Shown in pieces: positions 1 to 64,000 of a stretch of DNA of 64,000 nucleotides. The stretch lies in IMG/VR virus record IMGVR_UViG_3300017752_000002. The stretch is one strand, 5' to 3'. Under the pieces are notes generated by a model. The model was not told where the DNA came from. It ran no database searches and worked only from the letters and a program-made list of their open reading frames with translations. A program made the translations under genes and the position numbers. Within the stretch, counting starts at the first letter, position 1, and the number at the start of each line of letters is the position of its first letter. Origin of the DNA: a virus.

Positions 1-3000
1 TTAAAAGCTGGTGCACCTTTACCAACTGGTGCTATAAAAGTCACATACAGACATTTCTCATATTCTGGTTCAGGAAACTTCTTCTCAGTTGATTCTTATT
101 CAGGTATTAACTATGAAGATATTCCTTCATTCGAATATCAAGATGCTACTGGTCAAAAAGTCACAATCGACTTACATGATGTTGTAGATTATAGACCAGT
201 AATTTCAGGTGCTAATACTTTTACACCAGAACTACCGAAGATTGGTACAGACTTAACAACTCCTGTAGCATTTTATGTTGGTAGAAAAGATAAACTATCT
301 ATATCCTCTACAGGAAAAATTCAAATAGTAAGTGGGCAACCATCTGAATATCCGCAAGAGCCAGAAGATCCAAAACAAGGATTGGTGCTTGCTAGTATGG
401 ATATACCACCTTATACTAAAAATGTTTCTGATATAAAAATATTCCAAAGAGATAATAGAAGATATACCATGAGAGATATTGGTAGTCTTGAAAAAAGAAT
501 TAAGAATTTAGAATATTATACTTCTTTATCGCTACTAGAAAAAGACACTAAATCAACAGCAATTAAAGATGCTACTACTGGCTTAGATAGATTTAAAAAT
601 GGTTTTGTAGTTGATGACTTTACAGGTCATGGTGTAGGTAATGTTAAATCGCCTGACTATAATGTTTCTGTTGATGCGAAAAACAGAACACTACGACCAG
701 CACACTTTACAGATGTATTAACAGTTATAGAAAATATTTCAAACACTACTCAAAGAACAACAAGAGGTTATACTAAAACTGGAGATTTAATCACACTACC
801 TTATACTGAGTCAAGTTTAGTTAGCAATCCTAATGCTACTAGATCTCTTGATGTAAACCCTTATAAGATTGGTGCTTATAAAGTAGAAGTACAATTATTC
901 CCAGAGTCAAGTATCTGGAAAGATACAGATAGACGACCAGACTTAACAGTTCAAGATGATAATAACACAGATGCGATTAGATTCTTAGCTGAGCAAACAG
1001 GAGTAGTAGGAACTGAATGGAATGAATGGGCAAACAACTGGACTGGTTCTTCTTCATCTACTACAACATCTTCTAGCAGAATTGGTAATACTATAAGTGT
1101 GTTTCAAAATACTGTCACCACTGAAACAGGAAACAGAACAAGAGGTGGTACAAGAACATCTATAACCACATCAACCAACTCACAAAACTATGGTGATAAA
1201 GTTGTTGATATGACATACATCCCTTACATTAAGGATGAAGTTGTAAATATTGACGCAAGAAATGCTAAACCTAATTCACAATATTTTGTGTTTATTGATG
1301 GTGAGCGAGTTGATACCAGTTATGTAAAACCTGCTGACATATTTAAAGTCACACAAGTTGCTGGTTCAACTACACCTATTTTAGATCCAGGACTTTTAGA
1401 TGCTGGCTTACTAGCTGACGATCCATTTCGTGCTTACAATGGTAAAATTGTAAACGCATTTAACTTCGGTGATGTAATTAAAAATGCTGACCACACTGCT
1501 ACTAGGATTGATACAATAAATCATATTACTTCAGCAGATGGTGCAACAAGTTTCACTATGACAGTTCAAGATGCTACTGGTTTAAATCCAGGACATCATG
1601 TTTTCTTATATAACTTGAACGCAACAAGAGGAACTGACGCAACTAACAACAGAGGTATAGAACAAAATATTACTTCTACTATCCCAACTATTGGTACCAA
1701 TCACTCAAAACAATTAAACAGAAAATATTTTAAGATTACTGCAGTTTCAGGAACTACTATTACTCTATCAGCACTTGATGGTTCTAATATCGCAGCATTC
1801 GATTCTTATGCGAGAGCTTCAGCTTATACTGGAACTGATGGTGGTAAATTACAAAGACTTACTGCTTCAGGAATTATATCTTATGCTGGTGTAAAAGATT
1901 CAGCTACAGTAAGAGATGTTCATATAACAAATATTAAAAATGGTTTTGCTATCGGTGAAAATGTCACTGGTACTGCCGATATTGGATTAGGTGCGAAAAA
2001 TACACTTACTCTAACAGAAATAAATGGTTCTTCAATATCAACTGCTGCTCCAACAATGAAAGCTACAGGAGGAACTATTACTTCTGATAAAGAAGGATCT
2101 TTAAATGCTGTGCTTTATATTCCTGCTGGTAGATATAGAACTGGAGAAAGAAGCATAAAACTTTCTGATAATATTTCTAATACTGATGCTGACTTCGATT
2201 CGTTTGGTTCAGCATTATTTACTGCTAATGGTATGCAGTTAGCAAAAGAAAGAACTGTTGTCTCTTCAAGAAATTTAAGTTTCGTTGAAGATAGATTATT
2301 CCAATCACAACCTATTCGAAGATCTTCTGTTTCTAACAGATTAGTTCAACAATTTAATGTTGGTGGTCACGATCCACTCGCTCAAACTTTCGTTGTTCAA
2401 TCTGATGGTGGTGCATTTGTTACATCTGTTGACTTATACTTTAAGCAAGCAGGTGAAAGACCAGTCTATGTAGAAATTAGAACTACTGATAACGAAGTAC
2501 CTTCTACAAAGATTGTTCCTTTCTCACAAGTTATATTACAACCAGCTGATATTAATACCAGCACTAATGGATCTGTAGCAACAACTTTCACATTCCCATC
2601 ACCAATTTATTTACAAGAGAATGAAACTTATGCTCTAGTTGTAAAAGTTGATGAGCCAGGATGTGAAGCATATATTTCTGAATTAGGTGGAACTGATTTA
2701 CTTACTGAAAATATTGTAGGTATTCAACCACTAACTGGTTCACTATACTTATCGCAAAACTCTAGAGAGTTTGAAATTAATCCACTGTTAGATCTTAAGT
2801 TTGATTTAAAACAAGCATCGTTTACTGAAAACACAAATGGTACAGTACAACTAAAAGCAAACCCTGCTGAAACTGTAAGACTTAACAAAGATCCTTTCCA
2901 GTTTACTACTAATTCTGAATTGGTAAGAGTACATCAAAAAAATCATGGTTTCGCTGCAGGCGATATCGTAATAATTGATGGAGTTGCTGATGGATTATAT

Positions 3001-4764
3001 GGAGCAAACTCTATAACTAATGGTGCAAGTCAAGATTTATTAAATGGTGCTCACACTATACAAACAAATGGACTACAAAAAGATTCTTATGTAATTGACT
3101 TAGAAACAGTTGATGCAAATAATAACGATATATTAGATGGAGCAGTTTCTGACTTTATTACTGGTAGATATGGTGGCTCAATAGTAGATGCTTCAAGGCA
3201 ACTTACTGCTGATGCTTTGTATTTCAAAACTGAAGATTTAGATTTTGATGACACAGAATTATCTTACACTATAAATTCTACAGACACTAGCGGAACTGCT
3301 AGTGGTAATAAAACTATTGTTCCTAATGCTACATATAATTTTGATAGTAGGAAAGTAATTAAGTCTTTTGAAAACCAAACAACTGTTTCAACGACACCAC
3401 TAATTAAAACTCCGACACTAACATTTGATGCTACCATAAGTACAACAAATAAAAATGTTTCACCTGTAATTGATTTACAAAAACTTGGTGGATATGCGAT
3501 TACGAATTTAGTTGACCAGTCATCAACTGCTATAAATGTCCCAGAGATTGACCAGAAAAAATTAATTAATACTGGAGATATTGGTTTAGCATTATCAACT
3601 TCCTCGGGAACTGGTACTGTGAGTACAACTTCTGCTAGTCCTACTGTGACTGGTTCAGGAACTGCCTTTACAACCCAAGTCTCAGTTGGCGACACATTAA
3701 CAACATCTGCTGGTGCATTAGGTAGAGTAAGAACTGTAGGAAGTGACACAAGTATAACACTATGTGATAACACTGCTCAAGTTTCTACTGGGGCAACTTT
3801 CCAAATTACTTCTGACCCAGTAATTACATTTAAACATGGAGCAAAAGCTGTAGAGTCAAATGTAGATGCGATTGATAATCTACTTGATAATGTTACAGCA
3901 GGAAGTCAGTTATACTTAACTAACATACACCCAGAATTAAATGGTGCTATCGATGTAGAGTCTGTTATTGTAAGCTCAAGCACACTACCATTCGGTGGTA
4001 ATCAAGAGCTCGATAAAACTACTATAAATAAAACAGCGAACTTTAGTTTTAATGAAACTAACGATATCAAATTAGATGTCGCTCAAAACTTTACTGAGCA
4101 AAAAGCAGGATTTACTATTACATCACAAACAAGTTCAATTAATGTCACAGCTTCTGGTGCAGTTGATGGTAAATTAATTGCTGGTGATATATTAGTTATC
4201 GAAGATGCTGATGGTGTAGGGTCTCTTTCTACTGTTGGTGGTGTACAAGTATTTAATAAAACTATTCTTGGTACAGTTGCATCAGTAAATGGTACGAACA
4301 TAGCATTGGCTGCAAACGCAACTGCTGCACTTACTGCTAAGAATGTAGTTATAAGAAAAGATATATCAGCTTCTACTTGGAACTTCTCTGCTATGGAAGA
4401 GTTTGTTGCTGATACTGCTCCAGTTGGTGCTACTAATTTAGCAAACTATATAACTAGAACTCTAGAATTAACTAATCCAGCTGACGCATTAAATATTACA
4501 TTCGATGCTAATGTACCGAAGTCAACAAATTTACAAGTTTTCTATAAAGCATTCTCTGGTGATACAAATCCTGATACTTTAAATTGGATAGATTCTGGAT
4601 TTACTGTATCATCTAAAGATGCAGTTGATGTATTTACTGAAAGGAATATAACTGTAAGCGATATCCCTGAATTTACAAAGGTTGTTGTTAAGATTGTTAT
4701 GAAATCTACTGATACAATCTCTGTACCAAAAGTTCAGGCATTCCGATTAATTTGTCATAGCTAG
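1..4764 (+). CDS. Large virion structural protein (VrlC-like/DUF4815-type), 5'-truncated
   Basis: Frame is open from base 1 into the 382..4764 ORF. T/S/G-rich, with the IKRLEYYTSLSLLE and DPLAQTF...VTSVDLYF style motifs typical of this family in marine T4-likes. Confidence 0.75.
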   Translation, partial: LKAGAPLPTGAIKVTYRHFSYSGSGNFFSVDSYSGINYEDIPSFEYQDATGQKVTIDLHDVVDYRPVISGANTFTPELPKIGTDLTTPVAFYVGRKDKLSISSTGKIQIVSGQPSEYPQEPEDPKQGLVLASMDIPPYTKNVSDIKIFQRDNRRYTMRDIGSLEKRIKNLEYYTSLSLLEKDTKSTAIKDATTGLDRFKNGFVVDDFTGHGVGNVKSPDYNVSVDAKNRTLRPAHFTDVLTVIENISNTTQRTTRGYTKTGDLITLPYTESSLVSNPNATRSLDVNPYKIGAYKVEVQLFPESSIWKDTDRRPDLTVQDDNNTDAIRFLAEQTGVVGTEWNEWANNWTGSSSSTTTSSSRIGNTISVFQNTVTTETGNRTRGGTRTSITTSTNSQNYGDKVVDMTYIPYIKDEVVNIDARNAKPNSQYFVFIDGERVDTSYVKPADIFKVTQVAGSTTPILDPGLLDAGLLADDPFRAYNGKIVNAFNFGDVIKNADHTATRIDTINHITSADGATSFTMTVQDATGLNPGHHVFLYNLNATRGTDATNNRGIEQNITSTIPTIGTNHSKQLNRKYFKITAVSGTTITLSALDGSNIAAFDSYARASAYTGTDGGKLQRLTASGIISYAGVKDSATVRDVHITNIKNGFAIGENVTGTADIGLGAKNTLTLTEINGSSISTAAPTMKATGGTITSDKEGSLNAVLYIPAGRYRTGERSIKLSDNISNTDADFDSFGSALFTANGMQLAKERTVVSSRNLSFVEDRLFQSQPIRRSSVSNRLVQQFNVGGHDPLAQTFVVQSDGGAFVTSVDLYFKQAGERPVYVEIRTTDNEVPSTKIVPFSQVILQPADINTSTNGSVATTFTFPSPIYLQENETYALVVKVDEPGCEAYISELGGTDLLTENIVGIQPLTGSLYLSQNSREFEINPLLDLKFDLKQASFTENTNGTVQLKANPAETVRLNKDPFQFTTNSELVRVHQKNHGFAAGDIVIIDGVADGLYGANSITNGASQDLLNGAHTIQTNGLQKDSYVIDLETVDANNNDILDGAVSDFITGRYGGSIVDASRQLTADALYFKTEDLDFDDTELSYTINSTDTSGTASGNKTIVPNATYNFDSRKVIKSFENQTTVSTTPLIKTPTLTFDATISTTNKNVSPVIDLQKLGGYAITNLVDQSSTAINVPEIDQKKLINTGDIGLALSTSSGTGTVSTTSASPTVTGSGTAFTTQVSVGDTLTTSAGALGRVRTVGSDTSITLCDNTAQVSTGATFQITSDPVITFKHGAKAVESNVDAIDNLLDNVTAGSQLYLTNIHPELNGAIDVESVIVSSSTLPFGGNQELDKTTINKTANFSFNETNDIKLDVAQNFTEQKAGFTITSQTSSINVTASGAVDGKLIAGDILVIEDADGVGSLSTVGGVQVFNKTILGTVASVNGTNIALAANATAALTAKNVVIRKDISASTWNFSAMEEFVADTAPVGATNLANYITRTLELTNPADALNITFDANVPKSTNLQVFYKAFSGDTNPDTLNWIDSGFTVSSKDAVDVFTERNITVSDIPEFTKVVVKIVMKSTDTISVPKVQAFRLICHS

Positions 4765-4772
4765 GAGTAATT

Positions 4773-5003
4773 ATGATTTGGGCAGGAACTAAAATTGAAG
4801 GCGAACCAGATTTAAGAAAAGATAACGATAGTAAAGCGATTATCAATACTAATACTGATGCATACAAAAGATATAAACAACATCAATCTGGAAAAATAGC
4901 TGAGTTGGCGGAAAAAGAACGCATGAAAAAAGAAATAAATATACTTAAAGATGATGTTAAAGATATCAAAGATATGTTAATTAAACTCACGGAGAAACTA
5001 TAA
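4773..5003 (+). CDS. Small conserved protein with coiled-coil C-terminus
   Basis: AGGAG RBS; 76 aa ORF directly after the large structural gene. Confidence 0.7.
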   Translation: MIWAGTKIEGEPDLRKDNDSKAIINTNTDAYKRYKQHQSGKIAELAEKERMKKEINILKDDVKDIKDMLIKLTEKL

Positions 5004-5212
5004 TGGCAAAGGAAGCTGCAGTCGCACAAGTAAGTCAGAGTGAAACCTTTGACCAGTGGCGAGTAAAAACGAATTTGAATATTACTAAGGGAAACAACCA
5101 AGAAGATAAACTTGGCGACTTAGCACTATTACAAAATGGAGAAGCTGATTTAACATCAGCTGTTAATAACGCAAGAGATTATTCAATAGCAATTAGTATT
5201 GCACTTGGTTAG
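5003..5212 (+). CDS. Small virion structural protein with C-terminal SIAISIALG tag
   Basis: TFDQWRVKTN fibre N-terminal-type motif; start overlaps the previous stop. Confidence 0.65.
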   Translation: MAKEAAVAQVSQSETFDQWRVKTNLNITKGNNQEDKLGDLALLQNGEADLTSAVNNARDYSIAISIALG

Positions 5213-5234
5213 TCTTTAAGAAAAGGGAAAATAA

Positions 5235-5558
5235 ATGGCAAACGATTTTAAAAATGGATTGGCGAAGGATGTTGGGTCTTCGGCAGTCACACTCTACACA
5301 ACTCCCAGCTTAAAGCAATCCATCATTATCGAATGTGATGTATGCAATACAACTTCTGCTACTATAACCACTGATGTGTTTATAGCTTCTGGCGGACAAG
5401 ACTTCCATATTGTGAAGAACGCACCAGTCCCAACAGGTGGTACTCTTCAAGTGGTTTCTAACCAGAAAATTATATTAGAAAGTGGCGAAGTTTTAAAAGT
5501 AAAAAGTAGTGCAGCATCATCTGCGGATGTTATTGCTTCAATACTTGAAGATGTATAG
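5235..5558 (+). CDS. Small virion structural protein
   Basis: 107 aa beta-rich ORF (MANDFKN...ILESGEVLKV) in the fibre cluster. Confidence 0.65.
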   Translation: MANDFKNGLAKDVGSSAVTLYTTPSLKQSIIIECDVCNTTSATITTDVFIASGGQDFHIVKNAPVPTGGTLQVVSNQKIILESGEVLKVKSSAASSADVIASILEDV

Positions 5559-5568
5559 GAAATAAAAT

Positions 5569-7818
5569 ATGGCATATATTGGTTCACAAACTATTAATGC
5601 GAGTACTACACTCACGCGACCTAGAGACGAGTTCGTATGTGATGGTAATACCAAAGCATTTAAATTAAGTCAAGAAGTTCCTGGAGCATTTGAGTCAAAT
5701 GTTCAGGTTGTACTTGGGAATATTATTCAAGAGCCAGTAAATGCTTACACTATACAGGATGTTTATAGATTAACATACTCAAATTTATCATTAACAATTG
5801 GTGCTAACCAACCAGCTCGTGGCGATTTAATTACGCAAGGTGCAAATACATTCTTAGTCACAGAAGCTACTACAGGAATTTTAGATGTAATGGCTGCAAC
5901 TGCTGGTGGACCAGTACCAACTACTGGGGCAGGTTTAACATTAAATGTACCTAATATAGATTTCGGTGTAGATACGCAAGTTAAACATGATGATAATACA
6001 ATATCATATACTACTGGAACAATTACAGGAGTCAGTATTGTACAAAGTGGTGGCTCAGGATATGCTACTACTGATACAATTTTTATAGGTGCACCAAATA
6101 TTGGTGGTAATGAAACAGCTACTGCTAGTGTATCAATTTCTGCTCAAGGAGCAGTTCAAGAAATTACTGTCACTAAAGCTGGTAAAGGTTATACATCTGC
6201 ACCTGCTGTAAATATTACTTCTACAGGAAGTGGTACTAACGCAACTGCTACTGCTACTCTAGACTCTGATGGTGGTGTTGCTTCTATTGCTGTTGACTCA
6301 GGTGGGTCAGGTTATGACTCAACTACAACTACCATTACAATAGAAGATGCTACTACTGGTGGTGTTCAAGCAAAAGCAAGTATTACAAGTGTAGATGGTA
6401 GTGGTGCGATTACTGGTGTGACAATGACATCAGGTGGTTCTGGTTATACATCTAAACCAACTATATTTGTTTCAACTGGTGGTGCTACTACAACAAGTGG
6501 TACAGGTACTATAAGTGTTGCTGCCAATTCAGCTACTGTGACTGGTGTAGGATCTGCCTTTTCAAGTCAACTAACTGTAGGAAATACATTATTCGTTGGT
6601 CAAAGTGTTGTAGGTGTAATTGATGCTATCGCTAGTGATACTTCATTAACTATTAAAACAGCAATTGGATCGACAGCTGTTAATAGTTCAGCATATAGTT
6701 TCGGTGTAAGAGCTGAATTAGATTTAACATTTACTGGTAATGAAGGAACACTTCAAGTTGATTCTGTAGAAACATTACAAAGAAGAGGTTTATATTTTAA
6801 TGGTGTTCCTAGACCAGAAGAAAATTTATATATTAATCACTTAGGTGGGTCAAGTTTCCAAAATGTTCCTTCTGCTGGATCTGTGACAGAAGATACCTTA
6901 GCAACTAATTTAAAAACATTTACTGTAGATAAATTTACTTCTACAGCTTCACAGTCAGCATTTACTTTATCTAAAACTCCACCAAGTGGTAATTCTATTC
7001 TAGTAATTATTAATGGTTCAGTACAAACTGAAACTACACACTACTCAGTATCTGGTACGACTTTAACATTAGTCACTCCATTATCTGCTGGTGTGACTGT
7101 CACAGTTGTTCATATGGGTTTCAGTACAGTATCTAGAAACGCATTCGTAGATGGTACATTAACATCATCAGCATTTGCTGACTTAACATTAACTGGTAGC
7201 AAGATTGCTCAGAACACAATAGATAATACAAAACTTGCTACAAATACAGTTGTTAATCATTTAGGATATACTCCTGTAGCATCTAATGCAGGTTCAGCTC
7301 AAAGTATTAATGCTCAGTTAGCAATAACTGGCGACTTAGATTTATCTGCTGCTACAGCAGGACAAATTAAATTCCCACCATCACAAAATTCTTCATCTAA
7401 TGGTCAAACTTTAGATGACTACAGAGAAAGTTCATTAGCAACTTCTATGGGATTTGGTGGTGCTCAAGTTGGTTTACAAGCTGGAGCAACAGCTGTAAAT
7501 ACAACATACTTTACTAAAGTTGGGAATATAGTTATGCTGAATATGGAAATGACTATTACTGCTAAAGGATCTTCTACAGGAAATGCAGCAATAGTATTAC
7601 CAATCGTGGCTAATGCAGATGGCGATGCTATCATTCCTATCTGGTTTGAAGGAATGGCTTCTGGCGTGACAAGTATGATAGGTAGAATAGAAGGTGGATC
7701 TCAGTCTTTAAAATTATTTAAAAGAGATACTGATGGTGAATACACTACAGCAACCCATGCTGATTTTACTGATGCTTCACATCTGATTGGTTCAGGTACA
7801 TATAGAAGTGCAACATAA
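5569..7818 (+). CDS. Tail fibre/baseplate-associated protein
   Basis: MAYIG start, DGNTKAFKL motif, repeated GxGY(T/D) modules, Gly/Thr/Ser-rich. Confidence 0.75.
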   Translation: MAYIGSQTINASTTLTRPRDEFVCDGNTKAFKLSQEVPGAFESNVQVVLGNIIQEPVNAYTIQDVYRLTYSNLSLTIGANQPARGDLITQGANTFLVTEATTGILDVMAATAGGPVPTTGAGLTLNVPNIDFGVDTQVKHDDNTISYTTGTITGVSIVQSGGSGYATTDTIFIGAPNIGGNETATASVSISAQGAVQEITVTKAGKGYTSAPAVNITSTGSGTNATATATLDSDGGVASIAVDSGGSGYDSTTTTITIEDATTGGVQAKASITSVDGSGAITGVTMTSGGSGYTSKPTIFVSTGGATTTSGTGTISVAANSATVTGVGSAFSSQLTVGNTLFVGQSVVGVIDAIASDTSLTIKTAIGSTAVNSSAYSFGVRAELDLTFTGNEGTLQVDSVETLQRRGLYFNGVPRPEENLYINHLGGSSFQNVPSAGSVTEDTLATNLKTFTVDKFTSTASQSAFTLSKTPPSGNSILVIINGSVQTETTHYSVSGTTLTLVTPLSAGVTVTVVHMGFSTVSRNAFVDGTLTSSAFADLTLTGSKIAQNTIDNTKLATNTVVNHLGYTPVASNAGSAQSINAQLAITGDLDLSAATAGQIKFPPSQNSSSNGQTLDDYRESSLATSMGFGGAQVGLQAGATAVNTTYFTKVGNIVMLNMEMTITAKGSSTGNAAIVLPIVANADGDAIIPIWFEGMASGVTSMIGRIEGGSQSLKLFKRDTDGEYTTATHADFTDASHLIGSGTYRSAT

Positions 7819-7819
7819 A

Positions 7820-7826
7820 CTAAATA
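7820..7826 (+). promoter_or_regulatory. Late promoter CTAAATA
   Basis: Intergenic; same heptamer recurs upstream of many structural genes. Confidence 0.65.
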
Positions 7827-7845
7827 GGGTATAAGAGGAAATAAA

Positions 7846-8076
7846 ATGCCAATATCAAGAGTAAAATCTAACAGTTTAACTAAGAATATAGAATTACAAG
7901 GAGAATCATTTAGATTCCCCATTGGTACACAGGCAAACCGACCTTCACCTGCTAAGAAGGGAGATCTAAGATATAATTCAGATCTCGATAAAACTGAAAT
8001 TTACGATGGCTCAAAGTGGGATGTATATAATTCGCAGGCAGTATCACTAGCTTTGAGTGTTGCTTTAGGAGGATAA
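7846..8076 (+). CDS. Small fibre-related structural protein with C-terminal LSVALGG tag
   Basis: PIGTQANRPSPAKKGDLRYNSDL fibre-type motif; GAGG RBS. Confidence 0.65.
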   Translation: MPISRVKSNSLTKNIELQGESFRFPIGTQANRPSPAKKGDLRYNSDLDKTEIYDGSKWDVYNSQAVSLALSVALGG

Positions 8077-8079
8077 ATT

Positions 8080-8784
8080 ATGCACATTAATGTGCATGAC
8101 GACGACCAGTGGAACTGGGAAATTATTGCTACTAGAGCAAAACAAAATTTCATGGTGACTAAAGCTACTGGTAGAAAAGGTCAAACTGGTGTCATTGGGA
8201 TACCGAATATTGAAAAGTGTACACTAACTTGCGTACACACTGGATTTATAGAGATACTTGATGAAGAAAAACAAGTATTGGGTACTATGGGTCCAGGAGC
8301 AAAGTTTCATTATGGGATACTTCAACAAGGTATTTCAGCAATGAAGCCAGAGTTGGGGAAAGTCGACTACTTAGGAAAGCCGATTCCCTCAGAAGAAGTT
8401 TGTAAGAGAGTGGCTAGTTATACTCATGTTCTTTTACGAACTGCTAGTGAAGAGAGTATATTTTATTGTTGTTCCGATCCTAAGGATATGTTCATTTGGG
8501 AAGGTGACAATTATGCTTTTGGGAACTTTTCAAGTTTTGATACCGATTGGGATTTAGAACTTGGTTCCGAGTTTGTTGTTGAACCAGAAATGGGTAAATA
8601 CTTTTTTGGTTATTCTGACAATCTTGAAATAAATGGAAAAAAAGTACCTAAATATAACAAGATAAACTCTTATGTATATGATGAACCCATGAGAATAAGA
8701 GGTGGTGAAGGTGATGCCTTCTCAATTTTTACTCAAGAGGGTATGTATAAAGAAACAAGTGGTAATAGAAGATACCAAATTTAA
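8080..8784 (+). CDS. Hypothetical protein, non-fibre composition
   Basis: 234 aa ORF with GGAGG RBS; charged/aromatic/Cys composition unlike neighbours. Confidence 0.7.
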   Translation: MHINVHDDDQWNWEIIATRAKQNFMVTKATGRKGQTGVIGIPNIEKCTLTCVHTGFIEILDEEKQVLGTMGPGAKFHYGILQQGISAMKPELGKVDYLGKPIPSEEVCKRVASYTHVLLRTASEESIFYCCSDPKDMFIWEGDNYAFGNFSSFDTDWDLELGSEFVVEPEMGKYFFGYSDNLEINGKKVPKYNKINSYVYDEPMRIRGGEGDAFSIFTQEGMYKETSGNRRYQI

Positions 8785-8801
8785 TTTTATAGGAAATACT
8801 A

Positions 8802-11800
8802 ATGGCAAAAAAACTCATCGCAACTGGTTATACGATTAATGCAGCACAGAACCAGATTACTGTTCCTGGCATTATTCAACCAGTAAGGTTGCTATTAATA
8901 ACAGATATTAATAACAATACAATTTTATATAACTTCGCAGATCCAGCAACAGGTTTAGCCAATTTTGCTTACAACTATACTGCGGATACCACGACTTTCA
9001 CTACTACACTTGACTTGAGTGCTAATGGTGTCGAAAACTCACACGGATTACAGATATTCTATGAAACAGACTTTTCTAGACAAGGGTTTGAAGAAGCGAT
9101 GCTTGACCCTGTTAATAAGTTGCGTGTTTCAAACCCAGAGAACTTAATTGATACTGACTTTGAGTATGGTCTTCAATCTTCTAAATGGGAAACTCTACAA
9201 ACAGTTTTAAATATTCCTACAATTTATTCACAAGCAGGTGATGTACCTCTTGAGCAATTAAGTTCAATTACAACTACTGCTAACTCTAAGCAAGTTAAAG
9301 TGACCACTACTGCCAACTCTGGTTTATCACTAGGGGATCCAGTTCTAGTACAAGGTACGACACTAAATGCTGCAGATGGTTTCTTCTTAGTGTCTGGTTT
9401 AACTTCACAATTAGAATTCTTTTATGAAATGGATAATGCTGCAGAATCTACTGCAACTATTTCAGGTTCATATACTTCAGTTATCCCTGCTAAATTCTTT
9501 GAGGGATCTAACTTAAATATAGATTTAACAAGTACTGCGATTGAAACTGATGGAGCAAACCCATCTATAATGACAGTGACTACTGCTCAAACTCATGGAC
9601 TTAAAGCTGGTACAAGAGTTTATTTAAGACAAACAGTTGGTCCGAAAAATTTAAGAATCGCTGACCCAACTGCTAATGGTGGAAACGCACCTGATGGCGC
9701 ACCATGGGTTGATACTCGTGCTACAATTACAACAACTACTACTGTAGATGCTACTACTGCTATCGGTGGTGGTGGTGCTCAAGAATTCCCTGTTGTCACT
9801 TGGGACTGGGAAGGTACATATAACTTGTATCTTGCTGCTTCAATGATTAATACAGGGTCAGATAGAATTACATGGACAAACCATGGATTTACTGATAATG
9901 CTTCACTAATATTTCAAACACAAATTAGAGGTCAAACGAATGGTGGTTTAGTAGATGGTACAGTTTACTATGTAAATGTTGTTGACGCAAACACAATCGA
10001 ATTATATTCTGACTATGGTACTCTTGGTTCAAGAATGAATTTAACTTCTTTTGATTTCACTAGAGGTCATCCTAGATTAACACTGGTATATAAAATCGAA
10101 GGAAATAATGGTACGCAAAGATTTACTGCTTTCTATAAAAGAAACCTAGTGACTGGTAGAGCTTTCCAAAACGCACAGGCAACTCAGAATACTACTAATA
10201 CACAATCATTTAACTTTAGTATTACAACTTCAGGTTATACACCTATTAAAGCGACACTTACAAGAATCGCTTATGCTGGAAACTTAAACGATAGTGACGA
10301 AACAGTTGCTGTATCAATACAAGCTAGAAACTATCTAGGACTTGGATCTAATAACTATGGTGTCACTGTTGGTGGTGTTGGTTCTTCAAACGGAAACCTT
10401 TACCCTAACGCAGATGTGACTCGTTGTATTTATCAACAAGGTTCTAACTTCTACTTAACAACTTCATATACTCCAACTTCTTCAGTTATTGAAACTGATA
10501 AAGCTGGTTCTGTGACTACAGATTATCAATTAACTTTTTATGCAACTACTGACGAACTACCAACTTCAATGAATACTGCACACTCTGGTGCTGACTTAGC
10601 ATCTGGTAATAATAACTTCGGTCTTGGTGGTTCACAAGGTTCTAAATTATTTGCCTTTACTGGCAGATCTTCTGGAGGATCTTCAGGTACTTCTGCTGAT
10701 AACTATGCAAATAGTAATGACCCAGCTAGATTCGGTACAGGTATTCTAAGACAAACTGGTGCAGCAACTGCTTCATCAGTATCAGGTATTATTACAGTAA
10801 ACCAATCAGATGCGAATGCTGAAGATTATTCTTCTAATAGTACGCATGTCTATTATGGTTTCGCAAACGAATTAACTTCTTATAGAAATACTATCTATGC
10901 TCAAGCACATAATTTTATTGATGGTAATTCTGCTGTTATTAATGTAAACTCATATTCTACTACTAACAGATTTGAGTTCGTAGATTCTTCAGGAAATAAT
11001 GTTCCTATTGCTCAAGCACAATTTAATGCTACGATTACTGTTATATCAGCTGACTATTTCAGATTACAAATTGCTCAGTCGCCAAATACTGATGATATAT
11101 CGGCATTCCCTGAGTCATTTACAGTTGCTACAGCAACACCGAATACAACTTATAACTCAATTTATATTTCAAACCATAAATTAACAGGTGGTAATTTATC
11201 ATCTTACTCTACTACAGGTACAGTAATTGGTGGTCTAACTGGTGGTGCTAACTACACACTTCAGTACTTGAACGACTCCAGATTGATTATCAAGGATCCT
11301 AATTTATCCTCTGGAAGTGGTTCTGCTACTACAGGTGCATTTGGTAGTACTTCTAACAATGCGTCTCAGTCGTTTACTGTAGATATCCAGACACCTCTTG
11401 GAATAACTCCATCAACTGCTACGATTACTCAAGTACAGTATAGAGGTGACTTTAGAAATACAAACGAATATGTTGATTTAGCATTCTCTGATGGCGATAC
11501 TTATAGGATTGGTTCAGAGGGTGGTCAGGATACTAACCAGTTCTTGATTGACTCAGCTTTCGGTTCTAAAAATATTTCAAACCTATTAACTGGTTCGCCT
11601 AAGTCTATTAATGTGACAGTAAGTCCATCCTCTCAGGTAAACTTCTCTGTACAAGGTATGTCTAACTGGTGGGAAATAAGATTCGCAGTGACTGCTGCAT
11701 CTGGTGATGTTATTCTATCATCTGCTGGTACAGGCGAACAATTATTTGAGTTGGCTGCAAACGAAGGTGCATACGATGGTGTGTATGGTATCGCTTCAGT

Positions 11801-14297
11801 TCCAAGTGCTACGACCTTTACTCTAAGTTCAGAGTTCCAGATTCCTAACAGGTTAATAACATTTGATGGTTCTAGTAAAGTAAACAGTGGTACAGATAAA
11901 ATTACACTAGGAACACAATCACCATTCCTTCCGCATAACTTATATCCTGGAGAGCAGGTCACTTATTCTAATGGTGGTAATACTGATATCGGTGTATTTA
12001 CTGATGTATCTCAACTTTATGTTATAGCAAATAACTCTATTGATATTCAGTTAGCATCTTCTTATGCTTCTGCTATCGCAGGAACTGCTCTTAACTTAAC
12101 AGCAACTTCTGGTACTCATACCCTTACATCTAACTCGCTAGTTAAGATGACAAAAGCTGATGGTAATGTAGATTTCGCTAATGGCGGAAATATGGTCACT
12201 GGTACGACTACTACATTCTTAAAAGATTATAAGAGATTCGATAAGATTTACATTATCGTGAATGACTTAATCAGAGCATTTACTGTTGACGCAGTTATGA
12301 CTGATGAGAAAATGAGAATACAAGAAACATTCCCAGGAGCTGGTACTTCTGTTGAATACTTTAAAATTACTCAGTTATCATTACGACCTGATGGATTCGC
12401 ACTACATAAATCGTTTGATGGTGGTGTAGATATTACTGCGGGAACTTCGCCTAATAGTAAAATTGTTAGACAATCTCGTAAGTACTTTAGATATCAGTCT
12501 GGTAAAGGTATTCAAAACTCATTCGCGATTAACTTCTCGCCAGCAAAAGTTTTATCTTCACTAACTTATGCTTCAAGTGGTAATGTTGTTACAGCAATTA
12601 CTCAGGAGCCACATAACTTAGTGGTCGGAGATAGGATTACTGTTGAAGGTGCAGAAGTGACACTAGGAGAAAACTTATATCTTGGTACATTCCAAGTAGC
12701 AAGTGTTCCTAACGCAACAACTTATACTTATGTTGCTGCTGGTACTATTACTCAAACAAAAGCTGCAGGATTCCCAGAATATTACAGAGAATCTTGGAAC
12801 GACTCGTTCGTAAGAGCTGGTATGTTTGATGACCAGAATGGTTTCTTCTATGAGTACGATGGTCAAAAACTATATTGTGTAAGACGATCTTCTACTCTAC
12901 AGATTTCAGGTAAAGTAAACACTACTGCTAACTCTCAGGTTGTGACAGGTACGACTACTTCGTTCACTACTCAGTTGGCTGCAGGCGACAAGTGTTCAAT
13001 TAGGGGACAATCTTATCAGGTTGTTGCTGTTGACTCTGACCAAAGGATGATTATCCAACCTGCATATAAAGGTATATCTTCTACCAATGTTAAAATTACT
13101 AAAACAGTGGATATTAAAGTAGCACAGGAAAACTGGAATGTTGACCCATGTGATGGATTAGGTGATACAGGATTTAACTTGAATGTACATAAAATTCAAA
13201 TGGGATATGCTGACTATTCTTGGTATGGTGCTGGTAAAATTAGATTTGGTTTCAAAGATAGAAATGGTCATGTTCACTATAACCACGAATTTATTCACAA
13301 TAACAGAATTAACGAATCATACTTCCGTTCAGGAAACTTGCCAGGACGATATGAGATTGAGAATGGAAACGCTCCATCCTCTGCTCCTACCTTGTTCCAC
13401 TTTGGTACATCTATAATTATGGATGGTACTTTCGATGACGATAAGGCATACTTGTTCTCGGCTAATAGTAAACCAATGGTATTTAAAGCAGGTTCTACAA
13501 CAACCTTTACTTCTGATGCAGTATCAACTTTCGATCTAGTGACTCTAGATAATAAGAGGGTGTATGTTTATGCAGTACCTTGTTCAGAGTCTGAAGCACA
13601 AACAGTGACAGTGGGTCAGTTAATTAAAGACGCTGAAGGAAGAATACCTGCTGATGCTCTAGCTTATGTCACTCAGGTGATTGTAGATGGGTCTAACTCA
13701 AAAGTATTTACTTCTTATCCTGCTACTTCTAATGCACCAGAAACTGCTACTTATCCAAACATAACATCTGGTGTCACTATGACAATTGGTGAGAATGCTT
13801 ATGGTGGTGGCTCTGTTGATATGACAAGACCACACCCTCTAATCTCTATTAGATTGGCACCTTCAGTTGACTCAGGTTTAACAGGTGCGATTGGTGAGAA
13901 AGAAGTTATCAACAGAATGATATTGTCACTAAACAACGCAGGTGTGACAACTAACAAAGACTTAACAGCATTCTTTATCTTGAATGGTTTACCATCTAAG
14001 CTAGATTATACTAATGTTCAAAACCCTGCTTTATCGCAACTTATCTCACATGATACAGGTGATATCGTTCAACAAGGTACAGTGGTGTTCTCACAAGCTG
14101 TGTCAACTGGTTCATTGAACATTGACTTGACTGCTTTGATTGATATGGGTAATAGTATATTGGGTGGTGACTCAGTATTCCCAGCTGGTCCAGACTTGAT
14201 GACATTAGCAATACAGGCGAAGGATACTTCGACAATTACTGCTTCGTCACCATTTATCGTATCTGGTAAATTATCATGGAAAGAGTCGCAAACATAA
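8802..14297 (+). CDS. Very large virion structural/fibre protein (1831 aa)
   Basis: KLRVSNPENLIDTDFEYGLQ and VRQSRKYFRYQSGKG motifs of large marine T4-like virion proteins; T/S/G-rich. Confidence 0.75.
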   Translation: MAKKLIATGYTINAAQNQITVPGIIQPVRLLLITDINNNTILYNFADPATGLANFAYNYTADTTTFTTTLDLSANGVENSHGLQIFYETDFSRQGFEEAMLDPVNKLRVSNPENLIDTDFEYGLQSSKWETLQTVLNIPTIYSQAGDVPLEQLSSITTTANSKQVKVTTTANSGLSLGDPVLVQGTTLNAADGFFLVSGLTSQLEFFYEMDNAAESTATISGSYTSVIPAKFFEGSNLNIDLTSTAIETDGANPSIMTVTTAQTHGLKAGTRVYLRQTVGPKNLRIADPTANGGNAPDGAPWVDTRATITTTTTVDATTAIGGGGAQEFPVVTWDWEGTYNLYLAASMINTGSDRITWTNHGFTDNASLIFQTQIRGQTNGGLVDGTVYYVNVVDANTIELYSDYGTLGSRMNLTSFDFTRGHPRLTLVYKIEGNNGTQRFTAFYKRNLVTGRAFQNAQATQNTTNTQSFNFSITTSGYTPIKATLTRIAYAGNLNDSDETVAVSIQARNYLGLGSNNYGVTVGGVGSSNGNLYPNADVTRCIYQQGSNFYLTTSYTPTSSVIETDKAGSVTTDYQLTFYATTDELPTSMNTAHSGADLASGNNNFGLGGSQGSKLFAFTGRSSGGSSGTSADNYANSNDPARFGTGILRQTGAATASSVSGIITVNQSDANAEDYSSNSTHVYYGFANELTSYRNTIYAQAHNFIDGNSAVINVNSYSTTNRFEFVDSSGNNVPIAQAQFNATITVISADYFRLQIAQSPNTDDISAFPESFTVATATPNTTYNSIYISNHKLTGGNLSSYSTTGTVIGGLTGGANYTLQYLNDSRLIIKDPNLSSGSGSATTGAFGSTSNNASQSFTVDIQTPLGITPSTATITQVQYRGDFRNTNEYVDLAFSDGDTYRIGSEGGQDTNQFLIDSAFGSKNISNLLTGSPKSINVTVSPSSQVNFSVQGMSNWWEIRFAVTAASGDVILSSAGTGEQLFELAANEGAYDGVYGIASVPSATTFTLSSEFQIPNRLITFDGSSKVNSGTDKITLGTQSPFLPHNLYPGEQVTYSNGGNTDIGVFTDVSQLYVIANNSIDIQLASSYASAIAGTALNLTATSGTHTLTSNSLVKMTKADGNVDFANGGNMVTGTTTTFLKDYKRFDKIYIIVNDLIRAFTVDAVMTDEKMRIQETFPGAGTSVEYFKITQLSLRPDGFALHKSFDGGVDITAGTSPNSKIVRQSRKYFRYQSGKGIQNSFAINFSPAKVLSSLTYASSGNVVTAITQEPHNLVVGDRITVEGAEVTLGENLYLGTFQVASVPNATTYTYVAAGTITQTKAAGFPEYYRESWNDSFVRAGMFDDQNGFFYEYDGQKLYCVRRSSTLQISGKVNTTANSQVVTGTTTSFTTQLAAGDKCSIRGQSYQVVAVDSDQRMIIQPAYKGISSTNVKITKTVDIKVAQENWNVDPCDGLGDTGFNLNVHKIQMGYADYSWYGAGKIRFGFKDRNGHVHYNHEFIHNNRINESYFRSGNLPGRYEIENGNAPSSAPTLFHFGTSIIMDGTFDDDKAYLFSANSKPMVFKAGSTTTFTSDAVSTFDLVTLDNKRVYVYAVPCSESEAQTVTVGQLIKDAEGRIPADALAYVTQVIVDGSNSKVFTSYPATSNAPETATYPNITSGVTMTIGENAYGGGSVDMTRPHPLISIRLAPSVDSGLTGAIGEKEVINRMILSLNNAGVTTNKDLTAFFILNGLPSKLDYTNVQNPALSQLISHDTGDIVQQGTVVFSQAVSTGSLNIDLTALIDMGNSILGGDSVFPAGPDLMTLAIQAKDTSTITASSPFIVSGKLSWKESQT

Positions 14298-14309
14298 GAG
14301 GACTCTAAT

Positions 14310-14921
14310 ATGGCATATCTCGGCAGAGAAATACAGTTTGGCAGTTATGAGAAGCAAACCTTTGCTACCAATGGGGCAGATACAAGTTTCACATTAAACT
14401 TCCCAGCACCTAGAGAAGAAGCACTTCTAGTAGTAAAAGATGGTGTGGTTCTAAAACCTGGAACTGGATATACTTTATCTAATGGTGGTGTTACAATTAA
14501 TATTACAGGTGGAGCATTAGCATCTTCTGTAGATTTATATTGTGTATTCTTAGGAAAAGAACTTACCATACAAAATGTTGGTGACAATTCAGTCACCCAT
14601 TCTAAACTTACTACACCTATACGACAGTCAGTAAAAACAGATTTTACTGTAATCAATAGTACTCAAACCCTTGTAGCTTCTAGGCATTATTTTGTTGACA
14701 CTACAGCAGGTGTTGTGACTGTCACCTTTCCTGCATCTCCATCTCTTGGAGATACTGTATATGTTTCTGATGCTTATGGGACTTGGGATACAAATAATTG
14801 TACTGTAAATCCTAATAACAATTCTATTAATGGCTCATCAGGAAACGCAACGCTCTCATCAGAGTACGATTCAAAAGAATACATTTTTATTGGCGGAACA
14901 GCTGGTTGGCGAACTGTTTAA
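14310..14921 (+). CDS. Tail fibre/baseplate-associated protein
   Basis: MAYLG start, NGADTSFTL motif, C-terminal YFVDTTAGVVTVTFPASPSLGDTV domain common in phage fibres. Confidence 0.7.
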   Translation: MAYLGREIQFGSYEKQTFATNGADTSFTLNFPAPREEALLVVKDGVVLKPGTGYTLSNGGVTINITGGALASSVDLYCVFLGKELTIQNVGDNSVTHSKLTTPIRQSVKTDFTVINSTQTLVASRHYFVDTTAGVVTVTFPASPSLGDTVYVSDAYGTWDTNNCTVNPNNNSINGSSGNATLSSEYDSKEYIFIGGTAGWRTV

Positions 14922-14925
14922 TTAA

Positions 14926-14932
14926 CTAAATA
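14926..14932 (+). promoter_or_regulatory. Late promoter CTAAATA
   Basis: Intergenic, upstream of RBS of 14951 ORF. Confidence 0.65.
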
Positions 14933-14950
14933 GTCACTAAGGAGAACTTA

Positions 14951-15286
14951 ATGGCTGCAATTACAGATATATTCATTGACCAAGGAACTGACTTTACATT
15001 ACAACTAAGTGTTGTAGATACAGTTGGTACTGCTAAGAATTTAACTGGGGCAACTATTACAGCTCAAGCTAGGAAAGATTTCACTAGTGCAAATCCTACT
15101 GCTACATTTACTACTGCTGTGACTAACGCAATCGGTGGTGTATGTACTATAACTTTGCCAGCTGCAACTACTGCTGGCATAAAAGCAGGAAGATATGTTT
15201 ACGATGTGAATGTATTAGATTCAACTAACACTACAACTAGAGCAGTCGAAGGATTAATGACTGTAAGACCAGAGGTGACAAGATAA
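14951..15286 (+). CDS. Virion structural protein (BppU-like beta domain)
   Basis: IDQGTDF...NLTGATITAQARK...GRYVYDV pattern. Confidence 0.65.
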   Translation: MAAITDIFIDQGTDFTLQLSVVDTVGTAKNLTGATITAQARKDFTSANPTATFTTAVTNAIGGVCTITLPAATTAGIKAGRYVYDVNVLDSTNTTTRAVEGLMTVRPEVTR

Positions 15287-15585
15287 TGCCTGATGTAAAA
15301 AGTACGATAGCAACGCAAGAAGGAACTAATCCTACAGTTCCAAGTACAGGTACACAGACTACAACTACTATTACTACTGGTACAAGTCAATCGGCTACTG
15401 TATCATCTGTAGGTGTTGCTGGAACAAGTGGTACTGCTGTAAATTTAGAGCAGGGTCAAAATGTAGATGCTACAACTGATGGTTTACAAAATGGATCTAT
15501 CTTAGTATATAAAACAGCGACCTCCCAATGGCAGGTCACAAAATTAATGAACGAGGGTCAACAGCTCGATTCAGGAGAATTTTAA
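15286..15585 (+). CDS. Small Thr-rich structural protein
   Basis: 99 aa ORF overlapping previous stop; LQNGSILVYKTATSQW fibre motif. Confidence 0.6.
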   Translation: MPDVKSTIATQEGTNPTVPSTGTQTTTTITTGTSQSATVSSVGVAGTSGTAVNLEQGQNVDATTDGLQNGSILVYKTATSQWQVTKLMNEGQQLDSGEF

Positions 15586-15597
15586 TAGGAGACAAAG

Positions 15598-17433
15598 ATG
15601 GCAGCAATTGTTAGAATAAAAAGATCGGCGACTTCGGGTAATCCCACCACACTTGGTGCAGGAGAACTCGCATATTCAGGTCTTACCGATAATGGATCCA
15701 ATGGTGGTGATAGACTATATGTTGGATTCGGTACAGAAACTGCAGGTAATGCAGCAAACCACTTCGTAATAGGTGGTAAATATTTTACAGATGAAGTAGA
15801 TGCAGCAACGACTGCTAATACAGCAAGTACGATTGTAAAACGAAATGGAAGTGGAAACTTCTCAGCAGGAACTATTACTGCTACACTAAGTGGTAATGCT
15901 ACATCAGCAACTTCTGCTGCAGCTTGGACTACTGGAAGAACTATAACTATCGATGGCGATGTAGATGGTTCTGCTTCAGGTGTTGATGGTTCAGGTGATG
16001 TTACAATTACTACTGCCTTAGATGCTACAGGAGTCTCCGCAGGATCTTATGGTAGTACAACTGCTATCCCAATTATTACTGTTGATGCTAAGGGTCGTAT
16101 TACTGCTGCAAGTACTGGCTCAATATCAACTTCATTTACACTAACTGATGGATCTAATTCAGAAACTATCGCAGGTGGCAACACATTAACTGTCACAGCT
16201 GGTGAAGGTATTGATGCAGTAGTTGGTTCAACTGATACTCTAACTATTTCAGCAGAAGATGCTACCTCTTCTAATAAAGGTATTGCTTCTTTCGGTGGAG
16301 ACTTTAGTGTATCAAGTGGTGCTGTATCACTAGCTAATAACTCAGTCACAATCGGATCTGACGCAGTAGCACTAGGTGGTTCAAGAACAGATATAAATGG
16401 ATTAACAAGTTTAGATGTAGATAATATGACATTAGATGCTAATGCTATTTCTACAACAGATACAAATGGAAATTTAGAACTATCGCCAAATGGTACTGGT
16501 ACTGTTGTTGTTCCAGCTTCATACGAAGCTAGAGCAGGTTTCTCAAGTCAATCGCTAGTAAATAAATCATATGTTGATTCGGTCACTTCAGGTTTATCAG
16601 TTAAGTCGCCTGTTAAAGTGGCTACTACTGGCAACCTTGCTGCAACTTATAATAATGGAGCAGGTACATTAACAGCAAACTCTAACTTCGCATTATCAGT
16701 TGATGGTGTCACAGTTTCAGTAAACGATAGAGTATTAGTTAAAGACCAAAGTACTGCTGCTCAAAATGGTTTTTATAAAGTCACAGCTACTGGTTCAGGA
16801 TCTGCTGCTTTCGTTTTAACCAGAACTCCTGACGCAGATGCTGCTTCAGAATTAGTTGCTGGTGCATTCGCTTTCGTTGAAGAAGGAACTGCTAACGCAG
16901 ATAATGGTTATGTACTATCAACTGATGGAGCTGTCACACTAGGTACGACTGCTATTAACTTTGAGCAGTTTTCAGGTGCTGGGCAAATTAGTGCTGGTGA
17001 TGGTTTAGCAAAAACAGGAAACTCATTATCTTTAAATGTAGATAATAGTTCAATAGAAATAAATGCTGATACTGCTAGAGTGAAAGCATTAGGTGTTACC
17101 AATGCTATGTTAGCAGGAAGTATTACCAATGCAAAATTATCAAACTCAAGTGTCACAATTAATAGTAATTCGCTCGCATTAGGTGCTTCTTTAACACTAG
17201 ATTCAGACGACATAGGCGAAGGATCTACAAACGAATACTTTACTAATACCAGAGCAAGAGGTGCACTAAGTGTGACATCTTCAACTGGTTTAACATATAA
17301 TAATAGTACAGGTGTTCTAGCAGGTCTTGACGCAACAGCATCGGTGAAAGGTATAGCATCTTTCGCTTCAGCAAACTTTACAGTCACAAGTGGAGCAGTA
17401 GCAATAACTGGTGTTGATGGCGGAACATACTAA
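15598..17433 (+). CDS. Tail fibre protein
   Basis: IKRS...GELAY N-terminus; VKVATTGN...DRVLVKDQSTAAQNGFY motif typical of phage fibres. Confidence 0.8.
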   Translation: MAAIVRIKRSATSGNPTTLGAGELAYSGLTDNGSNGGDRLYVGFGTETAGNAANHFVIGGKYFTDEVDAATTANTASTIVKRNGSGNFSAGTITATLSGNATSATSAAAWTTGRTITIDGDVDGSASGVDGSGDVTITTALDATGVSAGSYGSTTAIPIITVDAKGRITAASTGSISTSFTLTDGSNSETIAGGNTLTVTAGEGIDAVVGSTDTLTISAEDATSSNKGIASFGGDFSVSSGAVSLANNSVTIGSDAVALGGSRTDINGLTSLDVDNMTLDANAISTTDTNGNLELSPNGTGTVVVPASYEARAGFSSQSLVNKSYVDSVTSGLSVKSPVKVATTGNLAATYNNGAGTLTANSNFALSVDGVTVSVNDRVLVKDQSTAAQNGFYKVTATGSGSAAFVLTRTPDADAASELVAGAFAFVEEGTANADNGYVLSTDGAVTLGTTAINFEQFSGAGQISAGDGLAKTGNSLSLNVDNSSIEINADTARVKALGVTNAMLAGSITNAKLSNSSVTINSNSLALGASLTLDSDDIGEGSTNEYFTNTRARGALSVTSSTGLTYNNSTGVLAGLDATASVKGIASFASANFTVTSGAVAITGVDGGTY

Positions 17434-17483
17434 AAGTTATAAGAAATAGTTTTTTTATAACTAATTTAATTTAGGAATGGTTT

Positions 17484-19517
17484 ATGTCCACTGTAATAAA
17501 AGTAAAAAGATCTGAAGTCGCATCAAGTGTTCCAAGCACTTCTGATTTAGCTGTCGGCGAAATTGCAGTAAATACCCAAGATAAAAAGATTTATGTTCGT
17601 GCTTCAGGTGGTGTAGTAGAAGTTGCGAATGTTGTAGCAGGTGGTGCTTCAGGAGATATTACCGAAGTTCTTACTGCAACTGGTTCAGGTTTAACAGGTG
17701 GCTCTACTTCTGGTTCAGCAAATCTAGCAATTAATGTAGACGATTCTTCTCTACAAATATCAGGAAATACAGTACAAGTAAAAGCAAGTGGTGTCACGAA
17801 TGCCATGCTTGCTAATTCAGGTGTGACTATAAACTCACAGTCATTATCATTAGGTGGTACACTAACATTAGACTCAGATAATATTGGTGAAGGATCTACT
17901 AATCTTTACTACTCTAATGAACGAGTTGATGATAGAATATCAGCTCTAGTTCAAAATGGTACAGGTCTTTCTTGGACTTACGATGACAACGCAAACTCAT
18001 TTACACCTGCTGTCACACTTTCGCCTTTTGATACTGATAATTTATCAGAAGGATCTACCAACAAATACTTTAGCAATACATTAGCAAATAGTGCAATAGA
18101 TGCACGAGTCACAAAAACTTTTGTTGATAATTTAAATGTAGTTGCTGCAAGTGCTACAGGTAATGCTGCCACTGCTACAGCTTTGGCTAGTGCTCAAAAT
18201 TTTAGTTTGACTGGAGATGTCACTGCTTCAGCAGTTTCATTTGATGGTCAGGGTGCAGTTCAACTTACTACCGATATTGCTGCCAACTCTATTACTCCTA
18301 CTGAATTAAATGTCACAGATGCTGCAGGTGCATTACAATCTGATGGAGCAGGAAACTTATCATTCGCTCCAGCTACTGCATCATTTTCTGCGATAGGAGA
18401 ACATGTATTACCATCAGTTGATGATACTTACGATCTAGGATCCTCTACTAAAAAATGGAGAAACTTATATGTTGGTGGCGATACTATATTCCTAGACGAC
18501 GCTAAAATTATGAAACAGGGTTCATCATTAATGATGAATCCAGGAGTATCTAACTCTATATCGTCAGTCACAGTAAATAACGATGGTGCTGGTTATTTAG
18601 AACAACCAAACTTGTCATTCCCATTACCAAACACTTCAGGTGTAGATGTTGTCACTATGACTAATGCTGGTGGTGGATATACTGGTCCACCAGCAGTCAC
18701 GATAGATGCACCAAGTACGACTCCTGGAGTTCAAGCAACAGGAACAGCTGTAATGGTTGATGATGGCACTGGAAATAATACATTCGCTGTAAGTGGTGTT
18801 ACAATTAATAATGGTGGGTCAGGTTATCCGACTGCACCAAATATCACGATTGCTGCAACACCGAATGCTGGAGGAGGTGCTGTTCAGGCAACTGCTAATA
18901 CTACAGTTTCGCCAGCAACTAATGGTGGAAGTATAGCAGGAGCGTATGCTACTATTGATGTAAATACTGGAAAAGTATTAACTGTGGTAATAACCGATGC
19001 TGGTGGGGGATATACAACTGTTCCTACTATAACTGTAGATAGTCCAAATAAAGATATTACATTTAATACAACTGTATATAATGATTATAGTACAGGAAAT
19101 AATTACTACACATTATCAGGTGGCATAAACCAACAATTGGATATTATACAAGGTCAAACTTATACCTTTGACTTATCATCAGCTACACACTCTGGGCACT
19201 TATTTGCTTTGAGTTCAACTCAAGATGGTATTCATGGTGGTGGTACAAAATTAACATCAGGTGTGACTTATACTGGTACACAAGGCACGACAGGTGCTAA
19301 AATGGTACTGGTGGTAGATGCTAACACACCGACTACACTATACCCTTATTGTGAAACACACTCTGGTATGGGTGGTACAGCATCATTAACAAAGATTTCT
19401 AGTGGTACGACTGCTGTTTTAACTCCTGTTCTAAGTAGTTATAACTCAGCATTAGACAAGAAATTTGCTATGGAACCATTTTCAATAGCAATGTCTATCG
19501 CACTAGGGGGATCATAA
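17484..19517 (+). CDS. Tail fibre protein with C-terminal cupredoxin-like motif and SIALG tag
   Basis: VIKVKRS...GEIAVN N-terminus, GxGY repeats, GQTYTFD...H...YCETHSGM. Confidence 0.75.
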   Translation: MSTVIKVKRSEVASSVPSTSDLAVGEIAVNTQDKKIYVRASGGVVEVANVVAGGASGDITEVLTATGSGLTGGSTSGSANLAINVDDSSLQISGNTVQVKASGVTNAMLANSGVTINSQSLSLGGTLTLDSDNIGEGSTNLYYSNERVDDRISALVQNGTGLSWTYDDNANSFTPAVTLSPFDTDNLSEGSTNKYFSNTLANSAIDARVTKTFVDNLNVVAASATGNAATATALASAQNFSLTGDVTASAVSFDGQGAVQLTTDIAANSITPTELNVTDAAGALQSDGAGNLSFAPATASFSAIGEHVLPSVDDTYDLGSSTKKWRNLYVGGDTIFLDDAKIMKQGSSLMMNPGVSNSISSVTVNNDGAGYLEQPNLSFPLPNTSGVDVVTMTNAGGGYTGPPAVTIDAPSTTPGVQATGTAVMVDDGTGNNTFAVSGVTINNGGSGYPTAPNITIAATPNAGGGAVQATANTTVSPATNGGSIAGAYATIDVNTGKVLTVVITDAGGGYTTVPTITVDSPNKDITFNTTVYNDYSTGNNYYTLSGGINQQLDIIQGQTYTFDLSSATHSGHLFALSSTQDGIHGGGTKLTSGVTYTGTQGTTGAKMVLVVDANTPTTLYPYCETHSGMGGTASLTKISSGTTAVLTPVLSSYNSALDKKFAMEPFSIAMSIALGGS

Positions 19518-19521
19518 GGAA

Positions 19522-19528
19522 CTAAATA
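19522..19528 (+). promoter_or_regulatory. Late promoter CTAAATA (gp13)
   Basis: Intergenic, 5 nt before the gp13 ATG. Confidence 0.65.
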
Positions 19529-19533
19529 GTACT

Positions 19534-20505
19534 ATGGCAAATCCAGCAACAAGAGACCAATTAAAAGATTACGCATTGCGAAGTCTAGGATCGCCAGTGA
19601 TTGAAATAAATGTAGCTGACGAACAGTTAGAAGATCGCTTAGACGAAGCGATAGAATATTTTAATATTAATCATTGGAATGGTACTGAACGAGCATATTT
19701 CCAACATGTAATAGTTGGCACCAAACTAACACTTACTGCTGCTGTCGCAGGAAATTTTACTGGAGGGGAAACTATTACTGGTGGAACCACAGGTGCTAAA
19801 GCAGTTGTACATAAAAGTTCAACTGGTTCTGATATATTCTATCAAGTATTAATTAATCCTGGACCAGACCAAGTAAAATTTCAGGGTGGCGAAACTATTA
19901 CTGGTGACCAATCTGGTGCTACAGCAATTATATCAACTATTACTAGAGGAGACTGCGAAAATGGATTTATTCCAGTCACTGATGAGATATTTGGTGTAAA
20001 TAAAGTTTTTACAGTTTTTTCTAATACTACAGATTCTAGAAATATATTCGACTTACAATATCAATTAAGATTAAATGATTTATACGACTTGACCTCTACA
20101 AGTATTGTTTACTACACTACTGTTATGGGTCATTTAAGTTTACTTGATTTAATGTTAAATGGTAAAACTTTGTATCGTTTTAACAGAATGCAAAATAAAC
20201 TATTTCTAGATGTTGACTTCCGAAGCGATGTAAAAATCGGAGACTCTGTGATGGTCGATGTTTATAAAGCATTAAGTGGTACAGAATATCCAAAAGTATT
20301 TGGCGAACCATGGTTGAAAAAATATACTGCTGCTCTGTTTAAGAAACAGTGGGGACTTAATCTTAAAAAGTTTTCGGGACTAGTTTTACCTGGAGGTGTT
20401 TCAATGGATGGCGATGGTATATATAACGAAGCCATGAACGAACTACAACAACTAGAAGACGAACTCGTAGGAAAAGGTGCACCACTAGAGTTCTTTACAG
20501 GGTAA
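19534..20505 (+). CDS. gp13: Neck protein gp13
   Basis: LKDYALRSLGSPVIEINV and WGLNLKKF...LPGGVSMDG motifs; synteny with gp14/gp15. Confidence 0.92.
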   Translation: MANPATRDQLKDYALRSLGSPVIEINVADEQLEDRLDEAIEYFNINHWNGTERAYFQHVIVGTKLTLTAAVAGNFTGGETITGGTTGAKAVVHKSSTGSDIFYQVLINPGPDQVKFQGGETITGDQSGATAIISTITRGDCENGFIPVTDEIFGVNKVFTVFSNTTDSRNIFDLQYQLRLNDLYDLTSTSIVYYTTVMGHLSLLDLMLNGKTLYRFNRMQNKLFLDVDFRSDVKIGDSVMVDVYKALSGTEYPKVFGEPWLKKYTAALFKKQWGLNLKKFSGLVLPGGVSMDGDGIYNEAMNELQQLEDELVGKGAPLEFFTG

Positions 20506-20508
20506 TAA

Positions 20509-21438
20509 ATGGCTGGAAGAAATACTTACATATCTCAAGGAGTAGCGTCTGAACAGAATTTAATAGAGTCTTTAATTATTGAGTCTTTAAAAATTTATGG
20601 TCAGAATGTTTTCTATATCCCTAGAACTCAAGTAGCTAAAGATGAAATCTTAGGCGAAGATCCATTATCTAAATTTGAGCAAGCATTTCCTATCGAAATG
20701 TATTTCGAGAATGTAGATAACTTAGGTGGGCAAGGTCCATTTATACAAAAGTTTGGATTGTTTAATGAGATGTCTGCTACTCTAGTTGTAGCAAGATCTA
20801 GGTGGCAAGAATTAGTTGGGCAACATGGTAATACCTTTGTGCCTAATAGACCGAACGAAGGAGACTTAATTTATTTTCCATTAACTAAAGGATTATTTGA
20901 AATTAAATTCGTACAACACCAAGACCCTTTTTATCAACTAGGAAAATTATATACATTTAAAATGGAAGTCGAGTTATTTCAATATGCTTCTGAGAAAATT
21001 GATACAGGTATTGCCGATATTGATAAGTTTGAAGAACTTAAAACTTTCTCACAAGATCCTACAAGGTCAGAGAATATGTTTGTTGATACAATAACATTTA
21101 CTAATGTCGGTGCAGGTTATACTACTCCGCCAACTCTAACTTTCTCAGGTGGTACTCCTAGTGTCATTGCTACTGCTACTTGTACTGTTGATGGAACTAC
21201 AGGTAAAGTAAATGGTGTCACTCTTACTAATGTGGGGGATGGTTATAATGCTGTTCCTACAATCGATGTTTCTGCTCCACCAGCAGGTGGTACTCAAGCT
21301 GTCGCAGTTGCTACTATTAAATTAAATGTAGATAAACAAGGTGGCTTCGCTGATAACTTAGAACTAGAAACTGAAAGACAACCTGACACTAACGAAAAAG
21401 TTGCGTGGTCAGAAAATAATCCGTTTGGAGAATTTTAA
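20509..21438 (+). CDS. gp14: Neck protein gp14
   Basis: LIIESLKIYGQNVFYIPR, PNEGDLIYFP, FYQLGK motifs; NPFG C-terminus. Confidence 0.92.
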   Translation: MAGRNTYISQGVASEQNLIESLIIESLKIYGQNVFYIPRTQVAKDEILGEDPLSKFEQAFPIEMYFENVDNLGGQGPFIQKFGLFNEMSATLVVARSRWQELVGQHGNTFVPNRPNEGDLIYFPLTKGLFEIKFVQHQDPFYQLGKLYTFKMEVELFQYASEKIDTGIADIDKFEELKTFSQDPTRSENMFVDTITFTNVGAGYTTPPTLTFSGGTPSVIATATCTVDGTTGKVNGVTLTNVGDGYNAVPTIDVSAPPAGGTQAVAVATIKLNVDKQGGFADNLELETERQPDTNEKVAWSENNPFGEF

Positions 21439-22190
21439 TGCTCGGAAAACCACCATTCTATCATCAAACTGTGAGAAACTGTATCATTGGTTTCGGCAAG
21501 ATGTTTTCAGATGTAGAGTTTGAAAGATTCGATAATGCTGGCACAGCACAACAAAAAATATTAGTACCAATCGCTTATGGTCCAAAAGAAAAATGGGTAC
21601 AAAGATTAGAGCAAGATCCTAGTTTAGAAGAACAAGTATATACTACTCTTCCTCGTATGTCGTTTGAAATGGCTGCAATATCTTATGACCCACTTAGAAA
21701 AACTAATCGTATGGGTACTCTTAAGATAAATAGGACTTCTGCTGCAGGTGGTTCAGGTAAAAGGGAAAAACTATTTGCCCCAGTACCATTTAACTTGGAT
21801 ATGCAATTAAACTGTCTTACAAAGACTACAGAAGATGGATTACAAATAGTTGAGCAAATACTACCATTTTTTACACCTGAATTTACTATGAAAATTAAAA
21901 ATACCGATCCAAAATTAGAAACAGAAACAGATGTCCCAATAATACTAAATAGTACTAGCTTCGTAGATGATTACGATGGAACTTTCGAAATAAGAAGGTT
22001 CGTGACTTGGACATTTAACTTTACTTTAAAAATATTATTATTTGGTGGAGTTGATGACACAGGTAATGTAATTACATCTACATTCGTAGATTTAGGCAAC
22101 CCAGATGAACAACATAAAGCTACTGGCGACCTAAATAATTTACAAGTGACTGACTTGGGTTGGAATGAAACTCAAAAAACAGATTTATAG
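21438..22190 (+). CDS. gp15: Tail sheath stabiliser/terminator gp15
   Basis: VPIAYGPKEK, LPRMSFE, QIVEQILPFFTP motifs. Confidence 0.92.
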   Translation: MLGKPPFYHQTVRNCIIGFGKMFSDVEFERFDNAGTAQQKILVPIAYGPKEKWVQRLEQDPSLEEQVYTTLPRMSFEMAAISYDPLRKTNRMGTLKINRTSAAGGSGKREKLFAPVPFNLDMQLNCLTKTTEDGLQIVEQILPFFTPEFTMKIKNTDPKLETETDVPIILNSTSFVDDYDGTFEIRRFVTWTFNFTLKILLFGGVDDTGNVITSTFVDLGNPDEQHKATGDLNNLQVTDLGWNETQKTDL

Positions 22191-22202
22191 GAGAAATTAT
22201 AA

Positions 22203-23102
22203 ATGGCAAAACAAGATTTAAATATTGGTTCTCTAGCCAATGACGGAACAGGGGATACCCTTAGAGATGGTGGAGATAAAATTAAAGATAACTTTAATGA
22301 GTTATACACAGCTCTTGGTGGAAGCACTGTTCAGATTGCCATTCCAGCATCTGGTATTACTAATGGTCAGGTTCTAAAATACAGCTCAAGCAATTCTGCA
22401 TTTGAGCCTGGAGCCGATACTAATGTAAACACTACTTATAGTGTATCAGCAGAAACTTCTGGTACTGATGCTTCAATTAGATTAACTGGTTCAGACGCAA
22501 GTACTGATAATGTAAATATCGTATCTGGTACTGGTATTAATATTGATAGAACTGATGCCAACAATATTACTGTAAACAATACAGTCACGAATACTACTTA
22601 CGCAACCTCTATAGAATCTGTCACTGCTGGTTCTAAAGAATTAAGACTAGCTGGTTCAAACTCAGTAAATGATGACATTACTATTACTCAAGGAGATGGT
22701 ATTGAGCTAACAAGTTCTTCTACTTCTCAACTAGGTATTAAAGCAGTATCATTACAACAGTTTGACTTTACAGCTGGTGATGGTACTAACTATACAGTAC
22801 AAGGTTCAGGTCTTTTATCTGCTGGCGAAAACGATCCGCAGTTATTTGTATATAGAGGACATACTTATCGTTTCAGACATACGATTGCTGGAAACGCACA
22901 CCCACTTGACATCGTAGAGTTCGGTACATCTACTGCACCTGCTGCTGATTATATCAGCTCAACTAACGCAACTAGAAACCTTGCTACCACTAACGACATT
23001 ATTACATTCACTATCCCAATGAATGCTGCAACAGGAAATACATACCAATATAGATGTACTGCTCACCCAAGCAACATGCTTGGTACTATTACTGTTGTTT
23101 AA
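22203..23102 (+). CDS. Virion structural protein: gp9/gp10-like N-terminus plus cupredoxin-like C-terminus
   Basis: NIGSLANDGTGDTLRDGGDKI motif; C-terminal H...YRCTAHPSNMLGTITV. Confidence 0.7.
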   Translation: MAKQDLNIGSLANDGTGDTLRDGGDKIKDNFNELYTALGGSTVQIAIPASGITNGQVLKYSSSNSAFEPGADTNVNTTYSVSAETSGTDASIRLTGSDASTDNVNIVSGTGINIDRTDANNITVNNTVTNTTYATSIESVTAGSKELRLAGSNSVNDDITITQGDGIELTSSSTSQLGIKAVSLQQFDFTAGDGTNYTVQGSGLLSAGENDPQLFVYRGHTYRFRHTIAGNAHPLDIVEFGTSTAPAADYISSTNATRNLATTNDIITFTIPMNAATGNTYQYRCTAHPSNMLGTITVV

Positions 23103-23123
23103 TAATCTCCGCAAGGAGGACTA

Positions 23124-24713
23124 ATGGCTACAACTTATTATAATGCAAATCAAAATTTAAAAGCTGTAGGAGTTCCTGTAGAATTTACAGAGGAACAGGT
23201 AAAAGAGTACATAAAGTGTAAACGCAACGCAGTGTACTTTATCGAGAACTACTGCAAGATTGTATCTCTAGATGAAGGAGTTGTTGATTTTAAACTATAC
23301 CCTTGCCAAAGAAAAAAAGTAAAACACATTATGAAGAATCGTCAGACGATTCTAATGGAAGGAAGGCAACAAGGTAAAACTGTCACAAGTGCTGCATGTA
23401 TATTACATTTTACATTATTTAATGATAATAAAACTGCTGCCATTATGGCAAACAAAGCTACTGCTGCCAGAGAAGTTTTATCTAGATACCAATTAATGTA
23501 TGAGTATCTACCAAACTGGATGCAACAAGGTGTAGCTGTATGGAACAAAGGGGATATAGAATTAGAAAATGGTTCCAAAATATTTACTGCTGCGACATCT
23601 AGTTCGGCGATTCGTGGTAAATCTGTAAACTGGTTGTATATTGATGAAGCTGCAATTATACCGAACAATGTAGCTGAAGAATTTTTTACTTCTGTATATC
23701 CTACTATTTCAGCTGGTAAAGAAACAAAGGTATTACTTTCCTCTACACCTCTAGGATATAATCATTTTTGGAGATACTGGGAAGCTGCAAAAGAAGGCAG
23801 GAATGATTTTAAACCACTCTTTATACCTTATACTGATATTCCAGGAAGAACAAAAACTTGGGCAGAAAAACAAAGAGCATTACTTGGCGAATTAAAATTT
23901 AATCAAGAAGTATTATGTGAGTTCTTAGGATCTAGTGCTACTCTTATAAGTGCTACTGCTATCGGCGAAATGAAACCAAAACCATTTGTATTACAAAGAG
24001 ATGGTTTAGATATACAAGAAGAGCCGATTCCTGGACATACATATACTTTAATAGCAGATACTGCTAAAGGTGTGGGTGGAGATTATAGTGCTTTCGTGGT
24101 GATAGATACTACCGAAACACCATATAAGGTTGTAGCAAAATATAGGAATAATTCTATTAGTCCTTTACTGTATCCAAATATAATACATAAAGTTGGTACA
24201 GAATATTATAATGCTCAAGTATTAGTAGAAATAAATTCTAGTGAACAAGTACCTTATATATTACACAACGAATTAGAGTACGAGAATATGATTATGGTAT
24301 CTCGTACAAATATGGGTCAAAAAATTACTGGTGGCTTCGGCTCAGGTAAATCACAATATGGTGTACAGACCGATAGAAAAATAAAAAGAATTGGTTGCCA
24401 AAACTTTAAAACATTAATAGAGCAAGGCAAACTTAAATTATGGGATGGTGATATTATTGGCGAAATTAGTACCTTTATAGAAAACAAAGGAACATATGCT
24501 GCCGATGAAGGATACCATGATGACTTGGTTATGTGCCTAGTGTTATTTGGTTGGCTTACCTCTGACCAGTATTTTACTGAATATAATGATGTAAATTTAC
24601 GAGAAGAGATGTATAAAAACCAAATGAAACAGATCGAAGAGGAACTTACACCTTTTGGTTTTATTAATGATGGGCAGAAATATGACGATGATGAAGAACT
24701 TTTAAACTTCTAA
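23124..24713 (+). CDS. gp17: Terminase large subunit gp17
   Basis: GRQQGKT Walker A, YIDEAA Walker B, nuclease DTAKG and HDDLVM. Confidence 0.97.
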   Translation: MATTYYNANQNLKAVGVPVEFTEEQVKEYIKCKRNAVYFIENYCKIVSLDEGVVDFKLYPCQRKKVKHIMKNRQTILMEGRQQGKTVTSAACILHFTLFNDNKTAAIMANKATAAREVLSRYQLMYEYLPNWMQQGVAVWNKGDIELENGSKIFTAATSSSAIRGKSVNWLYIDEAAIIPNNVAEEFFTSVYPTISAGKETKVLLSSTPLGYNHFWRYWEAAKEGRNDFKPLFIPYTDIPGRTKTWAEKQRALLGELKFNQEVLCEFLGSSATLISATAIGEMKPKPFVLQRDGLDIQEEPIPGHTYTLIADTAKGVGGDYSAFVVIDTTETPYKVVAKYRNNSISPLLYPNIIHKVGTEYYNAQVLVEINSSEQVPYILHNELEYENMIMVSRTNMGQKITGGFGSGKSQYGVQTDRKIKRIGCQNFKTLIEQGKLKLWDGDIIGEISTFIENKGTYAADEGYHDDLVMCLVLFGWLTSDQYFTEYNDVNLREEMYKNQMKQIEEELTPFGFINDGQKYDDDEELLNF

Positions 24714-24726
24714 ATATCGTAAAAAA

Positions 24727-24733
24727 CTAAATA
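24727..24733 (+). promoter_or_regulatory. Late promoter CTAAATA (gp18)
   Basis: Intergenic upstream of gp18. Confidence 0.65.
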
Positions 24734-24795
24734 AAAGCATGAGAGTTAAATAAGCTCTCACTGAATTTAATAATTCATTTAATAAGGAGAAACAA

Positions 24796-26472
24796 ATGGC
24801 TTTTCAACTCAGTCCTGGAGTAGTTGTCAAAGAACAAGATTTCACTTCAATTGTACCTAATGTGGCGACATCGTCTGGTGCTTTTGCTGGGAATTTTCAA
24901 TGGGGTCCAATCGAAGACCCTGTTCAAATTGTTTCGGAAAATAACTTAGTAGAGAGATTCGGTCCACCGACTGACGCAACATTTACCAGTTTTTTCACGG
25001 CAGCAAACTTCCTATCATATTCAAATAATCTTTTAACAGTACGAGCTGACACAACTGCTGCAAGAAACGCAGTCGCAACTGGTACTGCTGTAAAGATTAA
25101 AAACTTAAATGACTACACTTCTAACAATGTTGGTGGGTCAAATAATGTCGGTACTGTTGCTGCTAAGTGGGCAGGTACTAGAGGAAACTCACTCAAAGTA
25201 GAAATTGCTGACTCAGCAACTTTTGCTGCTTGGGGTAACAAAGGAAATTTCGACAGAATCCCTGGAACTTCAGCATCTGTTGCCACTGCTGGTGGTTCTG
25301 ATGACGAACTTCATGTATTAGTAATTGACGAAGATGGTTTATTTACTGGTACAGCTGGAGCAATTTTAGAAACATTTGCTCATGTATCTGCTGCAAGCGA
25401 TGCTAAAAAGTTTGACGGATCTAATAATTTTTATAAAGATGTAATTAACTCACAGTCAAGATTTATCTGGTGGATGGATCATCCAACTGTCACAGGTACT
25501 GCATGGGGTGCTGCTTCAAGTGGTACTACTTTTGGTGACCTTGGTGCAGTTTACTCAGTAAGTCTAACTGGTGGTATAGATACTGCCCCAACTGCTGGTA
25601 ACATTCAAACTGGTCTAGCAATATTTGCTAATGACGAGTTGTATGACATTTCATTAGTTATGGTTGGTAAAGCAGATGCTGCTACATCAACTTTCGCAAT
25701 TAATAATATTGCTGAAGTAAGAAAAGACTGTATGGTATTCTGTTCTGCTGAAGATGCTTCAGGGAACACTATCCTAGCAACTGATGCTGACCCAGTGGGC
25801 GACATTACTACTTACAGAAACTCATTACCAAGTTCATCTTATGGTGTACTTGATACTGGTTCTAAATACCAGTATGACAGATATAATGATAAATACAGAT
25901 ATGTACCACTAAATGGTGACATAGCAGGTCTCGCTGCCAGAACTGACTATGACCAAGACGCATGGTTCTCACCTGCTGGTGCTACTAGAGGTCAAGTTAA
26001 GAATGTTGTTAAACTAGCATTCTCACCAAACAAAACTCAAAGGGATACTTTATATCAAAGTAATGTAAACCCTGTTGTGACATTCCCAGGAAATGGTACA
26101 CAACTATTTGGTGACAAAACTTTACTAGGATCTGAATCTGCGTTCAACAGAATAAATGTTCGTAGATTGTTTATCGTATTAGAAAAAGCGATTGCGATTG
26201 CTGCTAAAGCACAACTATTTGAATTCAACGATGAGTTCACTAGAAATGACTTTAAAAATGCAGTTAATCCTTTCCTAAGAGATGTACAAGGAAGACGAGG
26301 AATTACTGACTTTACAGTAGTCTGTGACGGAACTAATAACACAGGCGATGTAATAGATAGAAATGAATTCCGTGCAGATATCTTCATTAAACCAAACAGA
26401 GCAATTAATTTCATTACTCTTACATTTGTAGCAAGTAAATCAAGTGTAGACTTTAGTGAAATTGGTGGCTAA
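24796..26472 (+). CDS. gp18: Tail sheath protein gp18
   Basis: MAFQLSPGVVVKEQD start; WFSPAG and RINVRRLF motifs. Confidence 0.97.
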   Translation: MAFQLSPGVVVKEQDFTSIVPNVATSSGAFAGNFQWGPIEDPVQIVSENNLVERFGPPTDATFTSFFTAANFLSYSNNLLTVRADTTAARNAVATGTAVKIKNLNDYTSNNVGGSNNVGTVAAKWAGTRGNSLKVEIADSATFAAWGNKGNFDRIPGTSASVATAGGSDDELHVLVIDEDGLFTGTAGAILETFAHVSAASDAKKFDGSNNFYKDVINSQSRFIWWMDHPTVTGTAWGAASSGTTFGDLGAVYSVSLTGGIDTAPTAGNIQTGLAIFANDELYDISLVMVGKADAATSTFAINNIAEVRKDCMVFCSAEDASGNTILATDADPVGDITTYRNSLPSSSYGVLDTGSKYQYDRYNDKYRYVPLNGDIAGLAARTDYDQDAWFSPAGATRGQVKNVVKLAFSPNKTQRDTLYQSNVNPVVTFPGNGTQLFGDKTLLGSESAFNRINVRRLFIVLEKAIAIAAKAQLFEFNDEFTRNDFKNAVNPFLRDVQGRRGITDFTVVCDGTNNTGDVIDRNEFRADIFIKPNRAINFITLTFVASKSSVDFSEIGG

Positions 26473-26475
26473 ATA
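26469..26475 (+). promoter_or_regulatory. Late promoter CTAAATA (gp19)
   Basis: Overlaps gp18 stop, upstream of gp19 RBS. Confidence 0.6.
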
Positions 26476-26496
26476 GAATAAAAGGAGAAAAAACAA

Positions 26497-27090
26497 ATGG
26501 CTAATATTGCTGATTTTAAAGCTAACATGACTGGTGGCGGAGCTCGTCCTAATCAGTTTCGTGTAGATTTGGCTTTCCCTTCTTATGTCACTGGTGGAAG
26601 AGTTGCTGCTGTACAAGGACAGTTTCTTTGCAAAGCTGCACAATTACCAGCTAGTACATTAGAAAACTTGCCAATCCAATATAGAGGTCGTGCTGTAAAC
26701 TTTGCTGCTGAGCGTACTTTCGCTCCTTGGACAGTCACAGTTTATAACGACACTGACTTCGGTATTAGAAACGCAATCGAAAGATGGCAAAATGGTATTC
26801 AGGAATATGCGACTACAGAAGGTCGTACTAATCCGAATGATTACCAAGCTGACTTACTTGTAACACAACTAGATAGAAATGGTGCTGGAGTAAAACAATA
26901 TAAATTTGTTGATGCTTACCCACTGTCTATCGGTATTGTTCAGTTGGATTATGACACTACAAATGCTATTGAAACATTTGATGTTGAATTCCAATACAAC
27001 TTCTTTACAAGTAATACAAGCGAAAGTGGTGGATTAGGAGTTAATATATCAATCGATACTCCGATTGGTTCATTCCCAATCAACATTTAA
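26497..27090 (+). CDS. gp19: Tail tube protein gp19
   Basis: GGARPNQF, FLCKAAQLPAS, RTFAPWTVTVYND motifs. Confidence 0.95.
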   Translation: MANIADFKANMTGGGARPNQFRVDLAFPSYVTGGRVAAVQGQFLCKAAQLPASTLENLPIQYRGRAVNFAAERTFAPWTVTVYNDTDFGIRNAIERWQNGIQEYATTEGRTNPNDYQADLLVTQLDRNGAGVKQYKFVDAYPLSIGIVQLDYDTTNAIETFDVEFQYNFFTSNTSESGGLGVNISIDTPIGSFPINI

Positions 27091-27113
27091 TTATTAATAA
27101 AGGTGAATAAATT

Positions 27114-28661
27114 ATGGCTGAATTTTTCGGTTTCGAGATTACACGAAAGAGGAATAGAGAACCACTAAGTCCTGTCGCTCCATCAAAAGATGATGGCTCG
27201 ACAGTCCTTACAGATGTAAGTGCTTACTATGGGGTCACCCTCGATTTAGATAACTCGATAAAAAGTGAAAACGCTTTAATCAAAAGATATCGTGAAGTTG
27301 CTCAATATCCAGATTGTGATGGTGCGATAGAAGATATAACTAATGAAGCAATCACAATTGAGACTGACGCACCCAGTGTCAGTTTAAGTCTTGACGACTT
27401 ACCTGTATCCGATAATATTAAAGATAAAATGCATGAGGAGTTCGAGGAGATCTACGATCTGCTTCAGTTCGACCATAAAGGGCATGATATTTTTAAGACT
27501 TGGTATGTAGATGGAAGATTATACTACCATTTAATTGTAGATCCTAAAAATCCAAAGTTGGGTATTCAGGAACTAAGGTATGTAGATCCACAAAAGATTC
27601 GTAAGATTAAAAATATTAAGAAAAAGAAGAATCAACAAGGGATCGAGGTAGTAGAAAGTCAAGAAGAATACTTTATATACAACGATAAAGGTATTACTGA
27701 CTCAAATACTAAAGGAATTAAACTGAGTAAAGACTCAGTTGTATTTTGTCCATCTGGTAATGTTGACCAAAATACTGGCATAGTATTGGGTCATTTACAA
27801 AAAGCTGTTAAACCAGTAAACCAGTTGAAGATGATTGAGGACGCTGTAGTCATTTATAGACTAAGTCGTGCTCCTGAAAGAAGAATATTTTATGTTGATG
27901 TAGGAAACCTGCCTAAGATAAAAGCAGAACAATATGTCAACGATATCATGAATAAGTATCGAAACAAAGTAGTTTACGATGCGAATACAGGTGAAGTAAG
28001 AGACGATAGAAAACACCTAAGCATGATGGAAGATTTTTGGATGCCTAGAAGAGAGGGTGGTCGTGGTACAGAAATTACTACACTTCCTGGAGGGCAAAAC
28101 CTTGGAGATATAGCAGACATACAATATTTCCAAAGGAAACTTTACCAGTCACTTAATGTGCCTATGTCAAGATTACAAGGTGAGACTGGATTTACTTTAG
28201 GTCGTGCTTCTGAAATTACTAGAGACGAATTAAAGTTTAACAAATTTGTTCAGAGAGTTCAAAGAAAATTTAGTCAGGTACTGATTGATATTCTTAGAGT
28301 TCAGTTAATTGCTAAGGGAGTAATGACTGAAGAAGATTTTGAAGAAAGCAGACATCATATAAGAATCGATTTTCTACAAGATAATCACTTTACTGAATTA
28401 AAGAATAACGAGTTGCTACAACAACGAGTTGGTATGCTAGGGCAGATTGAACCATACCTTGGCAAGTTCTACTCATTAGAGTGGGCAAGAAGAAATATTT
28501 TAATGCAATCTGAAGAAGAGATGAAAGATATCGACGACCAGATTGAAGCAGAAAAAGCTGAACAGGAACAGGATACTGACCAAGGTGGGGAAGTCCCTGA
28601 TATGGATAGTATGCAGTCTGAACCAGCTGATGATAATGAAGGAGAAGAAGATGGGAACTAA
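27114..28661 (+). CDS. gp20: Portal protein gp20
   Basis: IYRLSRAPERRIFYVDVGNLPK and EDFWMPRREGGRGTEITTLPGGQNLG motifs. Confidence 0.97.
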   Translation: MAEFFGFEITRKRNREPLSPVAPSKDDGSTVLTDVSAYYGVTLDLDNSIKSENALIKRYREVAQYPDCDGAIEDITNEAITIETDAPSVSLSLDDLPVSDNIKDKMHEEFEEIYDLLQFDHKGHDIFKTWYVDGRLYYHLIVDPKNPKLGIQELRYVDPQKIRKIKNIKKKKNQQGIEVVESQEEYFIYNDKGITDSNTKGIKLSKDSVVFCPSGNVDQNTGIVLGHLQKAVKPVNQLKMIEDAVVIYRLSRAPERRIFYVDVGNLPKIKAEQYVNDIMNKYRNKVVYDANTGEVRDDRKHLSMMEDFWMPRREGGRGTEITTLPGGQNLGDIADIQYFQRKLYQSLNVPMSRLQGETGFTLGRASEITRDELKFNKFVQRVQRKFSQVLIDILRVQLIAKGVMTEEDFEESRHHIRIDFLQDNHFTELKNNELLQQRVGMLGQIEPYLGKFYSLEWARRNILMQSEEEMKDIDDQIEAEKAEQEQDTDQGGEVPDMDSMQSEPADDNEGEEDGN

Positions 28662-28890
28662 AGAATTAATAGATGCTATTCAGTCAGGTGATGCTGAAGG
28701 AATAGAAAGTACTTTCCAAGGTGTAATGTCTGCGAAAGTTGGAGATAAATTAGACACGATGAAGAAAGAAATGGCTTCAACTATGTTTAAAACTCCAGAA
28801 GAACAGGATGAGATTGCTGGTGAACCAGAACAACCTGAAGTACCAGCTGAACCAGTAGAGGAACCAGCTGAGAATGTCGAAGAAGTTTAA
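28651..28890 (+). CDS. gp67: Prohead core protein (gp67-like)
   Basis: Acidic small ORF after portal; ATG at 28651 with GGAG RBS. Confidence 0.6.
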   Translation: MGTKELIDAIQSGDAEGIESTFQGVMSAKVGDKLDTMKKEMASTMFKTPEEQDEIAGEPEQPEVPAEPVEEPAENVEEV

Positions 28891-29281
28891 AGATATCTAT
28901 ACTCATACGATTACTTCGACTGAGGAGCGAGAACAACAGCTAGTAGATAGTATTGATGTTCTTCTACCTGAAGAAAGAGTTGCTGAATATATAGCGAAAC
29001 ACTCAGATGATATTATTACTGATGAGTTGGTTGAGTCATATATTCAAAAAGCATCGTCAACTGACTTTAATGTTGACCCAATCATAACTGAGATTAAGGT
29101 TGGACAAGCAAAAGAATTAAGAAATAAACTAGATTATGTATTAAAAGATGGTACGAAGATCGCAATTAGCGAGGAAAACCAAATTTTACTAAATAGTTTA
29201 CTGAAAGACAAGGATGAGATTGTTTCTCATATGTCGGAGAATAAAAACAACTTTATCGAAGTTTTAAAAGGAGTGTACTAA
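28874..29281 (+). CDS. gp68: Prohead core protein (gp68-like)
   Basis: Position between gp67 and gp21; weak sequence support. Confidence 0.5.
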   Translation: MSKKFKDIYTHTITSTEEREQQLVDSIDVLLPEERVAEYIAKHSDDIITDELVESYIQKASSTDFNVDPIITEIKVGQAKELRNKLDYVLKDGTKIAISEENQILLNSLLKDKDEIVSHMSENKNNFIEVLKGVY

Positions 29282-29692
29282 ATGGCAATAACGAAAACAG
29301 TTCTGGCAAAAGATAATCGTAAAGCTATCGTCAGAGTCACTGCGACTGGTACTAATGAGAATGTCACTATTGATATCGACGCAGACTTAAAATTAACAAA
29401 CGAAACGATTACTACTTCTGCTCTTAAAGTTGCCATACAGAAAATCGAGTACAGCTGTGAAGCTGCAAAAGATATTACTGTTGTAAGAAACTCTGTCCTC
29501 GTGGCTACTGTTCATCCAGGAGCACCGAAAATTGAAACATCGATACAGGATGAAGGCAACCAAGATATTGTTGTCACATTTGGTGGCAAAGGTATGATAC
29601 TTCTTCATCTTTCTAAAATGGGTGGATTTAATGACCCAGTAGAAACTCCTGAGTTTGGAGCTTACGATGACCAAGATGCGGTAGGAAGCTAA
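29282..29692 (+). CDS. Hypothetical head-module protein
   Basis: 136 aa ORF with GGAG RBS; a CTAAATA lies upstream at 29189. Confidence 0.65.
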   Translation: MAITKTVLAKDNRKAIVRVTATGTNENVTIDIDADLKLTNETITTSALKVAIQKIEYSCEAAKDITVVRNSVLVATVHPGAPKIETSIQDEGNQDIVVTFGGKGMILLHLSKMGGFNDPVETPEFGAYDDQDAVGS

Positions 29693-29693
29693 T

Positions 29694-30350
29694 ATGAAAT
29701 TAATTAAAGAACATACAGAAGTTGTAAACTACCTTATCGAAGAAGATAAAGAAACTGGTAAGAAGAATTACAACATTGAGGGAGTATTCCTCCAAGCTGA
29801 TATTAAAAACAGGAATGGAAGATTATACCCTACAGAGATTCTTGACAAAGAAGTTAAAAGATATGTTAAAGAAAATGTCAAGAAAAATCGTGCGTATGGT
29901 GAGTTAGGACACCCTGATTCTCCAACTATCAATTTAGATAGAGTATCGCACATGATTAAGGATTTGAAGCTAGAAGATAAAAACTTTATCGGAAAAGCTA
30001 AGATAATGGATACACCTTATGGTAAGATTGTTAAATCGTTGATTGACGAAGGAGCAAGTCTAGGTGTATCTTCTAGAGGGATGGGTTCATTGAAAACTAC
30101 CAAAGACGGAACTTCAGAAGTCCAAAAGGATTTTATGCTTGCCACTGCTGCTGATATAGTTGCAGATCCGTCGGCACCAGATGCATTTGTACGAGGTGTT
30201 ATGGAGGGCAAGGAATGGATGTTCGTTGATGGGAAGTTTGTCGAGCAAGATATTGATGCTATAAAGAGTTCAATAACTAAGGCAACAAGATCTCAACTCG
30301 AAGAAGCAAAACTTTTCGCATTTGCGAAGTTTTTAAAGAAAATACAATAA
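29694..30350 (+). CDS. gp21: Prohead protease gp21
   Basis: IEGVFLQA..KNRNGRLYP, GELGHP, LGVSSRGMGS, DIVADPSAPDAFV. Confidence 0.97.
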   Translation: MKLIKEHTEVVNYLIEEDKETGKKNYNIEGVFLQADIKNRNGRLYPTEILDKEVKRYVKENVKKNRAYGELGHPDSPTINLDRVSHMIKDLKLEDKNFIGKAKIMDTPYGKIVKSLIDEGASLGVSSRGMGSLKTTKDGTSEVQKDFMLATAADIVADPSAPDAFVRGVMEGKEWMFVDGKFVEQDIDAIKSSITKATRSQLEEAKLFAFAKFLKKIQ

Positions 30351-30372
30351 CCCATACTTTAAGGAGACAAAC

Positions 30373-31542
30373 ATGTCAAGTATAGAACAAAAAATCGCAG
30401 AACTCCTTGGTGAGAGTAAGAAAGCTGAAGAGCAAATCGATACTCTTGAGGAGTCTGAAGGCTGGAAAAAATCTAGCGATGAAGCTGAAGCTGAAGCACC
30501 TGCTGAAGAAGTAGTGGCTGAAGAAGAAGCACCAGCTGAGGAAGAGGTAGAAGAAATCGAAGAGGGTGAATTACCACCTGCTTTGAAGAAAGCTATCGAA
30601 AAGAAAAAGAAAAAAGATGGCGACGACGATGACGACGACGACGACGATGATGACGATGATGAAAAGTCTAAAGATAAAGAAAAAGACGAATCATATATGA
30701 CATCTTCTAAAAAGAAAGAGAAGATGAAAGATATGAAAAAAGAAGAATCTGAGTCTGACGAAGAAGTTGTAGCAGAAGAAGCTGAAGAAGATGAAATCGC
30801 AGTAGATGTTTCAGAAGATGTTGAAGCATTATTAAATGGCGAAGAACTTTCTGAAGAGTTCAAAGAAAAAGCTACTACTATATTCGAAACTGTAGTTGTA
30901 TCTCGTGTTAAAAGCGAAGTCGCTAAGTTTAAAAAAGAATTATCTGAGTCTAATGCTGTTGCAATAGACGAAGCTAAAGAGAGTCTAGTTGAAAAAGTTG
31001 ATGGATATCTCAGCTATGTAGTTGAGCAGTGGATAAGTGAAAATGAAATCGCTCTCGAATCTGGTATGAAGTCGGAGATTTTAGATGGCTTCATTAATGG
31101 TATGAAAAATCTGTTCGCTGAACATTATGTTGATGTTCCTGAAGACAGATTTGACTTACTTGGAGACGCTCAAGAAAAGGTCGAAGAATTAGAGAAGAAG
31201 CTCAATGAGCAACTTGAAGCTAATGTCGAACTTAACAAGAGTGTAAAAGCTATGGAGAAGGACGAAGTCCTTTCTAAAGCATCCGATGGTATGGCTGAAA
31301 CTGATAAAGAAAAATTTGCTGGATTAACTGAGGATCTCAGTTTTGAAGACAAAGAATCTTTTGAGAAAAAAGTCAGCACTATCAGAGAATCTTACTTTGC
31401 TTCTAAACCAAGCAAAACAAATGTAGAAACTGTTGTTACTGATGAGCCAGTACAGTTAGAAGAAGAAACTAAGAAGTCTATTTCAGACCCTAAAATTTCT
31501 GCTTATGCTGACATGCTTGACAGAAGCAACAAAAATAATTAA
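30373..31542 (+). CDS. gp22: Prohead scaffold protein gp22
   Basis: Acidic; ELSEEFKEKATTIFE and YLSYVVEQW motifs; between gp21 and gp23. Confidence 0.92.
   Translation: MSSIEQKIAELLGESKKAEEQIDTLEESEGWKKSSDEAEAEAPAEEVVAEEEAPAEEEVEEIEEGELPPALKKAIEKKKKKDGDDDDDDDDDDDDDEKSKDKEKDESYMTSSKKKEKMKDMKKEESESDEEVVAEEAEEDEIAVDVSEDVEALLNGEELSEEFKEKATTIFETVVVSRVKSEVAKFKKELSESNAVAIDEAKESLVEKVDGYLSYVVEQWISENEIALESGMKSEILDGFINGMKNLFAEHYVDVPEDRFDLLGDAQEKVEELEKKLNEQLEANVELNKSVKAMEKDEVLSKASDGMAETDKEKFAGLTEDLSFEDKESFEKKVSTIRESYFASKPSKTNVETVVTDEPVQLEEETKKSISDPKISAYADMLDRSNKNN
30620..30663 (+). repeat. GAY trinucleotide run encoding poly-Asp in gp22
   Basis: gacgacgatgac... run after a poly-Lys stretch. Confidence 0.8.
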
Positions 31543-31568
31543 TCTATCAACTTTAAGGAGATATAAAA

Positions 31569-32834
31569 ATGGATAGAAAATCATTAATGGAAAAATGGTC
31601 ACCTATTCTGGAACACGAAGGTGTTGCTCCCATCAAAGAGAATTACAGAAAAGAAGTCACTGCTGTCCTTCTAGAGAACCAAGAAAAGGCGATCAAAGAA
31701 GAAAAGCAAGCGATGTTCGAAGCTGTTCATGTCAATGATGCTGCAGCTCTTCCTGACACAGGTGGTGTGGCTAAATTTGATCCAGTACTAATTTCTTTAG
31801 TACGAAGATCTGCTCCGCAAATGATCGCTTACGATATTTGTGGTGTACAACCTATGACTCAGCCTACTGGTCTTATCTTTGCTATGAAAGCAAGATACAG
31901 CACTCAAGGTGGTACTGAGGCATTATTTAACGAAGCTGACTCAGACTTTTCTGGTGCAGGTACTCACGCAGGATCTAATCCTGTTGATGGCACTTACACT
32001 ACTGGTACTGGTATGACTACTGGTGCTGCTGAGGTACTTGGTGACGGAAGCACATTCCAAGAAATGGCTTTCTCAATCGAGAAAACTTCAGTGACTGCTA
32101 AGTCTAGAGCACTGAAAGCTGAGTACACTATCGAACTAGCACAAGACTTGAAATCAGTTCATGGTCTTGACGCTGAGGGCGAACTTTCTAATATCCTCTC
32201 TACTGAAATTCTTTCAGAAATTAACAGAGAAGTTATCAGAACTGTGTACAAAACTGCTAAGCCAGGAGCTCAAACTGGAACAGCTACTGCGGGAACTTTC
32301 GACCTAGATGTTGATGCATCTGGTAGATGGTCTGTTGAAAAATTCAAAGGTTTACTCTTCCAAATCGAAAGAGAAGCTAATGCGGTTGCTCAGCAAACTC
32401 GTAGAGGTAAAGCTAACTTCATCATCTGTTCTTCAGATGTTGCTAGTGCTTTAGCAATGGCTGGTGTATTAGATTACGCTCCAGCTCTATCAACTAACCT
32501 AAATGTAGATGAAGCTTCTACAACTTTTGCTGGTGTTCTTAATGGACGCTACAAAGTGTATGTAGATCCTTATTCAGCAAATGGTGCTGCTAGTCAGTAC
32601 TTTGTAGTTGGATATAAAGGTACAAGTGCATTTGACGCAGGATTATTTTACTGCCCATATGTACCTCTACAATTAGTTAGAGCAGTAGATCCTTCAACTT
32701 TCCAACCAAAAATTGGTTTCAAAACAAGATATGGCTTCACAGCTAATCCGTTTATCCAATTGGATGGTTCTGGCGATCTAGTAGCTGACGAAAACTACTA
32801 CTACAGAAGAGTTAAAGTTACAAACCTAATGTAA
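31569..32834 (+). CDS. gp23: Major capsid protein gp23
   Basis: LLENQE, GVQPMTQPTGLIFAM, SRALKAEYTIELAQDLK, FQPKIGFKTRYG. Confidence 0.98.
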   Translation: MDRKSLMEKWSPILEHEGVAPIKENYRKEVTAVLLENQEKAIKEEKQAMFEAVHVNDAAALPDTGGVAKFDPVLISLVRRSAPQMIAYDICGVQPMTQPTGLIFAMKARYSTQGGTEALFNEADSDFSGAGTHAGSNPVDGTYTTGTGMTTGAAEVLGDGSTFQEMAFSIEKTSVTAKSRALKAEYTIELAQDLKSVHGLDAEGELSNILSTEILSEINREVIRTVYKTAKPGAQTGTATAGTFDLDVDASGRWSVEKFKGLLFQIEREANAVAQQTRRGKANFIICSSDVASALAMAGVLDYAPALSTNLNVDEASTTFAGVLNGRYKVYVDPYSANGAASQYFVVGYKGTSAFDAGLFYCPYVPLQLVRAVDPSTFQPKIGFKTRYGFTANPFIQLDGSGDLVADENYYYRRVKVTNLM

Positions 32835-32864
32835 TCTTAACCTTTTAAGGTACAATCCTGAAAA

Positions 32865-32891
32865 GGGGAGCTTCGGCTCCCCTTTTTTTTT
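32865..32891 (+). terminator. Rho-independent terminator after gp23
   Basis: GGGGAGC-TTCG-GCTCCCC followed by T9. Confidence 0.95.
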
Positions 32892-32893
32892 GA

Positions 32894-32900
32894 CTAAATA
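32894..32900 (+). promoter_or_regulatory. Late promoter CTAAATA driving the riboswitch unit
   Basis: Just after the gp23 terminator, 5 nt before the aptamer. Confidence 0.65.
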
Positions 32901-32905
32901 ATTAT

Positions 32906-33026
32906 ATCGTTCATTCACTCTAAATGTAGCAGTGGACGGAAGTAAGTAGAATAGGAAAACCTCTCACGCAAGTGAGGTAAGCTAGTACCGAAAGGGAACG
33001 AGACCGACAATCTACCGAAGGAACGC
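32906..33026 (+). ncRNA. Glutamine riboswitch (glnA-motif class) with extended P3
   Basis: ATCGTTCA ... GACGGAAGTA ... CGAAGGAACGC core; P1 CGTTC/GAACG, P2 CAC/GTG, P3 GTAGA/TCTAC; upstream of a YRG peptide. Confidence 0.85.
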
Positions 33027-33089
33027 AATAGGTGAATAGAATTGCGCAGTTTTATTCAAAGATCAACCTATTACAATCTGGAGGAAACG

Positions 33090-33254
33090 ATGACTACTTT
33101 CTACAGAGGTATCAAAGTCACTGATGAAAATGTCGCCAAGGATAATAAATTGTCCAAAAAAGGTGGTATTTACAGAGGGATTAAACATGGTGCCATATCT
33201 AAAGAGAGTGTAAAAGTCGCTACTGGTTTACAGTATCGTGGCATAGCACACTAA
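33090..33254 (+). CDS. YRG-repeat peptide (DUF4278-like), 54 aa
   Basis: GGAGG RBS; FYRGIK, IYRGIKH, QYRGIAH. Confidence 0.85.
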   Translation: MTTFYRGIKVTDENVAKDNKLSKKGGIYRGIKHGAISKESVKVATGLQYRGIAH

Positions 33255-33262
33255 CTTTAATT

Positions 33263-33309
33263 GGAGGGCAAGTATTATATTCTTATAACCAACTTGCCCT
33301 TCTTTTTTT
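33263..33309 (+). terminator. Terminator after the YRG peptide gene
   Basis: GGAGGGCAAGT / ACTTGCCCTTC stem followed by T7. Confidence 0.75.
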
Positions 33310-33310
33310 A

Positions 33311-33317
33311 CTAAATA
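33311..33317 (+). promoter_or_regulatory. Late promoter CTAAATA
   Basis: Directly after the terminator T-run. Confidence 0.6.
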
Positions 33318-33380
33318 ATTTCGGTGGTTATAAAAATTTATTTTTTTATAACTAAATGTAAACACTTAATAGGAAAAACC

Positions 33381-33521
33381 ATGTCCACAGTTATTAAATT
33401 AACGAAGAGCATGGTGCGAAAAACCAAAGCATTTGCCGAATTTCTAGCATACATTGCTCTTCCTTTAGGATTCCCAGTTGCCACATTCGTGACGATGCGA
33501 ATGAGTTATTTTGGATACTAA
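33381..33521 (+). CDS. Small membrane protein (46 aa)
   Basis: AGGA RBS; hydrophobic FLAYIALPLGFPVATFV segment. Confidence 0.55.
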   Translation: MSTVIKLTKSMVRKTKAFAEFLAYIALPLGFPVATFVTMRMSYFGY

Positions 33522-33675
33522 AGAAAAACCTACAAAAACTCACGAGGACGATGTCGACTTTATGGTCGAGAACCCCATGCTATATATGGTATTATTACCA
33601 TCCCTAGTCGCCATCGTTCCTCCTACTCTCGCAGTCGCAGCCATCTGGTTCCACCAATATTATATCGGTATATAG
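33511..33675 (+). CDS. Small membrane protein (TTG start, 54 aa)
   Basis: Own translation: LDTKEKPTKTHEDDVDFMVENPMLYMVLLPSLVAIVPPTLAVAAIWFHQYYIGI; overlaps previous stop. Confidence 0.5.
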   Translation: MDTKEKPTKTHEDDVDFMVENPMLYMVLLPSLVAIVPPTLAVAAIWFHQYYIGI

Positions 33676-33687
33676 ATTTCAAAAGAC

Positions 33688-33694
33688 CTAAATA
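33688..33694 (+). promoter_or_regulatory. Late promoter CTAAATA
   Basis: Intergenic, upstream of GAGG RBS of 33712 ORF. Confidence 0.6.
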
Positions 33695-33711
33695 GTAATA
33701 TCGAGGATATT

Positions 33712-33852
33712 ATGTCTAAGTTGATTGAAATATACGAACAAGCGATTGACTGGTTTCAAGTCAAGTTCGAGATAGATTATTACCAACTCATTTTCATGGC
33801 ATTTTTGCTAGGACTTGCTGTTGGTTTACTTGCTCTCGGGATACTGTTATGA
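33712..33852 (+). CDS. Small membrane protein (46 aa)
   Basis: GAGG RBS; MSKLIEIYEQAIDWFQVKFEIDYYQLIFMAFLLGLAVGLLALGILL. Confidence 0.6.
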   Translation: MSKLIEIYEQAIDWFQVKFEIDYYQLIFMAFLLGLAVGLLALGILL

Positions 33853-34001
33853 ATAAAAGTTTATTAAACGATATAGAAAATCTTGATAAGATTATAGATA
33901 AAACATCTGACCCACGATTGAAGCAAATGTGGAAAGATAAAAAGGATCTTAAAAAGAAAATCGAACAAAGAGAAAATGGCACCAGAAGAACTACTAGCTA
34001 A
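33849..34001 (+). CDS. Small basic helical protein (50 aa)
   Basis: ATGA overlap; MNKSLLNDIENLDKIIDKTSDPRLKQMWKDKK... Confidence 0.5.
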   Translation: MNKSLLNDIENLDKIIDKTSDPRLKQMWKDKKDLKKKIEQRENGTRRTTS

Positions 34002-34116
34002 AAGAATTGCTAAACTACAAAGAGTTCTAGATCGGGCACAGAATAAACAATTTAAAAATATGTGGGCATCTCATTTGGCTCACCTAAAATTACTACAAAA
34101 GAGGAAAGTTAATTGA
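33976..34116 (+). CDS. Small basic helical protein (46 aa)
   Basis: MAPEELLAKRIAKLQRVLDRAQNKQFKNMWASHLAHLKLLQKRKVN; overlaps gp3 start. Confidence 0.55.
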   Translation: MAPEELLAKRIAKLQRVLDRAQNKQFKNMWASHLAHLKLLQKRKVN

Positions 34117-34643
34117 CTGCATATTCTAATAAATTCCCTACCGATATATCCCCATTAAATCCTAATGGCTTTACTTTTGATGTAGCCAGATTACCAGATA
34201 CTACATTCTTTGTACAATCAGTTGGATTGCCAGGACTTACTTTGGGCGAGTTTATGCAACAAACACCTTTAGTGGCTAACCCTATTCCTGGAGAAATACT
34301 CACATACCAAGAACTTGTAGTCGAGTTTCAAGTAGATGCTAACATGACAAACTGGAAAGCAATACATGACTGGATGATTGGACTTGGGTTCCCAATAAAT
34401 CATGAGCAATATTTGTCATACCTTACCTCTGAGGAAAGAGCGAAGATTTCCGAAATATCACAAAACTTCTCAGATGCTACACTTCAGGTATTATCTGGAC
34501 AAAACCAACCTGTAAAAACATTCACATTTGTTGATTGTTTTCCTACAGCACTAGAGCCGATTCAGTTTGAAGCTAAGATGCAAGATGTTATGATGGTTTC
34601 TACTCGTGCAACCTTTAAATATACCTATTACTACTGCCAATAG
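34113..34643 (+). CDS. gp3: Tail tube terminator/completion protein gp3-like
   Basis: FFVQSVGLPGLTLG, VDANMTNWKAIHDWMIGLG, FVDCFPT motifs; position before uvsY. Confidence 0.8.
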   Translation: MTAYSNKFPTDISPLNPNGFTFDVARLPDTTFFVQSVGLPGLTLGEFMQQTPLVANPIPGEILTYQELVVEFQVDANMTNWKAIHDWMIGLGFPINHEQYLSYLTSEERAKISEISQNFSDATLQVLSGQNQPVKTFTFVDCFPTALEPIQFEAKMQDVMMVSTRATFKYTYYYCQ

Positions 34644-34646
34644 ACC

Positions 34647-34675
34647 TTTACTTTTAAGAATAAATCAACTAAGAT
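34647..34675 (+). promoter_or_regulatory. Sigma70-type promoter (uvsY)
   Basis: TTTACT-17-TAAGAT. Confidence 0.65.
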
Positions 34676-34699
34676 TAAGTTGTTAGGAGTATAATTTAT

Positions 34700-35137
34700 A
34701 TGAATTTACAACAATTACAAGACGAATGGTCAAAGGACTCGATAGTCGATGACGACCACTTAGATAAAGAAGCAGTACGCATCCCAAACCTACACCAAAA
34801 GTATTTAAAGTTCCTGATGGAGTTTAAAATGAAACTTACTAAACAAAGAGCAGAGTTTCATGCACTTCGCAGATTAAAAATACGATATTATAATGGTGAG
34901 TTGGGTCGAGACGAGTTAGTAGAACTGGGTTGGGAGCAATATCAAGGCATAAAACCTATAAAATCAGCTCAAGACGACCTATTACATGGCGATAAAGAGC
35001 TGATAGACCAAACTGTACGCATATCTTATCTTGAAGATATGGTATATGCTACCGAAAGTATCATGAAATCAATCTCAAGTAGAGGTTGGGACATTAAAAA
35101 CTCAATAGAGTGGAAAAAATTTATATCTGGTGCCTAA
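34700..35137 (+). CDS. uvsY: Recombination mediator UvsY
   Basis: LQDEWSKDSIVD...IPNLHQKY...YYNG; IKNSIEWKKF C-terminus. Confidence 0.9.
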   Translation: MNLQQLQDEWSKDSIVDDDHLDKEAVRIPNLHQKYLKFLMEFKMKLTKQRAEFHALRRLKIRYYNGELGRDELVELGWEQYQGIKPIKSAQDDLLHGDKELIDQTVRISYLEDMVYATESIMKSISSRGWDIKNSIEWKKFISGA

Positions 35138-36617
35138 AATAACGATAGAGAAAGCGAGTAATATACATATTCGCTGTTTTTCAGAGCCTGCAGTTGAACA
35201 GGAGCTCTGCGATTATTTTACCTATTCAGTTCCAGGTGCTCAGTTCACTCCACAGTACCGAAGTCGTATGTGGGATGGTAAAATCCGCCAATATGATAGA
35301 ATACGACATACATTATATCTTGGATTATACCGATATGTAGAAAGATTCGCTGTTGAGCGAGGTTATGAGATAGAATGTAAGGATTTAGTAGTAATAGACC
35401 GAAAAATACCCTTTGAAGAGGTCGAAAACTGGGTAAATTCCTTAAAATTAGCATCCAAGGGGCAAAAATTGAGCTCCAGAGAATATCAAGTTGAAGCTAT
35501 ACATAAAGCCATTAATGATGAAAGAACGCTCTTGGTGAGTCCTACAGCGTCTGGAAAAAGTCTAATTATATATTCTACACTTAGATATCTATTAAATCAA
35601 GGCAAAAAAGCTATTATCATAGTACCAACAACATCCTTAGTTGAACAGTTATATAAAGACTTTGAAGATTATTCCACTATAAATGGATGGAATGTAGAGG
35701 ATAGTGTACAAAAATTATACTCAGGATTTACTAAAGATATATCTAAGCAAGTATTAATTACCACTTGGCAGTCAGTATATAAACAACCCAAAGCATGGTT
35801 CGCTCAGTTTGATGTATGTTTTGGTGACGAAGCACATCAGTTTAAAGCTAGATCTTTGACGACTTGTATGGATAAATTAATTAATTGTAATTACAGGATA
35901 GGCACGACTGGTACGATTGATGGAAAGAAAGTTCATAAGCTAGTACTAGAGGGTGTGTTTGGACCAGTCTTTGCTGTCACTACAACTAAAAAATTAATGG
36001 AAGAGAAAAAGGTTGCCGATTTAGATATTACTTGCTTACTATTAAAATATGATGACTTAGATAGACAAGGTAGAAAAAATAATAAGTATGCCGACGAGAT
36101 GGACTTCTTAGTGACTAATGATTATAGAAATAAATTTATAGTAAACTTGGCTGCAGATTTAAAAGGAAACACCTTAGTCTTATATCAGTTCGTTCAAAAG
36201 CATGGGATTCCTTTATATGAAAACCTAAATAAAAAGGTAGATGGTTCAAAGGACATCTGGTTTGTGTCAGGGGACACAGTCGTAAAGGATAGGGAAAAGG
36301 TCAGAGAAATAGCAGGTGATACAAACAACAATATCATAGTTGCTTCTTTTGGTACATTCTCGACTGGCATTAATATACCATCTATCGAAAATATTATTTT
36401 CGCATCGCCAAGTAAAAGTAAGATAAGAAACTTACAATCTATTGGGCGAGGACTTAGACTAAAAGAGGGTAAAGAAACTTGTAATTTGTATGATATAGCT
36501 GATGACCTTTCTTGGAAATCTTGGAAAAATCATACTTTAAAACATTTCAGTGAAAGACTCTCTATATACAGTGAAGAAAAATTTAACTACAAAATAGTAG
36601 AGGTAAATGTTGGATAA
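35130..36617 (+). CDS. uvsW: DNA helicase UvsW
   Basis: SPTASGKS, GDEAH, TTGT, LQSIGRGLR SF2 motifs. Confidence 0.95.
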   Translation: MPKITIEKASNIHIRCFSEPAVEQELCDYFTYSVPGAQFTPQYRSRMWDGKIRQYDRIRHTLYLGLYRYVERFAVERGYEIECKDLVVIDRKIPFEEVENWVNSLKLASKGQKLSSREYQVEAIHKAINDERTLLVSPTASGKSLIIYSTLRYLLNQGKKAIIIVPTTSLVEQLYKDFEDYSTINGWNVEDSVQKLYSGFTKDISKQVLITTWQSVYKQPKAWFAQFDVCFGDEAHQFKARSLTTCMDKLINCNYRIGTTGTIDGKKVHKLVLEGVFGPVFAVTTTKKLMEEKKVADLDITCLLLKYDDLDRQGRKNNKYADEMDFLVTNDYRNKFIVNLAADLKGNTLVLYQFVQKHGIPLYENLNKKVDGSKDIWFVSGDTVVKDREKVREIAGDTNNNIIVASFGTFSTGINIPSIENIIFASPSKSKIRNLQSIGRGLRLKEGKETCNLYDIADDLSWKSWKNHTLKHFSERLSIYSEEKFNYKIVEVNVG

Positions 36618-37101
36618 TCAAAAATTAATTAGGGAAGATGACGAGTTCATTATTCTTAAGCTAACCACAGGGGAAACTCTAGTGGCTACTATCAGAGCAG
36701 ACGCACCTGAAACTATATCTGTACAATATCCCTTTGAATTAAAAACTATTCATGAAAGAAGGCAAGATATGGTAGTAGATGTCACTGCTGCTGCACCATT
36801 CTGTGGTTTCGCAGAAGATAGGAACTTCACATTTAAAAAAGAAGATATTATGTTTACTAAAGTCCTTCATAATTTTTCAGTTCCATTTTATATAGAATTA
36901 GTCGAAGAGTATGAAAAACTCATCGATGTACCAGTACCAAAGAAAAGATTATCTGAAACTCAAGATGTATTACGCAAAACTGCCGAAACTATGAGACAAC
37001 GCAGTGAAGAGATCTTGGGCGAAGACAGACTAGAGGATACAGCAGAAGTGCTTGATTATCTTCTAGGCAACATCGGCAAATCAAAGAAAACAATCCATTG
37101 A
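36607..37101 (+). CDS. Hypothetical protein (Sm-like N-terminus)
   Basis: IILKLTTGETLVA pattern; overlaps uvsW end. Confidence 0.6.
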   Translation: MLDNQKLIREDDEFIILKLTTGETLVATIRADAPETISVQYPFELKTIHERRQDMVVDVTAAAPFCGFAEDRNFTFKKEDIMFTKVLHNFSVPFYIELVEEYEKLIDVPVPKKRLSETQDVLRKTAETMRQRSEEILGEDRLEDTAEVLDYLLGNIGKSKKTIH

Positions 37102-37403
37102 TAAGCATAACTCCAAAAGCTAAACAATACATACAAATCAAACTCAAAGCGAGTGGGAATAAGTACGCACGACTTGCCCTCGATGGTGGAGGTTGTGCTG
37201 GGTTTACTTATAAGTGGGAAGAAACAAACGAAGTCGCCGATGGCACCCTTATTGAAGATACGATTATAGTGGATAAATTAGCAGAGTTATATGTTATGGG
37301 ATCTGAGATTGATTATAAAGAAGATTTCGCAGGATCGCATATCGAGATTATAAATCCGAATGCTACTGGAAGTTGTGGATGTGGAGAATCAGTTGGATTC
37401 TAA
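37098..37403 (+). CDS. iscA: IscA/HesB-family A-type Fe-S carrier protein
   Basis: GGGCAGFTY, GSEIDY, NPNATGSCGCGES signature with three Cys. Confidence 0.92.
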   Translation: MISITPKAKQYIQIKLKASGNKYARLALDGGGCAGFTYKWEETNEVADGTLIEDTIIVDKLAELYVMGSEIDYKEDFAGSHIEIINPNATGSCGCGESVGF

Positions 37404-37434
37404 CAGTCTCGTTATCATCCCTGGAACACCCTGT

Positions 37435-37463
37435 AATCTACTCTTCAGTTTCTTAAAAAGCAA
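37435..37463 (-). promoter_or_regulatory. Minus-strand sigma70-type promoter (antisense to iscA)
   Basis: Reverse complement reads TTGCTT-17-TAGATT with the same TTTAAGAA after -35 as the forward promoters. Confidence 0.5.
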
Positions 37464-37487
37464 GCATTAAATGAAAAAAAATAATAG

Positions 37488-37516
37488 TTGCCTTTTAAGA
37501 ATGTTTTATATAGAAT
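37488..37516 (+). promoter_or_regulatory. Sigma70-type promoter (gp55)
   Basis: TTGCCT-17-TAGAAT. Confidence 0.7.
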
Positions 37517-37538
37517 TATGTTTTGATAGGAGGACTAC

Positions 37539-38090
37539 ATGGCAGTCTCAAAAAAGAAGCCCCAACATTATGTTGATAATAAACAGTTTCTACAAGCACT
37601 AAAAGATTATAAAGATGCTTGTGCTAAGGCGAGCAAAAAGAAACAAGATAAACCTAGAATCCCAGAGTATATTGGTGAATGCTTATTGAAGATTGGTACA
37701 CACCTTTCTTACAAACCTAACTTCATCAACTATACCTATCGGGATGATATGATACTGGATGGTGTTGAAAACTGTATTCAATACATACATAACTTCGACC
37801 CTGATAAATCTGGTAATCCATTTTCATACTTTACGCAAATTATTTTCTATGCTTTTTTACGAAGAATTAAAAAAGAAAAGAAACAAACTTATGTGAAGCA
37901 GAAACTAATTGCTGAGATGGATGTTGATGCGTTCATGGAAGCAGGTGAAGATAGCGAAGGTACTAACCAATATATTGAGTATATGAAAAAGAACCAAGTC
38001 CTTGACCCTTACTTTGAAGCCAAAGAGAAAAAGAAGAAAGAAAAAAAGTCCACACCCATCTCTGATGCGTTGGACGATGTAAATGAGTAA
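37539..38090 (+). CDS. gp55: Late-transcription sigma factor gp55
   Basis: HYVDNKQF, YIGECLLKI, NFINYTYRDDMI, NPFSYFTQIIFYAFLRRI. Confidence 0.96.
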   Translation: MAVSKKKPQHYVDNKQFLQALKDYKDACAKASKKKQDKPRIPEYIGECLLKIGTHLSYKPNFINYTYRDDMILDGVENCIQYIHNFDPDKSGNPFSYFTQIIFYAFLRRIKKEKKQTYVKQKLIAEMDVDAFMEAGEDSEGTNQYIEYMKKNQVLDPYFEAKEKKKKEKKSTPISDALDDVNE

Positions 38091-39150
38091 AGTTGCTATT
38101 ATAACCGATCTACATTTCGGTGCTAGAGGAGATGCTATCACTTTTGTAGATTATATGGATAAATTCTATACAAATACTTTTTTCCCTGCTTTGAAGGAAA
38201 GAGGTATCAAAAATATATTAAATCTTGGTGATACATTCGATCGCCGAAAATACATCAATTACCATTCATTAAAAAGATCTAGGCAGTTCTTCTTTGACCC
38301 TATTAAAGATGCTGGTATGCACATGTGGATGTTGGCTGGTAATCACGATACTTATTATAAGAACACCAACGATACTAATTCTATCGACTTACTATTAAAT
38401 GATTATAAAAATATTACTACTATACCTGAAGCGATGGATATAACAGTTGATGGTCGTGATATTTTTATGCTACCATGGATCTGTACTGACAATTATCAAT
38501 CAAGTATGGAAGCATTAGAGGATAGTAAAGCAGAAATATGTATGGGTCATTTAGAGATAGCTGGTTTTGTAATGCATCGTGGGGTTAAATCTCATGGTGG
38601 TTTAAACGCAGAAAGGTTTAGAAAATTTGGTTTGGTTTATTCGGGTCATTACCATCATAGGAACAACGATGGGCATATATATTATCTTGGGAATCCTTAT
38701 GAATTAACTTGGTCTGATTATAAAGACCCAAGAGGATTTCATATCTGGGATACTGAAACTATGGAACTTGAGTTTATTGAGAATCCATATACTATGTTTG
38801 AAAGAGTAGAGTACGATGATGTGACCAATAATTATGATGACTTTGATGCTAGTATTATGGCTGATAAGTATGTCAAAGTGATTGTAGCTAACAAGTCAGA
38901 CTTTAATAAGTTTGATACATTTATGAAAGGGATTTATAAAGCTGGTCCACACGATGTTAAAATTATCGAGGACTTCGCTGAGTTTAAAGATGGCGAGATT
39001 GATGAAGAGATAAACTTAGAAGATACCATGAATATATTGAATAGTTATGTTGATAGTGTAGAAACAAATTTAGATAAGGAAAAAGTAAAAGGATTCCTTA
39101 AAGGATTATATGCTGAAGCACAACAAACTGAAAGTGAAACTGCTGAATGA
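38083..39150 (+). CDS. gp47: Recombination nuclease gp47 (Mre11/SbcD-like)
   Basis: TDLHFG, LGDTFD, GNHD, SGHYH metallophosphoesterase motifs. Confidence 0.95.
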   Translation: MSKVAIITDLHFGARGDAITFVDYMDKFYTNTFFPALKERGIKNILNLGDTFDRRKYINYHSLKRSRQFFFDPIKDAGMHMWMLAGNHDTYYKNTNDTNSIDLLLNDYKNITTIPEAMDITVDGRDIFMLPWICTDNYQSSMEALEDSKAEICMGHLEIAGFVMHRGVKSHGGLNAERFRKFGLVYSGHYHHRNNDGHIYYLGNPYELTWSDYKDPRGFHIWDTETMELEFIENPYTMFERVEYDDVTNNYDDFDASIMADKYVKVIVANKSDFNKFDTFMKGIYKAGPHDVKIIEDFAEFKDGEIDEEINLEDTMNILNSYVDSVETNLDKEKVKGFLKGLYAEAQQTESETAE

Positions 39151-40868
39151 TTACTTTTGAAAAACTTAAATGGCGAAACCTATTAAGCACAGGAAACGCA
39201 TGGACTGAAGTAGATCTTAATCGTTCTACTACTACATTAATTGTAGGTAAAAATGGTGAGGGTAAATCTACTATCCTTGACGCACTCATGTTCTCTCTGT
39301 TCGGGAGACCTTTTCGTAAAGTAAAAAAAGACCAACTCGTAAATAGTATTAATGGTAAGAATCTCGAAGTAGAGATTGAGTTTATGATTCGTAATAAACA
39401 TTATAAGATATTACGAGGTGCTAAACCGAACAAAGTAGAATTATATGTAGATGGTTTAAAACTAGATTCCTTCGCCAGCAATGCTGATACGCAGACTTAT
39501 ATACAAACTCAAATAATAGGTTTTGATTGGCGAACTTTTAATAAGCTGGTCATTCTAGGATCTGCTAGTTATGCACCATTTATGCAGTTAAACTTATGGC
39601 ACAGGCGACAAGTTATTGAGGACATCTTAGATATCGGTATATTTAGAACTATGAATGAGTTGCTTACTGATAGAGCAAAACTTACTAAAGAACAACTCAT
39701 GAAAGTTGATAATGATATTACTGTCGCTAAACAACAAGTAGATTCTCAGAAAGAATTACTCGAACAATTAAGCAGTGTAAAAGAAGAAGCTGTAGAAAAG
39801 ATAAATGAAAAGATTCGTAATAATGAAGAGTCTATAACCAATATTACTAATTCTATCGAACAACTAATGAAAGATGTTGATTACTTAAATACTCAGATAT
39901 CTGATGGCGACCAAGTTAATAAAGATCTAGAAGAAGCTAAGAAACTATTGGCTGGTTATGATAATAAGAAGTCAGGCATTACTAATGATATTGCTTTCTT
40001 TGAAGATAATGAAGTATGCCCACAATGTGAGCAAGGTATAGAACACGACCATAAGAATAACATCTTAACTAAATTAAACGACAAGCTGGGCAAAGCAAGT
40101 AATCATTTATCTTCCCTAAGTCAAGCACTTGAAAAGCTAAATAAAAGATATGAGGAGATTGCTACTATAAACCAGACCATAATGAGCAAGAACTCAGAGG
40201 TATCTGCTCTCAATCAATCACTCAGTTTGTTGGGTAAAACAAACAAGGATTTAGTAGAAGAACAATCGACTTTAAATATTGATGATGAAAATGTGTTAAC
40301 ACAGAAAGCGAAACTTAAAGAACTAGCACAATCTGCTGTAAAAGCAGTCGAGGAAAAAACGCAAGTTGAAGAACAAAAACAAATTGAAGATGTATCTAAA
40401 ACACTTCTCGCTGAGTCTGGCATTAAAACTGAGATTATTCGCCAGTATCTTCCTATCATTAACAAACTTATCAACAAATATCTACAAGCAATGGACTTCT
40501 TCGTTCACTTTGAACTGGATGAAACATTCAATGAAACTATTCGCTCAAGATATAGGGACGAGTTTACATATGATAGTTTTTCTGAGGGCGAAAAGTTGAG
40601 GATAGATCTAGCAATATTATTTACTTGGAGACAAATAGCCAAGATGAAGAATTCAGTAAATACAAATCTATTACTACTAGATGAAATTTTTGATAGTAGT
40701 ATGGATGCGAGTGGTACTGACTTGTTCCTACAAGTACTAAATGAAATCGGCGAGGGAACAAATGTTTTCGTTATATCTCATAAAGGGGATCAACTTTTTG
40801 ACAAGTTTAGAAGTGTAATTAAATTTGTTAAGAAGAATGATTTTTCATCAATCGAACAAGGAGTATAA
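39147..40868 (+). CDS. gp46: Recombination ATPase gp46 (Rad50/SbcC-like)
   Basis: GKNGEGKS, CPQC zinc hook, FSEGEK signature, LLDEIFD. Confidence 0.96.
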   Translation: MITFEKLKWRNLLSTGNAWTEVDLNRSTTTLIVGKNGEGKSTILDALMFSLFGRPFRKVKKDQLVNSINGKNLEVEIEFMIRNKHYKILRGAKPNKVELYVDGLKLDSFASNADTQTYIQTQIIGFDWRTFNKLVILGSASYAPFMQLNLWHRRQVIEDILDIGIFRTMNELLTDRAKLTKEQLMKVDNDITVAKQQVDSQKELLEQLSSVKEEAVEKINEKIRNNEESITNITNSIEQLMKDVDYLNTQISDGDQVNKDLEEAKKLLAGYDNKKSGITNDIAFFEDNEVCPQCEQGIEHDHKNNILTKLNDKLGKASNHLSSLSQALEKLNKRYEEIATINQTIMSKNSEVSALNQSLSLLGKTNKDLVEEQSTLNIDDENVLTQKAKLKELAQSAVKAVEEKTQVEEQKQIEDVSKTLLAESGIKTEIIRQYLPIINKLINKYLQAMDFFVHFELDETFNETIRSRYRDEFTYDSFSEGEKLRIDLAILFTWRQIAKMKNSVNTNLLLLDEIFDSSMDASGTDLFLQVLNEIGEGTNVFVISHKGDQLFDKFRSVIKFVKKNDFSSIEQGV

Positions 40869-40871
40869 TAC

Positions 40872-41051
40872 ATGAACGCACAAGCACATCTAATGGAACA
40901 ATATAATAGAGTTAATTACGAACATAATGAAATACATGAAGAAGTTGAAAAGCATCGATTTGACTCTGAAAAACTCAAACAACTAAAACTTACCAAACTA
41001 AAACTAAAAGATAAACTTACTAATCTGGAGAAAAAACTAGGAATCTCATAA
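40872..41051 (+). CDS. Small coiled-coil protein (DUF465/YdcH-like, 59 aa)
   Basis: Own translation MNAQAHLMEQYNRVNYEHNEIHEEVEK...LKQLKLTKLKLKDKL; GGAG RBS. Confidence 0.65.
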   Translation: MNAQAHLMEQYNRVNYEHNEIHEEVEKHRFDSEKLKQLKLTKLKLKDKLTNLEKKLGIS

Positions 41052-41617
41052 TGAATGTACTTGATGATGCAAAAGGTGAATTAATACCATACAACGATCC
41101 ATTACTAACTTCCCCACAAGACGAGTGGAACTTTGATGAAAATCCACAAGAGGAAGCAGCAAAACTTGGATTGTTATTAATTGAGACTTCTAGAAAATTA
41201 CAGGGTGCAGGATTATCAGCCAATCAAATAGGATTACCATATAAAGTATTCGCATTGACTGCTGAGGAACAAATGGACTTACCAGCTATGGCTATATTCA
41301 ACCCTGAGATATTAGAATCTTCAGAAGAAGTTAGTATAATGACTGAGGGATGTTTATCTAGACCCAACCTTTGGCTCATGGTTTCTCGACCTAGACTTAT
41401 CAAAGTGAAATACCAAACATTTAAAGGCGAAGAAATCAGGACTACATTATCTGGTTATGTCTCTCGTGTGTTCCAACATGAGTATGACCATATGCTAGGA
41501 ATAGATTTCACGCAAAGAGTATCTAAGATGAAACTCGATAGAGCCATTAAAAAGATGAAAAAAGACGCAAAAAGTGGTCGTACAACCCAAGTAATTAGAG
41601 GTAATTTCAACCAATAG
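41051..41617 (+). CDS. def: Peptide deformylase
   Basis: GAGLSANQIG, EGCLS, QHEYDH motifs. Confidence 0.95.
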   Translation: MNVLDDAKGELIPYNDPLLTSPQDEWNFDENPQEEAAKLGLLLIETSRKLQGAGLSANQIGLPYKVFALTAEEQMDLPAMAIFNPEILESSEEVSIMTEGCLSRPNLWLMVSRPRLIKVKYQTFKGEEIRTTLSGYVSRVFQHEYDHMLGIDFTQRVSKMKLDRAIKKMKKDAKSGRTTQVIRGNFNQ

Positions 41618-41711
41618 TTATAAGTACTTGATTTTATATAATAAAATAATCTAAAAAAAGAGACGATTTTACTTTACTTTTGGGTCAAACGAGAGTAGAA
41701 TGACTGTATAA
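41617..41711 (+). repeat. ~95 bp promoter block, copy 1 (TTTACT-17-TAGAAT at 41673..41701)
   Basis: Aligns closely with 46462..46557. Confidence 0.9.
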
Positions 41712-41733
41712 ATTAAATTATTTGAGAGGTAAA

Positions 41734-44106
41734 ATGAATAATTCTAAAGATATACTTGCTAAATTACTCAGTACTGAAGATGTACAAGTAGTTCGTGCTT
41801 CAGTTCCTACTGCATCGTTCGATGTAAAAAATCGTGTTCTTACACTTCCAACTTTCGTAAATCTTGAAGAGACTGTTGAAAACTTGATGATTGGTCATGA
41901 AGTTGGTCATGCTTTATGGACTGACCCCAATTATGCTACTGAAGAAGTCATGAAGGATAAACTTACTAAAAACTATGCGAATGTTATTGAAGATGTTCGT
42001 ATTGAAAAGCTAATTCAAGCTGAGTATCCTGGACTTCGTACTGACTTTTTACAAGGTTATAAAAAACTTGCTGATGATGACTTCTTTCAAATTAAAGGTA
42101 AAGATGTAAACTCTCTACACCTAATTGATAAAATTAACCTGTATTTTAAAATTGGTCTTAAGTCTGGTATCAAATTTTCTGATGAAGAATTCAAAATAGT
42201 TTCTAGAGTTGATAGCTGTAAAACTTTCCCGCAGGTTATTGAACTTGCTAAAGAGTTGGCTGAGTATGCTCGTAAAAAGAAAAAAGAAGAAGAAGAAGCA
42301 CTTCAGGAACAAATGGCTCAAGCAGGTGACCTGAATGATGCTGACCTCGACGAAGAATATGAAACTAAAGAAAGCGATGACGATACTGAATACGATGAAA
42401 GCGATTCAGAATCTAATAGTGAAGAGGTTGAAACTGAAGAAGGCGATGACGATAATGGTGATAGTTTCTCATCTGGTCTTGAAGGTGGTTCGGGTCAAGC
42501 TGACCAAACTCCTGAATATTCTGATACTTCTTTAGAATCTCAAACTCAAGCATCGCTTGATACTAAGATGACTGAACATGCTAAGTATGATGGTAAGATA
42601 TTTAGAAATGTTCAAATGGAAGAATATCCTATGGGTGTAGATCCTAAAATTTCTTACAAAAAAATTCTTAAGCAGATTAAAACTCCAGGAGCTGATGGTT
42701 ATAAAAGCGATAACGAATCTGTTCATAGTGAAATTATGAATGATAGTAAAGTTATTAAAGATAATGGTTCGTCTGTATATTTGGATAGTGGTTGGCATGC
42801 TGGTGATACAGAAACATTTAAAGACTACTATGGTAGAGAATATCTTGGCGATAAGTCTGGTGCATACTATAAAGAAGACTATGATAATTTTATGAACAAT
42901 ATTAAGTCTGATATTGATTATATGGTAAAAGAGTTTGAGATGAAAAAATCTGCTCAAAGGTATGCTCGTACTGAAACTGCTAAGACTGGTCAGTTAGATG
43001 TAAAAAAACTTTACAACTACAAACTGTCTGAAGATTTATTCAAAAGAATTAATGTTGTTTCTGATGATAAAAATCATGGATTCGTTATGTTAGTTGACTG
43101 GTCTGGTTCTATGCAAAATATTATGCGTGATACTATGAGACAAGTAATTATTCTTTCAACTTTCTGTCGTAAAGTGAATATTCCTTTCGAAGTATTGGCA
43201 TTTTCTAATCATGATAATGTACATAACAGATATTCTAATGATAATGAAAATTCTGTAGAGTTAGTATCCCAGGAAGATTACGAAAAAGTGGTTGCTGCAA
43301 AATCTGCTAATAATGAAAAACTACATCATATTAGAAGAGAAAATATGTGGTTGTACCAACTACTTACTAATGAGATGAATAATAAAGAGTTTGATGAAAT
43401 GTGTTTTTACTTACACTCTTTCTTATGGTACTACTCATACAACCTTTCACTTTCAGGTACTCCTTTGACTGAAGCACTTGAAATTATGGTTGGTTATACT
43501 TCTAGATTTCAAAAGCAACATAATCTTGATAAATTAAACTTTATCACTTTGACTGATGGTGCTGGATATAGTAGAGGTATTCAATCTAATTACCAACTTG
43601 AAAGGGAACTGTATCCTGATATCAATGGTCGTCCTTTGAGAGGTTCTTATGTTGATACTCTTATAGATCCTGTGACTAAAAAGAAATATGTTGTTTCAGG
43701 TTCTAGAAATAATTTTGATTTTGCTTTCCTCGATGCTATCAAGTCTAGAGGTTGTACTACTATCGGATATTTCCTAGGAAGAAATTCTTTTAGAGGTATG
43801 CAACAGTTCTATCACTACAACCATCCTTCTTACGATGGGAATGGTGAATATCCTATGTTTGGGTTTGATAAAGCTAGATTAGAGATTCGTAAGAATGGTG
43901 GTTGGGGATCTTTCTCTGACTTCGGTCGCGATGAAATGTTTTTCTTAGATACAGCTAAATTAAATCCTGCTAGTGTAGATGCTACTGATATTGATAACAT
44001 CGAGAAAAAAACTGCTAGTCAAATCGCTAGGCAATTCACTAAAGGTTTGAAAACTAACAGGCAATCTAAAGTTCTTATGAATACTTTCGTAGATAGGGTA
44101 GCATGA
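41734..44106 (+). CDS. HExxH-domain + vWA (CobT-like) protein
   Basis: GHEVGHALWT, acidic linker, MIDAS LVDWSGSM and LTDG; ATG at 41734 after GAGG. Confidence 0.85.
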   Translation: MNNSKDILAKLLSTEDVQVVRASVPTASFDVKNRVLTLPTFVNLEETVENLMIGHEVGHALWTDPNYATEEVMKDKLTKNYANVIEDVRIEKLIQAEYPGLRTDFLQGYKKLADDDFFQIKGKDVNSLHLIDKINLYFKIGLKSGIKFSDEEFKIVSRVDSCKTFPQVIELAKELAEYARKKKKEEEEALQEQMAQAGDLNDADLDEEYETKESDDDTEYDESDSESNSEEVETEEGDDDNGDSFSSGLEGGSGQADQTPEYSDTSLESQTQASLDTKMTEHAKYDGKIFRNVQMEEYPMGVDPKISYKKILKQIKTPGADGYKSDNESVHSEIMNDSKVIKDNGSSVYLDSGWHAGDTETFKDYYGREYLGDKSGAYYKEDYDNFMNNIKSDIDYMVKEFEMKKSAQRYARTETAKTGQLDVKKLYNYKLSEDLFKRINVVSDDKNHGFVMLVDWSGSMQNIMRDTMRQVIILSTFCRKVNIPFEVLAFSNHDNVHNRYSNDNENSVELVSQEDYEKVVAAKSANNEKLHHIRRENMWLYQLLTNEMNNKEFDEMCFYLHSFLWYYSYNLSLSGTPLTEALEIMVGYTSRFQKQHNLDKLNFITLTDGAGYSRGIQSNYQLERELYPDINGRPLRGSYVDTLIDPVTKKKYVVSGSRNNFDFAFLDAIKSRGCTTIGYFLGRNSFRGMQQFYHYNHPSYDGNGEYPMFGFDKARLEIRKNGGWGSFSDFGRDEMFFLDTAKLNPASVDATDIDNIEKKTASQIARQFTKGLKTNRQSKVLMNTFVDRVA

Positions 44107-44408
44107 CACAAGAAGAAATAAAACAAAAGATTAAGCAAAGGCGAACACAAATGTTAGTCCACTCCTGCATTTATTATGAAATGAATGACAACATTGTCGA
44201 TGATGCGACATGGCAGAAGTGGGCTGACGAACTTCGTGATTTGCAAAACGAACATCCATTACTTTGTCAAATAGAATTTTTTGATGAAGTATTTGCTCGG
44301 TGGGATGGATCCACTGGTCATCATTTACCTCTCAGAGATCCGTGGGTTTTTGACCGAGCAACCCTTTTAATAAATGCTAAAGAGAAAGGATATGGTACTT
44401 CTTTATGA
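44103..44408 (+). CDS. Stand-alone NAD-ligase domain Ia-like protein
   Basis: H..IYY...D.IVDD..W...A.EL..LQ.EHP pattern. Confidence 0.6.
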   Translation: MTQEEIKQKIKQRRTQMLVHSCIYYEMNDNIVDDATWQKWADELRDLQNEHPLLCQIEFFDEVFARWDGSTGHHLPLRDPWVFDRATLLINAKEKGYGTSL

Positions 44409-44644
44409 GAAAAGAGAAAACACCCCCACCCAATTCAAAACTAAGATATCATGTAAAGCGAAAAGGTAAATCTTTTCATGTGATAGAAAATGGTGGCGAT
44501 TATCAAAACAAAGTTATCCATGAAACTTCTGATAAAAAAGAAGCATATCGGATATCTAAAATACAAAGTAAAACTCAACAGTGGGCACCGAATGCTGGTG
44601 TACCTTTATATCTATGTCCTACTCAGGTTATACAGCAGTCATAG
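44405..44644 (+). CDS. Hypothetical protein
   Basis: 79 aa ORF with ATGA overlap. Confidence 0.55.
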   Translation: MRKEKTPPPNSKLRYHVKRKGKSFHVIENGGDYQNKVIHETSDKKEAYRISKIQSKTQQWAPNAGVPLYLCPTQVIQQS

Positions 44645-45465
44645 GAATTTTAATCAGTGACAACCACAGTAAAGAAGATATTCTTAACTGTATGAAAAGT
44701 TGTCAAGGATATCCTATATGGGTACACGCGAACACCAATGATACTAATTGGGCAGATAGGATGAAGATTGCTTGTGAAGAAACAGGTTGTCATTATTTTT
44801 CTAGCACTAGAAGTAATGGTAATCCAGGATTTGGTAAAAACTTGATGATGAGAAACTTTGGTATGGATACTAATTTAAGATTCTTTAGTTATTGCTTTCT
44901 AATAGATGGCGATGACGCATGGGGATCTACACTGCCTGAGTTATTCAAAAGGAAGTACGATGGCGACTTCTTATTCTCATCAGGTGGCAAGTATAAGTGG
45001 AAAGATGAGATATATGAAAAGGTTGAACTGGCTCAGCTGAGCGAACAAATAAGAAAGGATATGGGGGATAAGTACGATAAGCCAACATCCTATATATCTG
45101 AGTGGTTGGATTTAAGAGAGTTATTACAGAAATTTTATCAGCATCCTAATAATGAGCATGGCACATTAAATAGATTGATAGGATTTCATAAGGGTTCAAT
45201 CTATAAATTACAGTTTAAAGAAGATATTAAAATAGCTGAAGACCTAATTTTTCATATTGAAGCATTGATGGCTGACAAAAGAAAAGAGTTTAAGATACAA
45301 TATTTACATGATGATGACTTATACTTATATCAACCAAATGAAAGAGGAATACATTATTACTCTTTTTCTAGACCAAAAGAAAACTGGTTAGCGAGAGTAA
45401 GAGCATATCTACCAAAGGCATATCCTAAAAGTTTGAAAAAATATAAAGTGGACTGGATAAAATGA
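44614..45465 (+). CDS. GT-A-like glycosyltransferase
   Basis: SNGNPGFGKN, FLIDGDD (DxD), IAEDLIF; start likely the ATG at 44614. Confidence 0.6.
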   Translation: MSYSGYTAVIGILISDNHSKEDILNCMKSCQGYPIWVHANTNDTNWADRMKIACEETGCHYFSSTRSNGNPGFGKNLMMRNFGMDTNLRFFSYCFLIDGDDAWGSTLPELFKRKYDGDFLFSSGGKYKWKDEIYEKVELAQLSEQIRKDMGDKYDKPTSYISEWLDLRELLQKFYQHPNNEHGTLNRLIGFHKGSIYKLQFKEDIKIAEDLIFHIEALMADKRKEFKIQYLHDDDLYLYQPNERGIHYYSFSRPKENWLARVRAYLPKAYPKSLKKYKVDWIK

Positions 45466-46115
45466 CATATATCGTTCCTAAAAAAGTTTATTACATACAT
45501 ATCCCCAAAGCTGGTGGTACGACTGAGAAGTACAAACTGAAGGAACTATATGGTAATGATATGAAAGAAGTGACCACAGGAAAGCATAGTCCTTATGATA
45601 AACAGTATGCTGATTATGATTGTATATATACACATGTAAGGAATCCGCATGATAGATTATTGTCAATTTATTTGTTTTGGTTTGAACTTAAATTTATGCC
45701 ACAAAAACATATTACTGATAAAAGAATAGACTTTATGCAATATGAACACAAACAAAGAATATCGCAAAATTTTGGACATTATATGGGTGGGATGTCAAAG
45801 TTTGATACTATGCTTTACAATAAGATAACTCCACTTATTCAAGATAATAATCCTGAAAATTATTACAAGTGGTTAGATACTGTAGGAAAAGCAAATGATG
45901 AAATGGATTGTTTCTTTGAATATCGACCATGGCTTCAACAACATTTATGGTTGGCTGATAATGTATTCGTAAAGAAGATTGAAGATGAAGGTGGCGAAAA
46001 ATTAAATATTACCAGCAGAATGCCAGAACATGATGATAATGATTACTTACAAATAGGCAAACCACTAATAGAAAAATATTACAAAGAAGACTTAGAAAGG
46101 TTCGGATATGAATAG
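45462..46115 (+). CDS. Sulfotransferase family protein
   Basis: YIHIPKAGGTT (5'-PSB) and VRNPHDRLLSIY (3'-PB). Confidence 0.85.
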   Translation: MTYIVPKKVYYIHIPKAGGTTEKYKLKELYGNDMKEVTTGKHSPYDKQYADYDCIYTHVRNPHDRLLSIYLFWFELKFMPQKHITDKRIDFMQYEHKQRISQNFGHYMGGMSKFDTMLYNKITPLIQDNNPENYYKWLDTVGKANDEMDCFFEYRPWLQQHLWLADNVFVKKIEDEGGEKLNITSRMPEHDDNDYLQIGKPLIEKYYKEDLERFGYE

Positions 46116-46198
46116 GTTTAAATTTTATCTAGAAATAATTACCTGCTTTTTTATTATCGCAGGGATAATACGACATTATTAACAAGGAGAACTATAAC

Positions 46199-46456
46199 AT
46201 GGGAAAACATATAAAAACATCAATGGACGAAAAGGTAGTGGATTATCTTGCTATTGAATTATGGCGAAAAGATCCAAACAATAAAGTCCTCCATCAGTTG
46301 ATGGGTATGCAGAATGAGGAAGGAAACCATATTCGTAAGACTATCGATGCTTATGATAAAACAGGTGAGTTTCCAACCCACTATAATACCGATGGAACAT
46401 GGAAATATTCGTCTGGACAGATAAGTTTTGACGCATTTTTATCACAAGGAAAGTAA
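46199..46456 (+). CDS. Hypothetical protein
   Basis: AAGGAG RBS, 85 aa. Confidence 0.65.
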   Translation: MGKHIKTSMDEKVVDYLAIELWRKDPNNKVLHQLMGMQNEEGNHIRKTIDAYDKTGEFPTHYNTDGTWKYSSGQISFDAFLSQGK

Positions 46457-46461
46457 AAAAG

Positions 46462-46557
46462 GTTATAAGTAGTTGTTTTTTAATAATAAAAAAATCTTAA
46501 AAAATGGACGATTTTACTTTACTTTTGGGTCAAATGAGAGTAGAATCATCTGTATAA
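46462..46557 (+). repeat. ~95 bp promoter block, copy 2 (TTTACT-17-TAGAAT at 46518..46546)
   Basis: Aligns closely with 41617..41711. Confidence 0.9.
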
Positions 46558-46585
46558 GTTAATAAATTAAAGCGAGGTATATATT

Positions 46586-47791
46586 ATGACAAACTTATCT
46601 AAAGAAACTGCTTTCCTAGAAAGAGCATTTGAGCTTTTTCCTGAAGCAAGTGACAGTCGTGAAATGACTGCCAAACAAATACTAGAAGTCAGATCTTCTG
46701 GTATTTCTGTACCAGGATCTATCTGGGAAAATAAAGTTGCTAACAGCAAACCAGCACTTTATGTAATTCCAGGTGGTTCTGTTTCTAAACCAGTTGCTGA
46801 CCCAGTTGCTGTTGATACTGTATCAACACCATCTACTAAGTCTTCAGCTGTTTCAACAACTGTTGATAAAAATAGTTTGGTTCCATGTGTGGATCCTAAC
46901 TATGTTCCTTTCGGAAACTATCGTGACTTACAAATTATTGTGAAGTCTGGTATGTTTTATCCTTCTTACATAGCAGGTCCGACTGGTAATGGTAAATCTA
47001 CTAGCATTGAGCAAATCTGTGCTAAGCAGAAAAAACCTTTAATTCGTGTCAACTTAAATACTATGACTGATGAAGACCAGTTGATTGGTTCTAAAACTTT
47101 GGTCGATGGTAATGTTGAAATCGTAGAAGGTCCAATTGTAATCGCTATGAGATTTGGTATCCCTCTTCTTCTTGATGAGATTGATGCTGGTGGTGCGAAT
47201 ACACTTCTTTGTTTACAACCTATCCTTGAAGGAAAACCATTTTATTTCAAATTAAAAAATGAAATGATTACTCCTGCTCCAGGATTTAATATCTTCGCAA
47301 CTGCGAACACTAAAGGTAAAGGATCTGACGATGGTAGATACATCGGTACGAATGTCCTTAACGAAGCATTCCTAGAAAGGTTTGCTGTGACTTTTAACCA
47401 ACCTTACCCAACTGAAAAAGTTGAGTTAGAGATTGTTAAAAATCTGTTCGTTCACTTTGGTCTAGCTGACCAGAAGAAAACTATCAACCAATCTAAAAGT
47501 CTTGACGACTTTGCTTCTAACTTAGTTAAGTGGGCAGCAGTTGTTCGTAAGACTTTTGATGATGGTGGTTGTGACGAGAATATCACTACTCGTAGGTTGA
47601 CTCACATTGTTCGTGCTTTTTCTATCTTCAAAAATGAGAAGAAAGCAATTGAACTTTGCTTGAATAGGTTTGATGATGTCACTAAAATGGCATTCCTTGA
47701 CCTTTACACTAAAATCTCTGCTGGGGAAATGGATTCTCCAGCTGAGGAAGATAGTGATAGAAACCCATTTACTGAAGAGGTATCTGAATAA
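46586..47791 (+). CDS. cobS: CobS-like/MoxR AAA+ ATPase
   Basis: GPTGNGKS, LLLDEID, NEAFLERF; typical of marine T4-likes. Confidence 0.9.
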   Translation: MTNLSKETAFLERAFELFPEASDSREMTAKQILEVRSSGISVPGSIWENKVANSKPALYVIPGGSVSKPVADPVAVDTVSTPSTKSSAVSTTVDKNSLVPCVDPNYVPFGNYRDLQIIVKSGMFYPSYIAGPTGNGKSTSIEQICAKQKKPLIRVNLNTMTDEDQLIGSKTLVDGNVEIVEGPIVIAMRFGIPLLLDEIDAGGANTLLCLQPILEGKPFYFKLKNEMITPAPGFNIFATANTKGKGSDDGRYIGTNVLNEAFLERFAVTFNQPYPTEKVELEIVKNLFVHFGLADQKKTINQSKSLDDFASNLVKWAAVVRKTFDDGGCDENITTRRLTHIVRAFSIFKNEKKAIELCLNRFDDVTKMAFLDLYTKISAGEMDSPAEEDSDRNPFTEEVSE

Positions 47792-48231
47792 TGGAACTTA
47801 CACCATACGAACTTCTTACTAAGTTTCAAAAGCGATGGGTAGATAACATGATTGTTGTCTATCCTGAACTTGAGACTGGTGGTGCTATTACTTTGGAAAA
47901 ATGTACTGAAGGGATTGTTAAGCTGAAAGAAAAACATGCTGAAGATCCTAGTTTTCCTAAGATCGGTACACCTAATTGGAATTATAAGATTAACAAGATC
48001 GACAAAGGCATCTATTTCTTTCCTGCTCCAGGAGCAGACTCAGAGATGGCGATTCGTGAAGCTGAGGATATAAAGATATCTCGTTTACCGAAACCAAAGT
48101 TTGTCATAAAAGACGAGGAAGATGCCGACTTCGTTCAGGAACTGAAAGACTTCGGTATTGATATAGATGTCGCCGATGAAGATAATGGTGTTTCAGTTCC
48201 TGATTTAAGGGATTCATCTGTTATTGACTGA
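47791..48231 (+). CDS. Hypothetical protein
   Basis: 146 aa ORF overlapping the cobS stop. Confidence 0.65.
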   Translation: MELTPYELLTKFQKRWVDNMIVVYPELETGGAITLEKCTEGIVKLKEKHAEDPSFPKIGTPNWNYKINKIDKGIYFFPAPGADSEMAIREAEDIKISRLPKPKFVIKDEEDADFVQELKDFGIDIDVADEDNGVSVPDLRDSSVID

Positions 48232-48247
48232 CGATAGCTGATGATAG

Positions 48248-48278
48248 AAAGGGAAGGACTGCCATCTCCTTCCCTTTT
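48248..48278 (+). terminator. Hairpin/terminator before the tRNA
   Basis: AAAGGGAAGGA / TCCTTCCCTTTT stem. Confidence 0.6.
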
Positions 48279-48297
48279 GCATTTATTTACAGTGGAT

Positions 48298-48373
48298 GGA
48301 CTCGTGGTGAAACTGGATATCACACTAGTCTTCTAAACTTGTATTACAGGTTCGAGTCCTGTCGAGTCCACCA
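48298..48373 (+). tRNA. trnR: tRNA-Arg(UCU)
   Basis: Acceptor GGACTCG/CGAGTCC + ACCA, D arm GTGA/TCAC, anticodon loop CT-TCT-AA, T arm ACAGG-TTCGAGT-CCTGT; 76 nt. Confidence 0.93.
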
Positions 48374-48374
48374 C

Positions 48375-48403
48375 TTTACTTTTAAGTTTTTTTAATATAG
48401 AGT
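48375..48403 (+). promoter_or_regulatory. Sigma70-type promoter
   Basis: TTTACT-17-TAGAGT. Confidence 0.65.
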
Positions 48404-48410
48404 ATTGAAT

Positions 48411-48704
48411 ATGAAAAATAAAAATCCTAATATTGATTATAAATTTGATGAAGATAAACTTATTGAAGACTTCAAAGAATATATTGATAAAACTTACATG
48501 GGGCACTACAGTAAAAACTCATTTCAAGCAAGTGAATTTATTATTGATTGTGGTCATGGTATGGGATTTTTTATGGGTAATGTATTGAAGTATGCCCAAA
48601 GGTATGGCAAGAAAGATGGTTATAATCGTGCCGATATTTTAAAAATACTTCACTATGCATTGATGGCTTTACATCAACATGATAAAATTAACAAGGAGAA
48701 ATAA
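48411..48704 (+). CDS. Conserved T4-like hypothetical protein (DUF3310-like)
   Basis: YIDKTYMGHYS, GFFMGNVLKYAQRYGKKDG, DILKILHYA motifs. Confidence 0.75.
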   Translation: MKNKNPNIDYKFDEDKLIEDFKEYIDKTYMGHYSKNSFQASEFIIDCGHGMGFFMGNVLKYAQRYGKKDGYNRADILKILHYALMALHQHDKINKEK

Positions 48705-48708
48705 TATT

Positions 48709-49374
48709 ATGAAAATTTCGAAAGAAACTTTGAGTGTCCTTAAGAACTTTGCCACTATTAATGGCAATATTCTTATTAAAGCTGGTAATCGTTTATCGAC
48801 TATATCAGCACAAAAAAATGTTATGGCTAGTACTACTGTCCAAGAAAACTTTGATGGTGAGTTTGGTATCTATGACTTAAATGAGTTTTTGGGTGTGTAT
48901 TCTTTATTTGATGCAGATCCTGAACTTGCCTTTGATGAAAAGTTTGTCACTGTAGCAAATGGTAAATCTAAAGTAAAATATTTTGCTGCCGATCCATCAG
49001 TTCTAGCATCGCCAACTAAAGATGCTCTTCCTGTTGATGCAGATATTGAATTCGACTTATCAAAAACTATGTATGATATGATTATGAAAACATCTTCAGT
49101 ATTGAGATCTGGTGATGTATCATTCATTGGTGATGGTTCGAATGTTAGTGTAGTTGTAGCTGATAAAAAGAATGCTACTTCTAACTCTTGGGATGCTACT
49201 TTGGGCACAACTGATAAAGTGTTTAAAGTAAATTTCAGGATTGATAATTTCAAAATGCTAGATGGGGATTATGTAGTTTCTATTTCTAAGAAAAGAATCT
49301 CTAAGTTTGCTTCTAAGATGAATGACTTGACTTACTTCATCGCAGTTGAAGCTGACTCTACTTTTGACTTTTAA
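48709..49374 (+). CDS. gp45: Sliding clamp gp45
   Basis: MKISKETLSVLKNFATIN, FGIYDLNEFL, YFIAVE. Confidence 0.95.
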   Translation: MKISKETLSVLKNFATINGNILIKAGNRLSTISAQKNVMASTTVQENFDGEFGIYDLNEFLGVYSLFDADPELAFDEKFVTVANGKSKVKYFAADPSVLASPTKDALPVDADIEFDLSKTMYDMIMKTSSVLRSGDVSFIGDGSNVSVVVADKKNATSNSWDATLGTTDKVFKVNFRIDNFKMLDGDYVVSISKKRISKFASKMNDLTYFIAVEADSTFDF

Positions 49375-49395
49375 TTTTACTGAGAGATTTATATT

Positions 49396-50334
49396 ATGGA
49401 TGACCAATTTATTTGGGTCGAGAAATACAGACCTAAGACTATTGAGGAGTGTGTCCTTCCTGACAGTTTAAGGGATACATTCAAAGAGTTTGTTGCTAGT
49501 GGGCAACTGCCGAACTTCCTGTTCTGTGGTACTGCTGGTGTCGGTAAAACTACTGTCGCCAAAGCACTATGCAACGAAGTCGGTGCTGAGTATCTGTTCA
49601 TTAATGGTTCCGAAGAATCTGGCATTGATGTGATACGAACAAAAATCAAAAACTTTGCTTCGTCGGTTTCCCTGACTGACTCAAAGAAAATCGTTATTCT
49701 TGATGAAGCTGATTATTTGAATCCGAACAGTACTCAGCCAGCACTGAGAGCATTTATCGAAGAGTTCTCTGGGAACTGCCGATTTATATTTACCTGTAAT
49801 TTTAAGAATAGGATTATTGAGCCACTTCACTCTAGATGTGCTGTGGTTGAGTTTAGGACTGATGCTAAGGATAAACCAGCAGTTGCTACAGCTTTCTATA
49901 AAAGAGTGGAGCATATTCTTAATACTGAGGGTGTGGACTTTGAGCAAAAAGCAGTTGTAGAAATTATACAAAAACATTATCCTGACTTCCGAAGGGTGCT
50001 GAACGAACTTCAAAGATATTCAGTATCTGGTAAGATAGATAGTGGCATTATGATTAATGTCAGTGAAGAGTCCTGGAATAATCTCTTTACACTTCTAAAG
50101 GATAAGAACTTCAAAGAGGTTCGTAAATGGGTCACTAAAAATAGTGATATTGAAACAACCCAATTATTTTCTGATATATTTAATAATGCTAATAACAAAC
50201 TAGAATCTGCTTCAGTTCCACAAATGGTTCTGATTCTCGCAGATTATCAGTATAAAGCAGCATTTGTCGCTGACCATGAACTTAATAAAATGGCAGCACT
50301 TACAGAGATAATGGCTTCCTGTAAGTTTAAATAA
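49396..50334 (+). CDS. gp44: Clamp loader large subunit gp44
   Basis: WVEKYRP, GTAGVGKTT, ILDEAD, PLHSRC. Confidence 0.96.
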   Translation: MDDQFIWVEKYRPKTIEECVLPDSLRDTFKEFVASGQLPNFLFCGTAGVGKTTVAKALCNEVGAEYLFINGSEESGIDVIRTKIKNFASSVSLTDSKKIVILDEADYLNPNSTQPALRAFIEEFSGNCRFIFTCNFKNRIIEPLHSRCAVVEFRTDAKDKPAVATAFYKRVEHILNTEGVDFEQKAVVEIIQKHYPDFRRVLNELQRYSVSGKIDSGIMINVSEESWNNLFTLLKDKNFKEVRKWVTKNSDIETTQLFSDIFNNANNKLESASVPQMVLILADYQYKAAFVADHELNKMAALTEIMASCKFK

Positions 50335-50717
50335 TGGCAAACCCTTTCCTTTATATTAACAACATAACTAACGACAAGAAGGATCTATTCCAGGATAATC
50401 CTCTTGCCGATAAGGATTATGTACCCTTTATTATTAATAGAGGTTTGAGTTATTTCCCTGACACAATAATGCAGTCCAACATGATGAACCAATATCATGA
50501 TATCCCGAAGTCTTGGCAATACTATTTTTTACTAAATACTATTACAAAAGGCAAAAGGTTCTCGAAGTGGCATAAAAATGAGAAGCAAACCGAGTCTTTG
50601 AAACTGGTTATGGAATATTATGGATATTCTCCAGAAAAGGCTCGTCAGGTGATGGATATATTAACAACTGACCAGATGAGCATTATTGAACAAAAACTAA
50701 ATAAAGGTGGTAAATAG
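50334..50717 (+). CDS. gp62: Clamp loader small subunit gp62
   Basis: YVPFIINRGLSYF, KGKRFSKW, VMEYYGYS. Confidence 0.92.
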   Translation: MANPFLYINNITNDKKDLFQDNPLADKDYVPFIINRGLSYFPDTIMQSNMMNQYHDIPKSWQYYFLLNTITKGKRFSKWHKNEKQTESLKLVMEYYGYSPEKARQVMDILTTDQMSIIEQKLNKGGK

Positions 50718-50719
50718 AC

Positions 50720-51136
50720 ATGTCAGTTGAAATGATACATTACGATTGGACTGCGGAGAAGATGCTTGAAGTCACACTCCCAGAGCCAGATAACTTTCTA
50801 AAAGTTAGAGAAACCCTAACTCGAATAGGAATATCTTCTCGCACAGAAAACAAACTATTTCAGTCTTGCCATATTTTACATAAACAAGGCAAGTATTTCA
50901 TAGTACATTTTAAAGAACTTTTCGCATTAGATGGTAAAGAATCTAATATAGCTAATAACGATATTGAGCGAAGGAATACTATTGCTGTTCTGCTACAAGA
51001 TTGGGAACTATTAAATATTGTAGATTCTAGTCAAGCTGAGCCAAAAGCATCCCTCTCTCAGATTAAGGTTTTATCCCATAAAGATAAATCTTCTTGGGAA
51101 TTAGTACCTAAATATAATATTGGGAAAAAGAAATAA
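50720..51136 (+). CDS. regA: Translational repressor RegA
   Basis: DNFLKVRETLTRIG, LFQSCHILHKQGKYFIVHFKELFALDG. Confidence 0.97.
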   Translation: MSVEMIHYDWTAEKMLEVTLPEPDNFLKVRETLTRIGISSRTENKLFQSCHILHKQGKYFIVHFKELFALDGKESNIANNDIERRNTIAVLLQDWELLNIVDSSQAEPKASLSQIKVLSHKDKSSWELVPKYNIGKKK

Positions 51137-51145
51137 GGAGAGTAA

Positions 51146-52399
51146 ATGGCTGACGCAAAGATTAGTGAACTTCCAGTATTAGCGACCCCAGAGTCCATTG
51201 ATAAATTACTGATTGTTGACACTTCCGAATCTACTACAAAACATATTACATATGGAAATCTAGTATCTGCATTACAGGGTGCGAATGTGACATTGGCATC
51301 ACTAGGAGATGTAAATACTACTGGACTTTCTAATGGTCAGGTTTTAAAATACAACGCATCTGCTGGGGAATGGCAACCTGGATCCGATACAGCTGGTATC
51401 TTATATACAGATTTATCAGCCATCAATGCTTCAGCATCTGGTACTGGATCTTTGGCATTTAATAATGTCACAGGTGTATTTACTAATACTCCACCTGACT
51501 TAACAGGATTTATTACAGCGTCTTCTACAGACACACTTACTAATAAGTCTGGAAATATTTCTATGTTCACTAATAATAGTGGATATATCACAGCATCTTC
51601 ATCTGATACTCTTACTAATAAAGCTGGTAATGTTGATATGTTTACCAATAATGCTGGCTACCTAACTGGAACATCTACTGATACTTTAACAAATAAAACT
51701 ATTGATGCTGATGGTACTGGCAACTCTATTTCAAATATTGAAGATGCTAATATAAAAGCATCTGCTGCGATTGACGCAACTAAGATTGCTGATGGAACTG
51801 TGACTAACACAGAGTTTCAACATATTAATAGTGTGACTGGAAATGTACAAACACAGATAAATGCGAAAGCAGATACTTCTTCGCTGGCAGCATCGGCAAC
51901 TACTGATACAACTAATGCTACTAATATAGCAAGTGGTACTTTAAACAAAGCTAGATTGCCTTCATCTATTGATGCAGATACTACTGGGAATGCTCTAACA
52001 GCAACCACTGCTACAACTGCTACTAACTCAACAAATTTACCATCTACAGCTTTAGGAGATAATCAGTCTTATGCTTTCCTATACTATTTCAATGATTTAG
52101 CTGGTACAACTCCAGACTTTATTAATGTTGGAAATACTGTATCTGGTGACAAACTTTGGTATCATACTGGAACTATAAGCACAAGTGACTTGGGTCCAGG
52201 ATATACAAGCAATTATTCGCCACCCAATACTGCTTCAGGTTTAAACCCTGGAGACGCAGGTGGTTTGAACAGCTGGGCACAAATAGATTCTACAGGTAAT
52301 AGCACTTGGAGAAATATGGGTCCACAGCAAGCAACATCGTACGATCCTGCAGGAGCTGACTGGTACAAAGTGCCAGCATTATTCGTGAGGGTCTCGTAA
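51146..52399 (+). CDS. Tail-fibre-like virion protein inside the replication module
   Basis: MADAKISELP start, LGDV...GQVLKYN...W motif, TLTNKT repeats. Confidence 0.75.
   Translation: MADAKISELPVLATPESIDKLLIVDTSESTTKHITYGNLVSALQGANVTLASLGDVNTTGLSNGQVLKYNASAGEWQPGSDTAGILYTDLSAINASASGTGSLAFNNVTGVFTNTPPDLTGFITASSTDTLTNKSGNISMFTNNSGYITASSSDTLTNKAGNVDMFTNNAGYLTGTSTDTLTNKTIDADGTGNSISNIEDANIKASAAIDATKIADGTVTNTEFQHINSVTGNVQTQINAKADTSSLAASATTDTTNATNIASGTLNKARLPSSIDADTTGNALTATTATTATNSTNLPSTALGDNQSYAFLYYFNDLAGTTPDFINVGNTVSGDKLWYHTGTISTSDLGPGYTSNYSPPNTASGLNPGDAGGLNSWAQIDSTGNSTWRNMGPQQATSYDPAGADWYKVPALFVRVS
51512..51700 (+). repeat. In-frame 75 nt (25 aa) tandem repeat, ~2.5 copies
   Basis: ITASSTDTLTNKSGNISMFTNNSGY / ITASSSDTLTNKAGNVDMFTNNAGY / LTGTSTDTLTNKT. 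Confidence 0.85.
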
Positions 52400-52509
52400 A
52401 ATAATTTATATAAAGGACTTGAAATTTTTGTAATGATACCTATATATAATGTAGAGAGAATGCCATAATGGGTTCTCGTAAATTAAACTCGCTTCATAAG
52501 GAGGAAAAT

Positions 52510-52935
52510 ATGACGCATTATAATCTATGGAGGGACAGCAGACTTGCTCCCTTTTCAATCGGCTTCGACAATTTATTCGATACATTCGATAGAGTCGGAG
52601 AAATCCACAAACAAGAAACTTATCCACCATACAATATCAAAAGACTCAGCGATGAGAAGTTTGCTATTGAAATGGCTGTGGCTGGGTTTTCTAAAAAAGA
52701 TATTACAGTTGAACATCAGGAGAACACTTTGACTATTAAGTCGGTGCCTTCTGAAGAAACAACTGAAGAAGAATATGTACATAGAGGTATCTCTAAGAGA
52801 AACTTTGCTCGTACATTTACAGTTGCTGATGATGTTATAGTCAAAGGTGGCACTCTAAAAGATGGAATGCTTTCCGTCGAACTCGAAAGGATTATTCCTG
52901 AAGAGAAGAAACTTAAAGTCATCGACATTAAGTAA
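52510..52935 (+). CDS. hsp20: Small heat-shock protein Hsp20
   Basis: YPPYNI, IEMAVAGF, YVHRGISKRNF, LKDGML; GGAGG RBS before ATG 52510. Confidence 0.95.
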   Translation: MTHYNLWRDSRLAPFSIGFDNLFDTFDRVGEIHKQETYPPYNIKRLSDEKFAIEMAVAGFSKKDITVEHQENTLTIKSVPSEETTEEEYVHRGISKRNFARTFTVADDVIVKGGTLKDGMLSVELERIIPEEKKLKVIDIK

Positions 52936-52945
52936 TTAACCAAGA

Positions 52946-52967
52946 CTCCCCAGCCGATGCTGGGGAG
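52946..52967 (+). other. Strong GC hairpin after hsp20 (no U tract)
   Basis: CTCCCCAGC-CGAT-GCTGGGGAG. Confidence 0.7.
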
Positions 52968-52992
52968 CACCACTTTAATATGGAGATATATT

Positions 52993-53307
52993 ATGAAAGA
53001 TGAAAATATCAAATTGTTTATGATGAACTCAGGTGAGATTATCGTAGCAGAAATAGTCGACTTCGGTGTTGAGCAATATGAATGTAAAGTTCCAAGTATG
53101 CTAGTCACCGATAACCCTAATGACCAAGGAAAATCACAAGTAGGATTAGCACCTTATTGCCCATATGGCGATCCAGCTAATTCTATCATATTTTACAAAA
53201 CAGCTATACAGTCTGTTGTAATTCCAACCCAACAATTAAAAGACGAATATAAGAGAATATGGGGAAGTCCTAGTATTATGACTCCCGAAAAAAAATTAAT
53301 TGTATAA
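52993..53307 (+). CDS. Conserved hypothetical protein (Sm-like) before gp43
   Basis: GGAG RBS; KLFMMNSGEIIVAE pattern. Confidence 0.7.
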   Translation: MKDENIKLFMMNSGEIIVAEIVDFGVEQYECKVPSMLVTDNPNDQGKSQVGLAPYCPYGDPANSIIFYKTAIQSVVIPTQQLKDEYKRIWGSPSIMTPEKKLIV

Positions 53308-53308
53308 C

Positions 53309-53337
53309 TTTACTTTTAAACAAATCTAGAGTAGAGT
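53309..53337 (+). promoter_or_regulatory. Sigma70-type promoter (gp43)
   Basis: TTTACT-17-TAGAGT, 7 nt before ATG. Confidence 0.7.
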
Positions 53338-53344
53338 TGTATTA

Positions 53345-55828
53345 ATGAAGTTTTATACAAATGTTCATCCCCATGGTAATCAGCTTCTAGTCAGATATAT
53401 TTCTGGCACGAAGCGAAAAGCCGAGAAGATACCTTTCAAACCCAGTGTATGGGTCACAAAAGGTAAAGGCGAAACACCATACAAAACTCTTAAAGGGCAT
53501 CCTGCTTATAAAATCCAACAAGGATCTATAAAGGATGCTAAAGACTTTGTACACCGATACAATGATGTTATGGAAGTACATGGTCAAACTCAGTGGCATT
53601 ACCAATATATGCATGATGAGTTTAAGGATGATATTGAATGGGATAAAGAACTTATTAAGATTTGGTCAATAGATATTGAGACTGAAACTGAAGAAGGATT
53701 CCCTAATATTGAACGAGCCAACGAGAAACTTCTACTAATTACTTTACAAGATAATCATTCAAAAGAGATTATTACTTTCGGCACTAAAGAATATACAGGT
53801 GACGAAAAGCAACATAATAACTGGCGATATGTATATTGTCGTGATGAAAAGATTTTATTTCACAAGTTCCTAGATTACTGGATTGAAAATTATCCTGATG
53901 TAATTACAGGTTGGAACTCTCAGTTTTTTGACCTCGCATATTTATGGCGAAGAATGTGTCATGTAATTGGCGAAGACCATGCTCGTAGATTGTCTCCTTG
54001 GAAAATTGTACATGAACGAGAGATATTCGTAAAAGGTAATAAAGAGTTCGCCATAGCAATCGCAGGTATTGCTCAACTTGATTATCTTGACCTCTATAAA
54101 AAATATACTTACACAGCACAAGAATCTTATCGTCTAGATAATATTGCCTTCGTTGAACTTGGTCAAAAGAAACTTGACCATAGTGAGTACGCAACATTCT
54201 CAGAGTTCTATAGAAATGATTGGAATAAATTTGTTGATTATAATGTTATTGATACAGTATTAGTTGACAGGCTAGAAGATAAAATGAAGCTGATTGAACT
54301 TCAGCTTACTATGGCATATAATGCTAAGATTAATTATGATGATGTATTTTCTCAGGTTCGTATGTGGGATATGATTGTTCACAATTATCTGATGAAAGTA
54401 AATGTGGTAATACCACCGAAATCTAATGAAGATAAAAAGACTAAGTTTGAAGGAGCATTCGTAAAAGAGCCATTGATTGGTTTACATAAATGGGTTGCTT
54501 CATTTGACTTGAACTCGCTGTATCCCCATTTAATTATGCAATATAATATATCTCCCGAAACTCTACAACCTGAGTCTGTAGAAAAAGGAGTTGAGCATTA
54601 TCTTAAAAACCCTGCCATAGATTCGGAGTTTGCTGTTGCTGCCAATGGCTCTCAATATAGAAAAGATTTCAGAGGTGTATTCCCTAGTATTATGGAAGAC
54701 TTCTATAATCAAAGGAAGATCGCTAAGAAAGAGATGCTTCAAGCACAGCAATTATATGAGGATGAGAAAGATACTCGTCAGCTAAAAGTTATATCAAGTA
54801 AGAATAATTATCAGATGGGTTTGAAGATTGCTCTTAACTCAGCTTATGGTGCACTTGGTAATCAATACTTCAGATACTTTAATTTAAAAATGGCTGAAGC
54901 TATTACTACTTCTGGTCAATTATCTATTCGTTGGATACACGATAGAATGAATGAATATCTCAACAAGATAATCGGTACAGAAAACGAAGATTATATTATC
55001 GCTGTTGATACAGATTCTATATATGTGACATTCGAAAAACTTGTAGATAAAGTTATGGGAGATAAACAATCTGACATAAATAAAACCATCAAGTTCCTAG
55101 ACACTATATGTAATGATAAATTTATGCCATATATAAATGAACAATATTCTGAACTGGCTAATAGGCAAAATGCCTTTGCTAACAAGATGGTTATGGAAAG
55201 AGAAGTTCTAGCTGATAAAGGTTTATGGACTGCGAAAAAAAGGTATGTTCTTTCAGTGTATAATTCTGAAGGTGTGTCCTATAAAAAACCTAAGATGAAA
55301 ATTATGGGACTAGAGATGATTAAATCTTCTACTCCCTATGCTGTTCGTGAACTTCTAAAGGGTGTGATACCAGTTATCCTACATGGTGATAATAATGAAC
55401 TCTTCAAATATATTGAAGAGACTAGAAACTATTTCAACTCTTTACCTATTGAAGAGATTTCCTTCCCTAGATCTGTAAATGGTCTCAGCAACTATAAAGA
55501 TTCTATGAGCATATATAGGAAAGCAACTCCTATTCATGTCAGAGGTGCTTTACTTTATAATCATTATTTGAAAGAAAAGAACATAGACCTAAGATACAAT
55601 GATATTAAAGAGGGTGAGAAAATTAAATTCGTTTACTTGAAAAAACCTAATGTCATCAGGGAGAATGTTATATCCTTCCTAGATGTTGTTCCTAAAGAGT
55701 TCGGCATACATGATTATGCTGATTATGACTTGATGTTTGAAAAGGTATTCTTAGATCCAGTCGATATCATGATACAATCACTTGGATGGAAAGTAAAGCA
55801 AACAGCCAGTCTTGAGGATTTCTTTTAA
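53345..55828 (+). CDS. gp43: Family B DNA polymerase gp43
   Basis: DIET exonuclease, FDLNSLYP, KIALNSAYG, DTDS; C-terminal SLEDFF. Confidence 0.98.
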   Translation: MKFYTNVHPHGNQLLVRYISGTKRKAEKIPFKPSVWVTKGKGETPYKTLKGHPAYKIQQGSIKDAKDFVHRYNDVMEVHGQTQWHYQYMHDEFKDDIEWDKELIKIWSIDIETETEEGFPNIERANEKLLLITLQDNHSKEIITFGTKEYTGDEKQHNNWRYVYCRDEKILFHKFLDYWIENYPDVITGWNSQFFDLAYLWRRMCHVIGEDHARRLSPWKIVHEREIFVKGNKEFAIAIAGIAQLDYLDLYKKYTYTAQESYRLDNIAFVELGQKKLDHSEYATFSEFYRNDWNKFVDYNVIDTVLVDRLEDKMKLIELQLTMAYNAKINYDDVFSQVRMWDMIVHNYLMKVNVVIPPKSNEDKKTKFEGAFVKEPLIGLHKWVASFDLNSLYPHLIMQYNISPETLQPESVEKGVEHYLKNPAIDSEFAVAANGSQYRKDFRGVFPSIMEDFYNQRKIAKKEMLQAQQLYEDEKDTRQLKVISSKNNYQMGLKIALNSAYGALGNQYFRYFNLKMAEAITTSGQLSIRWIHDRMNEYLNKIIGTENEDYIIAVDTDSIYVTFEKLVDKVMGDKQSDINKTIKFLDTICNDKFMPYINEQYSELANRQNAFANKMVMEREVLADKGLWTAKKRYVLSVYNSEGVSYKKPKMKIMGLEMIKSSTPYAVRELLKGVIPVILHGDNNELFKYIEETRNYFNSLPIEEISFPRSVNGLSNYKDSMSIYRKATPIHVRGALLYNHYLKEKNIDLRYNDIKEGEKIKFVYLKKPNVIRENVISFLDVVPKEFGIHDYADYDLMFEKVFLDPVDIMIQSLGWKVKQTASLEDFF

Positions 55829-55848
55829 ATTCAAAGACTTAGCAGAGG

Positions 55849-55877
55849 TTTACTTTTAAGTTTTTTAAGAGTAGAAT
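55849..55877 (+). promoter_or_regulatory. Sigma70-type promoter
   Basis: TTTACT-17-TAGAAT. Confidence 0.7.
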
Positions 55878-55884
55878 GATGATA

Positions 55885-56184
55885 ATGAATAAAGTAATAG
55901 CTATATTGATGATGCTTGGAGTCACTATGTGTTCTCCTCCAGCCTATACTGCACCTTTGACTAAGGTTGTAGCATATGGTCCAAACTGTACTACAGAGAC
56001 GACTCAGGTTGTCCAAAATGGTATTATAGTTAAGGAGATAACTACTAGAACATGTAAGGAAGAAACTAAGCAGGGAAAACAAAAGTTTGACCCAGATGCT
56101 AACGCAACTGATGCCCTATTATATGAGGGTGCTCAGTTATTAATGTATTCTGTATTCGTGAAGCTAATTACGGAAATGAACTAG
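55885..56184 (+). CDS. Hypothetical exported protein
   Basis: Signal-peptide-like MNKVIAILMMLGVTMC; ATG 55885 fits the promoter. Confidence 0.6.
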   Translation: MNKVIAILMMLGVTMCSPPAYTAPLTKVVAYGPNCTTETTQVVQNGIIVKEITTRTCKEETKQGKQKFDPDANATDALLYEGAQLLMYSVFVKLITEMN

Positions 56185-56198
56185 GAGATAACTATATT

Positions 56199-56318
56199 AT
56201 GAAATATATTATTGGAGTTGCTATCGGGATTGGGATTACTTACTTCTATCCTGAAATGGCAAATAACATAATTGAAATCGTGAAGGAGGTTTATAATGTC
56301 ATCATTTCAAAATTTTAA
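56199..56318 (+). CDS. Small membrane protein (39 aa)
   Basis: AGGAG RBS; MKYIIGVAIGIGITYFYPEMANNIIEIVKEVYNVIISKF. Confidence 0.55.
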   Translation: MKYIIGVAIGIGITYFYPEMANNIIEIVKEVYNVIISKF

Positions 56319-56859
56319 AATCTTACTAATCTCAGGTATGCTGGTATTTTTGGCAGCATGTTCTACTACTAAGATTGCCACTGAAGCAAATCGTGATGGT
56401 GTTCTTAATAAAGTGCCGACTTGGTACTTAGACGCAGAAGTAGAAAAAGGATTAATTAGAAACAGGGATGCCGAAGAATTTATTTATGGTGTCGGCTCTT
56501 CAGTTTCTTACGATCTTCAGTTTGCTCTTGATAAAGCTACTACTATCGCAAAGTCGGATTTAGCTGACCAAGTGAATGGCAGGATTACTCAAAATGAGAG
56601 TATATATAAAGAAGAAGGATCTGGTGAAGGTGAAGACTTAATGGTTGAAAGATCTACAAGTCAAACTAACAACATAATCACTCCTACTTCTCTTCCTGGA
56701 TATGAAGAGTGGAACAAAGATGTATTCATTACAGCTGATGGGTTGTATCGAGTATATGTCGGATTGAAATGGTCTGAAACAAATAATAGGTTGGCACCTA
56801 ACATTAAGATGCAAAAGTTAGAGCCAGTAGAATCTAAACCTATTGACGCATCTATTTAA
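56296..56859 (+). CDS. Lipoprotein (LPP20-like)
   Basis: Lipobox LAAC; VPTWY...YGVGSS...ALDKA..AK..LA pattern. Confidence 0.75.
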   Translation: MSSFQNFKILLISGMLVFLAACSTTKIATEANRDGVLNKVPTWYLDAEVEKGLIRNRDAEEFIYGVGSSVSYDLQFALDKATTIAKSDLADQVNGRITQNESIYKEEGSGEGEDLMVERSTSQTNNIITPTSLPGYEEWNKDVFITADGLYRVYVGLKWSETNNRLAPNIKMQKLEPVESKPIDASI

Positions 56860-56876
56860 CTAAAGGAGAAAATTAT

Positions 56877-57920
56877 ATGGTTGGGTATTTAAACGACCTT
56901 ATAGATAATCTCGATAACGAGTACGCAGGACTTGCGGAAAATGCTCTAGACTCTGATGTCGGTTTTGTTGACACAGGGTCTTACGCATTTAATGCTTTAT
57001 TGAGTGGTTCTATTTATGGTGGACTTCCAGGAAACAAGGTGACTGCCCTTGCTGGTGAGAGTTCTACAGGTAAAACTTTTTTCGCTCTAGGAGTTGCTAA
57101 AAACTTCCTAGACATGGATAAAGAAGCAGGTGTTATATATTTTGAAACAGAGGGTGCACTTACTAAGCAAATCCTTGAAGATAGAGATATTGACACAAAC
57201 AGATTTGTTATTGTACCAGTGACAACTATTCAAGAGTTTCGTACTCAAGCTGTGCGTATTCTTGAAAATCATAAAACTGTACCTGAACAGGCAAGGAAAC
57301 CTATCCTATTTTGTTTAGACTCTTTGGGTATGCTCTCTACAAATAAAGAAGTAGCAGATGTAGCAGAGGGTAAGGATACTCGTGATATGACGAGAGCACA
57401 ATTAGTTAGAGGTGCTTTCAGAGTATTGAGTCTAAAACTCGCACAGCTTGATGTACCAATGATTGTGACCAATCATACTTTCGATGTTATAGGATCTTAT
57501 GTACCTATGAAAGACATGGGTGGTGGAGGTGGCTTAAAATATGCTGCATCTACAATCGTGTTCTTGGGTAAAAGTAAAGATCGTGATGGTACAGAAATCG
57601 TGGGCAATATTATTAAAGCAACTACTCAGAAGTCTAGATTTACTAAGGAGCAAATGAAAGTTGAATGTAAACTTAATTTTGAAACAGGTTTATCTAGATA
57701 TCATGGACTTACCGACCTTGCTGTTGAAGCAGGTATCTGGGAAAGTGCTGGTGGTCGTATTACTGTAGATGGTAAAAAAGTATTTGGTAAAGTTATTATG
57801 AAAGAGCCAGAAAAGTTTTTTACTGAAGAAGTATTAAAACAGATTGACGAACACTGTAAATCTAAATTTATGTATGGGACTGAAAGTGAGCAAGAAACCG
57901 AAGATAATACAGGGGAATAA
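56877..57920 (+). CDS. uvsX: RecA-like recombinase UvsX
   Basis: GESSTGKT, LDSLGML, MGGGGGLKYAAS. Confidence 0.96.
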   Translation: MVGYLNDLIDNLDNEYAGLAENALDSDVGFVDTGSYAFNALLSGSIYGGLPGNKVTALAGESSTGKTFFALGVAKNFLDMDKEAGVIYFETEGALTKQILEDRDIDTNRFVIVPVTTIQEFRTQAVRILENHKTVPEQARKPILFCLDSLGMLSTNKEVADVAEGKDTRDMTRAQLVRGAFRVLSLKLAQLDVPMIVTNHTFDVIGSYVPMKDMGGGGGLKYAASTIVFLGKSKDRDGTEIVGNIIKATTQKSRFTKEQMKVECKLNFETGLSRYHGLTDLAVEAGIWESAGGRITVDGKKVFGKVIMKEPEKFFTEEVLKQIDEHCKSKFMYGTESEQETEDNTGE

Positions 57921-58365
57921 TCCTAAAGAGTACCAACCAATCCACTCTGCTAATGATTATGTATCTGAAGAAGATTACTTAAAAGCAAAAGAGGAATGGG
58001 AAAAGGAAAACTATCATACTGACAAGTTGAGAGATACAGGTCAGCAACAACTTCCACATACAGTATTAGAAGAAACCAACGAACAAGGTTTCATGAAACT
58101 TAAAGTCAATCAAGGCATCCTAGAAGATAAAATAGTTTCCTTTGGTAAAGTTTCTTTTCAACCCACTGAAGATGGTACTATTAAACTTGACTATAATTAT
58201 GAGATAGATGGTCCAGATAAATATAGACCAGTACCAAAGGTTGAAGTTGAGAAAATACTTGGCGACTTCCTAATGGCTATGATAAAAGAACAAATGGCTG
58301 AAAAAGCAGTTCTTTTTAGAGGTGGCGAGGATGAAATGAAGGAAGCATTAGGAGAAGATGCCTAG
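57886..58365 (+). CDS. Hypothetical protein, possibly gp40-like
   Basis: Position between uvsX and gp41; start uncertain (GTG 57886). Confidence 0.5.
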   Translation: MSKKPKIIQGNNPKEYQPIHSANDYVSEEDYLKAKEEWEKENYHTDKLRDTGQQQLPHTVLEETNEQGFMKLKVNQGILEDKIVSFGKVSFQPTEDGTIKLDYNYEIDGPDKYRPVPKVEVEKILGDFLMAMIKEQMAEKAVLFRGGEDEMKEALGEDA

Positions 58366-58366
58366 T

Positions 58367-58395
58367 TTGACATTTAACTTTTTTACAGGTAGAAT
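58367..58395 (+). promoter_or_regulatory. Sigma70-type promoter (gp41)
   Basis: TTGACA-17-TAGAAT, 6 nt before ATG. Confidence 0.8.
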
Positions 58396-58401
58396 CTAAC
58401 T

Positions 58402-59793
58402 ATGCGTATTGAAGACACTATATTAAATAATCTTATTCATAATGATGAGTACTGCCGAAAAGTAGTACCATTTATTAAAGCTGAATATTTCCAAGATAGA
58501 ACTGAAAAGATAATATTTGAAGAGTTTGATAAACTGTTCTTACAGTACAACAACATTCCTAATCCTGATATGATTGCTTCTGAAGTTTTTGAACGAAAAG
58601 ATTTATTTGAAAACGAGCATGCTCTTATTCAGGAAAAAATACAGCAGATGTCTGAGCCAAAATCTATTAATGATAATTGGCTATATGATAAAACTGAGGA
58701 ATGGTGTAAAGAACGAGCAGTACATAATACTATTATGGACTCTATCAAAATTATCGATGGTCGTGATAAAGTACATACCAAAGATGCGATTCCTAAAATG
58801 ATGCAGGATGCTTTGGGTGTTTGCTTTGATGACTCTGTCGGTCATGATTATCTTGAAGATGCTGATGATAGATTTCAATTTTATCATAAGATTGAAGAAA
58901 AAATTAAATTTGATATTGATTTATTGAATACTATTACTCGTGGTGGTTTGAGTAAAAAAACTCTTAACATCGCCATGGCTGGTACTGGTGTTGGTAAATC
59001 TTTGTTTATGTGTCATCATGCATCTAGTGTATTGAACGAGGGTATGAATGTTCTTTATGTCACTATGGAGATGGCTGAAGAAAAGATATCTGAAAGGATT
59101 GACGCAAACTTATTGAACTTGGGTATGGATGAAATTAAAGTTGTTGACCATGATATATTCAGTAAGAGAATTAATAAAGTAAAAGAAAACAGTAAAGGTA
59201 AACTGATTGTAAAAGAATATCCTACAGGTGCTGCTCATGCAGGTCACTTCAGAGCATTACTTGAAGAACTTAAAATGAAAAAAGGTTTCAAAGCAGATAT
59301 TATATTTATCGATTATCTAAATATCTGTGCTTCGCAAAGACTAAGGATGGGTGCCAATGTAAATACTTATTCTTATATCAAATCTATTGCTGAAGAACTA
59401 AGAGGTCTGGCAGTTGAATATAACTGTCCTATCGTATCAGCTACTCAAACTACAAGAGGTGGATATAATAATACTGATGTTGGTCTTGAAGATACTTCGG
59501 AGTCTTTCGGTTTACCAGCTACTGCCGATCTAATGTTTGCGATTATTGCTAGTGAAGAACTGGATAATATGGGACAATGGATGATTAAACAACTTAAAAA
59601 CAGATATTCAGATCCTAACTATTATAAGAGATTTGTAGTTGGGGTTGATAAAAACAAGATGAGATTGTACAATGTTGAAGAATCTGCCCAAAGTAATATA
59701 ATGGATAGTGGGCAGGAAGAAAAAGATATCGGAGCAGTATTTGATAAAACCGATGCAGGTGAACGATTAAGTATGGAAGGATTTAAGGTATGA
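58402..59793 (+). CDS. gp41: Replicative helicase gp41
   Basis: AGTGVGKS, IDYLNI, SATQTTR, SESFGLPATAD, KQLKNRY. Confidence 0.97.
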   Translation: MRIEDTILNNLIHNDEYCRKVVPFIKAEYFQDRTEKIIFEEFDKLFLQYNNIPNPDMIASEVFERKDLFENEHALIQEKIQQMSEPKSINDNWLYDKTEEWCKERAVHNTIMDSIKIIDGRDKVHTKDAIPKMMQDALGVCFDDSVGHDYLEDADDRFQFYHKIEEKIKFDIDLLNTITRGGLSKKTLNIAMAGTGVGKSLFMCHHASSVLNEGMNVLYVTMEMAEEKISERIDANLLNLGMDEIKVVDHDIFSKRINKVKENSKGKLIVKEYPTGAAHAGHFRALLEELKMKKGFKADIIFIDYLNICASQRLRMGANVNTYSYIKSIAEELRGLAVEYNCPIVSATQTTRGGYNNTDVGLEDTSESFGLPATADLMFAIIASEELDNMGQWMIKQLKNRYSDPNYYKRFVVGVDKNKMRLYNVEESAQSNIMDSGQEEKDIGAVFDKTDAGERLSMEGFKV

Positions 59794-61091
59794 CAAAAAC
59801 AATAACAGCACCTAAGAAATTTGACTGTGAAAATATATTGGGTAGATTTGGTGACGAAAGTCATTATGAGTTGTTAGTTGATTATGATTGTGATTTTTAT
59901 GCTCCTACACCTATGGGTGAGGAAAACTCTGAAGAAAATATTATATTCAAGTTTAGAAAGAACTTCTTTTCTCAAGAACAACAAGACGAAGCATATAAAG
60001 GACTTCGTGAAGCAGCAGGTGCCACTGAAAATCGTGGACTCGCAGCAGGTATAGAAAAAACCAAATCGCTTGGCTCTAGAGATTGGGTCACTAATTACCA
60101 TGAAGAATTATTGGCATATTTTCAAAACCCATCTACAACACTAGATGGTTCTGACCCAGTAGAAAATATTAAAGCTAAGTGGAAAGGTAGAGAGAATATT
60201 GCTGATGACAGTAGAGGTAATGTATGGTTGGCTCTTAAAGTTGCTGAGGAAGCATTTGAGTTTGAAGCATGGGTTGAAGAGATAAGGTTATTACCCAAAG
60301 ATGAAATGGTAGCTGAAGCGAATAGAGTTAGAGATAAACTTACATCTACAACTTCTTATGCTAATCAGGTTTTCTCAGGTATCGCAGGTTATTTTGACAG
60401 ATATCCTCGTATTCCTTTTGGTCGTCCTACAACTTACACTCGTGATAATTATGATAAGTTTGAGATGGCACTTCCTTTCTTACAACAACTTAGTAAAGGA
60501 TTTGAAGATCTATTACCTGTCAGATATGGTAAGCAGAATGAAGCATGTGGTAAATTAGATTCTAAGTTTATTATTCCAGGAACTGTATTTACTACTGCTA
60601 CTGTAAACAAAACTTTTAGAACAGCTTACCATAGAGATGCTGGTGATTTGAATGAAGGTTTTTCTAATCTTACTGTTGTATCTAATAATGGTAAATACTC
60701 AGGTGGTCATTTAATACTTCCTGAATATAAGGTTGCTGTAAACATTCGTCCTGGAGATTTATTACTAATTAATAATCATGACGGAATACATGGTAATACA
60801 CCTATGGTTATGGAATCTGATGATGCTGAAAGAATATCATTCGTGTGTTATTTTAGGGAAAAAATGTTAGAACTTGGATCTTGGGATTATGAAAGGGCAA
60901 GGGAAGATTATGTCACTGCTCGTAGAACTAATAAAGAACACCCTTTACAAAGAAAATTATGGAATGGTATCAGTCCTGGAATGTGGGATGAAAGTGAGTG
61001 GTACGATTTCTTAGAAAATAAATTAGGTATAGATGTATTGACTAAGTATCATCCCGACAGTCAGTCATCAAGTTTGGAGGAATTTTTCTAA
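59790..61091 (+). CDS. TET/JBP-family Fe(II)/2-oxoglutarate dioxygenase
   Basis: FTTATVNKTFRTAYHRDAGDL (HxD), GGHLILPEY, GDLLL..H..IHGNT (distal H), ERISFVCYFRE (2OG Arg). Confidence 0.88.
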   Translation: MTKTITAPKKFDCENILGRFGDESHYELLVDYDCDFYAPTPMGEENSEENIIFKFRKNFFSQEQQDEAYKGLREAAGATENRGLAAGIEKTKSLGSRDWVTNYHEELLAYFQNPSTTLDGSDPVENIKAKWKGRENIADDSRGNVWLALKVAEEAFEFEAWVEEIRLLPKDEMVAEANRVRDKLTSTTSYANQVFSGIAGYFDRYPRIPFGRPTTYTRDNYDKFEMALPFLQQLSKGFEDLLPVRYGKQNEACGKLDSKFIIPGTVFTTATVNKTFRTAYHRDAGDLNEGFSNLTVVSNNGKYSGGHLILPEYKVAVNIRPGDLLLINNHDGIHGNTPMVMESDDAERISFVCYFREKMLELGSWDYERAREDYVTARRTNKEHPLQRKLWNGISPGMWDESEWYDFLENKLGIDVLTKYHPDSQSSSLEEFF

Positions 61092-61915
61092 TGGACATTT
61101 TAAAAGATTATCAAATCTGTATCCCATCATATAAGCGACACGAAACTGTGATGAATAAAACCATCGAGGTATTAAAGTCATATAATATTGACCCAGCTAG
61201 GATTAAAGTATTCGTGAATGATGAGGAGCCAGGAGAGTATGACAATTATGTAGATACTTTATCTAAAACTGAATACACAAAAAATATTGAAGTCGTAAAA
61301 GGTGTACCAACTATTGGTAAGCAAAGAAACTTCATAGAGAAGTATTATCCTGAAGGAACTTATGTCATGTCTTTTGATGATGATATTGAAGAAGTACAAG
61401 TTAAGGATGGCGAGCAAAACTTACTGCGTGTTGAAGACTTTGAAAAAGAAGTTATACTTAGAGGTTTCCAAGCATGTGAAGATAACGATGCTAAGACTTT
61501 CGGTATATATGCAGCATCAAATGCGTACTTTATGAAGCATCGTACATATACGAAACTTTGTTATATTATCGCTAGTATGTATGGATTTATAGCTGACCAC
61601 GATCCTGAATTAGATCGTCATACTAATCATGGTGAAGATTATGAGTATAGTATGCGTCAATATAGAAAACATGGTGTTGTCGTAAGACTTGATGATATTA
61701 CTGTAAAATCTAATTACTATAAAGAGGTTGGTGGCTTACAAACATTTAGAACTGCTGAAAATATTAAGTCAAGTATTGAGTGGATTGCTGAGAACTTTGA
61801 CGATTTATGTACGATGTATATTCGTAAGACTACTGGGCATGCTGAATTAAAATTGCGTGATACATCTGGTGGTAAATATGATAAAAATTTAAGCACATTA
61901 GAAGGTTTCTTTTGA
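61091..61915 (+). CDS. TET-associated GT-A glycosyltransferase (TAGT/GREB1-like)
   Basis: ICIPSYKR, KQRNFI, MSFDDDI, GEDYE, GGLQ motifs; start overlaps the TET stop. Confidence 0.82.
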   Translation: MDILKDYQICIPSYKRHETVMNKTIEVLKSYNIDPARIKVFVNDEEPGEYDNYVDTLSKTEYTKNIEVVKGVPTIGKQRNFIEKYYPEGTYVMSFDDDIEEVQVKDGEQNLLRVEDFEKEVILRGFQACEDNDAKTFGIYAASNAYFMKHRTYTKLCYIIASMYGFIADHDPELDRHTNHGEDYEYSMRQYRKHGVVVRLDDITVKSNYYKEVGGLQTFRTAENIKSSIEWIAENFDDLCTMYIRKTTGHAELKLRDTSGGKYDKNLSTLEGFF

Positions 61916-62043
61916 ACGAATTAAAACCATTTATCTTAGGTATAGCAATAGCAATGTTATTTGTTGGTCTTATAATATGGATAAGTCCATATGGTGGTCA
62001 GCATGAGCCATTAGATATATTAATTAGAATCTATCAACAATGA
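61912..62043 (+). CDS. Small membrane protein (TTG start, 43 aa)
   Basis: LNELKPFILGIAIAMLFVGLIIWISPYGGQHEPLDILIRIYQQ; overlaps both neighbours by 4 nt. Confidence 0.5.
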   Translation: MNELKPFILGIAIAMLFVGLIIWISPYGGQHEPLDILIRIYQQ

Positions 62044-62459
62044 GAACTGGTATAACTGCTTCAACTTTCGACCTGCTTCATGCTGGTCATGTACAAATGT
62101 TAAGGGATGCCAAATCTCAATGCGATTATTTAATAGCATGTTTACAGATAGATCCTAGTATAGATAGAAAAGATAAAAATGCTCCAATACAAACTGTCGT
62201 TGAAAGATACACACAATTAAAAGCAGTAAAATATGTTGATGAGATTATACCATATTCAAGCGAAAAAGATTTAGAAGATATCTTAGAATTATATGAGATT
62301 GATGTTAGAATACTAGGCGAGGAATATAGAGAAAAAGATTTTACTGGTAAGGATATATGTAAGAGAAGAGATATAGAATTATATTTTAATAAGAGGGAAC
62401 ATAGGTTTTCCTCCACAGATTTGAGAGAAAGGGTGAGTGAGCAATGGTCTGGAAAGTAG
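62040..62459 (+). CDS. Cytidylyltransferase (TagD/glycerol-3-phosphate CT-like)
   Basis: STFDLLHAGH (HxGH), ER...LKAVKYVDEI, FSSTDLR. Confidence 0.9.
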   Translation: MRTGITASTFDLLHAGHVQMLRDAKSQCDYLIACLQIDPSIDRKDKNAPIQTVVERYTQLKAVKYVDEIIPYSSEKDLEDILELYEIDVRILGEEYREKDFTGKDICKRRDIELYFNKREHRFSSTDLRERVSEQWSGK

Positions 62460-62758
62460 CAAAGAAAGACGAAAGATATACTGTATTAGATTATGAAGGA
62501 TTGAATGTTCTCGTACCTTCTCTCACAATTTTACAACCTGGATGTGAAACTAATGGTCATGTACACAGTGACCCACAACAGGAAGAAGTTTATGTATTTA
62601 CAACTGGCACTGGACTCATGGAAGTTGAAGATGAAACGATCTCTGTAAAAGCTGGAGACATCATCCCAGTGCCAGCCAATAAATTTCATAAAGTCTATAA
62701 TAATGATGTAGTGCCATTACACTTTGCTGCTGTATTCAATGGTGCTAGATATGAGTAA
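62444..62758 (+). CDS. Cupin-domain protein
   Basis: HVH....EEVY..TGTG...V..E...VKAGDII.VP...FH motif. Confidence 0.88.
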   Translation: MVWKVAKKDERYTVLDYEGLNVLVPSLTILQPGCETNGHVHSDPQQEEVYVFTTGTGLMEVEDETISVKAGDIIPVPANKFHKVYNNDVVPLHFAAVFNGARYE

Positions 62759-62780
62759 ACCCAACCTTTTCCCAATATCA

Positions 62781-62787
62781 CTAAATA
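62781..62787 (+). promoter_or_regulatory. Late promoter CTAAATA
   Basis: Intergenic, 6 nt before ATG 62794. Confidence 0.6.
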
Positions 62788-62793
62788 GTTGAT

Positions 62794-63342
62794 ATGGCAA
62801 AGTGGTATAGAGATAAAGCAATAATCAATGTCAGAGGTGGAGATGCCGAGACTAGAAAACTTGTTCGCTCTATCGCCCACTGGGTTTCTCGAAAAACTAT
62901 GGATGTTCGACTCCGAACATCTGTCACTGTAAATATCGTAATACAAAAAAACTTATATCTTAAGGAAAAAGTCCAAGGATTATCTTGGATTGACGATGAA
63001 GCATATCGTCCTAAGAAATTTAAGATACAGGTTGAAAAGGAATCTAGACTAAGACCTTTGCTAGAAACTATTGCCCATGAAATGATACATGTTAAGCAAT
63101 GGGCATCTGGTGAAATGTATGAATATTCTGATGGCTTTAGGACTCGTTATAGAAAGCAAGGGTTTAACACTAAAAAGTTAGATTATTGGGATGCTCCTTG
63201 GGAAGTAGAAGCACATGGTAAAGAGGTTGGTCTATTCGTAAGATGGGCAGAAGAAGAAGGATATAACAAACTTCCTTGGGCACAAATTGACTTCCTAAAA
63301 CCTGAGTATGCTAAGAAAATAAAAAAACAATTAAAATCGTAA
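62794..63342 (+). CDS. HExxH zinc metallopeptidase-like protein
   Basis: TIAHEMIHVKQW and YWDAPWEVEA motifs. Confidence 0.8.
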   Translation: MAKWYRDKAIINVRGGDAETRKLVRSIAHWVSRKTMDVRLRTSVTVNIVIQKNLYLKEKVQGLSWIDDEAYRPKKFKIQVEKESRLRPLLETIAHEMIHVKQWASGEMYEYSDGFRTRYRKQGFNTKKLDYWDAPWEVEAHGKEVGLFVRWAEEEGYNKLPWAQIDFLKPEYAKKIKKQLKS

Positions 63343-63349
63343 AAAGTCC

Positions 63350-63382
63350 TTTACTTTTGTTCAAATTTAAGTAGAATAAATA
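63350..63382 (+). promoter_or_regulatory. Overlapping sigma70-type (TTTACT-16-TAGAAT) and late-type (ATAAATA) promoter
   Basis: Intergenic before ATG 63388. Confidence 0.55.
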
Positions 63383-63387
63383 GTGTT

Positions 63388-64000
63388 ATGTCTAAATTTG
63401 AAAACGACCTAGATCTTGTAAAAGCCAAACAGAATGCAGTGAGAGCAAAAGCTACACTGGAAAAACGATTTGCTTCAGATCCTAAAATACAACAAATACT
63501 TGATAAAATAACACCCAATAAACAAGTTATGTGTTATATCTTTTCTAAGAGTATAGCATTTCGTATGGGTCGTGGTAGTATAAAATCTATCGCAGGATTT
63601 CCTGCTGGACTTAAAAATAGTTTTACAGGTATTAATACTGCCAAATCAACTTTCAATCCTTTAAAGATACCAGCAGAAACTAAAAGCTATTCTAAATCAG
63701 ATACTGTTTTATTACTTGCTTTACATTATTTAATTAATTTTTCTGATAGAGTAAAAAGCGAAACTGATAAAACCGAAGCAGTTGAAAGTGAGCAAGTTAT
63801 GACAGTACAAGCTGACTTAAAAAAATTAATTAGAGAATATGGTATAGTGAGATTACAAGTAGGAAAAGAAACTTTTGATGTAGATAATTTTAAACAAGTT
63901 CCTGGAAGACCGAAAGCAGATATGGTGTTCGAATATAAAGGCAGACCAAATATTTTTGTATCACATAAAAAAGGAACTAAACCTGCTGCCTTCCAACAGT
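63388..64000 (+). CDS. 3'-truncated ORF with PD-(D/E)xK-like nuclease motif
   Basis: Open to window end; PGRPKADMVF....IFVSHKKG....FQQ. Confidence 0.6.
   Translation, partial: MSKFENDLDLVKAKQNAVRAKATLEKRFASDPKIQQILDKITPNKQVMCYIFSKSIAFRMGRGSIKSIAGFPAGLKNSFTGINTAKSTFNPLKIPAETKSYSKSDTVLLLALHYLINFSDRVKSETDKTEAVESEQVMTVQADLKKLIREYGIVRLQVGKETFDVDNFKQVPGRPKADMVFEYKGRPNIFVSHKKGTKPAAFQQ

Follow-up and report, generated by a model that had tools for sequence, protein, structure and literature searches.

The window analysed here is a stretch of 64,000 nucleotides from an uncultured marine T4-like phage (IMGVR_UViG_3300017752_000002). Its replication genes are followed by a dioxygenase gene, a glycosyltransferase gene, and a series of shorter reading frames:

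48679-49374, + strand: gp45 sliding clamp with gp45-slide_C and DNA_PPF domains, the proposed docking partner of the enzymes described below
53345-55828, + strand: gp43 family-B DNA polymerase, ending in SLEDFF (55808-55825), six residues used as the reference tail
58367-58395, + strand: sigma-70-like promoter TTGACA-17-TAGAAT (11/12 matches) upstream of gp41
58402-59793, + strand: gp41 replicative helicase (DnaB_C), from profile matches
59790-61091, + strand: 5-methylpyrimidine dioxygenase (5mYOX, Tet_JBP family), 433 aa, from Pfam, PHROG, PDB and Foldseek matches
61091-61915, + strand: TET-associated glycosyltransferase (TAGT, GT-A fold), 274 aa, from Pfam, an AF2 model and Foldseek
61912-62043, + strand: 43-aa single-pass membrane protein, present only with this cassette
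62040-62459, + strand: TagD/RfaE-domain-II-like nucleotidyltransferase (CTP_transf_like), 139 aa, from profile matches
62444-62758, + strand: Cupin_2 protein, 104 aa, weakly similar to the C-terminal cupin of mannose-6-phosphate isomerase
62794-63342, + strand: conserved 182-aa protein (phrog_10499, HExxH-like), the right flank outside the swappable cassette

The stop codon of gp41 and the start codon of the dioxygenase overlap in ATGA (59790-59793), and the dioxygenase stop and TAGT start overlap in TAATG (61089-61093). The dioxygenase and TAGT genes are translationally coupled and lie downstream of the helicase gene. Transcription of gp41, of the dioxygenase and TAGT genes, and of the remaining cassette genes likely starts from the promoter at 58367-58395; there is no terminator-like site on the + strand between it and position 62758. 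The original prediction had described a 433-aa reading frame coupled to that of a GT-A enzyme, directly behind the helicase and downstream of its promoter, and the genes, their overlaps, and the quoted motifs are all found as described.

The protein encoded at 59790-61091 is a Tet_JBP dioxygenase, the family proposed for it from its motifs. It matches Pfam Tet_JBP (PF12851) over residues 212-357 with 73.1 bits (E 2e-20; cut-off 34.9) and PHROG 24024 with E 1.7e-161, and has 2597 homologs. The catalytic residues map as follows:

60630-60638, + strand: HxD of the iron-binding facial triad, H281/D283 (TAYHRDAGDL), invariant
60789-60791, + strand: distal iron-binding His, H334 (IHGNT), invariant
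60831-60833, + strand: 2-oxoglutarate-binding Arg, R348 (ERIS), invariant

H281, D283, H334, and R348 do not vary in an alignment of 18 homologs, and in the homolog profile they fall on the corresponding residues of human TET2 (HRD, distal His, and the Arg of TRISLV); TET2 is also the best sequence match in the PDB. The predicted structure of the dioxygenase is of modest confidence (pLDDT 63.7, low at the tail residues 426-433), and its best Foldseek matches are CcTet, NgTet1, TET2, and CMD1 (E 5e-5 to 2e-2). The double-stranded beta-helix of the model is closest to solved TET enzymes. The N-terminal part of about 200 residues is conserved. The protein probably has no J-binding domain, because a Pfam scan detected no further domain. 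Across a large marine phage clade, the dioxygenase gene belongs to the conserved core and has a fixed place behind gp41.

The protein encoded at 61091-61915 is a TAGT with a GT-A fold, in agreement with its earlier classification. It matches PF20691 along its full length (residues 7-215; 45.6 bits, E 1e-11, cut-off 27.5) and phrog_842 (E 6e-13), and has 406 homologs. The IPSYKR motif is present, and the metal-binding site is conserved:

61376-61384, + strand: DDD (DxD) metal and NDP-sugar binding motif, D96-D98 (FDDDI), invariant in the TAGT alignment

The AF2 model of TAGT (pLDDT 89.3) resembles AvpGT, TarS, RmlT, TarP, and GalNAc-T2 in Foldseek searches. A Tet_JBP gene adjoins the TAGT gene in the window and in six of six sampled homolog contexts, and the four homologs sampled from T4-like contigs all lie directly behind it. 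TAGT is most likely a 5hmU-DNA glycosyltransferase that caps the hydroxylated base with a sugar.

For the dioxygenase, the genomic context points to hydroxylation of thymine to 5-hydroxymethyluracil (5hmU) in DNA as its most likely activity. The original prediction had left two products open, glycosyl-5hmU made from thymine and glycosyl-5hmC made with a methyltransferase encoded elsewhere; the former is now the product of choice, and the latter has become unlikely, given that orthologs of the dioxygenase feed 5hmU kinases and amino-acid:DNA transferases (AADTs). Glycosyl-5hmU is strongly favoured because C5-methyltransferase and ThyA-type hydroxymethylase genes were not found in the window, the downstream stretch, or six complete relatives, the orthologs serve 5hmU cassettes, and the relatives of TAGT occur in ParB-TET-TAGT clusters. 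The lack of a C5-methyltransferase (PF00145) and of a dCMP hydroxymethylase in the window, noted earlier from the sequence, holds in a Pfam scan for + strand reading frames of at least 90 aa, which were taken as genes. The proposed extension of the methyltransferase search beyond the window gave no PF00145 match in about 30 kb of the same strain's sequence beyond its downstream end; about 94 kb of this strain were covered in all. PF00145 is likewise absent from the complete genomes of DLP6, Cr30, and S-CBWM1, and from five IMG/VR records of relatives, three of them complete, which together give six complete relatives. The five records also lack PF00303 (ThyA, dUMP-/dCMP-hydroxymethylase).

An orthologous dioxygenase lies directly after gp41 in 80 related loci, where it is followed by GATase (43 loci), the amino-acid:DNA transferase PF18724 (35), and the P-loop kinase PF18751 (25), all of which belong to the 5hmU hypermodification machinery (PMC8989533). 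In a phylogenetic tree, the window dioxygenase belongs to one clade (support 100/99) with kinase- and AADT-linked orthologs that are 82-89% identical to it and occupy the same locus. The TAGTs 63-66% identical to that of the window are found in ParB-TET-TAGT clusters, the gene arrangement of an experimentally validated class of ParB-dependent thymine dioxygenases (PMC13229309). A tblastn search with the ParB-like protein of a relative gave no match in the window, and ParB_N occurs in the cassettes of 5 of the 80 relatives. The 401-aa neighbour was considered as a ParB and rejected.

In the cytosine route, a C5-methyltransferase elsewhere in the phage or in the host would produce 5mC, the dioxygenase would oxidise it to 5hmC, and TAGT would form glycosyl-5hmC. 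Characterised phage TETs of clades A and B act in this way on 5mC beside a C5-methyltransferase (PMC8256090). A non-canonical or distant cytosine methyltransferase could be encoded in the remainder of the strain's genome, but PF00145 is missing from the 94 kb covered and from all six complete relatives. PF20691 includes the T2/T6 enzyme acting on glucosyl-hmC; however, the close homologs of TAGT are paired with ParB-linked enzymes of the thymine dioxygenase type, and the nearest dioxygenase orthologs supply 5hmU kinase/AADT cassettes. A search for a sequence determinant separating thymine from 5mC specificity found none. We regard the cytosine route as very improbable, and the view that characterised phage versions work with a C5-methyltransferase is outdated, since demonstrations of phage dioxygenases that act on thymine date from 2025-2026 (PMC13229309).

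The block at 61091-62758, composed of TAGT, the 43-aa membrane protein, the nucleotidyltransferase, and the cupin, is inserted between conserved flanks. Nucleotide homology to four related loci (L013, L014, L015, and L017) ends at 61093-61095 and restarts at 62780-62800. Judged from these alignments, the cassette has replaced the kinase/amino-acid:DNA-transferase cassette of close relatives. A fixed dioxygenase with swappable decoration, here a four-gene cassette starting with TAGT, would best explain this arrangement. Against ADP-heptose and CDP-glycerol enzymes alike, the nucleotidyltransferase reaches about 70 bits, short of either equivalog cut-off, and we propose that it makes the activated donor. 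The cupin is proposed to be a sugar-phosphate isomerase or epimerase; in Acinetobacter phage Ab1-TPeters, it adjoins the same nucleotidyltransferase and a PMM-like HAD protein. Phages that lack a dioxygenase commonly carry the nucleotidyltransferase as well, and the four other sampled dioxygenase-TAGT pairs have neither it nor the cupin; it is through co-inheritance in the cassette that the two may be tied to a DNA sugar.

It is also conceivable, yet improbable, that TAGT, the nucleotidyltransferase, and the cupin modify an envelope polymer of the teichoic-acid or LPS type, or a protein, and that the dioxygenase alone leaves 5hmU or further oxidised bases in the DNA. The nearest solved folds of TAGT are the wall-teichoic-acid glycosyltransferases TarS, TarP, and RmlT, but its Pfam match as a TAGT is above the cut-off, and every sampled homolog adjoins a Tet_JBP gene. 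The similarity of the nucleotidyltransferase to TagD and RfaE and the small membrane protein within the cassette would fit an envelope target; against it, TAGT fills the slot of the DNA-acting AADT and kinase enzymes of relatives and ends in a polymerase-type tail, described below. Profile, fold, and context evidence agree that this aquatic T4-like phage carries a module for DNA base hypermodification, as was proposed from the sequence.

A newly recognised feature of the dioxygenase and TAGT is that they share the C-terminal tail of the polymerase. The polymerase ends in SLEDFF, the dioxygenase in SLEEFF, and TAGT in TLEGFF, with the common pattern [ST]LExFF:

61071-61088, + strand: SLEEFF at the dioxygenase C-terminus, proposed to bind the gp45 clamp, in 118/120 database homologs
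61895-61912, + strand: TLEGFF at the TAGT C-terminus, proposed to bind the gp45 clamp, in 102/120 database homologs

In the related loci, the strict tail is carried by 81 of 89 dioxygenases, 33 of 34 polymerases, 8 of 11 TAGTs, and the single GT1. No other classified protein family among about 1,200 reading frames of these loci has it, and the only six unclassified reading frames that do are all truncated polymerase ends. In a complete 168-kb genome, 3 of 225 reading frames have the tail: the polymerase, the dioxygenase, and one baseplate protein. The respective ends of the polymerase, glycosyltransferase, and dioxygenase are DLSSLFD, DLSKLF, and ATLF in Cr30, and TLDSFFA, DLSSFFN, and TLGDFFV in DLP6; in C48C1, the polymerase ends in TLEDFFG and the dioxygenase in SLEEFFV. 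On comparison of these sequences, the tails of the writer enzymes co-vary with that of the polymerase across the three phages. In ParB-type, non-T4 phages, both the dioxygenase and TAGT are without the tail. The AADT (GLExF) and GNAT (SLEEFL) tails of relatives bear only a loose likeness to the motif.

The hydrophobic, acidic C-terminal peptides of T4 gp43, gp55, and gp33 bind the gp45 sliding clamp, and those of gp43 and gp55 are interchangeable clamp epitopes (PMC2988020); gp43 ends in KASLDFLFG, and gp55 carries SLDFLY. The tails of the window enzymes suggest that the dioxygenase and TAGT are tethered to gp45, and both writers probably ride clamps because the T4 proteins bind gp45 by similar peptides. 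As in the T4 clients, the peptide is at the extreme C-terminus after a variable linker, and the tail of the window polymerase equals that of T4 gp43 in position and type. T4 alpha-GT also binds gp45 (PMC13216743) and is a precedent for a clamp-binding DNA glycosyltransferase, but it ends in FDIITK and has no such peptide, whereas the window writers, for which clamp binding is predicted, end in almost the same peptide as the polymerase.

With the chemistry unchanged, the tail might instead bind another replisome or nucleoid component, such as the clamp loader or the ssDNA-binding protein, or be a stability or localisation signal. A predicted complex between gp45 and the dioxygenase tail scored 0.10, short of the 0.34 from which a score is taken as an answer. 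The gp55-like protein of the window phage (37539-38090), unlike T4 gp55, is without the tail. The one baseplate protein with the tail, encoded in the 168-kb genome (G003), has LESFF at its end. However, the tail is the counterpart of the T4 gp43 clamp epitope SLDFLFG in position and composition, tracks the polymerase tail in divergent phages, and is gone exactly where the T4-type replisome is absent. We consider a function other than clamp binding unlikely.

Our preferred reading, with a probability of roughly 65%, is a post-replicative thymine hypermodification module in the replication operon, with clamp delivery and a swappable tailoring cassette. The Fe(II)/2-oxoglutarate dioxygenase would convert the 5-methyl group of DNA thymine to yield 5hmU, as its family, its orthologs, and the absence of alternatives indicate. 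TAGT would then move a sugar from a nucleotide-activated donor onto the 5hmU hydroxyl to form a base-J-like glycosyl-5hmU, which should shield phage DNA from host nucleases. More tentatively, the nucleotidyltransferase and cupin (62040-62758) may produce the donor or alter it, with a manno-configured sugar, heptose, and glycerol phosphate as possible donors. Sequence comparison suggests that both writers probably sit on clamps left on new DNA and modify it directly behind the fork.

Base J of trypanosomatids is made by the thymine hydroxylases JBP1/2, which convert T to 5hmU on DNA, and the glucosyltransferase JGT, which O-glycosylates it. The same two-step chemistry is proposed for the window pair. 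Base J serves eukaryotic transcription control, whereas the window module is probably directed against restriction, its glycosyltransferase is a TAGT, and the proposed clamp tail replaces a DNA-binding domain, with no J-binding domain detected.

The phage thymine dioxygenases 5mYOX97 (ParB-independent) and 5mYOX176 (ParB-dependent) (O'Toole et al. 2026, PMC13229309) are, like the window enzyme, Tet_JBP proteins with no neighbouring C5-methyltransferase, and oxidise DNA thymine after replication. Enzymes of this class are linked to glycosyltransferases, GATases, P-loop kinases, and AADTs, and the neighbourhoods of the window orthologs match the clade C1 at the level of its description. The window enzyme is distinguished by a length of 433 aa that includes a conserved N-terminal part of 200 aa, by a cassette without ParB, by its position as a core gene behind gp41 in T4-like phages, and by the polymerase tail at its end. 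ParB-less members of clade C1 are inactive in E. coli (PMC13229309), which we infer could be explained by a need for the cognate clamp.

Metavirome clusters of C5-methyltransferase, TET, and glycosyltransferase genes make glycosylated 5hmC with diverse sugars, including heptose (Burke 2021, PMC8256090; Pyle 2023, bioRxiv 10.1101/2023.12.21.572611). They share with the window a post-replicative 5mYOX followed by GT-A transferases resembling teichoic-acid enzymes, but the window has no methyltransferase, and its predicted acceptor is 5hmU. Most 5mYOX contigs are without a methyltransferase and probably make 5hmU (bioRxiv 10.1101/2023.12.21.572611); the literature searched contains no chemical demonstration of glycosyl-5hmU from such a cluster. 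In thymidine hypermodification, the kinase 5-HMUDK acts with an amino-acid:DNA transferase, and some contigs have TET_JBP in place of dUMP hydroxymethylase (Lee 2018/2021, PMC8989533). Exactly this machinery follows the close orthologs of the window dioxygenase, whereas the window strain carries TAGT, the nucleotidyltransferase, and the cupin instead, and would decorate its DNA with a sugar in place of an amino acid or amine. The beta-glucosyl-HMC-alpha-glucosyltransferase of T2/T6 (phrog_842) shares PF20691 and the GT-A architecture with TAGT, but it extends the glucosyl-hmC of a pre-replicative pathway, whereas TAGT comes after a dioxygenase, and its acceptor is probably the 5hmU hydroxymethyl group itself.

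Phage thymine dioxygenases have been demonstrated only in 2025-2026, and phage-made glycosylated 5hmU (base J) is predicted, without demonstration in the literature searched. The locus is a compact two-gene unit for testing this prediction. Its close relatives form a natural series in which one dioxygenase feeds differing tailoring cassettes, useful for following hypermodification as it diversifies in response to restriction, and for tools that label DNA enzymatically. Public assemblies, those of Tara Oceans and further seawater metagenomes among them, contain the exact protein in 110 indexed blocks; the phage is abundant, and therefore its DNA chemistry bears on the sequencing and reading of marine viromes.

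The tail held in common with the polymerase suggests a concrete and inexpensively testable way for post-replicative writers to match a fast phage replisome, and a possible reason why some such enzymes fail in heterologous hosts. We speculate, at about even odds, that T4-like phages of sea and soil, forming one large clade, use the clamp to deliver hypermodification, the thymine dioxygenase and the tailoring enzyme after it each carrying a portable copy of the clamp-binding polymerase peptide. The tailoring enzymes would be TAGT, GT1, and perhaps AADT and GNAT with their looser tails. If so, gp45 would take the role that the CTP-dependent clamp ParB has in ParB-dependent thymine dioxygenases, a tailoring gene would gain or lose its tail on moving between the two kinds of phage, and near-complete, fork-coupled conversion of thymine to phage base J would be predicted.

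Two neighboring genes directly behind the helicase gene gp41 encode a putative dioxygenase and a putative TET-associated glycosyltransferase (TAGT):

59790-61091, + strand: dioxygenase, 433 aa; Pfam Tet_JBP, 73.1 bits (cut-off 34.9)
61091-61915, + strand: TAGT, 274 aa; Pfam TAGT, 45.6 bits (cut-off 27.5)

Both scores lie above the family cut-offs, as the original prediction of a TET/JBP dioxygenase with a GT-A glycosyltransferase partner had anticipated, and both proteins passed the Pfam-family membership tests that could be run. The dioxygenase residues H281, D283, H334 and R348 do not vary across the aligned homologs. In the family profile, whose top PDB sequence match is human TET2, they align with the catalytic residues of that enzyme. 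The AF2 model of the dioxygenase is modest (pLDDT 63.7), with CcTet, NgTet1, TET2 and CMD1 as its leading Foldseek matches. The TAGT model, of good quality (pLDDT 89.3), has a GT-A fold closest to those of AvpGT, TarS, RmlT and TarP; D96-D98 are invariant in the homolog alignment. The GenBank names 'SNF2 DNA repair protein' and 'queuine tRNA-ribosyltransferase' carried by homologs are unsupported by any profile and were dismissed as misannotations. A subgroup of dioxygenases (P0027, P0060, P0096, P0101 and P0120) has a Cys-rich insert of 15-17 residues (CD...C...C..C) near residue 40, in columns 54-70 of the homolog alignment, which could be a zinc-binding elaboration.

The window belongs to a T4-like myovirus, and all its genes are on the + strand. 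The initial 29.7 kb contain only structural genes (baseplate gp9/10, neck, gp15, terminase, sheath, tube and portal), followed by the prohead protease, scaffold and gp23. The replication and recombination block comes next, with UvsY, UvsW, gp47/46, clamp gp45, loader gp44/62, RegA, the DNA polymerase gp43, UvsX and gp41. The clamp gene lies at 48679-49374 and the clamp loader genes at 49396-50717. The major capsid protein shares 66% identity with that of Methylophilales phage Melnitz and 64% with those of Pelagibacter phage HTVC008M and cyanophages. The exact dioxygenase protein occurs in 110 indexed blocks of public assemblies, on contigs of at most 150 kb, a length reached by record ERZ922734, assembled from Tara Oceans and further seawater metagenomes; no near-identical contig was found in IMG/VR or INPHARED. 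The source is an uncultured marine phage. Auxiliary genes among the replication genes (37098-37403, 41051-41617, 52468-52935 and 45462-46115) encode an IscA-like Fe-S assembly protein, a peptide deformylase, an HSP20 chaperone and a weak sulfotransferase-like protein; those for Fe-S and iron handling could be relevant to the iron-dependent dioxygenase.

The genes are coupled. The gp41 and dioxygenase genes overlap by ATGA, and the dioxygenase and TAGT genes by TAATG, the latter in agreement with the translational coupling proposed earlier. The three genes after TAGT also overlap one another. The promoter expected before gp41 was located as a strong sigma-70-like site, and no terminator-like site was found on the + strand from there to the end of the cupin gene. 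The helicase gp41 has a C-terminal motif of its own, F/M-x-G-F-K-F/V (MEGFKV at 59769-59790 in the window; SFEGFKF, EFSGFKF and similar in orthologs from loci L012-L091). This motif is distinct from the tail of the polymerase and might mediate contact with a different replisome partner.

The absence of a cytosine-5 methyltransferase noted originally was borne out by profile searches, which returned no match among the window + strand ORFs of at least 90 aa taken as genes. The same result was obtained in about 30 kb of the same strain downstream of the window, in the complete genomes of the homolog carriers Stenotrophomonas phage DLP6, Caulobacter phage Cr30 and Synechococcus phage S-CBWM1, and in five IMG/VR records with orthologs, three of them complete. 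The five records also lack a ThyA-family enzyme and therefore a pre-replicative dUMP or dCMP hydroxymethylase. Across 80 related loci of IMG/VR, a dioxygenase ortholog with 55-89% identity occupies the same place directly behind gp41, and the genes that follow it include those for a GATase (43 loci), an amino-acid:DNA transferase (AADT, PF18724; 35), a P-loop nucleotide kinase (PF18751; 25) and an amidoligase-like protein (21). Enzymes of these four kinds are known builders of thymidine hypermodifications on 5hmU. Lee et al. described contigs in which a TET_JBP gene stands in for the dUMP hydroxymethylase beside hypermodification enzymes (PMC8989533).

In the maximum-likelihood tree, the window dioxygenase groups with kinase- and AADT-linked orthologs (support 100/99), and the association with TAGT requires at least 4-5 independent changes. 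One dioxygenase lineage therefore works with either type of cassette. In non-T4 phages, homologs sharing 63-66% identity with the window TAGT are sited in ParB-TET-TAGT clusters, an arrangement also present in mycobacteriophage Acadian. This gene order matches a subclass experimentally shown to oxidise T and to require ParB (PMC13229309). Because five lines of evidence from sequence comparison point the same way when taken together, the intermediate is probably 5hmU and the product glycosyl-5hmU. Of the two routes originally put forward, the one from thymine is thus retained, and that to glycosyl-5hmC is not favored.

A 401-aa downstream protein was considered as a hidden ParB and rejected on testing; it has no Pfam match. 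Digests of DLP6 DNA with 18 restriction enzymes, reported in the DLP6 paper, are not usable as evidence of modification, as the sentence giving their outcome is garbled in print. Genes for a dCMP deaminase and a MazG/PRA-PH-like pyrophosphatase recur beside dioxygenase-TAGT pairs in other T4-like contigs (L092 3509-3934; L094 7006-7455; just upstream of the dioxygenase in L094 and L095; also in DLP6 and Cr30), and may adjust the dTTP and dCTP pools for thymine-based modification.

The tailoring genes behind the dioxygenase have been exchanged. Nucleotide homology to the closest relatives (loci L013, L014, L015 and L017) is 80-95% across gp41 and the dioxygenase, ends at 61093-61095 and restarts at 62780-62800, just upstream of a conserved 182-aa gene. 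Between these breakpoints, the window encodes TAGT, a 43-aa membrane protein, a 139-aa nucleotidyltransferase and a 104-aa cupin, and the relatives an FkbM-type methyltransferase, AADT, an inositol-1-phosphate-synthase-like protein and a kinase. It follows that the four window genes came in as a single block. The right flank (62780-63384) is 95% identical to L014 13544-14148, and the dioxygenase side about 85%; by these identities, the surroundings of the cassette are a recombination mosaic.

The nucleotidyltransferase scores almost equally with the models of RfaE domain II (ADP-heptose) and TagD (CDP-glycerol), under both equivalog cut-offs, and the cupin has weak similarity to that of mannose-6-phosphate isomerase. 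The same pair occurs in Acinetobacter phage Ab1-TPeters:

L105 4634-6198: cupin and TagD/RfaE-like nucleotidyltransferase, followed by a phosphomannomutase-like HAD protein; no dioxygenase nearby

This set lies between genes for a Pol-beta-like protein and an actin-like ParM/Alp protein and resembles a unit for sugar activation. Dioxygenase-linked sugar genes are found elsewhere. The S-CBWM1 cassette contains TAGT, a phosphatase and a glucose-1-phosphate thymidylyltransferase. In the Kyanoviridae isolate C48C1 (L004 7323-9355), the dioxygenase is followed by a 344-aa protein and a UDP-galactopyranose mutase (GLF, E 6e-52), which hints at a galactofuranose-type decoration of DNA. Counting against a DNA-sugar role of the window genes, four other sampled dioxygenase-TAGT pairs have neither nucleotidyltransferase nor cupin, and many phages that lack a dioxygenase encode the nucleotidyltransferase.

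Other observations concern genes beyond the window end. About 25 kb downstream in the same strain (L112 10838-14835), a weak 2OG-Fe(II) oxygenase, an Asp/Arg-hydroxylase-like protein and an FkbM-type methyltransferase, the last also known from the relatives' hypermodification cassette, are interleaved with ribonucleotide reductase genes. About 7 kb past the end, L006 17126-21106 encodes a 1326-aa DUF5824 protein whose N-terminal part is weakly cytidylyltransferase-like (E 0.003); the gene before it encodes a DUF6267 protein whose position is kept in relatives.

A listing of the C-termini of all window ORFs showed similar tails on the polymerase (SLEDFF), dioxygenase (SLEEFF) and TAGT (TLEGFF). 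In related loci, the strict tail (S/T-L-E-x-F-F) was counted on 81 out of 89 dioxygenases, 33 out of 34 polymerases and 8 out of 11 TAGTs, and the one GT1 has it too. It is absent from all 73 helicases, 51 UvsX proteins, 41 GATases and 26 kinases, and from every other classified family. Of 768 unclassified ORFs, only six match it, all of them polymerases truncated where the contig stops. Database homologs carry it in 118/120 dioxygenases and 102/120 TAGTs. In the complete 168-kb relative G003, three of 225 ORFs have the tail: the polymerase, the dioxygenase and one baseplate protein. The latter (LESFF) and window ORF 19534-20505 (LEFFTG) are structural and their endings are not conserved, and were treated as chance. 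The residues preceding the tail are variable in alignments and disordered in both predicted models. The tail on the putative writers tracks the polymerase version, as judged from the C-termini of distant isolates: DLSSLFD (polymerase), DLSKLF (TAGT-like) and ATLF (dioxygenase) in Cr30; TLDSFFA, DLSSFFN and TLGDFFV in DLP6; TLEDFFG (polymerase) and SLEEFFV (dioxygenase) in C48C1. In Acadian, S-CBWM1, L113 and L114, which lack a T4-type replisome, neither enzyme has the tail, even where the TAGTs are 63-66% identical to that of the window.

In T4, gp43 ends with SLDFLFG and gp55 carries SLDFLY; these hydrophobic, acidic C-termini are interchangeable epitopes for binding gp45 (PMC2988020). T4 alpha-glucosyltransferase also binds gp45 (PMC13216743). 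We hypothesize that the dioxygenase and TAGT both dock on gp45. No paper tying 5mYOX or its tailoring enzymes to a replicative clamp was found in the literature. A predicted complex of gp45 with residues 398-433 of the dioxygenase (score 0.10, mark 0.34) speaks neither for nor against binding. Looser variants in relatives, GLExF on AADT and SLEEFL on GNAT, may represent the same device or only resemble it. The window also has a candidate for gp55:

37539-38090, + strand: gp55-like late sigma candidate, weak Sigma70_r2 match, before gp47 as in T4

It ends with DALDDVNE and does not have the hydrophobic clamp epitope of T4 gp55.

The putative window module would work in a manner analogous to the base J pathway, and we count it among the recently defined phage T-dioxygenases. 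It is distinct from the described cases in having no ParB in its cassette and in a tailoring cassette cleanly swapped between conserved flanks. It is further set apart by the polymerase-type tail on both putative writers, and by a dioxygenase fixed as a core gene of the T4-like replication operon.
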